In this document: positions 1 to 40,623 of the stretch, one piece after another
Position numbering within the stretch: the stretch's first letter is position 1
How the letters are laid out: the number at the start of each line of letters is the position of its first letter
Program-made: the position numbers and the translations under genes
The notes under the pieces: model-generated
Told to the model about the DNA's origin: nothing
Seen by the model: only the letters and a program-made list of their open reading frames with translations
The model's database searches: none
NCBI GenBank assembly: GCA_044345715.1
Contig: JBIJAP010000001.1
Coordinates: 1-40,623 of the forward strand
Length of the DNA: 40,623 nucleotides
Reading direction: 5' to 3'
Source of the DNA: Rubrivivax sp.
GTDB lineage: Bacteria > Pseudomonadota > Gammaproteobacteria > Burkholderiales > Burkholderiaceae_C

Positions 1-468
1 GAACCATGAGTACACGGGTTCAACCGGGGCGCCTCCGGCGGCCTGGCAGGGGCCTCAAGACAGTAGAGAAATCAGCCAACAGCCATTTCAGTAAACCGCC
101 TCACACACAGAATTTCGGACACCCCCGCGGTACGAGCGACAGCAAGATGCACAAAGCCGAAGTTCATCGAACTTCAGACCCAGACTGTCTGCAGCCATTC
201 AGAATTGGCCGGCGAACCTCGGCGGGCACCGATACCTGACCTTCGCCATCCCCTCGGGCGGTTGTTCGTTGTCCCAGGCGGAACTTAACGTTCGGCGGCG
301 GAGGGACATAGGCGGGCCACCATTCGCAGAGTGCTCGGTGTGCAGTGTGTGAACAAGGCTGCGTGCAACGCGGCGCACTCACCGGGACCGAGCGCTTGGC
401 GTTGATCAATGGAGCAATGGCCACCCACGCGCCTCACAGCCAACCAGCACCCGCAGGAGGTGATGCGC

Positions 469-1986
469 TCAGACTGTCTTCCAGTCTCCCGCCTGCTCGA
501 ATGCGTACGCGGCTCGGTAGATCGTGCCTTCTTCGTACTTGCGGCCCACCAGCATCAAGCCGACGGGCAGCCCGTCGGCCAGCCCACAGGGAACACTCAT
601 CGCCGGGTGGCCGGTGCTGTCGAACGGCGCGGTGTTGGCAATCATCTCCAGCGCGCGTCCGACGATCTCTTCGACCGAAGCACCCGGCGCCGGCAGTTTG
701 CTGGCGGTGATTGGCAGCGTGGGCATCAGCAACAGGTCGAAGTCCTTGAAGGCGTCGTCGTAGGCCTGCGTCAACTGGCGGGTCAGGTTCTGCGCCTTGG
801 CGTAGAAGTGGCCGCGGTAGTGCTTGGTGAAGTATTCGCCGAGCACCATCGTCAGCTTCAGCGGATCCGACAGTTCGTCGGCGCGCCCCTTCCAGCCGGC
901 ATGCCAGTCGATCATGCTGGTGACATACAGGCCCTTCCAGTTGTAGCCATGGCCGTTGTCCTTCATCATCTGCTGCGTCGCTCCTTCGGCGGCGACGGGC
1001 AGCCAGATCGCCAGCCCCATTCGGTGCATCGGCACCGAAACCTCGGCCACCGTCGCGCCGAGTTGCCTGAAGCGTTCGGCCGCCTTTCGAACCTGGGCGT
1101 CGACCGCCGGCATCGAGTTGTCCCAGCCGAAACCCTCGCTGACGACGCCGATTCGCAGCCCCTTGACGCCGCCCTTCATCAACTCGGTATAGGGTTGCGC
1201 TTCGCGGCCGGCGTGCTGGCGAGGGTCGAGCCCGTCGGGGCCGGCCAGCACTTCGAGCATCAGCGCGTTGTCGCTGACGTTGGCAGTGATCGGGCCGCAG
1301 TGGTCGATGGTCAGTTCGATCGGCATGATGCCGGTGTAGGGCACCAGGCCGTGCGTGGCCTTCATGCCATAGGTGCCGCAGAACGCGGAAGGAATGCGCA
1401 CCGAGCCGCCCTGGTCGCCGCCGATGGCCAAGTTGACTTCGCCGGCCGCCACCAGCGCCGCGCTGCCCGAACTCGACCCACCGGCCGACCAGCCTATGCG
1501 GTGCGGGTTGTGCACCGGCCCCGACGAACTGGTGTGCGAGCCGCCCGAGAAACAAAAGTACTCGCACACGGCCTTGCCGGCGATCGTCGCGCCGGCGTCG
1601 AGCAGCCGGGTGACGATGGTCGCGTCGACGTTCGGCACATAACCCTCCATCGTCGAGGCACCGTTCATCATCGGCACCCCGGCGACGCAGACGTTGTCCT
1701 TGATCGCAACGGTCTTTCCCTTCAGCTTGCCCTTGGCGGCGCCGTGGATGGTGCTCTTGACGTACCAGGCACCGTACTTGTTCTCTTCGCCGCTCGGCCG
1801 GTAGCCCGGCGTGCGCGGGTAGATCACGGTGGGAAGGTAGTCCGGCAAAGAGTCGATCAGGTCGTAGGCATCGAAGTTGGGTTGCAGCAGCGTGTTGTAG
1901 GTGGCGACCTGCGCCTCCGACAGGTGGATGCCGAGGTCCAGTGCGACCTGTTGAAGCTGTGCCGGTGTGGGGCGCTTGACGGCCAT
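469..1986 (-). CDS. Amidase signature (AS) family amidase
   Basis: 505 aa; catalytic Lys in AIKDN, GGSSSGS signature, GGDQGGSVRIPS nucleophile motif; resembles NHase-associated amidases. Confidence 0.95.
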   Translation of the reverse strand: MAVKRPTPAQLQQVALDLGIHLSEAQVATYNTLLQPNFDAYDLIDSLPDYLPTVIYPRTPGYRPSGEENKYGAWYVKSTIHGAAKGKLKGKTVAIKDNVCVAGVPMMNGASTMEGYVPNVDATIVTRLLDAGATIAGKAVCEYFCFSGGSHTSSSGPVHNPHRIGWSAGGSSSGSAALVAAGEVNLAIGGDQGGSVRIPSAFCGTYGMKATHGLVPYTGIMPIELTIDHCGPITANVSDNALMLEVLAGPDGLDPRQHAGREAQPYTELMKGGVKGLRIGVVSEGFGWDNSMPAVDAQVRKAAERFRQLGATVAEVSVPMHRMGLAIWLPVAAEGATQQMMKDNGHGYNWKGLYVTSMIDWHAGWKGRADELSDPLKLTMVLGEYFTKHYRGHFYAKAQNLTRQLTQAYDDAFKDFDLLLMPTLPITASKLPAPGASVEEIVGRALEMIANTAPFDSTGHPAMSVPCGLADGLPVGLMLVGRKYEEGTIYRAAYAFEQAGDWKTV

Positions 1987-2021
1987 CTCGAGTCTCCAGG
2001 AAGGGTGTGATCGGGAGCCCG

Positions 2022-2050
2022 ATGATGGGGACGGTTATTTTCCAAGTCAA
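2022..2050 (-). promoter_or_regulatory. Putative sigma70 promoter of the amidase (TTGACT-N17-CATCAT) overlapped by operator TTTCCAAGTCAA (2039-2050)
   Basis: Read by eye on the minus strand; the operator matches four other sites in the cluster. Confidence 0.5.
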
Positions 2051-2108
2051 GTAACAGTCGGTCCTGCCGTTGACTCGAACGCCCTGCGGCGCACCCCCTC
2101 GACCGGCG

Positions 2109-3272
2109 TCAGAAGCGGGCAATCACGCGGAAGTGGTGGCCTTCGGCGCGGGCCAGATACATCGGCGCGAAGACGGCATCCGCGCCCCGGTAGGCTGAGC
2201 CCCGTGCGCTGGCGTGGGCCAGGCGTGGGTGTGACGGCATCGACGCACCGGCAAACCCAGCACTCTGCTCGAACAGCATCGCCAGGAAGTGCAGGCCTTC
2301 ATAGAGCGACTGGCCGATCGAGTTCAGGGTCGGCGCGCGTGCACCGAAGCGGGCGGCGTAACGTTCCTTGAAGGCCAGGTTGGCGTCGGTCTGCAAGGAC
2401 GCAAAGTAGCCGAGCACGACGTGCAGGTTCTCCGTGTTCTCCGCACCGATGGCCAGCAGCTGGTTTTCTTCGATGGCGCACGACAGCCGCAGGACACGGC
2501 TTGCGAGTCCACTGCGTGCGAACGCGCGGTTGAATTCCACCGCGTCCTGGCCGACCATCGAGATCAGGATGCCTTCCGCAGCGTTCTGGCGCAGGCGGTC
2601 GAAGACCTCGGAGTAGTCGCTGCTGCCGAAGGGCACGATCAGTTCGCCGACCACCTGGCCACCGTTGTCGGCAATGCAGCGCCGTGCGATCTGGTGTGAG
2701 ACCCGAGGCCAAATGTAGTCCGGGCCGACCAGCATCCAGCGCCGAACCGGCGTGTGGGCGCTCAGCCAGGCCATGGCCGGGCGCAGTTGGCGCGCCGAAG
2801 TCTCGCCGATCGCGAACAGACCCGGTGTTGAATCGCCGCCTTCGTACAGGCAGGTGTAGACGAAGGGGATGTGGCCGCCGACCGCGCCGACGATGCGCTC
2901 GCGAACCGAGCTGATGCACATGCCGACGAGGGAATCGACCTCGTTGTGCAGCACCAGTTCGGTCAGCGTGCGCTCGACATCCGGCGATTCATCGGACGCG
3001 TCGACGACCAGCAATTCGCACGGCCGTCCACCGATCCCGTTGCCGCGGTTCAGCTCTTCCTCGGCCAGCCGCGCTGCCGCCAGGGACGACGGACCCCAGA
3101 TCCCGGCCGCACCGCGTGTCGGCACACACAGCCCGACGGTGAATGACAGTCCACCGCGGGCCCAGTCGCGCTGGCCGTCAGGCAGATGGCGGCGCCATGG
3201 TGCCGATTTGCGGCCACGCGCGGTGTTGGCAAGCGAACGGCGGGCAGACGCGACGACGGACATCGACGGCAT
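2109..3272 (-). CDS. AmiC/NhhC-like amide-binding sensor (type I periplasmic-binding-protein fold, apparently cytoplasmic)
   Basis: ELNRGNGIGGRPCEL, YTCLYEGG and GPDYIWPR motifs parallel AmiC; no signal peptide evident; start placed at ATG 3272 after GGAG. Confidence 0.85.
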   Translation of the reverse strand: MPSMSVVASARRSLANTARGRKSAPWRRHLPDGQRDWARGGLSFTVGLCVPTRGAAGIWGPSSLAAARLAEEELNRGNGIGGRPCELLVVDASDESPDVERTLTELVLHNEVDSLVGMCISSVRERIVGAVGGHIPFVYTCLYEGGDSTPGLFAIGETSARQLRPAMAWLSAHTPVRRWMLVGPDYIWPRVSHQIARRCIADNGGQVVGELIVPFGSSDYSEVFDRLRQNAAEGILISMVGQDAVEFNRAFARSGLASRVLRLSCAIEENQLLAIGAENTENLHVVLGYFASLQTDANLAFKERYAARFGARAPTLNSIGQSLYEGLHFLAMLFEQSAGFAGASMPSHPRLAHASARGSAYRGADAVFAPMYLARAEGHHFRVIARF

Positions 3273-3352
3273 GTTCACTCCAGTCATCGCACCACGCTGG
3301 GGCGTTGATGAGTGCGTGTGTGCGCAGAAACACACATCGATCGCACCAATGT

Positions 3353-3364
3353 TTTCCGAGGAAA
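3353..3364. promoter_or_regulatory. Palindromic operator TTTCC-GA-GGAAA between the divergent amiC-like and marR genes
   Basis: Perfect inverted repeat in the divergent intergenic region; typical position for MarR autoregulation. Confidence 0.6.
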
Positions 3365-3413
3365 CTTCCGCAGCATAGAATCAGAGGCGGGGAAAATCAA
3401 TAACGCAACTCTC

Positions 3414-3851
3414 ATGCCCGACCAAGACCTCAACGACTACCTTGCCTATCTGCTGGCTTCGGCCCAACGGCGCATGCGGCTGGGCCTGATCAAGTCGATC
3501 GACGACGACGAATTCAACGAAGAGCACTGGCGCATCCTCCACGTGCTCTCCGACGAACAGGGCCACTCGATGGGCGAGCTCGCTGAGCGTGTGCTGCTCA
3601 ACGGCCCGGCGCTGACGAAGAACATCGACAAGCTGGTCGGTCGCGGTGTCGTGCAGCGTGCTGCCGATGCCAATGACAACCGCCGTGTTCTGGTCTTCAT
3701 CAGCGACCTCGGGCTGGAGGTGGTCGAGCGGCTCACCGAACGCGTCGATGCGCACCACGTGGGCATCGAGTCCATGCTGGGCGCACGCAAGACCGCGCAA
3801 CTGAAGAAGCTGCTGGAGACCTTTCTCGAGGCCGACACCGGCAGCAACTGA
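3414..3851 (+). CDS. MarR family transcriptional regulator (NhhD/AmiA-like)
   Basis: 145 aa winged helix: WRILHVL...MGELAERV...LTKNIDKLVGRGVVQR...DNRRVLV. Confidence 0.9.
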   Translation: MPDQDLNDYLAYLLASAQRRMRLGLIKSIDDDEFNEEHWRILHVLSDEQGHSMGELAERVLLNGPALTKNIDKLVGRGVVQRAADANDNRRVLVFISDLGLEVVERLTERVDAHHVGIESMLGARKTAQLKKLLETFLEADTGSN

Positions 3852-3875
3852 CCTTTTGGGCTGCCGCCGCCAGCA

Positions 3876-4244
3876 TCAGCGGTGCAGTCGAGAAAAGTCC
3901 CGGATCATCAGACGTTCGACGCGCTCCCCGCGGACCACATGGCGGTCGAGAATCTCCTCGATGTCGGCGTCGGTTTCGTATCTGTACCAGACGCCTTCCG
4001 GGTAGATCACCATCGCCGGCCCGAGTTCACACAGGTTCAGGCAACCCGACAGGTTGATGCGGATGTGGCGTTGTGCCGCTGTCACCATCGCCCGTCGACA
4101 CATGTAGTCGGCCAGCGCTTGCGAGCCTTTGCTGCCGCAACAGCCTCGCCGGTGCGTCGTCGGGCGCTGATTGGTGCAGCAGAAGACATGTACCTCATAG
4201 ACGAACGCCGGATCGTCGGGTCGACGCCGGGTCTCAGCCTTCAT
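3876..4244 (-). CDS. Thioredoxin-like [2Fe-2S] ferredoxin
   Basis: HVFCCTNQR...GCC...SGCLNLCELGPAMVIYPEGVWY; start refined to ATG 4244. Confidence 0.9.
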   Translation of the reverse strand: MKAETRRRPDDPAFVYEVHVFCCTNQRPTTHRRGCCGSKGSQALADYMCRRAMVTAAQRHIRINLSGCLNLCELGPAMVIYPEGVWYRYETDADIEEILDRHVVRGERVERLMIRDFSRLHR

Positions 4245-4617
4245 GTTCGCTCCCGGCCGCAGCGCCTGACGGCCCCGCATGGAAGAGCAGGTCTTCGACC
4301 ACCCGCCCGCAGAGCAGGTGCTGCTCGATGATGCGGTCCATGTCCGGCGGCGTGACACCCCAGTACCAGGCGCCGTCGGGCTGCACGCAGACCACCGGTC
4401 CGCTGCCGCAGGCACCCAGGCAGTCGGCGCGTGTGGGCTTGACGCGCAACGGCCCATCCGCCAGCAGTCCGGCCCGGATCAGCCTATGGCCCACGGCGTC
4501 CAGCGCTGCTGCGTCCATGCCGTCCGCTGCGCAGCGCCGGCCGGTGCACACCAGCAACTGGCGCTTGTAAGCCGGGAAGGCGGGTCGTGGCGGCCGTTGC
4601 CGCTGTACGTCGTTCAA
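4234..4617 (-). CDS. Thioredoxin-like [2Fe-2S] ferredoxin (second copy)
   Basis: LLVCTGRRC...DCLGACGSGPVVCVQPDGAWY; TTG start at 4617 is tentative. Confidence 0.85.
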   Translation of the reverse strand: MNDVQRQRPPRPAFPAYKRQLLVCTGRRCAADGMDAAALDAVGHRLIRAGLLADGPLRVKPTRADCLGACGSGPVVCVQPDGAWYWGVTPPDMDRIIEQHLLCGRVVEDLLFHAGPSGAAAGSEHEG

Positions 4618-4628
4618 GGATTCACCGG

Positions 4629-6716
4629 TCAGAACCCGACCCGCAAGCCGACGCGCAGGCTGCGCGGCTCGACGACCCGGCTGTGCACGCCTTCCACGCC
4701 TTCGGCCGGCTCGCCGGGCAGGCGCGACGCATAGAAGTAGTCGACGTCCTTGCTGCGCGAGTCGAAGGCGTTGAGCAGTTCGGCAAACAGTTCCAGGCGC
4801 CCGTTGCCCCACTGCTTGGGCGTCCAGGCGGTACGAAAATTGACCAGCGTGGTGCCGCTGGAACGCACGCTGTTGTCTTCGACCAGCGCGTGCGGCCCGA
4901 GGTGCCGCACCCGCATCGAAGCGTTCCATTTGTCGAAGATCACCGACGCGCCGAGTTCGCCGGTGCGGTCGAGCGCGCCGGGCACGCGGTCGGCACCGGG
5001 CGCGTCGACAAAGCGTGCGCGGCTGGCGGTGACTGCGGCGTCGAAAGTCAGCCACGACAGTGGCTTCCAGAACGCCGACAGCTCGATACCACGGCGGCGC
5101 GTCGCGCCGGCCGGCTCGACGGCGCCGGAGTCGCCGACGAAGATCAGGTCGCTGTCTACCTCCATCCGCCACAGCGTCGCGGCCACGTTCAGGCCGGGCT
5201 GTTCGTAGCGGGCGCCGAGCTCGCTGCCGGTGCCGCGTACCAGCCCCGGCGCCGGGTCGGACGGCGCGGTGACGCCGCGGGCATCGTTCGAATGGAAGCC
5301 TCGCCCCCAGTTGCCGTACAACGCAAAGCCGCCGCCGACCCGGTACGACGCTCCGACCTTGGGTGACAACAGGTTGTCATCGACATCGCCGCTCCAGCTG
5401 TCCGGCCCGGCCAGCGCGCGGGTCTTGAAGCTGTAGTGGTCGGCACGCAGCCCGCCGAACAACTCGAGTTGGTCGGTAGCGGCGACACTGGCTTCGGCAT
5501 ACACGGCCGCTGAGAGCTCTTCCACCGCGAACAAACCGCGTGGCGCCACACGCGCGCCGGCCACGGTCTTGTACAAGCCCACCGAGCTGATGTCGTCGAA
5601 GCGGCTCTCCATGCCGAGCGCGACACGCCAGCCGTCGGCCGGCTTGAAGCGCCTTTCGATGCGCCCGCCGTAAATGTTGCGCCGGTCGGACTGTTCGAGC
5701 TGGTCGCCGTTCACCGGGTCGTCGAGAAAGAAGGTGAAGTTCGACAGCAGCTTCCAGTCGTAGTACTGCGCGTAGGCCGAGACACGCCAGGCCTCGCTGT
5801 CCAGCCGCAGCGCGGCGATCACGCGGTCGGTGTGGCCTTTCAGGTCGGGGTCGAGCGCACCAAACTCGTCGGCAATCACTGTGCCGATGGCGCGGTCGGG
5901 GACCTGCTCGGTGGGCCGCCAGGTCGCGTGGTAGACCGACAAGCTGGCGCGAATCGTGCCGACGTCGGTGTCGTGGGTGGCCTTGGCGTACATCGACCCG
6001 TGGCGCAAGCGCTCGGGCAGTTCCCAGGGGCCGTCGTAGCGCTTGGCCTCGGCGGCCAACAACACATCGGTGTCGCCCGCGGTCCATGAGGTGCCGGCCA
6101 CTGCACGTTCGTAGCCGAATCGGCCGACCTGCACCGACCCGAACGGCCGCTCGAAGCGGTCTGCCGTCGTCATGCTCGCCATGCCGACCAGGCTGAAGTC
6201 ACCTGCGTCGGCGCGGTACGGCCCTTTGCGGTAGTCGATTCGCGTCACCACTTCGGGAATCAGGCCGCCGACATCGAGGTAACCCTGGCCGTGGCCGTGG
6301 GTGCGGAAGTTCATCGGCACCTCATCGACGAGCAGGCTGAAATCGGTGCCGTGGTCGAGGTTGAAGCCGCGCAGGAAGTACTGGTTCGCCTTGCCACCGC
6401 CGGAGTGTTGTACCGCGATCAGGCCCGGCACCACTTCCAGCAACTCGGCGGTGCGCAGCAGCGGGCGCACCGTCAGGTCGACACCGGCGACAGCGCCTTC
6501 GCTGGCCGCCACCGTCCGGCCGATGCGTCGTTCGGCGCGGCCGACGACCTCGATGCGCTCGGTCGCGGCCACCAGCGTTTCGCCGGACGTCTGCGCGTTC
6601 AGGAAAGTCGGCGTGCAGCCCAGCACCACCATGCCGGCCCAGGGGGCAGGCCAGCGCGGCAGGCACGACCAGATGACATCGCTGCGGTCGCGGCGGAGGG
6701 CGCGGGGGATCTTCAT
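4629..6716 (-). CDS. TonB-dependent outer-membrane receptor, probably for Co/Ni uptake
   Basis: Plug motif GGGKANQYFLRGFNLDHGTDF, RIDYRKGPY, C-terminal Phe; substrate inferred from the adjacent NiCoT and CobW genes. Confidence 0.9.
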   Translation of the reverse strand: MKIPRALRRDRSDVIWSCLPRWPAPWAGMVVLGCTPTFLNAQTSGETLVAATERIEVVGRAERRIGRTVAASEGAVAGVDLTVRPLLRTAELLEVVPGLIAVQHSGGGKANQYFLRGFNLDHGTDFSLLVDEVPMNFRTHGHGQGYLDVGGLIPEVVTRIDYRKGPYRADAGDFSLVGMASMTTADRFERPFGSVQVGRFGYERAVAGTSWTAGDTDVLLAAEAKRYDGPWELPERLRHGSMYAKATHDTDVGTIRASLSVYHATWRPTEQVPDRAIGTVIADEFGALDPDLKGHTDRVIAALRLDSEAWRVSAYAQYYDWKLLSNFTFFLDDPVNGDQLEQSDRRNIYGGRIERRFKPADGWRVALGMESRFDDISSVGLYKTVAGARVAPRGLFAVEELSAAVYAEASVAATDQLELFGGLRADHYSFKTRALAGPDSWSGDVDDNLLSPKVGASYRVGGGFALYGNWGRGFHSNDARGVTAPSDPAPGLVRGTGSELGARYEQPGLNVAATLWRMEVDSDLIFVGDSGAVEPAGATRRRGIELSAFWKPLSWLTFDAAVTASRARFVDAPGADRVPGALDRTGELGASVIFDKWNASMRVRHLGPHALVEDNSVRSSGTTLVNFRTAWTPKQWGNGRLELFAELLNAFDSRSKDVDYFYASRLPGEPAEGVEGVHSRVVEPRSLRVGLRVGF

Positions 6717-6737
6717 GGCGGACCCTTTCAGCTGCGA

Positions 6738-7220
6738 TCAGCCGCGCAACATGCACACCGCGCTGGTGCCATCGTGGTCGAAGACCGTCTTCTCGACATC
6801 GAGCTTCTTCACGACGCCGTCTTCGACGACCATCGAATAGCGCTCCGATCGGTCGTGCAGCCCGAAGGCGCCGAGGTCGGCGACCAGGCCGATGGCCTTG
6901 GTGAACGAGGCGTCGGCGTCGCTGAGCATCGTCACCTTGCCTTCGGCGCCATGCTGTCTGCCCCAGGCGTCCATCACGAACGGGTCGTTGACCGCGACGC
7001 AGACGATTTCGTCGAAGCCTGCTGCTTTGAGCTGGTCGTGGTTGGTGACATAACCCGGCAGGTGGCTGGCAGAACACACCGGCGTGTAGGCGCCTGGCAG
7101 GCCGAACAGCGCGACCTTGCGGCCGGCGAACAATTTGTCGGATGCAACGTCGGTGATGCCGGACACGGTGATGGTCTTGAATCGGCCTGCGGGCAGGCGG
7201 TCGTTGGTCTGAATGGGCAT
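6738..7220 (-). CDS. Peroxiredoxin (Prx5/redoxin type)
   Basis: PGAYTPVCSASHLP peroxidatic motif, VNDPFVMDAW, RSERYSM. Confidence 0.93.
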   Translation of the reverse strand: MPIQTNDRLPAGRFKTITVSGITDVASDKLFAGRKVALFGLPGAYTPVCSASHLPGYVTNHDQLKAAGFDEIVCVAVNDPFVMDAWGRQHGAEGKVTMLSDADASFTKAIGLVADLGAFGLHDRSERYSMVVEDGVVKKLDVEKTVFDHDGTSAVCMLRG

Positions 7221-7267
7221 GGCAGAGCTATCCTTCACTCAGGACTTGGGTCAGGTGGGGGGGAAGA

Positions 7268-8095
7268 TCAGGCGGCGCTGCGTTGCGCGGGGGGCTGGGG
7301 TGCTGTGCGCTTGTAGGCCAGCCATGCCCAGATCAACGCCATCAGGACGATGAGCGCCGCGCCGGTCAGCGTGAACGCCAGGTCATCGAGTTCGATCGCC
7401 GGCAACAGCGCCTTGCCGATGTTGTAGAACGCCACGCCGAACGAAATGGCGACGATCAGCCAGCCCAGGATGCGCCGGTAGCGAGGCCCAGCGGTGGCCG
7501 CCTGCGAGCTGCGGTTGACGTGGCAGATGAGCCGCCCGTCGAGCGTGTCGGTGATCACCATGCCGGCGGTGAACACCAGCCCGGCGGCCAGCGCGGCGAG
7601 CAGGCCGCCGCCTTTGATGCTGGCCACGTAGCCCCACGCCGACGCCTGCGTGGCGGTGTCGAAGACGGTGGCAAACAGCACGCCGATCGCGATCACCGCC
7701 AGCGGGCTGCCGTTGTTGCGCAGTCGCGCCGGAATCAGCCGCATCTTCCAGCCGGTCGGTTGGTAGTTCTGTTGCGCCCGCAGCAGCAGCCGCAGGTTGA
7801 GCGTACCCACCAGTAGCAGCAGCAGGGTCGGAATCCACTCGAACACCGTCACCACGCCGTCGGGCACGTGGATCTTCTTCGTCAGCTGGCTGACCGCAAC
7901 CGCGATCACCGTCACCAGCAAGCCGTGGCCGATGGCGAACAGCGTGCCGATCCACTTCGCATGCCGGTGCTGGTGATTCAGCGCCTGCCAGGTGAGGCCG
8001 TCGATGCAGGCGATATGGTCAGGGTCCAGGCCGTGGCGCAGGCCGAGTACGAACATCAGCACAAGGCCAGAGAAGGAGATCAGTTCAGCGTCCAT
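7268..8095 (-). CDS. HoxN/HupN/NixA (NiCoT) nickel/cobalt permease, NhlF-like
   Basis: GLRHGLDPDHIACID signature, FAIGHG, multiple transmembrane segments. Confidence 0.92.
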   Translation of the reverse strand: MDAELISFSGLVLMFVLGLRHGLDPDHIACIDGLTWQALNHQHRHAKWIGTLFAIGHGLLVTVIAVAVSQLTKKIHVPDGVVTVFEWIPTLLLLLVGTLNLRLLLRAQQNYQPTGWKMRLIPARLRNNGSPLAVIAIGVLFATVFDTATQASAWGYVASIKGGGLLAALAAGLVFTAGMVITDTLDGRLICHVNRSSQAATAGPRYRRILGWLIVAISFGVAFYNIGKALLPAIELDDLAFTLTGAALIVLMALIWAWLAYKRTAPQPPAQRSAA

Positions 8096-8131
8096 GGGGT
8101 GTTCTCCAGGAGGTCGAAGGGGATTTGCGAA

Positions 8132-9112
8132 TCACTTGGCGACGCAGTGCGCCAGGCCGGCGGCCAGCATCTCGCGATCGAGGTCACGGCCGATGACGAC
8201 GTACTCGGTGCGCCGCGGCTCGTCGTCGCGCCAGGCGTGGAAGCGAGCCATGGTCGTCAGCATGCGCACGCTCTGGAACACCACGCGCTCGTTGAAGCCC
8301 TTGGCGTTGAAGACGCCCTTGGTGCGCAGGTAACGGTCGCCTTCCTTCTGCAGCAGCGGCGATATCCAAGACATGAAGCGGTTCATGTCGACCGGCCGCT
8401 CTTCGCGCAGCACGATCGAGGTGATGGCCGCGTCGTGCTCGTGCGCGTGGTCGCCGAGGAACTCGGGGTCGACCTGCAGCTTGGCGTCGAGCTGGAAGGC
8501 ATTGACGCCGAGCACCAGGCCGAGGTCGATCACGCTGTTGGCACTGCGGTGCATGCGGGCCAGCGGGTTGAGCGAACGCACGCGGCGCTCGATGCGCTGC
8601 AACTGTTCTTCGTCGACGAGGTCGGTCTTGTTGACCAGCACGATGTCGGCAAAGGCCACCTGCTCCTGGGCTTCGACGCTCTGTTCCAGGTTCTTTTCCA
8701 GGTTGACCGAATCGACAACGGTGACGAATGCATCGAGCCGGGTGCCGGCGCGCACTGCTTCGTCGACGAAGAAGGTCGATGCCACCGGCGCCGGGTCGGC
8801 CAGGCCGGTGGTCTCGATCAGGATCGCGTCGAGATCGCCAGCGCGCTGGCGCAGCTTGTCGATCGTCGTGACGAGGTCGCCGCGCACGGTGCAGCACAGG
8901 CAGCCGTTGTTGAACTCGATGAGTTGCTCGTCGCCGTCCTGCTCGATCAGTTGGCCGTCGATGCCGATCTCGCCGAACTCGTTGACGATCACCGCCACCT
9001 TGCGACCCTGCTGGCCAGTGAGGATGTGGTTGAGCAGCGTCGTCTTGCCGGAACCGAGGTAGCCGGTGATGACGGTGACCGGGATCTTCTGCGCGGGGGT
9101 TGGTGCGGTCAT
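8132..9112 (-). CDS. CobW/COG0523 G3E GTPase metallochaperone
   Basis: [31 protein letters not shown]; CobW C-terminal domain. Confidence 0.93.
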
Positions 9113-9137
9113 GCGGTCGTTTCCTTGAGCGTTGCGT

Positions 9138-11129
9138 TCAATGGGCCACCAGGCGCACCAGCGCGTCGCCGGTGTGACCGGCCAAGGCGTCAGCGCGGTC
9201 GGCGATCAGGTAGTTGCGGCTGCCGAAGATGCGCCGCACGTAGGCGTCGGCCTGGCGGTCCAGCGTCAGGCAGAACGTGCGGATGCCCCGCGCCGCGGCG
9301 CTGGCCACTGCATGGCGCGCGTCTTCCACCAGGTGTTCGTCTTCGACCACGTCGACGTCGGACGGCTCGCCGTCGGTCAGCATCAGGATCACCTTGTGGT
9401 CCACCGTCTGGCCATCGAGCGCGGCGCTGGCGTGGCGCAGCGCCGCGCCCATGCGCGTCGACAGGCTGCCCTGCACGGCGGCCAGCCGGGCCTGTTGCTC
9501 GGCACCGAAAGGCTCGTCGAAATCCTTGATGCGCTGGTAGTTCACCTCGTGGCGGCCGTTGGAGGCAAAGCCGTGCACCGCCACGCGGTCGCGCCCGCTG
9601 TCCAGCGCCTGAGCGACCACGCGCGCAGCGCGCTTTTCGACCTCGAGCACGGTGGTGAAGCTACCCGGCACGAAGCGCCGGGTCGACACCGACAGGTCCA
9701 TCAGCAGCACGACCGCGGTGGCCCGGTGGCCGCGGCCGTGGCGGCGGAAGATGCGGCCGTCGGGCGCCAGCCGGGAGCGCTGCTGGATCGCGCCGTCCAC
9801 AGCAGCGGTGAGGTCGAGCTCATCACCCTCGGCGAGGCGGTTCAGCCGGATCGAGCGGTCTGGCGTCTGTTCGAGGCCGCGCACCCGTTGCGCCGACTTC
9901 TGTGCGAACCGGTTGACTGCGCCGCGGTGCGTTGCCGGGCCGCTTTCGATGACCGTCGCCCAATCTTCGCGTAGCGCGTCGAGCCGGTGGTCCCACTCGG
10001 GATGGCGGGTCCGGCGACGCGTGTCTACGTCGACGCTCGGCAGGTCGGGCGGCAGCTGGTCGCGGGGCCGGAATTCGTAGTCTTCTCGCGGCGCGGTGGC
10101 CTCGTCATCGAGCGGCAGCGCGGCGTTCATGTTCCACAGCAGGGTGTTGTCGTCGCGGTAGGGCGGCTGCGGGCGGTACGAGGGCAGCAAGGGCAGGCGC
10201 ATCTTCTCGACGTCGATGGCAAGCTGGCGGCCGATGGCCTCGAATGCAGCCACGTCGTGCAGGTCGGTGGCGGCCGCGTCTTCGAACAGGGCCCGGCCCT
10301 TGTTCACCCAGGCGTTGCTGTCGACGTAGGCCGGGTCGTGCAGTGCGCGCGCCAGCCGCGCGGCCAGGCCGGCGTAGTCGAATCCCGCGCTTTCGCGTGT
10401 GGCGGTGTGGAACACGCCCCACAGGCTGCGCAGGCCGGGGTAATCGCGCAGCATCAGGCGCTCGACGCGTGCGTCCTCGACGAGAGCGATGGTCGCCAGC
10501 AACATCGGCCGCCGGCTGCCCGCCAGCCGCGCCAACGGCGAGTGCCGCAGGTGCGCCGCGATGTGCGCGATGCTGGCGCGGTACAGCGCGGCCCGGTCGG
10601 CCTGGGTCGCGGCCACGGCGCAGCGGCGCGGGAAGCGGATCACGTCGTCGGCCACGGCGGGGGCGGGCGGCGGCTGGCCGGCGGCCTGCGGCTCGTGCAG
10701 CTCGATGCCGTGTGTCGTGACGCCGAAGCCGGCCAGGTAGGCCTGCAGCGCGACACGTCGTGCGAGCAGGTCGGCCGAGTCGGCGTCGGACTGCTGATCG
10801 GCAAACAGTCGCGGATCGTCGCGCTCGAAGTACTGCAGCCGCGCCTTCGGGTGGTGCTGGTGGCGCTGCAGGCCGTGCAGTGCCCACTTGCGCAGGCTGT
10901 TGGGGTCGGGCACGGTGGCGATCAGGTCGCCCAGGCGCAAGGCCAGCGCCAACGCGGCATCGGTTGCTTCGCTGGCGACCTGCGCCAGCAGGTCGACCAG
11001 CGCTGCGGCATCGGCTGCGGCCAGACCGTCGTGCCACGCCGGATCGGCGAGCAGGACATCGAAAGTCGGGCGGTCGATGCCGCGCAGCACGTCGAGCCGC
11101 CGCGTCAGCAGGTTGCCGTTGTCAGTCAT
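9138..11129 (-). CDS. CbbO/NorD-like VWA-domain adaptor protein (copy 1)
   Basis: [41 protein letters not shown]; ATGA overlap with the upstream AAA+ gene. Confidence 0.88.
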
Positions 11130-11941
11130 CGCCGCGGCCCGAACTGCGCTTCGACAAAGCCGGCGAGCGCGGCCTGCAGGTCGCGGTCGTCGGTGATCGG
11201 TGTCGTCATCGCCAGGGCGCACGCGTCGTGCACGGCAATGCCTTCGGCGATCAAGGCGCCGGCATGCACCAGCATGCGCGTCGAGATGCCTTCGTCCAGG
11301 CCGCGCCCGCGCAGCGCGCGCGACTGCTCGGCGATCTTCACCAACTGCAGCGCCAGCGCCGGGGTGACGCCGCTCTCGTGCGCGACGACCTCGGTTTCCA
11401 CGGCCGGCGGCGGGAAGTCGAAGTCAATCGCACCGAAGCGCTGGCGCGTCGATGGCTTCATGTCCTTGGCGACACTCTGGTAGCCCGGGTTGTAGGAAAC
11501 GACGAGCCGGAAGTCGGGGTGCGCCTTGACCAGTTCACCGCGTTTGTCCAGCGGCAGCATGCGGCGCTCGTCGGTCAGCGGGTGGATCACGACGGTGGTG
11601 TCCTGCCGGGCTTCGACCACTTCGTCGAGGTAGCAGATGGCGCCGTGGCGGACGGCGGTGGTCAACGGGCCGTCGTGCCAGACGGTGCCCTGCGCGTCGA
11701 GCAGGTAACGCCCGACGAGGTCCGACGCAGCCATGTCCTCGTTGCAGGCCAGCGTGATCAAAGGCCGCTGCAGCCGCCAGGCCATGTGTTCGATGAAACG
11801 CGTCTTTCCGCAGCCGGTGGGGCCCTTGAGCATCATCGGCAAACCGCGCGCGAACGCTGCCGTGAAGAGTGCGACCTCGTTGCCGGCGGCGCGGTAGTAC
11901 GGTTCGCGCTCGATCAGGTAAGGCTGGAGTGGGTTTGTCAT
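11126..11941 (-). CDS. CbbQ/NirQ/NorQ (MoxR-type) AAA+ ATPase (copy 1)
   Basis: GPTGCGKT Walker [11 protein letters not shown] Walker [23 protein letters not shown]. Confidence 0.95.
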
Positions 11942-11964
11942 CTTGATCCGGACCGGTTTGCGCT

Positions 11965-11996
11965 ACCGGGGCTGCCTGGAGGTCGGCGGCCCCGGT
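11965..11996. other. Strong stem-loop downstream of tubulin-like protein A (no U-tract)
   Basis: ACCGGGGCTGCC-N8-GGCGGCCCCGGT; a second hairpin lies at 12026-12042. Confidence 0.55.
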
Positions 11997-12049
11997 TCAC
12001 TCGGAATGAGCCTCGCGGCCCATCTGCGCACAGCTTGTGCGCTGCTGGC

Positions 12050-13738
12050 TCAGGCGTGTGCCTTGGCCAGCTGCTTGGCGTCACCGCCGGGCGTCTTGAC
12101 CACGGTCTTGGTCATCATCGCGATGCCTTCTTCCATGATCACCTTGCGGTTCGGCGGCGGCAGCTTGTCACCGCGCAGCTGGTCGTAAGGCACGACCACC
12201 CAGCAGGCACAACCCCAGATGCACTCGCCGGCCATGCCTTCGAAGCGGATCGCCGGCTCCGACAGCATCGGGCCGATGTCGATCAGCCACGCGTGCTCGT
12301 ACAGCTTGGCTTCCCACTCCAGCGCGTCGTAGTTCTTCTGGCTGGCCCAGAAGGCCGTCAGGTCGGTCTTTGCCACCCCGGGCAGGATGATGTTGGCGTA
12401 GGCCGTCAGCGCGTCGAAGAACTCGTGGTTGTAGGTCTGGTAGGTCGAGTCGTTGGGCAGCAGGTAGTCCTTGGTGATCAAGTCCTTGAAGCCCTTGCTG
12501 AGCAGGTCGAAACCCATGTCGCGAGAGGCGTGAATATGGACTTCGGCGTAGTCGGTCTTGAACCCATCCTTCAGCCCGCTGTACTTCGGAACGAAGTCGA
12601 TCCACTGCGCGATCACCGAGTCCCACTTCGAGCCGGCTTCGCCCGGCAGCACCTGCACGCCCGGGTGGGTGAGCTTGGCGACATCGAACAGCGTCCAGTT
12701 GCGCGACTTGGCCGACAGTGTTTCGTGCGGTGCGCCGGTGAAGCCGGCCGGCCGCAGCGCGCGGAACAGCACACGGCCGTAGTCGAGCACGGCAAAACGC
12801 ATGAACGAGTCGGCGACGAAGCGGTTGGTCACCAGCTGCTTGAAGCTCTGGCGGACTTCCTTTTCGCCCGTGGTGGTGTATGCCGTCAGTCGCGCCCAGC
12901 TCTGCTCGGGGTTGACGACGAAGAAGCCGCCGGTGAACGGGCTGCGGTACAGGTCGCCCCAGACCGCCGTGACGCCGGCGTTCTTGTCGTCGTCGAGCAT
13001 GCAGTCGAGGTCGTTCAGCGTGGTGTAGGTCGTCGGGTTGTTGTAGTACTCGCCGTCGCCGCTGTGCGGCAGCTGGCCCACGCCGATGACCGGGATGCGG
13101 CGGCCGAGCTTGACATTCGACAGGTGGCGCGCAAGGTCGACGACCATGCCGCTGCCAGTGCCGCCGGCCATGCTGAAGGCGACCATCACCAAGGAGGGCA
13201 GCGTGGCCTTCTCGACCTGGTCGACGAAGTTGCGCAGCGCCACGTCGAGCGGACGCTCGCCGGCGTAGTAGGCGTTGGCGTAGATGCCCTTGGCCACCAC
13301 GCGCGGAATGTGCCCGCCGGCGGCCGGCATCTTGATCTTGTGCGGCACGTAGGACTCGAAGTTCGGGTTCCAGTAGTAGCGCGGGTACTCGAGCTTGAGG
13401 AATTCGCGGGTGCGGTTCAGGCCCTCGAAGAATTCCGCCTTGTCAGGGATCGGCAAGGCGATGGCCTGGAACTGGAAGCGCTCGAGCGGGATGCCACGCG
13501 ACTCGAGCCGCTTCTTGAACGAGTTGGCGTAGTCGATGACGACCCCCATGTCCTGATCGCCGATGTCGACGACCATCGCCGCGAAGGTGGCACGCGGGTC
13601 GGTCAGCAGGTCTTCGATCTCACCGGTGCGCAGCAAGGCCTCGATGTAGACCGCGCCGGTGCGGCCGATGCCGATGGCATGCAGGCAGTGCGGTGCCTGG
13701 ACGCCGGTGGCGCTGTTGTAGAGGGATGATGAGGTCAT
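12050..13738 (-). CDS. Tubulin/FtsZ-fold protein A (562 aa) with C-terminal CIWGCAC motif
   Basis: N-terminal IGIGRTG loop, FSMAGGTGSG tubulin-signature-like motif; GGAG RBS. Confidence 0.8.
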   Translation of the reverse strand: MTSSSLYNSATGVQAPHCLHAIGIGRTGAVYIEALLRTGEIEDLLTDPRATFAAMVVDIGDQDMGVVIDYANSFKKRLESRGIPLERFQFQAIALPIPDKAEFFEGLNRTREFLKLEYPRYYWNPNFESYVPHKIKMPAAGGHIPRVVAKGIYANAYYAGERPLDVALRNFVDQVEKATLPSLVMVAFSMAGGTGSGMVVDLARHLSNVKLGRRIPVIGVGQLPHSGDGEYYNNPTTYTTLNDLDCMLDDDKNAGVTAVWGDLYRSPFTGGFFVVNPEQSWARLTAYTTTGEKEVRQSFKQLVTNRFVADSFMRFAVLDYGRVLFRALRPAGFTGAPHETLSAKSRNWTLFDVAKLTHPGVQVLPGEAGSKWDSVIAQWIDFVPKYSGLKDGFKTDYAEVHIHASRDMGFDLLSKGFKDLITKDYLLPNDSTYQTYNHEFFDALTAYANIILPGVAKTDLTAFWASQKNYDALEWEAKLYEHAWLIDIGPMLSEPAIRFEGMAGECIWGCACWVVVPYDQLRGDKLPPPNRKVIMEEGIAMMTKTVVKTPGGDAKQLAKAHA

Positions 13739-13872
13739 TTCTTAGCTCCAGTCTGGGGGGGATTGACGAACGGTGGGCACGAGATGCAGCCGAGTGCCCG
13801 TCGGCGGCAGAGAGCTCGACGGTGGGTCGAGACCGCTGCCATGGGTGACCGTTGTGCTGACCATGGTCTGGC

Positions 13873-14199
13873 TCAGCAGCGGATGGAAAAGGTCTCGGTG
13901 GCGTCGAGCACACCCAGGTCGCGCAGGATGTGCGCCACCGAGGTGGCGCGTTCGTTGGCGACGTACAGCATGTAGTCCTCGACGAACAGGCCCGGGTCAC
14001 GAGAAATGGTGCCGGCCTCGATCAGCTCGACACCCTTCTCGAGGTTGATGCGCTGCAGTCTGGCCTGCCAGATCGGCGACTCGATGTGGATCGCCTCGTC
14101 GTCGACAAAGGCGATCTTCAGGAACTTGCCCCCGGCCACCGTGGGCACCATGTAGCCTTGGCCGTATTTGTCGACGACCGTCTTCCAGTCCAGTGGCAT
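13873..14199 (-). CDS. Hypothetical protein (108 aa) between tubulin-like genes B and A
   Basis: AGGAG RBS before ATG 14199; protein-like composition; same strand as the operon. Confidence 0.8.
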   Translation of the reverse strand: MPLDWKTVVDKYGQGYMVPTVAGGKFLKIAFVDDEAIHIESPIWQARLQRINLEKGVELIEAGTISRDPGLFVEDYMLYVANERATSVAHILRDLGVLDATETFSIRC

Positions 14200-14228
14200 G
14201 GCAGGGTCTCCTGTGAAGTGCCGGCAGG

Positions 14229-15755
14229 TCAGCCGATTTCGCCACGCAGTGCGTCCAGCGGCACCGCGATCCAGTGACCACCGTCGCCCAGACTCGCACC
14301 GGCCATGCCTTCGATGCGGCGCGACGGCTCGCACAGCAGCACGCCTTGTTCGAGCAGCAGCGCGTGCGACGCAAGCCGGTCGGCGGCGGGCATCGTGTCG
14401 TAGGCGTCACGTGCCCGCACGAAGAGGTCGAGGTCCGTCTTGGCCAGTCGTGGCAGCAGAAACTGCACGGTGCCAGCCGGCGCACCGGGCACAAGGTGGG
14501 TCGGCACCTCGGGCAGCAGTGCCGCGTCGAGCGCTTCGGCCCACGCCCTGGCGGTGGCGCTCGGATCATCGCCATCGGCCTGCCGAAGCTCGATGAACTC
14601 GGGCGCATAGCCCGGCAGCAGGCCCAGCGCCGCCGGCACATCGACACCGACCGGGGCCGTGTGTGCGCTGCCGAAGCCGAACAGGTGGATCCAGCGCGCG
14701 CCCCAAGGGGTGCGTGCAGCCGAATGTTGAGTCGAAGGCGCAGCCACCCAGTTCAACAGCCGTAGGGCTTCCCATAGGTTGGCGCCATGGCGGTGCTGAA
14801 ACAGCGACACCAACTCGGTGTTGACCACCGCGCGGGTCGACGCGACATCGGCCCCCGACGGCTGAGGGACGACCACGAAGCCGGCGGTGAACGGGTTCTT
14901 GTAGAGGTCACCACACGACAGCGTTACGCCGCGGTTCTTCTCTTCGTCACACAACACGTCGAGTTCGGCGAGCACCGGGAACAGCGATGCGCCACCGTCG
15001 GCCAGCGCCTCGTTGGCATGCGGCGCGATGCCGATGCCCGTGATGAGAACGCGGCGGCCGAACACGCCGTTCGACAGGTGGCGGGCGAGGTCGAGCGCGA
15101 TGCCGCTGCCGGTGCCTCCGGCCAGGCCGAACACCAGGCAGACCACAGCGTCGCCCTGGGTCGCTTCGACACTGCGGGCGAAACGCTTGAGCGCGGCTGC
15201 CATCGGCCGATCACCGTCGTAGTAGGCGCGGCCGTAGGCGGCTTTGGCCAAAGCCCGAGACTGCCGCTCGCCGACCCGCGCCGTCGCCGCTTGCGTCGGC
15301 AGCCAGGCCCCTGCGTCGGGGTTCGGGTGGTACATCGGGTACTCAAGCTTCAGGAAATCGCAATAGCTCGACAGCGTTTCCTGCAACAGCCCGGCTTCAG
15401 GCAGCGCGAGCGAGATCGTCTCCACCTGCGCACGGCTGGCGTCGAAGCGCCCGGCCAGGGTGCGCACCGCACCGAGGTCCTGCTCGCCGATGTCCACTGC
15501 CAGCGCCGTCAGACGCGAGCCGGGCACGTCGAGAAGGTCCGCTGGCGCGTCGCGCAGGAACTGCTCGACCACCCGGGCACCGGCACCGCCGACACCGATG
15601 AGATGCACGCCGAACGGCAGCGCAGCTGCATCGGCGATGCGATGCACGCCGCGCTTGAGTGCATCGAGCTTGCGCTGCTGGAGCTTGGCCTCGGTGCTGC
15701 CGATGGCCGGCGTCGGCCGGCCGCGCATCAGGTCGATTCCTGCGGTGACTGTCAT
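14229..15755 (-). CDS. Tubulin/FtsZ-fold protein B (508 aa)
   Basis: IGVGGAG, FGLAGGTGSG; shares FLKLEYP, DLARHLSN, PFTxGF and EGMAG blocks with protein A; start set at ATG 15755, downstream of the leader terminator. Confidence 0.8.
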   Translation of the reverse strand: MTVTAGIDLMRGRPTPAIGSTEAKLQQRKLDALKRGVHRIADAAALPFGVHLIGVGGAGARVVEQFLRDAPADLLDVPGSRLTALAVDIGEQDLGAVRTLAGRFDASRAQVETISLALPEAGLLQETLSSYCDFLKLEYPMYHPNPDAGAWLPTQAATARVGERQSRALAKAAYGRAYYDGDRPMAAALKRFARSVEATQGDAVVCLVFGLAGGTGSGIALDLARHLSNGVFGRRVLITGIGIAPHANEALADGGASLFPVLAELDVLCDEEKNRGVTLSCGDLYKNPFTAGFVVVPQPSGADVASTRAVVNTELVSLFQHRHGANLWEALRLLNWVAAPSTQHSAARTPWGARWIHLFGFGSAHTAPVGVDVPAALGLLPGYAPEFIELRQADGDDPSATARAWAEALDAALLPEVPTHLVPGAPAGTVQFLLPRLAKTDLDLFVRARDAYDTMPAADRLASHALLLEQGVLLCEPSRRIEGMAGASLGDGGHWIAVPLDALRGEIG

Positions 15756-15776
15756 TCGGCGCTGCTTCCCAGGGTG

Positions 15777-15820
15777 AAAACGAAAAAAGCCCATCCGGCG
15801 CTGGTGTGCACCGGATGAGC
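15777..15820 (-). terminator. Intrinsic terminator (attenuator) in the leader of the tubulin-like operon
   Basis: Minus strand GCTCATCCGGTGC-ACACCA-GCGCCGGATGGGC followed by TTTTTTCGTTTT, about 20 nt before the start codon. Confidence 0.85.
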
Positions 15821-15856
15821 CTTGTTGCTCTGATCACCAACGGCCTTGATGCCGTC
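15817..15856 (-). promoter_or_regulatory. Dual hexaloop ANTAR (AmiR)-type RNA element
   Basis: GACGGC-AUCAAG-GCCGUU and GAGC-AACAAG-GCUC; the second stem overlaps the terminator 5' arm. Confidence 0.7.
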
Positions 15857-15912
15857 GCGATCATTCTGTCGACTTGTCGGATGGCCTGCATCCGACGTTT
15901 ACTGTGGAGACA

Positions 15913-15958
15913 ACGTTATGACGCGAGGCGTCGGCTGTCAAGACATTTCACATGGAAA
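15913..15958 (-). promoter_or_regulatory. sigma70 promoter TTGACA-N17-TAACGT with upstream operator TTTCCATGTGAA (15947-15958)
   Basis: Consensus -35 at 15941-15936, -10 at 15918-15913. Confidence 0.7.
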
Positions 15959-15976
15959 ATAAAAGACAGCGGGACT

Positions 15977-16339
15977 CTAAGGGTTCTCCGAGGGCCAACG
16001 CCGGGCGTTGCCGGTGCCGGCCACGGCGACCGCGAGGCGCCGCGCCTGCAGTTGCTCGGCGGTCATCAGCCCCTTGGCCGAGAGCAGCGATTCGGCTGCG
16101 CTCAACCATTGTTCGTAGTAGCTCCTGGGCTTGCCGCCAGTCGCCTCGACGCCTGCGTCGAGAGCCACCTCGCGCGAGAAGCACTCGACCCAGTCGGACC
16201 ATGTGAAGTGCCCCGCCTGACTCAGGCTGACGACGATGGCAAAGGCCCGGGCCTCCCAAGGCGCGGCAAACTTCAGGTCGTCGTCGCCGCCGAGCGGCAG
16301 CCGGAGCGACAACAGTACTGGAGTGGCGCCGGCGCTCAT
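15977..16339 (-). CDS. Nitrile hydratase accessory protein (P14K/NhlE-like activator)
   Basis: FAAPWEARAFAIVVSL...FTWSDW...YYEQWLSAAESLL; follows the NHase subunits. Confidence 0.88.
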   Translation of the reverse strand: MSAGATPVLLSLRLPLGGDDDLKFAAPWEARAFAIVVSLSQAGHFTWSDWVECFSREVALDAGVEATGGKPRSYYEQWLSAAESLLSAKGLMTAEQLQARRLAVAVAGTGNARRWPSENP

Positions 16340-16364
16340 CGCCACCAGGTCGACACGAAGGCCT

Positions 16365-16715
16365 TCATGCCGGGTCGAGGTAGTCGTCGAACAGGTCCAC
16401 GCGCAGCGTGTCGGATACGTGAGCGTCTGCACCCCACACTTCGCGCGCACTGAAGTGCACGCTGTAGCAGTGCTGAGGCTTGTCGCCGAGTCCATGAGCG
16501 TGGGTGTCTGGGAAGGCGAACACGCCATGGTCCAGTTCGATCACGCCGATCTTGCCGCGCAGGTAGCCAGGCAGCCGGGTGTGCGTGCTTGGGTTGTGGT
16601 TGCGCACGCGGACCCGCTCCCCGCGCTGGAAGCGAGGTACCGCGTCGGCGGCGATGCGCGCCGATGCGCCGGTGGCGACGACGACGGGGACGATGTCGGG
16701 AGTGAGCAGCATCAT
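16365..16715 (-). CDS. nthB: Nitrile hydratase beta subunit, C-terminal (SH3-like) half
   Basis: RFQRGERVRVR...HTRLPGYLRGKIG...FPDTHAHG...YSVHFSAREVWG; own AGGAG RBS and ATGA overlap. Confidence 0.9.
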   Translation of the reverse strand: MMLLTPDIVPVVVATGASARIAADAVPRFQRGERVRVRNHNPSTHTRLPGYLRGKIGVIELDHGVFAFPDTHAHGLGDKPQHCYSVHFSAREVWGADAHVSDTLRVDLFDDYLDPA

Positions 16716-17038
16716 GGGGCTCCTGCCGCCGACGGCGACGCCTTCAACAACGCGATGCGGGCGTCGAGCTCTTCGCGCGACACGAAGCCGCGCTTGATCA
16801 GCGCTTCCTCGAAAGCGAACATCCAGTGTTCGTAGTACGACGAGTCGAGGTAATGCGCCGGGGCGATCTTCTCGATCGCGTGGCGGAACTCGTCGACGGT
16901 GTAGCCCGCAAAGACGAAGGTCGCGGCGAACAGGCCGAAGGCGCGGCCTTCCCAGGGCTCGTGAAACACCGGTTCGTTGGTTTCGGTCAGCACCGGGCCC
17001 AGGCCGTGCATCCCGCCGAGGTCGTGGATGCCGTTCAT
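16712..17038 (-). CDS. nthB: Nitrile hydratase beta subunit, N-terminal half
   Basis: [37 protein letters not shown]. Confidence 0.9.
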
Positions 17039-17658
17039 GCGCTGCGCTCCTGTCCGGTGCCGGGAGCCGGCAGCCGGGTCACGCCGATCATCGAGTCGCG
17101 TGTCACCAGCGCCGCCAGTGTTTCCTCGCTGAGGCCGTCGGTGCCGGCCGGCCGCTGCGGCAGCACCAGGTAGCGCAGTTCGGCGGTGGTGTCCCAGGTG
17201 CGGACCTCGACGCTGTCTGGCAACTCGGTGCCGAACTCCTTCAGCACGCCGCGCGGGTCGCTGACCACCCTGGCGCGGTACGGCGCGGACTTGTACCAGA
17301 CCGGCGGCAGGCCCAGCGTCGGCCACGGGTAGCACGAACACAAAGTGCAAACGACGACGTTGTGTACCGTGTCGGTGTTCTCCAGCACGACCATGTCTTC
17401 GCCCTGCAGGCCGGAGAAGCCGAGTTCCTTGATCGCGGCCGTGGCGTCGCTGAGCAGCCGCTGCCTGTAGTCGGGGTCGACCCAGGCGCGCGCCACCACC
17501 TTGGCGCCGTTGCGCGGGCCGATCTTCGACTCGTAGGTGTCGACCAGCACGTCCAGCGCCTTCGGGTCGATCAGGCCTCTTTCGGCGAGCAAGGACTCGA
17601 GTGCCTTGACGCGGATCGCGGCATCGGACTCAGGTGCGGTGTGTCGAGGGGGTGTCAA
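17035..17658 (-). CDS. nthA: Cobalt-type nitrile hydratase alpha subunit
   Basis: [11 protein letters not shown] (Thr/Tyr indicate Co-type), [22 protein letters not shown]; TTG start after AGGAGG is tentative. Confidence 0.96.
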
Positions 17659-17730
17659 GAGGCCTCCTGGTGGCACAAGCGGTCGGTCAGGGTGTGGAGA
17701 GGGGGAGACCACCCATGCCGCTTGAGAAAC

Positions 17731-17759
17731 AATTTACTTGGAAACAATAATGCCGTCAA
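17731..17759 (-). promoter_or_regulatory. sigma70 promoter of the NHase operon (TTGACG-N17-TAAATT) with operator TTTCCAAGTAAA (17733-17744) over the -10
   Basis: Read by eye in an AT-rich intergenic patch. Confidence 0.65.
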
Positions 17760-17808
17760 TTCGGCAGCCATTGCCAGAAGCATCGAGGCCGACACCCAAC
17801 GAGGCGCC

Positions 17809-18162
17809 ATGAAGAAGGACATCCTGATCGACCTGTACTGGATCCTCGACGCCGTGCAACGCGGTGGCCAGCCCGATCCCGGCCGTGTCGGCGTGTGCTT
17901 CATCGCCATCCGCGATGCACTGCTGGACCCCGACACCGAGCAGATCGTCCAGCACATCCGCAGCGTGCTCGAACGCTCCGAGGCGGCAGCCGACGTGCTG
18001 GCGCACCAACTCATCGGGCGATCGTCGGCCACCGCCCGCCGGCCGCTGCCTGAGCAACGGCTGCGTGAGCTGATGGCGGAAGCGCAGAGCGAGACGGGTG
18101 GCGATGACCAGGCCGTGGCCTTCGGCCGGCGGGTCGAAGCCGAGCACGGCATCGGGTTCTGA
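17809..18162 (+). CDS. Hypothetical protein (117 aa), opposite strand to the cluster
   Basis: GAGG before ATG, host-like codons; stop codon abuts the stop of tubulin-like protein C. Confidence 0.7.
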   Translation: MKKDILIDLYWILDAVQRGGQPDPGRVGVCFIAIRDALLDPDTEQIVQHIRSVLERSEAAADVLAHQLIGRSSATARRPLPEQRLRELMAEAQSETGGDDQAVAFGRRVEAEHGIGF

Positions 18163-19434
18163 TCAAGCCTGCTCCAGGACCCGGGCGCCTGCGTCGAGTT
18201 TGTCGAAACTGGCCTTGGCGGCCTTGTAGCCGGTCAGGTCGTCCTTGCTGGCGCCGGGCAGGATCACGTTGCCGTAGGCGGTGAGCACGTCGAAGAACTC
18301 GTTGCGGAACGTCAGGCAGTGGGCGCTGCCGTTCTTCAGGTAGTGGCTGGCAATCACGTCCTTCAGCCCGCTGTCGATCAGTTCCGGCTGCATCACGCGC
18401 GAAGCGTGCACGTGGATCTCGGCGTAGTCGGTCTTGAAGCCGTCGGCCAGCCCGGAGTACTTGGGCACGAAGCCGATCCACTGCTGGAGCACGGCGTCCC
18501 ACTTCGAGATCGCTTCGCCGGGCAACACCTGCACACCCGGGTGCGACAGCTTGGCGACGTCGAACAGCGTGCACTTGCCGCCGCTCTTTTCAAGCGCGCG
18601 CAGCAGATGCTCGCCGCCAGCGCTTGCGGCCCAGCGCATGAACGAGTCGGCGACGAAGCGGTTGGTGACCATCTGCTTGAAGCGCTGGCGCACCTCCTTC
18701 AGGCCGGTGCTGGTGTAGGCCGACAGCCGCTGCCAGCTCTGCTCCGACGAGATCACGAAGAAGCCGCCGCCGAACGGGTTGTCGGCCGCCTTCAGCGCGG
18801 TGTCCACCGCGTCGATGGCCTGGTACTGCGAGGCGCTGTTGAAGTAGTCGCCGTCGCCGCTGTGGCTGAGCTGGCCGACGCCGACCAGCCTGGCGCCCGC
18901 CGGCAGCCGGGCCGCCAGGTCGCGTGCCAGGTCGATCGCCATGCCGCTGCCGGTGCCTCCGGCCAGGCCGAACGCCAGGAACACGACCGACGGGCTTTCG
19001 CCGGTCTTCACGTGGTCGGCAAAGCGCTGCAGCAGACCGCCGACCGGTGAGTCGGCGCCCTTGCTGTTCAGCCCGAGGGTTGCCTTGGCGATGGCGCGCG
19101 GAATGTGTTCGCCGGCCTTCGGCAGGGCAACGCCTTTCGGCAGCTTCGGCAATGCCGATGCTGCGGGCACCGCCAACGCCACCGATTCGTAGTGAAAGCG
19201 CTCGGCCGGGATGCCGCGCGACTTCAGGCGTGCCTTCAGCGAACGGGCATAGTCGTCGGGCACCATGATGTCCTCGTCGCCGATGTCGATCAGCAAGGCG
19301 GCGAAGCTGGCGCCGGGCGCGGCAAGCAGGTCTTCGATCTCGCCGGTGCGGATCAGCGCTTCGATGTGGGCTGCGCCGGTGCGGCCGATGCCGACGGCGT
19401 GGATGCGGGTCGCGGCGCTGGGGTTGGTGTTCAT
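18163..19434 (-). CDS. Tubulin/FtsZ-fold protein C (423 aa), shorter paralog of protein A
   Basis: VGIGRTG, FGLAGGTGSG; long near-identical blocks with A (EALIRTGEIEDLL, VTNRFVADSFMR, HPGVQVLPGEA, GFKTDYAEIH). Confidence 0.8.
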   Translation of the reverse strand: MNTNPSAATRIHAVGIGRTGAAHIEALIRTGEIEDLLAAPGASFAALLIDIGDEDIMVPDDYARSLKARLKSRGIPAERFHYESVALAVPAASALPKLPKGVALPKAGEHIPRAIAKATLGLNSKGADSPVGGLLQRFADHVKTGESPSVVFLAFGLAGGTGSGMAIDLARDLAARLPAGARLVGVGQLSHSGDGDYFNSASQYQAIDAVDTALKAADNPFGGGFFVISSEQSWQRLSAYTSTGLKEVRQRFKQMVTNRFVADSFMRWAASAGGEHLLRALEKSGGKCTLFDVAKLSHPGVQVLPGEAISKWDAVLQQWIGFVPKYSGLADGFKTDYAEIHVHASRVMQPELIDSGLKDVIASHYLKNGSAHCLTFRNEFFDVLTAYGNVILPGASKDDLTGYKAAKASFDKLDAGARVLEQA

Positions 19435-19490
19435 GGTCGTCTCCGGGTGAGGGCCCTGATGGGCGGTGGGGGTCGGGGCGGATGCGGTAG

Positions 19491-21707
19491 TCAGCGCGAC
19501 AGCCGCAGCACCATCGGCGGCAGCACACGCGGCAGGCTGTCGATGCGGTCAAGCACGCGGTACTGGCCAGCGCCGAAGATGTGGCGCACGTAGGTGTCGG
19601 CGGCCGGGTCCAGCGTCACGCAGAACACGGCGATGCCACGGCGCCCGGCTTCCATCACGGCACGGCGGGCGTCTTCGACGAGGTAGCGGCGGTCGTGGAT
19701 GTCGATGTCGTGCGGCTCGCCGTCGGTGATGAACAGCAGCAGCTTGCGACGCCGAGCCTGTGCCGCCAGCCGCGTCGTTGCGTGGCGCAGCGCAGCGCCC
19801 ATTCGCGTCGACAGCCGGCTGCGCAACCCGGCGAGCCGGGCGAGGGCGCTGGCACCCACCGCGTCGCCGAAGTCCAGCGCGAGTTCGTAGCGCACTTCGT
19901 TGCGGCCGTTGGAGCAGAAGGCGTCGATGGCACAGACGTCACCGGCATGCTCCAGCGTCAGCGTGGTCAGCAAGGCGGCGACACGCGCCAAGTCGAGGAC
20001 ACTGCCGCCGCTGGCCACCGGGTCGGCGGTCGACGTGGAGCTGTCGATCAGCACCAGCGCGGCGACCTCGCGGTCGCGGTGGTCGAAACGCTGGTGGACC
20101 TTCTCGCCGGGCGGGTGGCGGCTGCGGCGTTCGATGGCCGAGCGCACTGCAGCGTCGACGTCCAACTCATCACCGCGCCACTGCGCCCGCAGCTTGACGC
20201 GTTCGCGCAGCCGGCCAGCGCGCAACACCTTGTCCAGGCGCTGCAGCAGCGAGGCGTGTTGTTCGAGTGCCGCCTGCAGCGCGGTGGGGTCCACACGCGC
20301 CGGCCGGCCTTCGAGCACGGTGCACCAGGCGCTGCGGTAGTCGCCAACCAGGCGGTCCCACTCGCGGTACTGCAACCGCGCCAGCGGCGATTCGGGGCTG
20401 CGTTCATCGGCCGGCGCGGCGCGGCCGCGGGGTGCTGCCTTGCCGTCGTCAGCCTGTGCGTCGTACTCGCGGTCGGTGTCGCTCTGCGGCGGCACCGGCA
20501 GTTCGTCGGCCACCGACTGCAGCTCGGGCGGGGTGTCGTCCGGGGGTTGCCAGAGGTGGCTGTTGTCGTCGCGGTAGGCCGGTTCGACGACGTAGTCGCG
20601 GTGGTTGAACTGCAAGCGCATCTGGCCGATGTCGTTGCCGAGCCTGGACGCGATGTCGCGCAGCAACGCCGGCAGCAGCGTGATCCGCCCGTTCTCGGTG
20701 GCCTCTGCGACCAGCCGCCGCGCCTTCACGACCCAGGGGTGCGGGTCGGCGTAGGCTGGGTCCAGCAGGCCACGCGCCAGCCGCAGCATCAACATGTTGA
20801 AAGACGTGCCGTGCGCCGGCTCGGCCACATGGAACGTCAACCACAGGCCTCGCAGCCCGGGCATTTCGGCACAAGCGATGCCTTCGACGCGGGCGTCTTC
20901 GAGCACACCGACCAGCGCCATCTGGATCGGCTTCAGGCCGCCACGTTCGAAGCGGTGCGTTGAATGGCGCAGGTGCGCTGCGGCGTGTGCCGCAGCGGCG
21001 TCATACCAGCGACGCGCCGCAGTACCGCGCAATGCCCGGCCGGCCTCGGGCAGGTGCAGCCCGAGGTTGCTGAGGAAGGGCCGGCGCGATGCCAACCCGT
21101 GCTCGATCGGCAGCAGCGCCGGGCTGATGTCGAACAGCGCCCGCAGCAGGTAGGCCAGCCGGCCCTTGCTGGTCGCCAGGTCACTGCCTGCAGTGCCATC
21201 CGTGCCGGGCGACAACACCCGCGTCGACTCGCGCGATCGCAGTTCGAAGTGCGCCAGCCGGGCGTCATGGCCGGCTTCATCGTTGTCGGGAACGACCTGG
21301 CCTTGGCGCAGCCCGAGCCGCGCCCACATCAACAACTCGGCCGGCGAGCCGTGGCGCAATACCTCTTCAGAACTGGCCAGCAGCGCCAGCGTGCATGGCC
21401 GCGCGTGTTCTGCCACCTCCTGCACCGCCGTCAGCCATGCCGCCAGACCGCCCGGCCCCGACAGCCGCGGCGCCAGCAGCGCCAGCCGCTGCACGATGGC
21501 GCCGAGCAGCGCTGCATCGGCACCTTGCAGGCGCAACGTGACCAGGCTTTCGGTCAGCATGTCGGCGGCATCGCCGTCGAGCGTGGCGTCGAGCACCTTG
21601 CGCGCGCGGCTCATCTCGATGCCAACGCTGGCAGGCAAGCCGGCGTCAGCCAGCGCGTCGCCCAAGGTCGCGAGCGGATGGCGAAGACGGCGTGGGTCGC
21701 TGCTCAC
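19491..21707 (-). CDS. CbbO/NorD-like VWA-domain adaptor protein (copy 2)
   Basis: [43 protein letters not shown]. Confidence 0.88.
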   Translation of the reverse strand: MSSDPRRLRHPLATLGDALADAGLPASVGIEMSRARKVLDATLDGDAADMLTESLVTLRLQGADAALLGAIVQRLALLAPRLSGPGGLAAWLTAVQEVAEHARPCTLALLASSEEVLRHGSPAELLMWARLGLRQGQVVPDNDEAGHDARLAHFELRSRESTRVLSPGTDGTAGSDLATSKGRLAYLLRALFDISPALLPIEHGLASRRPFLSNLGLHLPEAGRALRGTAARRWYDAAAAHAAAHLRHSTHRFERGGLKPIQMALVGVLEDARVEGIACAEMPGLRGLWLTFHVAEPAHGTSFNMLMLRLARGLLDPAYADPHPWVVKARRLVAEATENGRITLLPALLRDIASRLGNDIGQMRLQFNHRDYVVEPAYRDDNSHLWQPPDDTPPELQSVADELPVPPQSDTDREYDAQADDGKAAPRGRAAPADERSPESPLARLQYREWDRLVGDYRSAWCTVLEGRPARVDPTALQAALEQHASLLQRLDKVLRAGRLRERVKLRAQWRGDELDVDAAVRSAIERRSRHPPGEKVHQRFDHRDREVAALVLIDSSTSTADPVASGGSVLDLARVAALLTTLTLEHAGDVCAIDAFCSNGRNEVRYELALDFGDAVGASALARLAGLRSRLSTRMGAALRHATTRLAAQARRRKLLLFITDGEPHDIDIHDRRYLVEDARRAVMEAGRRGIAVFCVTLDPAADTYVRHIFGAGQYRVLDRIDSLPRVLPPMVLRLSR

Positions 21708-21731
21708 CGTGGGCTGGCCGACAACGCGGCG

Positions 21732-22583
21732 TCAGAACGACGCCGTGACGGCGGTTTCGAGCGCCTGCACCATGTCGGCGTCGTCGGTCATCGGATGCAC
21801 GATCGCCATCCGGCAGGCGGTGACGGGGTCGATGCCGCGTGACATCAGCGCGCCGGCGTGTACCAGCATGCGCGTCGATGCCCCCTCGTCCAGGCCGTGG
21901 CCCTTCAGGCGGCGCGTGCGCTCGCCGAGCGCCACCAGGCGGGCTGCATCGGCGGCGGGCAGCCGTGCTTCATGGGCAACGATCTCGGCCTCGATGGCGG
22001 CTTCGGGGAAGCCGAACTCGATGGCGGCAAAACGCTGCCGCGTCGAGGTCTTCAAGTCCTTCATCACCGTCTGGTAGCCGGGGTTGTACGAGATCACCAG
22101 GTGGAAGTCTGGGTGGGCGTGCAGCACTTCGTTGAGCTTCTCGATCGGCAGCATGCGGCGCGCGTCGGTCAGCGGGTGGATCACCACCGTGGTGTCGGCC
22201 CGGGCCTCGACCACCTCGTCGAGGTAGCAGATCGCACCGTGACGTGCCGCCAGCGTCAACGGCCCGTCCTGCCAACGTGTTCCTTCAGCGTCGAGCAGCC
22301 ATCGGCCGACCAGGTCGCCGGCAGTGATGTCTTCGTTGCACGCCAGCGTGATCAGTGGCTTGCCCAGCCGCCACGCCATGTGTTCGACGAAGCGGCTCTT
22401 GCCGCAGCCCGTCGGGCCTTTCAGCATCAGCGGCAGACGCAGCGCGTGCGCGACGTCGAACAGCGCGACTTCGCCACCGACCGCACGGTAGTAGGGTTCA
22501 CGCGTGATGCGGTACGCGGCGAGCGGGTCGGCCGGCGTGCCGGCCCCGCCCACCGGCCGCGACAACAGCGATGCCGCGGTCAT
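21732..22583 (-). CDS. CbbQ/NirQ/NorQ AAA+ ATPase (copy 2)
   Basis: [34 protein letters not shown]. Confidence 0.95.
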
Positions 22584-22589
22584 CGGGCT

Positions 22590-23630
22590 TCAGCGGTGGG
22601 CGATGGTCTGGTCGTTCGGAATGCCGTCGATCGGCGCTTCCGAGGTGCCCACGGTGCTGCGGGTGAAGGCCTCGACGGCCTCGCGCGTGCCTTCGGGGTC
22701 GTTGATCCACTTGCTGTAGAACTCGTACGGGCAGGCTGCCACACCCTTGTCGCCCTCGCGCGAGTTGATCAGCCCGGTGTAGCCGCGGTGCACCAGCTTG
22801 AAGAGGTGGTTCTCGCTCTGCGCGTGCTTGCGGAAGTCGCGGATCAGGCTCTTGCTGAGTGCCGCGTACTGGATGCCCATGTCTTCTTCACCGCACTCGC
22901 CCAGCGTGCGGCCATCGAAGCCGATGATCGCGCTGTGGCCGAAGTACGAGTACACACCGTCGAAGCCCGACGCGTTGGCCACCGCCACGTAGGTGTTGTT
23001 GGCCCAGGCCATCGCCTTGGCCATCAGCACCTGCTGGTCTTTGGCGGGGTACATGTAGCCCTGGCAGCGCACGATGAGTTCGGCGCCCTTCATCGCGCAG
23101 TCGCGCCAGATTTCGGGGTAGTTGCCGTCGTCGCAGATGATCAGGCTGATCTTCAGGCCCTTCGGGCCCTCGCTGACGTAGGTGCAGTTGCCCGGGTACC
23201 AGCCTTCGATCGGCACCCAGGGCATGATCTTGCGGTACTTCTGGACGATCTCGCCCTGGTCGTTCATCAGGATCAGCGTGTTGTACGGCGCCTTGTTCGG
23301 GTGCTCTTCGTGGCGCTCGCCGGTCAGCGAGAACACGCCCCAGACCTTGGCCTTTCGGCAGGCCGCAGCGAATATCTCGGTCTCGGCGCCGGGTACCGTG
23401 GCGGCGGTGTCGTACATCTCCTGGCTGTCGTACATGATGCCGTGGGTGCTGTACTCGGGGAAGATCACCAGGTCCATGCCGGGCAGGCCGAGCTTCATGC
23501 CTTCGATCATCTTGGCAATGTTCCTTGCGTTGTCCAGCACCTCGGCCTTGCTGTGCAGGCGCGGCATCTTGTAGTTGACGACTGCGACACCGACGGTGTC
23601 CTTGCTGCTTGAGATGTCGCCGTGGATCAT
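22590..23630 (-). CDS. amiE: Aliphatic amidase (nitrilase superfamily)
   Basis: 346 aa; MIHGDISSS...[12 protein letters not shown]; catalytic triad in FPEYS, YRKIMPW and ICDDGNYPE. Confidence 0.97.
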
Positions 23631-23707
23631 GGTGTGTGCTCCTGGGGTGGGGGTGGGTCAGGAACGGTGGCGACGCTCAATGGGCGAGCAACGCCAGCCG
23701 CCGGCAG

Positions 23708-23752
23708 AAAACAAAAAAAGCGCCTGAGGAACAGGGCGTTCCTTCAGGCGCT
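23708..23752 (-). terminator. amiE leader intrinsic terminator (AmiR-controlled attenuator)
   Basis: AGCGCCTGAAGGAAC-GCCCT-GTTCCTCAGGCGCT followed by TTTTTTGTTTT upstream of amiE. Confidence 0.88.
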
Positions 23753-23784
23753 GATGCCGGGTTGCCGATCGACGGTGCTGTCGA
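23747..23784 (-). promoter_or_regulatory. Dual hexaloop ANTAR-type element of the amiE leader
   Basis: UCGAC-AGCACC-GUCGA and GGC-AUCAGC-GCC; the second overlaps the terminator 5' arm. Confidence 0.7.
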
Positions 23785-23806
23785 GCGCAAAAAAACTGAT
23801 GAGCGA

Positions 23807-23865
23807 AGGCTAATTTAGGGCGAGACAGACTGTCAAGCCTCATGCCAGAATATTTTCTGAGGAAA
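23807..23865 (-). promoter_or_regulatory. amiE promoter TTGACA-N18-TAGCCT plus operator TTTCTGAGGAAA (23854-23865) in the amiE/amiC divergent region
   Basis: Consensus -35 at 23836-23831; near-perfect palindrome upstream. Confidence 0.6.
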
Positions 23866-23907
23866 ACAACATCGACAGCTGCCCAAGCTCAGCAGGAGCG
23901 CCATCCC

Positions 23908-25071
23908 TTGGCCAACACCGACCCCATCCACGTAGGCGTGCTGTTCTCGCGCGCCGGCATCACCTCTCGAGTCGAGTACAGCCAACTGCTCGGTACGGAC
24001 TTCGCCATCCATGAGATCAACGCCGCCGGCGGCGTCGACGGCCGTGAACTGGTGGCCACCCATCTGGACCCCGAGTGCCTGCCGCAGAACTACCGCTCGA
24101 TGGCAGAGAAGCTGGTGCAGGATGAGCGCATCCGGGTGATCTTCGGCTGCTACATGTCGAGCACACGCAAGGCGGTGATGCCGGTCGTCGAGAAGTGGCA
24201 GCGGCTTCTGATGTACCCGACGCTGTACGAGGGCTTCGAGTACTCGCCCAACATCATCTACACCGGCGCTGCGCCCAACCAGAACAGCGCCCAGCTCGCC
24301 GACTACATGACACGGCACTTCGGCCGCAGGGTCTACCTCGTGGGCAGCGACTACATCTACCCGTACGAGTCGAACCGCATCATGAGCGATTTCATCCTCG
24401 AGCGGCCGGGCGGCGCCAAGCTCGCCGAGCGCTACGTGCGGCTGGACGCCAGCGAGCACGATTTCGCGACGATCGTTCGGGACATCAAGGACAGGCAGCC
24501 CGACTTCATCTTTTCCACCGTCGTCGGCCGGGGCACGCGCTTGCTTTACCAGGCGTATGCCGATGCCGGGCTCGACCCGGCACGCATGCCCATCGCCAGC
24601 CTGACCACCTGCGAGGCCGAGGTGTCCGAGATGGACCCGCGGACAGTCACCGGCCACATCACTGCTGCGACGTACTTCCAGACCGTAGACAGCGCAGTCA
24701 ACCGCCAGTGTCTCGAGCGGTTTCGATCGCTGTATGGTGACGCGATCGAGCCCAATATGTGCTGGGAGGCGGCGTACTTTCAGGTCCACCTGTTCGCTCA
24801 GGCGATGCAGCGATCCGGCTCCGACGAACTAGAGCGACTGCTGCCACACCTGCTCGGCAGCGAACTGGATGCACCGCAGGGCCGGGTCCGCATCGACCCG
24901 GCCAGCCACCACACCCGCTTGTACCCGCGCATCGGCAGGGTCGGCGACGACGGCCGGTTCGTCATCCTCGCCGAGTCGACGGTCGGCGTCGATGCCGACC
25001 CGTACCTCGTCCACCACGCTGCCAACGAATGGAGTATCCGCAACGTGGCGCTCGGAGACGTCGATGCCTAG
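23908..25071 (+). CDS. amiC: Amide sensor / negative regulator AmiC
   Basis: VGVLFS..G, GCYMSSTRKAVMPVVE, YPTLYEGFEYSPN, GAAPNQNS, GSDYIYPYESN; TTG start after AGGAG. Confidence 0.92.
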   Translation: MANTDPIHVGVLFSRAGITSRVEYSQLLGTDFAIHEINAAGGVDGRELVATHLDPECLPQNYRSMAEKLVQDERIRVIFGCYMSSTRKAVMPVVEKWQRLLMYPTLYEGFEYSPNIIYTGAAPNQNSAQLADYMTRHFGRRVYLVGSDYIYPYESNRIMSDFILERPGGAKLAERYVRLDASEHDFATIVRDIKDRQPDFIFSTVVGRGTRLLYQAYADAGLDPARMPIASLTTCEAEVSEMDPRTVTGHITAATYFQTVDSAVNRQCLERFRSLYGDAIEPNMCWEAAYFQVHLFAQAMQRSGSDELERLLPHLLGSELDAPQGRVRIDPASHHTRLYPRIGRVGDDGRFVILAESTVGVDADPYLVHHAANEWSIRNVALGDVDA

Positions 25072-25723
25072 GGACTGCGTCGATCGCGGTGTCGCGGGGC
25101 GGGTGCAGCGCTCCACACCCGACCTGTTGCGCAACCTGCGCAACGCGCGAGTGCTGGTGTTCCACCCGAAGGATGTCGACGGGGAACTGCTGGCCCAGCA
25201 ACTCGAGCGCATCGGCTGCCAGGTCATCACGATGTGGCCGCCGCTGGCAGAACTGCCCGACACCGTCGACGTGGTGTTCTGCGCCGTGCGGCCCGACCAT
25301 GCTGCGGTGCGGTGCCCATGGATGGAAGGCGAGCCGCCAGTGCCGGTGATCGCGGTCATCAACTACGAGAACCCGACGGTCGTCGATGCCGCCTTGCGGC
25401 TTGGCGCCAATGCGGTACTGATCAGTCCGCTGCGGTCGGCCGGCATCCTGTCCTCGCTGGCGATGGCCAAGCACCAGCATGCCGAGTTGCGCGACTCGCG
25501 CCGGCGTGTCGCGCGGCTGGAGCAGAAGCTGCAGTCGGCCAACCAGATCAGCACCGCCAAGGCGATCCTGGTGCGCACGCGCAACGTCAGCGACGAAGAG
25601 GCCTACCGGATCATTCGTGAGCAGGCCATGAGTAAGCGCGCAGCCACAGAGGAGATCGCCCGCGCGATCATCCATGCCGACGGCATCCTCTCGTACACAG
25701 CCCGGGGGGGAGGTCGATGTTGA
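25064..25723 (+). CDS. amiR: ANTAR antiterminator AmiR (pseudo-receiver + ANTAR)
   Basis: QLERIGCQV..WP, YENPT, C-terminal AKAILV...EEAYRIIREQAMSKR; overlaps the end of amiC. Confidence 0.92.
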   Translation: MPRDCVDRGVAGRVQRSTPDLLRNLRNARVLVFHPKDVDGELLAQQLERIGCQVITMWPPLAELPDTVDVVFCAVRPDHAAVRCPWMEGEPPVPVIAVINYENPTVVDAALRLGANAVLISPLRSAGILSSLAMAKHQHAELRDSRRRVARLEQKLQSANQISTAKAILVRTRNVSDEEAYRIIREQAMSKRAATEEIARAIIHADGILSYTARGGGRC

Positions 25724-25918
25724 AGACTTCGATGCTCCGGGCTGTCGACTCGCAGCGAGAAAGTTGGAGCCTGGCGGGTTGATCGCAGCCGTCGTGCAGG
25801 GCTGCAGGCGAGGGCACGGCTTCGGGCTGTTGCACTCACCGCGGCGGATAACCGAGATGGCCCCCCGCTGCTGCCATGTCAACCCGAAACCGGCACACTC
25901 GACGCGAAACCCTCTGCC

Positions 25919-27427
25919 ATGACCCACTTCGACTTCGACAACAGCTACGCCCGCGAGCTGCCACGGCACGCCGTGGCCTGGAAACCAACGGCCGTTCCCG
26001 CGCCGCGCCTGCTGTTCCTGAACCGTGAGCTCGCCGAAGAGCTCGGCCTGGACGCCGACGCGCTGAGCGACGACGACGGCGCCGCCGTCTTCTCCGGCAA
26101 CGCCGTGCCCGAGGGCGCCGAGCCGATCGCCCAGGCCTATGCCGGGCACCAGTTCGGTGGCTTCTCGCCGCAACTTGGCGACGGCCGCGCGCTGCTGCTG
26201 GGCGAAGTGATCGACCGGCACGGACAGCGCCGCGACATCGCGCTGAAGGGCTCGGGCCGGACGCCGTTCTCGCGCAGCGGCGACGGCAAGGCCGCCGTTG
26301 GCCCGATGCTGCGGGAGTTGCTCATCGGCGAAGCAATGCATGCCCTGGGCATCCCGACGACGCGTGCACTGGCGGTGGTCGCCACCGGCGAGCCGGTATT
26401 CCGCGACACGCCGCTGCCCGGCGCGGTGCTCACGCGCGTGGCTGCGAGCCATCTGCGGGTGGGCACCTTCCAGTTCTTCGCTGCTCGCGGCGAGATCGAC
26501 GCGCTGCGCCAGCTGGCCGAGTACTCGATCGCCCGCCACGGTCCCGAGCTCATCGGCACACCCGGGCGCTGGCTCGGCCTGCTGCGCGCCGTGGCCGAGC
26601 GCCAGGCTCGGCTGATCGCACAGTGGATGAACGTCGGCTTCATCCACGGCGTGATGAACACCGACAACATGACGGTCTCCGGTGAAACCATCGATTACGG
26701 CCCCTGCGCCTTTCTCGAAGCCTATGACCCTGCGGCGGTCTTCAGCAGCATCGACCACGGCGGCCGCTATGCGTACGGCAACCAGCACCACGCTGCGCGC
26801 TGGAACCTGGCGCGTCTGGCCGAGGCGCTGCTGCCGCTGATGGCCGATGCCGACAACCCGGCCGAAATGCATGCCGCGGTGGCCGAGGTCAGTGCGCTGA
26901 TCAACGCCTTTCCGGCGCTGTACGACGCGGCGCTGCGGCGCGGCCAGCGCGCGAAGCTCGGCCTGTTCGACGACGCACCGGCCGACCGGGCAGTCAGCGA
27001 TGCACAGCTCATCGCCGACTGGCTCACGCTGCTGCAGCGTGACCGCGTCGACTTCACGCTCGCATGGCGTCGCCTCGGCGACGCCGCCCTGTCCGCCGAT
27101 GGCAGCGACGCAGCGCTGCGCGCGCTGTTTGCCGACGACTCCGCGATCGTCGCCTGGCTCGCACACTGGCGCGCACGCACCGCCATCGACGGCATGACGT
27201 CTGCCACACGCAGACAGCGCATGCACGCGATCAACCCGTGGGTGATCGCACGCAACCACCGGGTCGAGGAGGCCCTGGCTGCCGCGACGCAGGGCCATTT
27301 GCAGCCGATGCACCAGCTGCTCGCCGCGCTTCGTCGCCCGTTCGATCAAGATCCGCAGCAGGATGCCTACGCCGAGCCGGCGCCGGCCGCACAGACGGCG
27401 GCGTACCAGACCTTCTGCGGGACTTGA
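25919..27427 (+). CDS. selO: Protein adenylyltransferase SelO/YdiU
   Basis: YAGHQFG, LGDGRA, LKGSGRTPFSRSGDG, GFIHGVMNTDN, IDYGP, C-terminal TFCGT. Confidence 0.95.
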   Translation: MTHFDFDNSYARELPRHAVAWKPTAVPAPRLLFLNRELAEELGLDADALSDDDGAAVFSGNAVPEGAEPIAQAYAGHQFGGFSPQLGDGRALLLGEVIDRHGQRRDIALKGSGRTPFSRSGDGKAAVGPMLRELLIGEAMHALGIPTTRALAVVATGEPVFRDTPLPGAVLTRVAASHLRVGTFQFFAARGEIDALRQLAEYSIARHGPELIGTPGRWLGLLRAVAERQARLIAQWMNVGFIHGVMNTDNMTVSGETIDYGPCAFLEAYDPAAVFSSIDHGGRYAYGNQHHAARWNLARLAEALLPLMADADNPAEMHAAVAEVSALINAFPALYDAALRRGQRAKLGLFDDAPADRAVSDAQLIADWLTLLQRDRVDFTLAWRRLGDAALSADGSDAALRALFADDSAIVAWLAHWRARTAIDGMTSATRRQRMHAINPWVIARNHRVEEALAAATQGHLQPMHQLLAALRRPFDQDPQQDAYAEPAPAAQTAAYQTFCGT

Positions 27428-28117
27428 GAACCTGTACGCAACGTGCGTCGGGCTGCTGGTAGGTAGTGCGCGGATGCCGGGCCCAGCTGGCAGATTCGGG
27501 GGGCGGCGCGTTGAGCGAGTCGGGACTCGCTGTTGTGCCGGGTGGAACGCGGGAAGTCGCAGGGCAACAAACGTTCAGCTGTCTCGGCGCAGGTCGGCAG
27601 CGAACGCGCCTTCTTGACCTCACGCGTTTGTGGTCATCGCGCTGGCCACACAGGCTACGACAGCAGTGCCGTTGATGCCGGTCACTGGCGGCGCGGGCGC
27701 CGACAGCCTTGACCGGCTGCAATGTGGCCGACAGCGTGAGTTCGAGGTACGGCCGCCGCCGTCAGCAGCAACCGCTGCGATGCCGACCTCCGCTCCATAC
27801 CTCGAACTTCAGCTTCCCGTACCTTGCGGTCATTGAGTGAGGCCGGGCGTACGACAGCAAAGGGTCGAGAGTACCTGCTCGTTCCCAGAACAAGCGGTCA
27901 TCGGGGCGCCCCAGACAGCCACGAGACTGCCCGTCGTCCGCTCTCCCTCGCATAGCTGACCGTCGTGCGCTCCGCTGTTGCCAAGGCCAGCGACCGCTCC
28001 ATGCCGATCAGCGCCAGTCCGGTCCTCGGCCGCGAAGGACCTCAACCGCTGCATAGCAGTCACAGATCCGAGGTAACTGGCGTTCTCATCGTCAGCGCCG
28101 CAGACAACTAACCGGCC

Positions 28118-28351
28118 TCAGCTGTAGGCACCTGACTGCATCCGAAGGACGACGCTCTCGACAAGCGCCCTTCCTTCGGCAGACTTCATGCAGTCAAGGG
28201 GTCTCGCGCCACCCAGTGCAGGCACGGGCACATGAACCCAGCCCAGGGTCCAGGCCAGCGCATCAAACCCTGCTGGGTCGCCGCTCTCATCGACGATGCG
28301 CTGCACCACGGCAGCGAGTGCGTGGACATGCTGAAAGTCGTCCCCGTCCAT
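28118..28351 (-). CDS. Xre/MbcA/ParS-type antitoxin C-terminal domain protein (orphan, possibly truncated)
   Basis: W...W...PVPALGGARPLD...EG...V...RMQSGAYS pattern. Confidence 0.75.
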   Translation of the reverse strand: MDGDDFQHVHALAAVVQRIVDESGDPAGFDALAWTLGWVHVPVPALGGARPLDCMKSAEGRALVESVVLRMQSGAYS

Positions 28352-28541
28352 GGCGCTTCACTCTACAGCCCATGACCACCGCTTGTCCGAAGATTGTGGC
28401 AATGGCAGGTGGGGCAAGCCCATGCAGCCTACGAAGCGCCGCGCGCCACGCAGGCGTCGATTCTTCGTCGAGCTGCAGGGCACAGTGATTGCGGCCTCGT
28501 CGGCAGCAACACCGTCAAGACGATCTGTGCCCTTCAACCGC

Positions 28542-29240
28542 TCAAAGCGTCCGCAGCTCAAAGTCAGCAAACTCGCTGTTGCGGATGTTGTTCTCGACAT
28601 GCTTGGCGTTGGCTGGCCCAAGCAGCACTGTTGAGTGCCGCGTCAGGAAGACGCCCATCGACGTGCTCGCCTGGTAGGCGTGCAGCAGCAGGCTCACCAC
28701 CCTGCCCTCTGGCGACCACTCGATGAACGTCAGGTCCCGGTCGAACCACTCGACCCGCCCTTGCCCGAACACGAGCGGCTGCTTGAACATGCTGTTCACG
28801 CGCCGGGAGAAGGCTGGCTTGTAGGCCTTGACGCTGTTGCCCCTGGACTTGCCGGCCTGCGCGTACAGGGCAGCGACAGGGTCGGCATCCACATCGGGCA
28901 CGAACGCCCGCATTTTCTCGGTCGCGGAGGCCATGTCGCCGGTGTTGCCGAGGATTCTTTCCATCGCCAGCAGGTCGGGATTGAGCCCGTTCAGCTTGTA
29001 CCCCGCCTGGCGCAATGCCGGAACGAGGCCTTCCTTCTTGCCGTCATCCTCGAGCACATACAGCGCATCGACGAGGACTTTGTCGAGAACAGACTCGTAG
29101 CGCTTCTTGCGGTTCTCCGCAGCCCGCTCAGCCAGCCAGTCCAGGATGGCGTGGGCGGGCGTCGTGGTCAGCAACGCGCTGGGTAAAGCGGCCATGGCCA
29201 GCAGGCGACGACGATGCTGGTTGGTGTGAGCTTGCTTCAT
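28542..29240 (-). CDS. Hypothetical exported protein with Tat-like signal peptide
   Basis: AGGAGG RBS; RRRLL + hydrophobic stretch + AHA cleavage site. Confidence 0.75.
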   Translation of the reverse strand: MKQAHTNQHRRRLLAMAALPSALLTTTPAHAILDWLAERAAENRKKRYESVLDKVLVDALYVLEDDGKKEGLVPALRQAGYKLNGLNPDLLAMERILGNTGDMASATEKMRAFVPDVDADPVAALYAQAGKSRGNSVKAYKPAFSRRVNSMFKQPLVFGQGRVEWFDRDLTFIEWSPEGRVVSLLLHAYQASTSMGVFLTRHSTVLLGPANAKHVENNIRNSEFADFELRTL

Positions 29241-29272
29241 GCGGTGTTCCTCCTGGTTGATTGCTTGGGCTG

Positions 29273-30589
29273 TCATCGGGCGAAGAACATCACCACGGCT
29301 TGCCCACCGTCGTTGGCGGCCACTGCCAGGCGGCCGTTGGCCATGCGCAGGAGGCCGGCACAAGTAGCGACGTTGGTGCCAGCTATCAGCCTGCGCCCCT
29401 GGTGGGCCACTGTCAGGTCGGGTTGGCCGTTGGCGGTGATGTCGACCAGCGACACCGCCTGCCCGAGCAACAGGCTCTTCAGGACGTGACCGCAGCCTGT
29501 GTAGCCTCCGCGGCCGTTGGGAATCCAGCCGGCGGTGGCCTCGGTGCTGTTGTAGCCCCAGTCCCAGCGCAGGAAGCCGCCAGTTCCGAAGTCAGCTTTT
29601 AGCTGGCCGGTCTGCAGGTCGATAGCGGCCACTGCGCTGTCGTTGGAGTTGAAGTCGCTGGTGGCCACTGACAAGCCCGTAGCGACGCCAACGATCACGC
29701 GGTCGGCTTCCACCAGCATCGAACTAGTATTGCCTGTACCCATGCTCAACTGCGGATACCGCTGCACTCCACCGGTGCCGAAAGCCATCACCGGCGCACC
29801 CCGTGCGTCCAGCTTCAGGATGGCCGGCTGGAACGCCACCGGAATGGACACCGCCCCACTGGCCAGGATGTCGCCGTTCGGCGCGATGGCCAAGCCGCCC
29901 AGCCAGAAGCTGTCAGGGTTCGGGTTGGTCGCCAGCCCGTTGGTGCCGAAGCTGTCGTCCCAGACGCCGGCAGCGGTGAGCCGGCGCAACAGCATCTGGC
30001 CCGGGATGCTGACGGCCACGAGCACGCCGCCGCGGCTGTCGCGCCGCAGGGTGATGCCGGTGACCGTGACAAGCCCCGCGATGGGAATGCTCATGACGCC
30101 TTGGTTGCCAAAACTCGCATCCACAGCGCAGGTGGTCTCATCGAACCGGGCGACGAACACCGTCCCAGGCCCCGTGAAGCCGGCATAGAAGCGGCCGTCC
30201 TGAACCGTTGTCGGCGCACTGGGCAACTGCTGGCGCTCGAACCGGGTGTAGATCTCGGACAGGAAGCGCTGTCCGTCAGGGCCGCAGCGGCTGGTGCCTT
30301 CCACCTTGCGCAGGAAGGGCCGACCGAACAGGCCGCCCTCAGCCCCCAGCACCCACAAGCCGCCGTCGCTGGCTTGAGTGATGCCGGAGATACCGATGCC
30401 GTCGAACCCGCCACCCTGCCAGCGCAGTGTGGTGGTGGGTGTCGCCGAAGTCTCGCGAGTGTCTTGAGCGACGGCTGGTGTGCTCCCGGCATCGCCGCCG
30501 CCGCAGGCCGACAGGGTGAGCAGGCCGACGAGACCCATAACGAGCAAAGCACGCTGCTTGTGGAACACCGACTGAATGAACGATTCCAT
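29273..30589 (-). CDS. Lipoprotein with delta-60-like beta-propeller repeats
   Basis: LSAC lipobox; recurring D-x-S/A-FG-x-x-G repeats (DASFGNQG, DDSFGTNG, MAFGTGG, ADFGTGG). Confidence 0.78.
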   Translation of the reverse strand: MESFIQSVFHKQRALLVMGLVGLLTLSACGGGDAGSTPAVAQDTRETSATPTTTLRWQGGGFDGIGISGITQASDGGLWVLGAEGGLFGRPFLRKVEGTSRCGPDGQRFLSEIYTRFERQQLPSAPTTVQDGRFYAGFTGPGTVFVARFDETTCAVDASFGNQGVMSIPIAGLVTVTGITLRRDSRGGVLVAVSIPGQMLLRRLTAAGVWDDSFGTNGLATNPNPDSFWLGGLAIAPNGDILASGAVSIPVAFQPAILKLDARGAPVMAFGTGGVQRYPQLSMGTGNTSSMLVEADRVIVGVATGLSVATSDFNSNDSAVAAIDLQTGQLKADFGTGGFLRWDWGYNSTEATAGWIPNGRGGYTGCGHVLKSLLLGQAVSLVDITANGQPDLTVAHQGRRLIAGTNVATCAGLLRMANGRLAVAANDGGQAVVMFFAR

Positions 30590-30690
30590 GATTTCTCTCT
30601 AGCTCGCATCCATGGCCCAGCCCATCCAGGCCGGCCAAATGTGCGAATCAGTGTGTGTACGAATGAGTGTACTGACCGGACAGTCCTGCG

Positions 30691-30948
30691 GTGCGTGCAG
30701 GTGTCCAGGTCAAGTTCGGAAAACGAGTCCGCCAGCTCAGGCTGGCCGCTGGCATGACGCAGGAGGACCTGGCCCACAGGTGCGGCCTGTTCCGCACGTA
30801 CATGAGTCGCATCGAGACCGGCCGTGCCAACCCCACGCTGACGATGATTGATGCGCTGGCGGGAAGCCTGAAGGTGCCCGTCGCCCAGCTCTTCGAGGCC
30901 GAGGCGCCCACCAAGCCCCGCGCCAAGGCTGCCGCGCCCGCTGGATGA
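30691..30948 (+). CDS. XRE-family HTH regulator (controller-protein-like)
   Basis: FGKRVRQLRLAAGMTQEDLA...RTYMSRIETGRANPTL; upstream GTAC-N8-GTAC at 30657-30672. Confidence 0.88.
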   Translation: MRAGVQVKFGKRVRQLRLAAGMTQEDLAHRCGLFRTYMSRIETGRANPTLTMIDALAGSLKVPVAQLFEAEAPTKPRAKAAAPAG

Positions 30949-30957
30949 CAACGCAGC

Positions 30958-31836
30958 TCATGGCGCACTTCGCCGGAGGCTGAAAGCGGCCTTTGAACCC
31001 CACTCCGGCCGGGGCACCTGCACCGTCGCGGCGACCGAGTTCTGGATGCCGGCCAACGTGCGCAGACGCTCCAGCAAGGCCATCACCTGCCAGACCAGGG
31101 CGCCCTCAGCCCAGGTCCGGATCTGCCGCATCGGGGTGATCTGCAACACGAGGTCGCTGCCCTCGAACGCCATCAAGTGCACCAGGGACCCCGTGCTTTC
31201 AGCGGTTCGCCATCTGTAGCGGTCGATGTCGAGCACGGCCCAGCGCAGGGTATCCAGCGCGCCGCTGACCCGCACCCGAAAGCCGATCAGCCGGATGGCA
31301 GGGCCATCGGCCGTTCGTTCCACCGCCACGGAGCAGCAGGCCGACACGCGCAGCAAGAGGTCTTCCATGGCCCACAGGGTGTCCTGGGCCTGCACGACCA
31401 CGGCGCTGTCGGCGTCGTCGGCCTGTTTCAGCAGCCGGTCAGCAGGTTCGCTGAGAAGCCCCACCATCGATGGCGGCAGCGATGCCTCAGCGGCGAGCGG
31501 CATCTGGCGAATGAGCCGGATGGCTGCGCGGCGGGCCAACGGCAGGAACCACTCGGTGTGCCCGTCCAAGCTGTGCCCAGGCAGCACGCGGTAGGTGGCC
31601 AGACTGCGGTGCAGTGCACGCTCCACTTGCCGGGCGCGGCGTGGCGTCGGCAACCACACCGCATGCGAGCCCGCCAGATCGAGCGCATCGGCCAGGAACT
31701 CGGGCAGGCGCTGCACGCGCACCACGGGTTCGAGGGACCAGCCGATCTTGAAGCGCAGGCCATCGCGCCGCTGTAGCAGGTAGACGGCTGCGGGCGTGGG
31801 CAGGTCATCGGGCGTTTCGGAATGTGGGGCTTTCAT
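30958..31836 (-). CDS. T5orf172/MUG113-like GIY-YIG domain protein
   Basis: VYLL...FKIGWS..P..R...VERALH...TEWF in the N-terminal half. Confidence 0.75.
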   Translation of the reverse strand: MKAPHSETPDDLPTPAAVYLLQRRDGLRFKIGWSLEPVVRVQRLPEFLADALDLAGSHAVWLPTPRRARQVERALHRSLATYRVLPGHSLDGHTEWFLPLARRAAIRLIRQMPLAAEASLPPSMVGLLSEPADRLLKQADDADSAVVVQAQDTLWAMEDLLLRVSACCSVAVERTADGPAIRLIGFRVRVSGALDTLRWAVLDIDRYRWRTAESTGSLVHLMAFEGSDLVLQITPMRQIRTWAEGALVWQVMALLERLRTLAGIQNSVAATVQVPRPEWGSKAAFSLRRSAP

Positions 31837-32294
31837 GGCAGATCCTCCCCATCCTGTTGGACGTCCTGCAGGGGGCGCCAGACGAAGCTGCCCAGCGCTT
31901 CCAGGAAGCCCTCACCATCCAGTCGCCCGGCTTCGTACAGATCGCGGGCAGCGGCCAACAGCGGGTCTTGGCGATCGGCCTCCACCCACAGACGGCCGGA
32001 TACCGCCGCAGCCGGTGTGTCGGCATCCGCAACCAGCGGCCCCACCCGGGCGTGGCGAACGGCGGGATCGTCCAGCAGCGCCAACAGCGTGTTGGCCTGA
32101 TCGATGGCGCTGAGGTCGCGATCGGCCAGCACCGCAAACGAGGTCTGCGCACCGTCCGCACGCAGTTCGTGGAGCGCCAGCCAGTCTTCGGTGCGACGCT
32201 GAAACTCGACCTGATCGGCTGGCGATGCACTGCGATGCAGACGGACCTGCACGGCAAAGCTGGCTTCGTCGGCATGGCGGAAGGGCTGGCTCAT
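31833..32294 (-). CDS. Hypothetical protein (153 aa)
   Basis: ATGA overlaps at both ends; GGAGG RBS; weak resemblance to YggL/DUF469. Confidence 0.7.
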   Translation of the reverse strand: MSQPFRHADEASFAVQVRLHRSASPADQVEFQRRTEDWLALHELRADGAQTSFAVLADRDLSAIDQANTLLALLDDPAVRHARVGPLVADADTPAAAVSGRLWVEADRQDPLLAAARDLYEAGRLDGEGFLEALGSFVWRPLQDVQQDGEDLP

Positions 32295-33553
32295 GGCTGC
32301 ACCTCCGTCAGCGGGGCGGCCGTGGGCGCGTTGCTGGTGGCAAAGCGCGTGGCCAGCAGCCGGTCGATGGCCGAGCCGTCTTGCCTCGTCAGGTTCGGCA
32401 CGTAGCGGCTGTAAACACGGAACAGCATCTCGGTGCTGCTGTGACCAAGTTGCCGGGCGATCCACTCGGGCGCCTCGCCCGATGCCAGCCACAGCGTGGC
32501 CGCGGTGTGCCGCATCTGGTAGGCCCTGCGCTTCTTCAGCCCCAGGTGTCGGAGCAGCGGGTACCAGACCCGGCTGCCGAAGTTGTCGTTGTCCAGCGGC
32601 TTGCCTTCCTTGTTGCAGAAGACGTAGTCGCTGAGCTTGCCTGTGGCCGCATGCTGCGCCTGCAGTGCCTCGAACACGACCTGCGACATCTGGATGTCGC
32701 GCTGCGAGCTGTCGGTCTTGGTGTACTCGTCCTCGCCCAGCACGAAGGTCTCGCGGATGAGGATCAGGCGCTTGTCGAAGTCGACGTACCTCCACTTCAG
32801 GCCGTGGGCCTCGCCGGTGCGCATGCCGGTGAAGAAGCGCGCGGTGAAGTAGTTGCGCCAGTCCGCCCGCACGGTGGCCAGCATCTGCTGCACCTGCTCC
32901 AGCGTGAACGGCTCGACGTCGGTCTTCCTCAAACGCAGCGGCTTGAGGTTGAGGGTGGGCGAGACGAAGCCGTAGCGGTCAGCCGCTTCGGCCAGGATCT
33001 GCCGCATCGGCGCCAGGATGCCGTTGATGCGCTTGTTGCTCAGCTTGGCGGCAGCGCGGCCAGGCAGATCGGCGAGCTTGGTGCGGAAGGCAAGGATGTC
33101 GGCCCTGGTGATGGTGCCGACGGGCTTGTCGCCGAAGTGCGGCAGCAGGTGGCCGTCCAGGGTGCACTTCAGCACCTTGAGGTGGGACCGGCGCCATTCG
33201 ATCTGGTGCTCGGATAGCCAGGTGGCGGTGAAGTCCCTGAAGGACGGGGTGGGGCTGGCGGCAGCGGATGCTGCAGCGGCAGGGGCTGACGTGGGAAGCG
33301 CGGGGGTGCCTGGCAGCGCCGCGGGTGAGGGCTTGGGATCGCCTGTTGGAATGTTTCGGCTGCCGGGGAAGGTGGATGCGTAGTCGAAGGTGCCGGCGGC
33401 GATGTCGGCTTCGATCTTTGCAAGAGCCTTCTCCAGGCGCTTGCGGTTGACAGGAGTGTCTTGAAGCATCGTCTGCTCACGGCACCGCTGGCCGCGAAAC
33501 CGGAAGTCGAAGAACAGCAGACCCGTCTCTTTACGGGCGCGGATGCTAGCCAT
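32291..33553 (-). CDS. int: Tyrosine recombinase / integrase with N-terminal arm-binding domain
   Basis: LFFDFRFRGQRCRE arm domain; TGMRTGE, YQMRHT, QLGHSS and YSRY catalytic motifs. Confidence 0.95.
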   Translation of the reverse strand: MASIRARKETGLLFFDFRFRGQRCREQTMLQDTPVNRKRLEKALAKIEADIAAGTFDYASTFPGSRNIPTGDPKPSPAALPGTPALPTSAPAAAASAAASPTPSFRDFTATWLSEHQIEWRRSHLKVLKCTLDGHLLPHFGDKPVGTITRADILAFRTKLADLPGRAAAKLSNKRINGILAPMRQILAEAADRYGFVSPTLNLKPLRLRKTDVEPFTLEQVQQMLATVRADWRNYFTARFFTGMRTGEAHGLKWRYVDFDKRLILIRETFVLGEDEYTKTDSSQRDIQMSQVVFEALQAQHAATGKLSDYVFCNKEGKPLDNDNFGSRVWYPLLRHLGLKKRRAYQMRHTAATLWLASGEAPEWIARQLGHSSTEMLFRVYSRYVPNLTRQDGSAIDRLLATRFATSNAPTAAPLTEVQP

Positions 33554-33800
33554 GGAGCACACCCCCGTTGGCCATGGGAATGGCACAGCGGCCAGCGGTG
33601 GACGACTGGCCCATGTCTCGGGCGATCGCCTCCCACACGAACAAGATCTTCCTGCCACCGAACGGCCGGATGTAGTGCACTCCTTCGAGCAGCACGCTGT
33701 CCTTCAGCCGCTCGCGGATGGTCCGCGGGTCGTACTTGATGCGAGCCGAGAGTTCCTCGGTGGTCAGAAAGGTTGAATCGGGCACTTGGCGTTCCTCCAT
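33546..33800 (-). CDS. Excisionase / recombination directionality factor-like DNA-binding protein
   Basis: LTTEELSARIKYDPRTIR...EGVHY..PFGGRKILF; overlaps the int start. Confidence 0.8.
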   Translation of the reverse strand: MEERQVPDSTFLTTEELSARIKYDPRTIRERLKDSVLLEGVHYIRPFGGRKILFVWEAIARDMGQSSTAGRCAIPMANGGVLHG

Positions 33801-33805
33801 TGCAG

Positions 33806-33823
33806 GTTGACAATCAGGTCAAC
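33806..33823. promoter_or_regulatory. Palindrome GTTGAC-N6-GTCAAC just upstream of xis; candidate operator of the divergent HTH
   Basis: Perfect 6-bp inverted repeat in the AT-rich divergent region. Confidence 0.45.
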
Positions 33824-33935
33824 AAATTTCCCTTCCACCGGGGCTTTTGTCATCCTGAATGGAATTTTTGCTCCAAGAAAGCCATCTGTCAAGACTTTTT
33901 ATCGTTCTGAGTGACTCTTTTGCTTTGGGAACGAC

Positions 33936-34172
33936 ATGATCAAGTGCCACCTGTCCCGCCTGATGGGCGAACGCAAGCTCAAGATCGCGGATGTCGCCCG
34001 CGAAACGGGCCTGCACCGCAACACGGTCACGCTGCTGTACGACGAAACGGCAGCGCGTGTTGACCTCGAAGCGATCGACCGGCTGTGTCGGCTGTTCGGG
34101 GTCGGCGTAGGCGAGCTCTTCGAGTTCAAGGACTCGCAGTCCGTCCCGGGGACTTCGCAGTTGGTGCTTTGA
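33936..34172 (+). CDS. Cro/C1-type HTH repressor
   Basis: LSRLMGERKLKIADVARETGLHRNTVTLLY...DRLCRLFGVGVGELFE. Confidence 0.9.
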   Translation: MIKCHLSRLMGERKLKIADVARETGLHRNTVTLLYDETAARVDLEAIDRLCRLFGVGVGELFEFKDSQSVPGTSQLVL

Positions 34173-34942
34173 CCGCGGCCTGAATCGTGACGCCGGGCTT
34201 CTGGTGGCCTCGCGTCTTGCGCGACAGCCGTTCATCGACGGGCCTGATGGCCTCATGGCGCGCGCGGAGGGAAACCGAATCCTGGAGACGCAGGTGAACG
34301 GCACCCTCGTTTACGGACTGGGCCTTGGCGCCCTAGAAGGCCGTCTGGTGGCATTGCTCTCTAGCAGCACTCTGCCTGTTGGCCGTCTTGTTGACGTGCA
34401 GATCCTGGATGCGAGTACGGATCCGATTGCCGTCACGCAGGCGTCGGTGACTACATACTGCTGCGGCGATGAGGTAGCGGCAGACGCCACTGACCTCCAT
34501 GGCTTGGTGGATGCATCCGTATCCAGCGGCCAAGTCCTACTTGAAAGAGCGTCAGAGGTATTCCCTCATTTGCGCATCGACCCGAGGGCGGCTGATGCAT
34601 TCTCGGCGCTGACAGGGGCTGAGCCTGTCTTCCAGCAACTCATCAGGCACCTACGCGCCTTGAACTCTGCAGCAGATGCGTGGGCTGCTGGCGCGCAGTA
34701 CCAGCCGCAAGGCATCACCTTCAGCCCCCGAGTCGGACCAGACCCTGTCTCACGGCCGGTTCGGTCCAATGCGCGACTTCCCGTCGCCGGATGGTTTTCC
34801 CCGGGAACGGTGGAGTCTCCACACCAAACTGACGGGCGGCGCTGGCGCGCGCATGTACTTTCGGCCGACTCAAGGCCCCCAAGGTTTGGCCGTCTTGATC
34901 GGATACTTCGGACAGCACTTTCCGTGTGTGCGGTACCCGTAG
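34141..34942 (+). pseudogene. 5'-truncated, frameshifted gene with a C-terminal RelE-like-looking domain
   Basis: Frame of ORF 34204 joins the frame of ORF 34676..34942 if one C is removed from the C5 run at 34725-34729 (...ITFS-PESDQTL...ARMYF...LIGYFGQHFP). Confidence 0.6.
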
Positions 34943-35026
34943 GCTTCGGGGTAGGCGCGCCTGAACAACCGATCGAATCCGGGCACGGGGCCCAAAGGTC
35001 AATTCAACAGCGGCTCAGCAAGCCCC

Positions 35027-35076
35027 GGGCACGGCCTGGGCACGGCCTGGGCACGAAGTGGGCACAGGATGGGCAC
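35027..35076 (+). repeat. Five GGGCAC direct repeats at 11-bp period (candidate integrase arm or Xis sites)
   Basis: GGGCAC at 35027, 35038, 35049, 35060 and 35071; another copy at 34981. Confidence 0.75.
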
Positions 35077-35081
35077 AAAGC

Positions 35082-35106
35082 AAAAAGCCACCCTGTTGGG
35101 TGGCTT
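35082..35106 (-). terminator. Intrinsic terminator downstream of the tRNA
   Basis: AAGCCACCC-AACA-GGGTGGCTT followed by TTTGCTTT on the minus strand. Confidence 0.75.
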
Positions 35107-35146
35107 CCGCGTTGCAGCTAACTCGTTGATCTAGCTGCAGTTTTTT

Positions 35147-35223
<77 letters not shown>

Positions 35224-35228
35224 ACTGA

Positions 35229-35244
35229 GCCGGCGACTATAGCA
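35229..35244 (-). promoter_or_regulatory. tRNA promoter: extended -10 TGcTATAGT with GC-rich discriminator
   Basis: -10 at 35241-35236, just upstream of the tRNA 5' end. Confidence 0.6.
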
Positions 35245-35280
35245 CGGTTGGACACGGTAGCCGCGACAACGGGCGCCAAC

Positions 35281-36810
35281 TCAATGGGACGGGCGCCTCC
35301 ATAGCAGCGCCAGACCCACACAGCCCATCGCCACCAGCGCCAGCGGCCACAGGCCCAGGCGCGACGCCCACCCGGAGTAGGGCGTCAGCCCCTCGCGGCC
35401 CTCGACCGTGCCCGTCAGCACGCCACGGGTGTGTGGCGGCAGCGCTGCGGTCACCACGCCGCGGTGGTCGATCACCGCGGTGGCACCGGTGTTGGTGGAG
35501 CGCAGCATCGGCCGCTGCAGCTCCAGCGTGCGCAGCCGCGAGATGTGCAGGTGCTGCGCCACTGCGATGGTGTCGCCGAACCAGCCGATGTTGCTGAGGT
35601 TCACCAGCACGGTGGGCGCCGTGGCGGCGCTCGTGAAGCGGCGCGCGAGCTCTTCGCCGAACAGGTCTTCGTAGCAGATGTTCGGCCCCCAGCGCTGGCC
35701 CAGCGCCTCGAAGGGCTGCGGATGCGTCACGCCGCGCGCGAAATCGCCGAGCGGGATGTTCATCAGGTTGGTGAACCAGCGAAAGCCCGTCGGGATGAAC
35801 TCGCCGAACGGCACCAGGTGCCACTTGTCGTAGCGGTAAGGCGCGGCCTCGCTCTGAGCCGACAGGCCGACGACGCTGTTGGTGTAGTCGCCCTCGATCT
35901 GGCCCAGCGGCACGCCCACCAGCGCCGCGCGGCCGGGCACCGCGAAGTGGGCCTGCAGCTGCTCCCAGTAGCTGGGCGCGAACTCCTTCAGCTGCTCGGG
36001 CAGCAGCGGCACCGCGGTCTCGGGCGCCACCACCAGCGGCGCGGTGGCGCGCAGCAGCTCGCCGTGCACCCACACCAGGTTGGCCGGCAGGTGCTCGGCG
36101 GCGAACTTCTCGTCCTGAGCCACGTTGGTCTGCAGCAGCGAGACCTCCACGGTGCCGGTCGATGTGGTGAAGGCCGCCGGCGCCAGGCCCGCCACCCACA
36201 CGACACCAGTCGCCGCCGCGGCCGCCGCGAACTGCCTGCCGCGGCTGCACAGCAGTTGCACGGCGCCCGCGGCGGCCAGCGCCATCACCGCGCCGATGCC
36301 GTACACGCCCAGCCAGGGTGCGAGCGCGGCCAGCGGTGAATCGACCTGCGAGTAGCCCGCTGCAACCCACGGGAAGCCCGTAAACAGCACGCCGCGCGCC
36401 AGCTCGGCCAGCAGCCACAGGGCGGCGAACAGGGCGGCATCGAAGGCACGGCCACGGCGCCAGCGCGCGTACAGGCCCGCGGCCAGCGCGAGGTACAACG
36501 AAAGCGCCGCCGACAGCGCCGCCACCGCCGCCACCGCCAGCGGTGCAGGCAGGCCGCCATAACGGTGCATGCTGATGAACAGCCACCAGGTGCCGGCAGC
36601 CAGCCAGGCCGTGCCGTAGAGCCAGCCCAGCATAGCCGCGCGACGCGGCGTGGCGCCGTCGAGTCGCCACACCAGCACGGCCAGCGTCGCCATCGGCAGC
36701 GCCCAGGCCGCGGTGTGCACGAATGCCAGCGTCTGCAGTGCGCCCAGGCCGGCCGCCAGCAGCGCATCCAGGCCGCGCGGCCAGGGCCGCGCCGGCTCAG
36801 TCGACGTCAC
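35281..36810 (-). CDS. lnt: Apolipoprotein N-acyltransferase
   Basis: TGFPW, APETA, YDKWHLVPFGEFIP, NICYED, RSTNTGAT; GTG start tentative. Confidence 0.95.
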   Translation of the reverse strand: MTSTEPARPWPRGLDALLAAGLGALQTLAFVHTAAWALPMATLAVLVWRLDGATPRRAAMLGWLYGTAWLAAGTWWLFISMHRYGGLPAPLAVAAVAALSAALSLYLALAAGLYARWRRGRAFDAALFAALWLLAELARGVLFTGFPWVAAGYSQVDSPLAALAPWLGVYGIGAVMALAAAGAVQLLCSRGRQFAAAAAATGVVWVAGLAPAAFTTSTGTVEVSLLQTNVAQDEKFAAEHLPANLVWVHGELLRATAPLVVAPETAVPLLPEQLKEFAPSYWEQLQAHFAVPGRAALVGVPLGQIEGDYTNSVVGLSAQSEAAPYRYDKWHLVPFGEFIPTGFRWFTNLMNIPLGDFARGVTHPQPFEALGQRWGPNICYEDLFGEELARRFTSAATAPTVLVNLSNIGWFGDTIAVAQHLHISRLRTLELQRPMLRSTNTGATAVIDHRGVVTAALPPHTRGVLTGTVEGREGLTPYSGWASRLGLWPLALVAMGCVGLALLWRRPSH

Positions 36811-37699
36811 CGCCTTCGACCGAAGGCGAGTCGGGCACGCGTGCGACGCGGAACCAGCGCACGGCACCGCCACGCGCGATCATCACAGTGAAGGCCAGAC
36901 CGCCCACGGGCACCGTCTCGCCACGGCGGGGCACGCGGCCGTGCTCCTGCGCCACGTAGCCCCCGATGGTGTCGAAGCCGTCTTCGGGCAGCGTGGTGCC
37001 AAAAGCGTTGTTGACGGCCTCGATGCCCACGTCGCCGGCCACGCGGTGGGTGCCGTCGGCCAGCGTGTAGATGCCGTTTTCCTGCTCCTGCTCGTCGAAC
37101 TCGTCTTCGATCTCGCCGACGATCTCTTCGAGCACGTCTTCGATGGTGATGAGCCCGGCGGTGTTGCCGAACTCGTCGATGACGACGGCGAGGTGGTTGC
37201 GGTTGGAGCGGAAGTCGCGCAGCAACTCGTTCAGCCGCTTGCTCTCGGGCACGAAGACCGCCGGCCGCAGGAGCGTGCGCAGGTTCAGCTCGGGTGCGCG
37301 GTGCAGCTTGAGCAGGTCTTTCGCGAGCAGGATGCCGATGATGTTCTCGCGCGTGCCCTCGTACACCGGGAAGCGCGAGTGCGCGGTGTCGATGACGTTG
37401 CCGATGATGTCGTCGACCGCGGCGTCGATGGACAGCAGGTCCATGCGCGTGGCCGGCACCATCACATCGCCGGCGGTGAGATCGGCCATGCGCAGCACGC
37501 CTTCGAGCATCAGGCGCGACTCGGGCTCGATCAGCTCGCGGTGCTCGGCATCGGCGAGCGTGCGGATGAGCTCGTCCTTGCTGTCGGGGCCGGGCGAGAC
37601 GAATTCGACGAGTCGTTCGAACAGGCCGCGCTTGTCGCGCAGCTCCGGCACGCCGCGTTCAGGGACACGGTCGCGCCGGGTAGAGGCAGGGTCGGACAC
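36797..37699 (-). CDS. corC: HlyC/CorC CBS-domain Mg/Co transport-associated protein
   Basis: HSRFPV, LLAKDLL, FVPESK, VIDEFG...TIEDVLEEIVGEIEDEFD; standard synteny with lnt. Confidence 0.93.
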   Translation of the reverse strand: MSDPASTRRDRVPERGVPELRDKRGLFERLVEFVSPGPDSKDELIRTLADAEHRELIEPESRLMLEGVLRMADLTAGDVMVPATRMDLLSIDAAVDDIIGNVIDTAHSRFPVYEGTRENIIGILLAKDLLKLHRAPELNLRTLLRPAVFVPESKRLNELLRDFRSNRNHLAVVIDEFGNTAGLITIEDVLEEIVGEIEDEFDEQEQENGIYTLADGTHRVAGDVGIEAVNNAFGTTLPEDGFDTIGGYVAQEHGRVPRRGETVPVGGLAFTVMIARGGAVRWFRVARVPDSPSVEGGDVD

Positions 37700-37806
37700 G
37701 GGCTGTGCCGGCAGTCGAGAGGCAGCAAGAATACCCCAGCCCCTGACCGCCAGGCGCTTGCGGCGACAATGCGGGCCCCGTTTCGCCGCTGCGCTGCCAC
37801 CCTGCC

Positions 37807-38370
37807 GTGACCTCCGCTCCCGTCCCCAGCTCCCTCGCACGACTGGCCTTGCCCGTGGGCGCGATGGCGGCCGTGATCGTGCTGTCGAACTTCCTGGTGC
37901 AGCACGCCATCAACGACTGGCTCACCTGGGGCGCCTTCAGCTACCCGCTGGTGTTTCTGGTGACGGATCTCACCAACCGAGCGCTCGGGCCGCAGGCTGC
38001 GCGGCGCGTGGCCTTCATAGGTTTTGCGATCGCGGTGCTGGTGTCGCTGGCGCTGGCGCCCTGGCGAATCGCGGCGGCCTCGGGCGCGGCCTTCCTGTTC
38101 GCGCAGCTGATGGACGTCGCTGTGTTCAACCGCTGGCGCCAGGCCAGCTGGTGGAAAGCACCGTTGATCGGCTCGCTGGTGGCCAGCGTCGTGGACACCG
38201 CGGTGTTCTTCTTCCTGGCGTTTGCCGGCACCGACATGAACTGGCTGATGCTCGCCACCGGCGATCTGGCCGTGAAGGCCGCCATGGCCGCCCTGCTGCT
38301 GGCGCCCTACCGCCTGCTGCTGCCGCACCTGCAGACCTGGGCCGCGCCGCCTTCGGGGCTGGCCCGCTGA
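37807..38370 (+). CDS. yhhQ: Queuosine precursor transporter (VUT/YhhQ family)
   Basis: SNFLVQ...TWGAFSYPLVFLVTDL...AQLMD...DTAVFFFLAF. Confidence 0.85.
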   Translation: MTSAPVPSSLARLALPVGAMAAVIVLSNFLVQHAINDWLTWGAFSYPLVFLVTDLTNRALGPQAARRVAFIGFAIAVLVSLALAPWRIAAASGAAFLFAQLMDVAVFNRWRQASWWKAPLIGSLVASVVDTAVFFFLAFAGTDMNWLMLATGDLAVKAAMAALLLAPYRLLLPHLQTWAAPPSGLAR

Positions 38371-38390
38371 ACCGCATTCCGAGAACACAC

Positions 38391-39473
38391 ATGACCCAAG
38401 GCCTGATCCCCGCAACCATCCTGACCGGCTTTCTCGGCTCGGGCAAGACCACCCTGCTCAAGCGCATCCTCACCGAGGCCCATGGCCAGAAGATCGCCGT
38501 CATCGAAAACGAGTTCGGCGAGGAGAACATCGACCACGAGATCCTCTCGATCAACACCGAGGAGCAGATCATCCAGATGAGCAACGGCTGCGTCTGCTGC
38601 ACCATCCGCGAAGACCTGCGCGGCGCGCTGGCCTCGCTGGCGGAGAAGCGCCGCAAGGGCGAGTTGCAGTTCGACCGCATCGTCATCGAGACCACCGGCC
38701 TGGCCGACCCCGGCCCCGTGGCGCAGACCTTCTTCATGGACGACGAGATCGCCGAGAGCTACCTGCTCGACTCGATCCTGACGCTCGTCGACGCCAAGCA
38801 CGCGGGCCAGCAGCTCGACACGCGCCAGGAAGCGCGCCGCCAGGTGGGCTTCGCCGACCAGATCTTCCTGAGCAAGACCGACCTCGTGCCCGCGGCCGAG
38901 GTCGAGGCGCTGAGCCACCGCATCAAGCACATGAACCCGCGCGCGCCGCACCACAAGGCACATTTCGGCGAGGTGCCGATCGCGGATGTGTTCGACCTGA
39001 AGGGCTTCAACCTCAACGCCAAGCTCGACATCGATCCTGACTTCCTCAAGGACGACGGGCATGGCCACGATCACCACGATCACGATCATCACGACCACGA
39101 GCACGGCGAGCACTGCGACCACCCGTCCCACCAGAAAGACCACGCCCACGGCCACGCCAGTCATCACGCCCACGACGACGACGTGAAGAGCTTCGTCTTC
39201 CGCAGCGAGAAGGCCTTCAATCCGGCCAAGCTCGAAGACTTCCTCGGCGCCATCGTGCAGGTCTATGGCCCGAAGATGCTGCGCTACAAGGGGGTGCTCT
39301 ATATGAAGGGCTCCGACCGCAAGGTGGTGTTCCAGGGCGTGCACCAGCTGATGGGCTCCGATCTCGGCCCCAAGTGGGCGCCGGGCGAGAAGAAACTCAG
39401 CAAAATGGTGTTCATCGGCATCGACCTGCCCCGCGACGTGCTGTTGCAGGGCCTGGAGCAGTGTCTGGTCTGA
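38391..39473 (+). CDS. CobW/YjiA family GTPase with His-rich insert
   Basis: [28 protein letters not shown], long His/Asp tract. Confidence 0.93.
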   Translation: MTQGLIPATILTGFLGSGKTTLLKRILTEAHGQKIAVIENEFGEENIDHEILSINTEEQIIQMSNGCVCCTIREDLRGALASLAEKRRKGELQFDRIVIETTGLADPGPVAQTFFMDDEIAESYLLDSILTLVDAKHAGQQLDTRQEARRQVGFADQIFLSKTDLVPAAEVEALSHRIKHMNPRAPHHKAHFGEVPIADVFDLKGFNLNAKLDIDPDFLKDDGHGHDHHDHDHHDHEHGEHCDHPSHQKDHAHGHASHHAHDDDVKSFVFRSEKAFNPAKLEDFLGAIVQVYGPKMLRYKGVLYMKGSDRKVVFQGVHQLMGSDLGPKWAPGEKKLSKMVFIGIDLPRDVLLQGLEQCLV

Positions 39474-39652
39474 ACCCCTTGCCCCGCCGTTGGCTCGGCC
39501 GCCCGCACCGGGTTTCCACCGCCCTCGTAGGCGGAGCCTGGTGAGCCGGGATCGCGTGGCTACAATCCGCGCGCCTTGAAGGGGGCAGCCCGTGTGGCAA
39601 CCCCTCCCGAATAAGCGATTCCAGGACGTTCCCGAAAGGGGAGGAGGTCCCC

Positions 39653-40426
39653 GTGAGCAAGCCACCAGCCAAGGCAGCGGCCGCCAGCAAGACCGGCCCT
39701 GCCGCCAAGGCGCCCGCAACGGCCGCCGTTCCCGCGAAGACGGCCGCCACGCCTGAACCCGCAACCAAGGCGGCCCAGACGAAGGCCGCCGCCCCTCGCT
39801 CTGGCGGCAAGTCGGCCTCGTCCAAGGCCGAGCCCAAGATCGCGGCCAAGGACGTGCCACCCGCCTTCTCGCCGATCCCCGGCGCCAAACATGGCTTCGC
39901 TGAGCGCTTCGGCCCGGCCGCCAAGACTTCATCCCGAACGATGCCCGAAACGGCCGATTTCAAAGCTGCCCCCAAAGATCCGAAACTCGTCAACGCCTGG
40001 AAGTCCAAGGCGGGTCGCGAGCTCTCCGAGGCCGAACTGCTGGCCATGCCGGAGACGGAGTACATGAACGACAAGCAGCTCGATTTCTTCCGCGCCCGCC
40101 TGGAGCAGCAGAAGGCCGACCTGCTGTCGAGCGCCGGCGAGACGACCGAGCACCTGCGCGAGGACACCTCCATCGTGCCGGACCCGGTGGACCGCGCCAC
40201 GATCGAGGAAGAGCACGCCCTGGAGCTGCGCACACGCGACCGTGAGCGCAAGCTGCTGAAGAAGATCGCGCAGGCCCTGGCCCGCCTCGACAACGGCGAC
40301 TACGGCTTCTGTGACGAGACCGGCGAGCCCATCGGCCTGCAGCGCCTGATGGCGCGACCGACGGCCACGCTCTCGCTCGAGGCGCAGCAGCGCCGCGAGA
40401 TGAAGCAGAAGATGTTCGGCGACTGA
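39653..40426 (+). CDS. dksA: RNA polymerase-binding transcription factor DksA with Lys/Ala/Pro-rich N-terminal extension
   Basis: YMNDKQLDFFR, PDPVDRATIEEE, RTRDRERKLLKKI, YGFCDETGEPIG. Confidence 0.95.
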   Translation: MSKPPAKAAAASKTGPAAKAPATAAVPAKTAATPEPATKAAQTKAAAPRSGGKSASSKAEPKIAAKDVPPAFSPIPGAKHGFAERFGPAAKTSSRTMPETADFKAAPKDPKLVNAWKSKAGRELSEAELLAMPETEYMNDKQLDFFRARLEQQKADLLSSAGETTEHLREDTSIVPDPVDRATIEEEHALELRTRDRERKLLKKIAQALARLDNGDYGFCDETGEPIGLQRLMARPTATLSLEAQQRREMKQKMFGD

Positions 40427-40506
40427 ATCCCGGCGCTGGAGTCGGCCCGAGGGGCCGCTTCCTTCAGGTCCGGGGCGTCTCGGACGCGAGGTACGATCAC
40501 TGCACC

Positions 40507-40623
40507 ATGTCCGAGCAAGAGAAGAACGAGAGCTTCTTCCGCAAAGTGGTGAGGTTCGTCGCGAACCCCGCCACGGATTGGGCCGACCTCAACACGCGCC
40601 AGGAAGAGACCAAGGAGCTCGAG
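40507..40623 (+). CDS. Partial CDS running off the window edge (possibly the STAS-domain protein that follows dksA in Burkholderiales)
   Basis: Open frame MSEQEKNESFFRKVVRFVANPATDWADL...; product inferred from recalled synteny only. Confidence 0.6.
   Translation, partial: MSEQEKNESFFRKVVRFVANPATDWADLNTRQEETKELE

Follow-up and report, generated by a model that had tools for sequence, protein, structure and literature searches.

A conserved cysteine motif in a tubulin-like protein of Rubrivivax sp. as a candidate cobalt site of an acetonitrile hydratase-type enzyme

The closest described system is the acetonitrile hydratase (ANHase) of Rhodococcus jostii RHA1, a cobalt nitrile hydratase (NHase) with the gene order alpha-AnhE-beta, in which AnhE is a cobalt metallochaperone, according to the accessible portions of two papers (PMC3511329, PMC3680314). 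One Co, two Cu, and one Zn are given for the enzyme in the available part of PMC3766881, with the same three metals in an excerpt of PMC7193024 and a list of its nitrile substrates in an excerpt of PMC6941271. For the classical NHases, the available part of PMC7329996 gives the motif as C-[TS]-L-C-S-C. ANHase is usually cited as a single-strain oddity, with its Co, Cu, and Zn, and no solved relative was found in the PDB.

The RHA1 genes are on plasmid pRHL2, in the order MarR, sensor, amidase, RS41530, RS41535, RS41540, HTH, nickel transporter, and acetyl-CoA hydrolase. RS41530 encodes a protein of 514 aa and 55.8 kDa, and RS41540 one of 568 aa and 63.0 kDa (computed masses). In the work of Okamoto and Eltis in 2007 and of Okamoto et al. 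in 2010, ANHase reportedly has subunits of 63 and 56 kDa and an AnhE of 11.1 kDa, encoded in a pRHL2 cluster with these same neighbours. From the order, the context, and these masses, RS41530, RS41535, and RS41540 are presumed to be anhA, anhE, and anhB, which, given the order alpha-AnhE-beta, would make the RHA1 alpha subunit the product of the upstream gene, the carrier of the motif CLLGCAC.

In the window, which is the whole 40,623-nucleotide stretch from Rubrivivax sp. analysed here, the order on the reverse strand is amidase, CbbQ, VWA, C, the classical NHase alpha, split beta, and accessory genes, a 220-base gap containing a leader with hairpin and terminator, B, E, and A, followed beyond A by CbbQ, VWA, CobW, NicO, redoxin, and TonB receptor genes (Table 1). 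The gaps from A to the TonB receptor gene are of 109 bases or less, which makes co-transcription of A through this gene plausible.

Table 1. Features of the window, with positions counted from its first letter
Feature	Position	Strand	Remark
TonB-dependent receptor	4629..6716	-	Pfam; at only 2/80 loci
Redoxin/peroxiredoxin-like protein	6738..7238	-	Pfam Redoxin
NicO/HoxN-type Ni/Co transporter	7268..8095	-	Pfam NicO
CobW/COG0523 GTPase metallochaperone	8132..9112	-	Pfam cobW, CobW_C
VWA-domain partner of the AAA+ ATPase	9138..11222	-	Pfam VWA
CbbQ/NirQ/NorQ-type AAA+ ATPase	11126..11941	-	Pfam AAA_5 and CbbQ_C
A, downstream large subunit, motif-bearing	12050..13738	-	562 aa, 62.5 kDa; RHA1_RS41540 orthologue; tubulin/FtsZ fold (predicted)
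CIWGCAC	12203..12223	-	C506/C510/C512 of A; likely candidates for cobalt-thiolate ligands, from sequence; conserved in best 120 of 776 homologues
AGGTGSG, tubulin/FtsZ signature (T4-like) nucleotide loop of A	13148..13168	-	Pfam Tubulin/Tubulin_2 matches slightly under cut-off
A residues 109-128 (RTREFLKLEYPRYYWNPNFE; RxFLKxEYPRYYWNPNxE)	13355..13414	-	segment lost together with the motif; candidate second-shell active-site residues
E, likely AnhE-type cobalt metallochaperone	13873..14199	-	108 aa; homologue of RHA1_RS41535
B, upstream large subunit, motif lost	14229..15755	-	probable ATG start 15755, ORF to 15794; RHA1_RS41530 orthologue
SLGDGGH, B residues 501-507, degenerate counterpart of the motif	14274..14294	-	alignment
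Leader of B: two short hairpins, loops ATCAAG and AACAAG	15786..15856	-	second hairpin overlaps a terminator-like stem with U-run
Classical NHase beta in two pieces (16712-17038, 16365-16715) and accessory protein (15977-16339)	15977..17038	-	
Classical Co-type NHase alpha (CTLCSC)	17035..17712	-	TIGR01323 over cut-off, 311 bits; separate enzyme
C, derived shortened copy of A	18163..19434	-	423 aa; has neither the Cys segment nor the 109-128 segment
Second CbbQ (21732-22583) and VWA (19491-21707) pair	19491..22583	-	between amidase and C
Aliphatic amidase	22590..23630	-	73% to RHA1 amidase; would turn amide into acid and ammonia
AmiC-type amide sensor and AmiR-type ANTAR antiterminator	23842..25723	+	divergent from the reverse-strand genes

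The B-E-A genes match the RHA1 trio in order, size, and sequence. There are matches to A in 16 plasmid records, with R. jostii RHA1 pRHL2 among them at 49%. A shares 49% identity with RHA1_RS41540 across 569 columns, and B (about 55 kDa, 33% identical to A) is 39% identical to RS41530. Between them, E is 37% identical to RHA1_RS41535 (99 aa, 11.1 kDa), with an E-value of 7e-26; an E-like gene is present at 74 of the 80 GTDB loci, and a search of PDB sequences turned up no relative for it. The features shared with ANHase are two homologous large subunits with E between them, a linked amidase, 73% identical to that of the RHA1 cluster, a linked cobalt transporter, and a cysteine triad in the pair. 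One homologue of A, at 80%, is named from Natronocella acetinitrilica, an acetonitrile degrader according to the title of a reference. In RefSeq and UniRef the proteins of this family are named only 'tubulin-like' or 'hypothetical'. Sequence and gene order place the A/B pair within the RHA1 ANHase family, as a mirror-image variant.

Translation of the window places CIWGCAC in frame with ORF A, where the cysteines are C506, C510, and C512. An earlier sequence-only reading had described this as a CxxxCxC motif of A that is absent from B and C, and had asked whether the cysteines are conserved. The motif and its absence from the paralogs are borne out by translation and alignment, and among the best 120 of 776 homologues of A (77-93% identity) all 120 have kept it, 117 as CIWGCAC and 3 as CFWGCAC. 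Because the homologues keep the motif, the reading frame of A is supported. There are five cysteines in A, and CxxxCxC arose in 22 of 100,000 shuffles of its sequence; chance or a frame artefact as the source of the motif is ruled out by this count, the in-frame translation, and the conservation. In the AF2 model of A the motif region has a pLDDT of 90-92, with C506 at the end of a strand and C510 and C512 in the loop that follows.

At the aligned position B reads EGMAGASLGDGGHWIAVPLDALRG, where S501, G505, and H507 replace the three cysteines, and C ends ahead of the Cys segment, so that both parts of the earlier description, a Cys-free segment in B and a C that stops before it, were correct. 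C is 49% identical to A. No remnant of the Cys segment is present past the stop of C in any of the three frames, and other genomes have copies that are just as short, which rules out that C is a frameshifted full copy. The signature loop, GGGTG[ST]G in the tubulin/FtsZ superfamily, reads AGGTGSG in both A and B, and is found in most rows of the alignment as [AG]GGTGSG, with variants; it is retained in all four groups of subunits, upstream and downstream, with and without the motif.

The spacing of CxxxCAC in A contrasts with that of CTLCSC in the NHase alpha of the same window. The PF02979 and TIGR01323 profiles do not match A, B, or C. With no profile match, and with CIWGCAC in place of C-[TS]-L-C-S-C, A is not a classical Co- or Fe-type NHase alpha subunit.

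In RHA1 the arrangement is the mirror image. CLLGCAC is on the upstream RS41530, the orthologue of B, and the downstream orthologue of A, RS41540, reads GLCGKPLSGATGW. All of the best 120 of 895 homologues of RS41530 have the motif, as CIWGCAC in 93, CLLGCAC in 22, and CILGCAC in 5. With the RHA1 motif on the other subunit, the motif-bearing protein of RHA1 has B, and not A, as its orthologue.

The motif state was scored at 160 loci (80 GTDB, 75 metagenome, and 5 plasmid), of which 119 had both motif regions readable, the other 41 being truncated or lone genes. Both subunits carry the motif at 53 of the 119 loci, the downstream subunit (A) alone at 62, the upstream subunit (B) alone at 4, all closely related, and neither at none. 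Under a stricter scoring rule the counts for 107 loci are 52, 51, 4, and 0. These loci are mutually non-independent and were chosen by their likeness to motif-bearing queries, which could hide loci where neither subunit has it. In distant representatives the motif is still present at about 31-34% identity (P0127, P0135), the variants CIWGCVC and CLWGCTC occur, and one fragment of 89 aa (P0215) reads CFCGCAR.

Two trees were made with the motif columns removed. The quick tree has 70 rows (62 chosen by identity out of 223, 4 distant representatives, and 4 Tubulin_2 outgroup sequences) and parts the upstream subunits (support 95) from the downstream (99), with A beside RS41540, B beside RS41530, and C nested in the downstream clade near A. 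This grouping of A with the motif-less downstream subunit of RHA1, seen in the trees, excludes orthology of A with the motif-bearing one, and it likewise excludes a simple swap of gene order between the RHA1 and Rubrivivax loci. The careful tree has 58 rows, 12 having been dropped (4 representatives, 7 extra copies, C among them, and 1 long branch). In it the downstream clade has support of 100/100, while at the root a single upstream clade is recovered in 35% of the bootstrap replicates. The motif state needs three changes on this tree, and three motif-less sets are nested among motif-bearing sequences: the proteobacterial upstream subunits (100/99), the upstream subunits of two further loci, L162 and L163 (100/99), and the downstream subunits of Rhodococcus (100/100). 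Counts alone cannot tell gain from loss, and the simplest reading of the sequences would be a two-site ancestor with three independent losses of the motif. On this view each of the two duplicated subunits of the ancestor had a site. The upstream subunit would have lost its site twice, once in this proteobacterial clade and once in L162/L163, and the downstream subunit would have lost its own in Rhodococcus.

This bears on the suggestion, made from the letters of the window, that A is catalytic and B is not. For the lineage of Rubrivivax it would hold, but it does not extend to the family, given that the arrangement in RHA1 is reversed and that many lineages keep both sites.

The cysteines are not lost alone. 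Four groups of subunits were aligned: 53 upstream with the motif and 50 without it, and 101 downstream with the motif and 4 without it. R111, K115, Y121, Y122, N124, P125, N126, and E128 are nearly invariant in both motif-bearing groups, as are V259, W475, L479, E505, A511, and V515, and all 14 of these residues fall below 60% in both motif-less groups. The downstream motif-less group, from Rhodococcus, is small and closely related, which limits the strength of this comparison. The EYP segment is also missing in all 15 of the extra copies examined, C included. That the cysteines and the distant 109-128 segment are kept or lost jointly points to their forming one functional site within a subunit.

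The preferred reading, with a probability of about 0.72, is that C506, C510, and C512 of A are the cobalt thiolates of a nitrile hydratase of the RHA1 ANHase type, with two subunits of predicted tubulin fold of which only A has kept the site in this lineage. The earlier proposal of A as the subunit with the metal site and B as a partner lacking it is likewise the best explanation for this locus, as judged from membership of the ANHase family, conservation of the cysteines, the finding of no site-less locus among 119, and the co-loss of the segment. It is unlikely, if the strongest of the alternatives, that the enzyme is an ANHase in which the triad binds Zn or Cu or is structural, with the cobalt elsewhere. 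The one Co, two Cu, and one Zn given for the RHA1 enzyme in the accessible part of PMC3766881 would allow this, CxxxCAC differs from CxLCSC in its spacing and has no serine, and there are conserved His, Asp, and Glu in both subunits. On the other hand, there is one Co and one triad in RHA1, at least one triad is kept at all 119 scored loci, and the loss alongside it of a segment rich in Arg, Tyr, and Trp is more in keeping with an active site than with a structural Zn knuckle.

The AF2 models have a mean pLDDT of 90.6 for A and 90.5 for B. Compared with solved structures, the model of A aligns with CetZ (Z 20.9, rmsd 5.3, 316 aligned) and with BtubA (Z 18.8, rmsd 4.2, 367 aligned, over model residues 16-533), and that of B with CetZ (Z 21.1, rmsd 4.3, 289 aligned), unrelated folds scoring Z 9.8 or less against either. 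A and B are thus predicted to be members of the tubulin/FtsZ superfamily, with the two-domain fold along almost the whole chain. The fold hits listed for the two models are tubulin/FtsZ structures and weak Rossmann folds, with no NHase structure among them, and a PDB sequence search with A gave weak FtsZ/CetZ and tubulin matches only. For A and B as a complex, predicted with Fe included, the score was 0.50 against 0.02 for the best control, with contact agreement of at least 55% between runs and a partner pLDDT of at least 84; the mark set for this score is reached by 116 of 157 solved pairs and by 2 of 215 mismatched pairs, both of which score 0.60 or less. This lends weak support to a modelled A-B heterodimer, and the score was possibly helped by likeness to the tubulin dimer.

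The cobalt-import, CobW, and thiol-redox genes beyond A had been explained in the sequence-only reading by the metal site of A. Within about 8 kb of B-E-A at the 80 GTDB loci, on some shorter contigs less, CobW is present at 66, redoxin at 45, a Co/Ni transporter at 39, amidase at 34, and CbbQ at about 33. A classical NHase alpha gene is nearby at 8 of these loci, and CobW is present without one at 59, which favours the explanation. Against it, the window encodes a classical Co-NHase, which the sequence-only reading did not mention and which may be another client of the cobalt genes. In addition, an NHase-alpha-like gene was found at E <= 1e-30 in 67 of 78 host genomes, some perhaps incomplete, with 44 of them over the cut-off, so that the cobalt genes could serve the classical enzyme too; the remaining 11 genomes show none. 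The cobalt and redox genes travel with B-E-A, in mostly nitrile-using hosts that could share them; the favoured view is that B-E-A is a client of the cobalt genes, with shared use by the classical NHase possible.

The same counts bear on a very improbable reading, in which A and B are GTP-dependent scaffolds, or cobalt-storage or maturation proteins for the classical NHase, and the Cys loop would hold cobalt transiently. The whole predicted tubulin fold with its intact signature loop would suit such a role, as would the classical NHase genes directly upstream in the window and somewhere in the 67 genomes. The scarcity of a classical alpha gene near B-E-A and its absence from 11 possibly incomplete genomes do not, and PMC3511329 and PMC3680314, in their accessible parts, present the RHA1 homologues as being the enzyme.

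Under the preferred reading, that of a cobalt-thiolate nitrile hydratase, cobalt would enter via NicO, and perhaps also the TonB receptor, and CobW and E would deliver it to the Cys loop in A. If the chemistry follows that of classical NHase, one cysteine would become a sulfinate and another a sulfenate, and small aliphatic nitriles would be hydrated to amides at a low-spin Co(III) centre. The 109-128 segment may supply a second shell through its Arg, Tyr, and Trp, with B as the structural partner, and the amidase would then split the amide into acid and ammonia.

Control by AmiC and AmiR would be amide-responsive and would act through the leader of B. This leader has features of an ANTAR target, namely the dual hexaloop architecture and A at the first loop position; the fourth position is A, where the consensus is G. 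Similar leaders are present in six of nine close relatives, as judged by eye. None of 137 other leaders passed a strict scan for the dual hairpin, and an Rfam search of the window found tRNA only. The leader of B is a possible AmiR antitermination site, from its sequence.

The substrate could also differ. It has been considered that the A-only proteobacterial pair, though a cobalt-thiolate enzyme, acts on cyanide, thiocyanate, cyanamide, or another nitrile and is not an acetonitrile hydratase, and this has perhaps one chance in ten. The identity of A to the RHA1 subunit is no more than 49%, the site is in the opposite member of the pair, and the presence of a classical NHase-like gene in most hosts could mean a division of substrates. 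The close match of the cluster amidase to that of RHA1, the amidase genes near B-E-A at 34 of the 80 loci, the amide sensing by AmiC/AmiR, and the residues around the site, which are identical across lineages, argue for the acetonitrile hydratase instead.

The Cys motif itself is not to be counted as new, the authors on the RHA1 enzyme being said to have remarked on a Cys-rich motif. In the literature searched, which includes few of the subscription papers, no paper was found with the string CLLGCAC, on a link between ANHase and the tubulin fold, or on reciprocal loss of the motif, and the main text of Makarova and Koonin 2010 (PMC2875224) does not contain 'nitrile', 'hydratase', or 'Rhodococcus'. 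What the results provide are names for candidate metal ligands and second-shell residues, together with natural controls in the form of two-site, A-only, and B-only versions and site-less copies. The family ranges over Proteobacteria, Actinobacteria, and Cyanobacteria. Being annotated as 'hypothetical' or 'tubulin-like' across this range, it may cause nitrile metabolism to be undercounted and a second scaffold for biocatalysis to be overlooked. If the models are right, the tubulin/FtsZ fold, otherwise associated with filaments driven by GTP, would be host to a metabolic metalloenzyme that has converged on NHase-like chemistry. A fuller scenario, offered tentatively and doubtful as a whole, is that a branch of the tubulin/FtsZ superfamily turned metalloenzyme, as an alpha/beta-like heterodimer whose three-cysteine claw for cobalt arose independently of classical NHase, at first with two sites and later with catalysis given to opposite subunits in different lineages, that nucleotide is still bound by the intact signature loop, and that C and the CbbQ/VWA proteins form a machine for subunit swapping or cobalt loading.

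Compared with known systems, the locus is closest to RHA1 ANHase, with which it shares subunits of about 55 and 63 kDa split by a small chaperone gene, identities of 39, 37, and 49%, CxxxCAC, and a linked aliphatic amidase, Ni/Co transporter, AmiC-like sensor, and MarR. It differs in that the motif belongs to the downstream subunit, of 62.5 kDa, where in RHA1 it belongs to the upstream one, of 55.8 kDa, and the Rubrivivax locus adds to the RHA1 set CobW, redoxin, two CbbQ/VWA pairs, the site-less third copy C, and the classical NHase. With classical NHase and thiocyanate hydrolase there is in common a compact three-Cys motif in one of two subunits, an amidase partner, and probably cobalt and a dedicated activator, but these have no sequence match to A, and A and B are subunits of 55-63 kDa with a predicted tubulin fold. 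The likeness of the A/B enzyme to classical NHase is best read as convergence, with the classical enzyme as a likely mechanistic analogue. The tubulin/FtsZ proteins (CetZ, BtubA/B, TubZ, and the Pfam Tubulin_2/FtsZl1 type) share the fold predicted here, the signature loop, and, as modelled, a paralogous heterodimer, but at only 10-18% identity, and A has in addition the C-terminal Cys loop, the 109-128 segment, and a metabolic gene context. NorQ/D inserts non-haem iron into nitric oxide reductase. As in the CbbQ/CbbO and NorQ/NorD pairs, an AAA+/VWA domain pair is found beside the A-type genes, at about 33 of the 80 loci, but one of the pairs in the window is directly behind the amidase and could serve that enzyme instead.

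Copies of A, the downstream large subunit, are present in addition to A itself as C in the window and in loci L012, L014, L023, L046, L055, L058, L062, L064, L065, L067, L079, L080, L082, and L155, and in all 15 of those examined both the Cys motif and the segment 109–128 are absent. They have at least two origins on the tree, and by analogy with NHase activators these copies may be accessory or swapping partners. In L162 and L163 it is the upstream subunit that has a degenerate motif (ECLWGTAY and EWLWGSGC, respectively), while the downstream site is intact; this decay is independent and apparently recent. The nearest relatives outside the family are Tubulin_2 proteins of 860–916 aa (P0174, P0182, P0187, P0192, and similar), whose match to A is limited to the 275 residues at A's N-terminus; they were used solely as an outgroup.

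Features of the nitrile cluster and the adjoining region
Feature	Positions	Strand
B leader: two hexaloop hairpins and terminator, ahead of B	15786–15856	-
Two overlapping ORFs of classical NHase beta	16365–17038	-
C, extra copy of A	18163–19434	-
Amidase leader: hairpin, then T-run	23630–23845	-
Likely integrated element	28542–35223	
Tyrosine integrase	32291–33658	
tRNA beside integrase region	35150–35223	

The hairpin and T-run of the amidase leader are features that AmiR control would lead one to expect. It is possible that the leader of B is an AmiR target, although its loop position 4 holds A rather than G. Similar leaders are present in L003, L007, L013, L027, L029, and L055. There is an exact TTGACA 5' of the B leader.

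The tyrosine integrase, small HTH genes, and a T5orf172 protein adjoin the tRNA, and this region is likely to be an integrated element neighbouring the nitrile cluster. The cluster also occurs in 16 plasmid records, from Rhodococcus, Agrobacterium, Brucella anthropi, and Shinella; a number of these plasmids are mobilisable or conjugative.

The beta subunit of the classical NHase is made up of two overlapping ORFs. The same split recurs in L007, L008, L026, L027, L050, L052, L055, and L068, and it is therefore probably genuine. The beta subunit of the Streptomyces canus NHase is likewise split (PMC7329996).

Follow-up and report, generated by a model that had tools for sequence, protein, structure and literature searches.

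A conserved dual-hairpin attenuator, likely read by AmiR, ahead of a probable acetonitrile hydratase operon of tubulin-like genes in Rubrivivax sp.

The leader upstream of the first tubulin-like gene in our window, the whole 40,623-nucleotide stretch of Rubrivivax sp. DNA analyzed here, is a conserved dual-hairpin attenuator that is likely read by AmiR and would then switch on a probable AnhA-AnhE-AnhB-type operon when amide is present. AmiR is a namesake of the ANTAR proteins, yet its RNA determinants are poorly defined; the literature consulted describes the ami operon as its only target, and a 2025 review, in its accessible part, expects more (PMC12591593).

Architecture, folding and conservation of the leader

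The element is encoded on the minus strand, where the promoter TTGACA-N17-TAACGT claimed in a preliminary description of this DNA was found as a sigma70-type promoter-like site (15913–15941; -35 at 15941–15936, -10 at 15918–15913). Since its -10, TAACGT, matches the consensus at only three of six positions, it is absent from the output of a consensus sigma70 scanner; of 45 leader rows, 42 have a TTGAC-type -35 at most 200 nt upstream, the misses being L013, L014, and L018. Folding recovered both hexaloop hairpins of the same description, P1 (15832–15862; loop AUCAAG at 15850–15845, with closing pairs G-C/C-G) and the putative antiterminator hairpin P2 (15817–15830; loop AACAAG at 15826–15821), whose first loop bases are 24 nt apart. 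P2 lies inside an intrinsic terminator, as had been noted, which including its U tail spans 15777–15823 and has a stem of 16 pairs (15823–15786), a tail reaching 15777, and a 5' arm composed of the loop end and the 3' strand of P2. The 5' hairpin that had been listed as a further part (15876–15896) is present (folding z -3.5) but not conserved, and we rejected it as a functional part; the distance between -35 and loop 1 is so variable among homologues (38 to 178 nt) that many of them have no room for such a hairpin. Rfam matched no family in the tubulin-operon leader and no leader family in eight homologous loci, where the only match was an unrelated sRNA.

The tubulin-operon leader folds with -61.5 kcal/mol (z -7.5; none of 200 shuffles as good). 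At equilibrium, the terminator of the full leader has a pair probability of 0.999 versus 0.0002 for P2, and forcing P2 costs 7.1 kcal/mol; in a transcript cut at P2 both hairpins fold, while in the full-length leader the terminator folds instead. Likewise, the terminator was the minimum free energy fold in 45/45 homologous leader rows (one further row was left out), with a cost of 4–15 kcal/mol for forcing P2. The terminator is the default state of the leader, and P2 can form before the 3' arm of the terminator has been made and then excludes the terminator. The leader thus has the layout of an ANTAR attenuator, with two tandem hairpins of at least 3 bp carrying hexanucleotide loops, and a P2 that overlaps and excludes an intrinsic terminator. 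The amiE leader (minus strand, 23712–23787) is a sister attenuator with an overlapping terminator and the loops AGCACC and AUCAGC, which start at 23779 and 23755 and hence share the 24-nt spacing, as had been proposed.

Genome-wide, 14,991 P2-like hairpins were narrowed to 22 with an overlapping terminator and to five that also have P1. Two of these five are on this contig, and they alone combine a compact stem with at least six consecutive U residues, the tails of the remaining three being interrupted and U-poor. A looser genome-wide scan returned 29 matches, mostly poor. A genome search with an RNA model was discarded, as it scored 150 of 2,559 candidates, left both known sites unlisted, and placed two candidates lacking a terminator on top (contigs C515 and C369). 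Some contigs from RNA runs of related organisms cross the terminator, with possible DNA carry-over and unreadable ends.

The homologous set comprised 39 genome loci and two plasmid loci. Of these 41, 29 carry both hairpins and the overlapping terminator ahead of the homologous gene or operon, counts that are not independent because the loci are related; statistics on the P2 stem and on A1 are in addition partly set by the search pattern itself. In 18 of the positive loci the motif lies within ~430 nt, and in 11 it is located ahead of intervening genes, which are small genes annotated cbtB/cbtA (in L041), amiE, or a response regulator. The motif was not found at L010, L011 (415 nt available), L023–L030, L038, and RHA1; P1 is degenerate at L039, and loop 1 starts with G at L004 and L012. 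In a held-out set of 41 metagenome loci, scanned in the same way but with a tighter rule for P1, five loci had less than 10 nt upstream, and the full motif was present in 24 of the 36 with enough upstream sequence, several loci being near-duplicates; controls gave one match in 71 kb of antisense and none in 148 kb of downstream sequence. Among the 12 misses, three have, on visual inspection, the layout and a U-poor tail, and the other nine are 33–47% identical to the query.

An alignment of 12 orthologous leaders revealed 20 double-change cells in the terminator versus 6.3 in shuffled alignments (0/500), and five versus 1.4 (0/500) in the seven inner P1/P2 pairs, with shuffles that ignore the relatedness of the leaders. 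Both-side changes affect six of 10 terminator pairs, and 92.5% of the terminator cells and 96.4% of the inner P1/P2 cells are paired. P2 carries a compensatory A-U/G-C change in four of the 12 leaders, and pairs 2–5 of the P1 stem covary across 41 distinct sites. Column 45 covaries with column 33 in P2 while being kept paired to column 73 in the terminator, which reads as the signature of a two-state switch. P1, P2, and the terminator are hence maintained with compensatory changes, the outcome on which the preliminary description had made its interpretation depend. The P2 loop has 7 nt in nine of 41 homologous sites.

The dominance of the terminator at equilibrium, and the fact that our search gave no further strong terminator downstream of P14K, could also be read as an ordinary terminator that ends the upstream amidase/NHase transcript, the small hairpins being incidental. 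We consider this highly improbable: the terminator is situated downstream of the conserved -35 and ~20 nt ahead of the start codon of tubulin-like gene 1, such that it would block the operon's own promoter, it persists in loci that have other genes upstream, and P1 and P2 covary and retain a spacing of 23–27 nt in 41/41 distinct sites. A conserved attenuator remains our preferred reading.

Some loci deviate in their upstream arrangement. Two or three tandem whole attenuators precede the first tubulin-like gene at L013 (9549–9964), L071, and L014 (1–154). The AmiR-bearing loci L010 (1570–1760) and L038 (9760–9950), which are devoid of the attenuator, share another upstream element consisting of a -35 and a conserved hairpin, for which Rfam gave no match. 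At L032–L037 (~8750–9800) the attenuator lies ahead of a FixJ/LuxR-like response regulator ORF (translated for L033), and a repeated GGGTAG..CTACC-type site is found between this ORF and the tubulin-like gene.

A second layer of control may act at the promoter itself. Just upstream of the -35, the palindrome ATTTTC-N4-GAAAAT occurs with two mismatches (15945–15960). Allowing up to two mismatches, only nine sites exist in the 3.6-Mb genome, three of them at cluster promoters (3351–3366, 15945–15960, and 23852–23867), with weaker copies at 2037 and 17732. The palindrome is found at the same leader position in L001, L015, L016, L017, and L019, and at the RHA1 amidase promoter it coincides in part with the -10 region. 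The MarR gene of the cluster (3312–3851, plus strand) is divergent from that of an AmiC-like sensor (2109–3335, minus strand), the pair being associated with the copy at 3351–3366; MarR orthologues were present in 5/5 genomes tested, with a weaker palindrome beside the marR start in four of the five. Judged from these positions, the palindrome is probably the operator of the cluster MarR.

Candidate reader and loop code

A cognate ANTAR protein is encoded 9 kb from the leader. AmiC, the amide-binding negative regulator (23842–25071, plus strand), and AmiR, a pseudo-receiver plus ANTAR antiterminator with AmiR_N and ANTAR domains (25106–25723, plus strand, start approximate), have the P. aeruginosa proteins as their best solved relatives (AmiC, 1PEA, E 7e-93; AmiR, 1QO0, E 5e-21), and both genes are divergent from amiE. 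A covariance model built from eight amiE/amiC-type leaders, all of other genomes, scored the amiE leader of the window with 27.5 bits and the tubulin-operon leader with 19.8 bits (E 0.005), the next site reaching 13.4 bits. Given 32 loci, the model found 16 of 20 foreign anh-type leaders, and it gave no match in seven motif-negative loci or at the NasT locus. By this measure, the tubulin-operon leader can be assigned to the same RNA class as the amiE/amiC leaders.

AmiR_N is found in the genome or record of 26 of 29 motif-positive versus four of 12 motif-negative loci, a comparison in which most negatives belong to a single marine group, the genomes are in part incomplete, and RHA1 is represented by its plasmid only; we therefore take this co-occurrence as supportive rather than as statistical proof. 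L010, L011 (415 nt available), L028, and L038 have AmiR and no motif before the gene, and the motif-positive loci without AmiR_N are three MAGs. The proposal that the tubulin-like genes belong to the AmiR regulon, with AmiR binding and amide induction as its presumed steps, is supported by a true AmiC/AmiR pair, a conserved leader of the ami class, and the presence of AmiR_N at most motif-positive loci. The tubulin-like genes are probably not bystanders but would encode a nitrile hydratase that makes amide, the ligand of AmiC. As to AmiR-linked plasmid regions lacking tubulin-like genes, an intergenic P2 with overlapping terminator was seen in seven of nine, four of which also carry a P1 that passes the scan; AmiC/AmiR-linked plasmid operons with ABC-transporter and amidase genes (L100 at 5761, L101 at 5761, L096, L097, L047–L049) combine P2 plus terminator with non-canonical loops.

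The loops differ from the published code. ANTAR sites are described as having A1 and G4 in both loops, with G4 being obligatory for EutV and NasR and the rule stated to hold for amiE as well, as far as the accessible parts of these sources go (PMC3369931, PMC7496416, PMC8934654, PMC3369936). Both loops of the tubulin-operon leader have A1 and the closing C-G pair, and across 41 distinct sites loop 1 has A1 in 37 and the closing C-G in 40. G4, the EutV/NasR consensus, is replaced by A4 in all four loops of the window, and we accordingly class the tubulin-operon leader as a variant rather than a canonical ANTAR site. Position 4 is A in 26 and G in eight first loops and A in 34 and G in five second loops of the 41 distinct sites, and A in 19 and G in one (loop 1) or A in 21 and G in one (loop 2) of 23 held-out sites; G4 is commoner in loop 1 of ami-type leaders (7/14). 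For P. aeruginosa, the amiE P2 as printed in Fig. S1 of Ramesh 2012 has the loop AAAUGG with no G4 when read by eye with the full 5-bp stem, while that paper, in its accessible part, says that this P2 conforms to the G4 rule (PMC3369931); a preprint, as far as accessible, reports that canonical motifs were not found at AmiR-like operons (10.1101/2024.02.22.581678).

In the EutV-RNA structure, G4 stacks on Tyr164 and is hydrogen-bonded by Arg142, Lys149, and Glu160 (PMC8934654, accessible part). The EutV-142 position is occupied by M, V, I, or A in 16/16 distinct AmiR-type segments, with Ala in the AmiR of the window, and by Q in P. aeruginosa AmiR; it is R in NasR and in the NasT-like protein of this genome. 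Tyr164, Arg168, and Met172 (EutV numbering) are kept in 17/17. From this pattern we infer that A4 loops are causally tied to the loss of the G4-binding arginine. As they possess no arginine to hydrogen-bond G4, AmiR-type proteins are likely to recognize loops of the form GC-A-N-N-A-N-N-GC instead of the A1/G4 type of EutV, NasR, and NasT.

The same residue bears on who reads the leader. The genome encodes a second ANTAR protein above the family cut-off, NasT-like and located on contig C289, in addition to a weak third match, and ANTAR proteins are reported to bind similar RNAs (PMC7496416, accessible part), so that the switch might be read by the NasT-like regulator and tie the operon to nitrate/nitrogen status instead of amides. 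This appears quite improbable to us, as the NasT-like protein has retained the Arg that reads G4, a canonical G4 loop (AAUGGC) was seen by eye in the leader that follows its gene, the ami-type model gives no match in this locus, and the motif tracks AmiR_N across loci. With AmiR as the preferred reader, the sites offer a testable rule that pairs protein residue 142 with loop base 4, which would explain how two ANTAR systems coexist without cross-talk.

The putatively regulated genes and the surrounding cluster

The operon behind the leader consists of three minus-strand genes in the order alpha-AnhE-beta, with full-length homology to a trio of RHA1. Tubulin-like gene 1 (14229–15755; 508 aa), a probable ANHase subunit without the Cys motif, is the homologue of the RHA1 55.8-kDa protein (39% identity); a 108-aa ORF (13873–14199), probably the AnhE cobalt chaperone, corresponds to the 11.1-kDa protein (37% over 99 aa, E 2e-28); tubulin-like gene 2 (12050–13738; 562 aa), with the Cys motif and a predicted tubulin/FtsZ fold, corresponds to the 63.0-kDa protein (49%). 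In RHA1, the 55.8-, 11.1-, and 63.0-kDa proteins are encoded by three consecutive pRHL2 genes in the same order, next to amidase, MarR, AmiC-like, nickel-type transporter, and acetyl-CoA hydrolase genes, and databases name them only 'tubulin-like' or 'hypothetical'. The primary ANHase papers reportedly describe a pRHL2 location, subunits of 63 and 56 kDa, an 11.1-kDa AnhE, and the same neighbours. We take the pRHL2 trio to be anhA/anhE/anhB, with which masses and neighbours are consistent; judged from these data, it is very likely the acetonitrile hydratase AnhA-AnhE-AnhB. The accessible parts of the literature describe RHA1 acetonitrile hydratase as an alpha-AnhE-beta system in which AnhE is a cobalt chaperone and the enzyme holds Co, Cu, and Zn (PMC3511329, PMC7193024, PMC3680314, PMC3766881), and it is also mentioned elsewhere (PMC6941271, PMC7329996).

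NCBIfam has no family for the window trio, and no solved structure was found to resemble the 108-aa ORF. The NHase families of classical Co/Fe nitrile hydratases gave no match on the tubulin-like proteins; an NHase_alpha search of the RHA1 plasmid was uninformative, as its controls, too, remained without match. Gene 2 has the invariant motif C506-x-W-G-C510-A-C512, reminiscent of the NHase cysteine cluster. The C-x-W/L-G-C-A-C motif is confined to gene 2 here, is carried by both genes of L008, L031, and the marine group, and is limited to the first gene in RHA1; a third tubulin-like paralogue of the window (18163–19434) has none. It seems that the role of metal-binding subunit has passed from one paralogue to another.

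A predicted model of gene 2 (pLDDT 84.8) matches tubulin, FtsZ, and CetZ in Foldseek (E about 1e-9; TM 0.5–0.6 by target), while in Pfam the Tubulin scores stay below the cut-off and Tubulin_2 exceeds it for gene 1. The complex prediction for tubulin-like proteins 1 and 2 scored 0.01. With a predicted fold matching tubulin, FtsZ, and CetZ over most of their length, GxGxxG and GGGTGSG-like nucleotide loops that are kept, and a classical NHase in the same window, the regulated genes might encode cytoskeletal or scaffold tubulins (e.g., positioning classical NHase or amidase) rather than an enzyme. The T7 loop GxxNxD is the motif of polymerization-coupled hydrolysis, and a pattern search found it in none of the three window paralogues. 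Together with an invariant Cys triad, a constant association with genes for CobW, NicO, and amidase, the lack of a classical NHase within 10 kb at many loci, and full-length homology and synteny with the RHA1 trio, this makes a scaffold role unlikely, and a tubulin-fold cobalt nitrile hydratase is the likeliest reading of sequences and predicted models.

Downstream, the minus strand continues with genes for a CbbQ-type AAA protein, a vWA protein, CobW, a NicO transporter, a peroxiredoxin, a TonB receptor, and a 2Fe-2S ferredoxin (3876–11941), which are probably co-transcribed with the tubulin-like operon and would serve cobalt uptake and maturation; the gene types recur near homologous loci. 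Beyond the ferredoxin follow the divergent MarR/AmiC-like pair and a signature amidase. The upstream part of the strand comprises the aliphatic amidase gene amiE, a CbbQ-type AAA and a vWA gene, the third tubulin-like gene, NHase alpha, split beta, P14K, and the leader. The two CbbQ/NorQ-type AAA plus vWA pairs, one at the tubulin-like genes (9138–11941) and one at the amidase (19491–22583), possibly represent dedicated maturation or repair chaperones. The classical NHase genes (16365–17712) are separate from the tubulin-like genes, and their beta gene (16365–17038) is split into N- and C-terminal ORFs. Because the same split occurs in L009, L015, L016, L017, and L019, we take it to be a genuine split type, comparable to the enzyme of Streptomyces canus (PMC7329996, accessible part), and not an assembly error. 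A phage-type integrase (32291–33658), a T5orf172 protein, and tRNA flank the cluster (28500–35223); integrase, tRNA, and a patchy distribution, with no gene 1 found among 400 further genomes of the family, suggest that the cluster is a mobile island.

Proposed mechanism and comparison with known systems

Applying the AmiC/AmiR amide logic of P. aeruginosa (PMC12591593, PMC13531289, PMC3369931, accessible parts), AmiC would hold AmiR without amide, and transcription from the local promoter, together with any read-through from the upstream amidase/NHase genes, would stop at ~15780. Amide would free AmiR to bind P1 and then P2, and with AmiR on P2 the polymerase would read through into the hydratase and cobalt-handling genes. 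The product of the hydratase, an amide, would in this way induce its own enzyme together with the amidase, and the MarR operator likely adds control at initiation.

A broader notion, to which we assign an even chance, is that the AmiR clade has its own RNA code of A4 loops, paralleled by the loss of the G4-reading arginine, orthogonal to NasT/NasR/EutV in the same cell, and unseen by canonical searches. With this code it would run a nitrile/amide regulon of several operons across Proteobacteria, the central enzyme of which would be a tubulin/FtsZ-fold pair turned cobalt nitrile hydratase. If true, this would be a metabolic metalloenzyme built on a cytoskeletal scaffold. The findings attach a function to a family labelled 'tubulin-like' in databases and direct attention to an unexplored class of proteobacterial nitrile hydratases whose fold is probably that of tubulin/FtsZ; the attenuator sites also supply parts for amide biosensors.

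The mechanism class is already known. In the literature searched, which was of limited reach and included few subscription papers, we met nothing on ANTAR-controlled nitrile hydratase, an A4 code, or a tubulin-fold ANHase, nor the second target operon; some of these leaders may be included in the supplementary hit lists of Ramesh 2012. The closest relative is the P. aeruginosa amiE/AmiC/AmiR system, with orthologous AmiC and AmiR, two hexaloop hairpins of which P2 overlaps the terminator, and the same amide logic (PMC12591593, PMC3369931, accessible parts). The window differs from it by a second target operon with its own promoter, a loop spacing of 24 instead of 27 nt, A at loop position 4, amiCR being divergent from amiE, and a probable MarR operator. 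With E. faecalis eut and K. oxytoca nasF (EutV, NasR) it shares geometry, A1, the closing C-G pair, and several attenuators per cluster, and the L. monocytogenes eutV P2, as given in the accessible part of PMC3369931, differs from P2 of the window only at loop positions 4 and 5; unlike in eut/nasF motifs, A replaces G4 in most sites of the window type, and the cognate protein is without an Arg142 equivalent.

On the enzyme side, the RHA1 trio that is very likely ANHase is alike in its large-small-large order (39/37/49% identity), in its amidase, MarR, AmiC-like, and Ni/Co transporter neighbours, and in the promoter palindrome common to both. In contrast, the RHA1 plasmid is devoid of AmiR_N and attenuator, the Cys motif is in the first gene there and in the second gene here, and the window adds a motif-less third paralogue and the classical NHase. 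Tubulin, FtsZ, and CetZ resemble the window proteins in predicted fold and nucleotide-loop motifs, from which the latter deviate by an identity of 10–14%, the missing GxxNxD, a C-terminal Cys motif, and a metabolic gene context.
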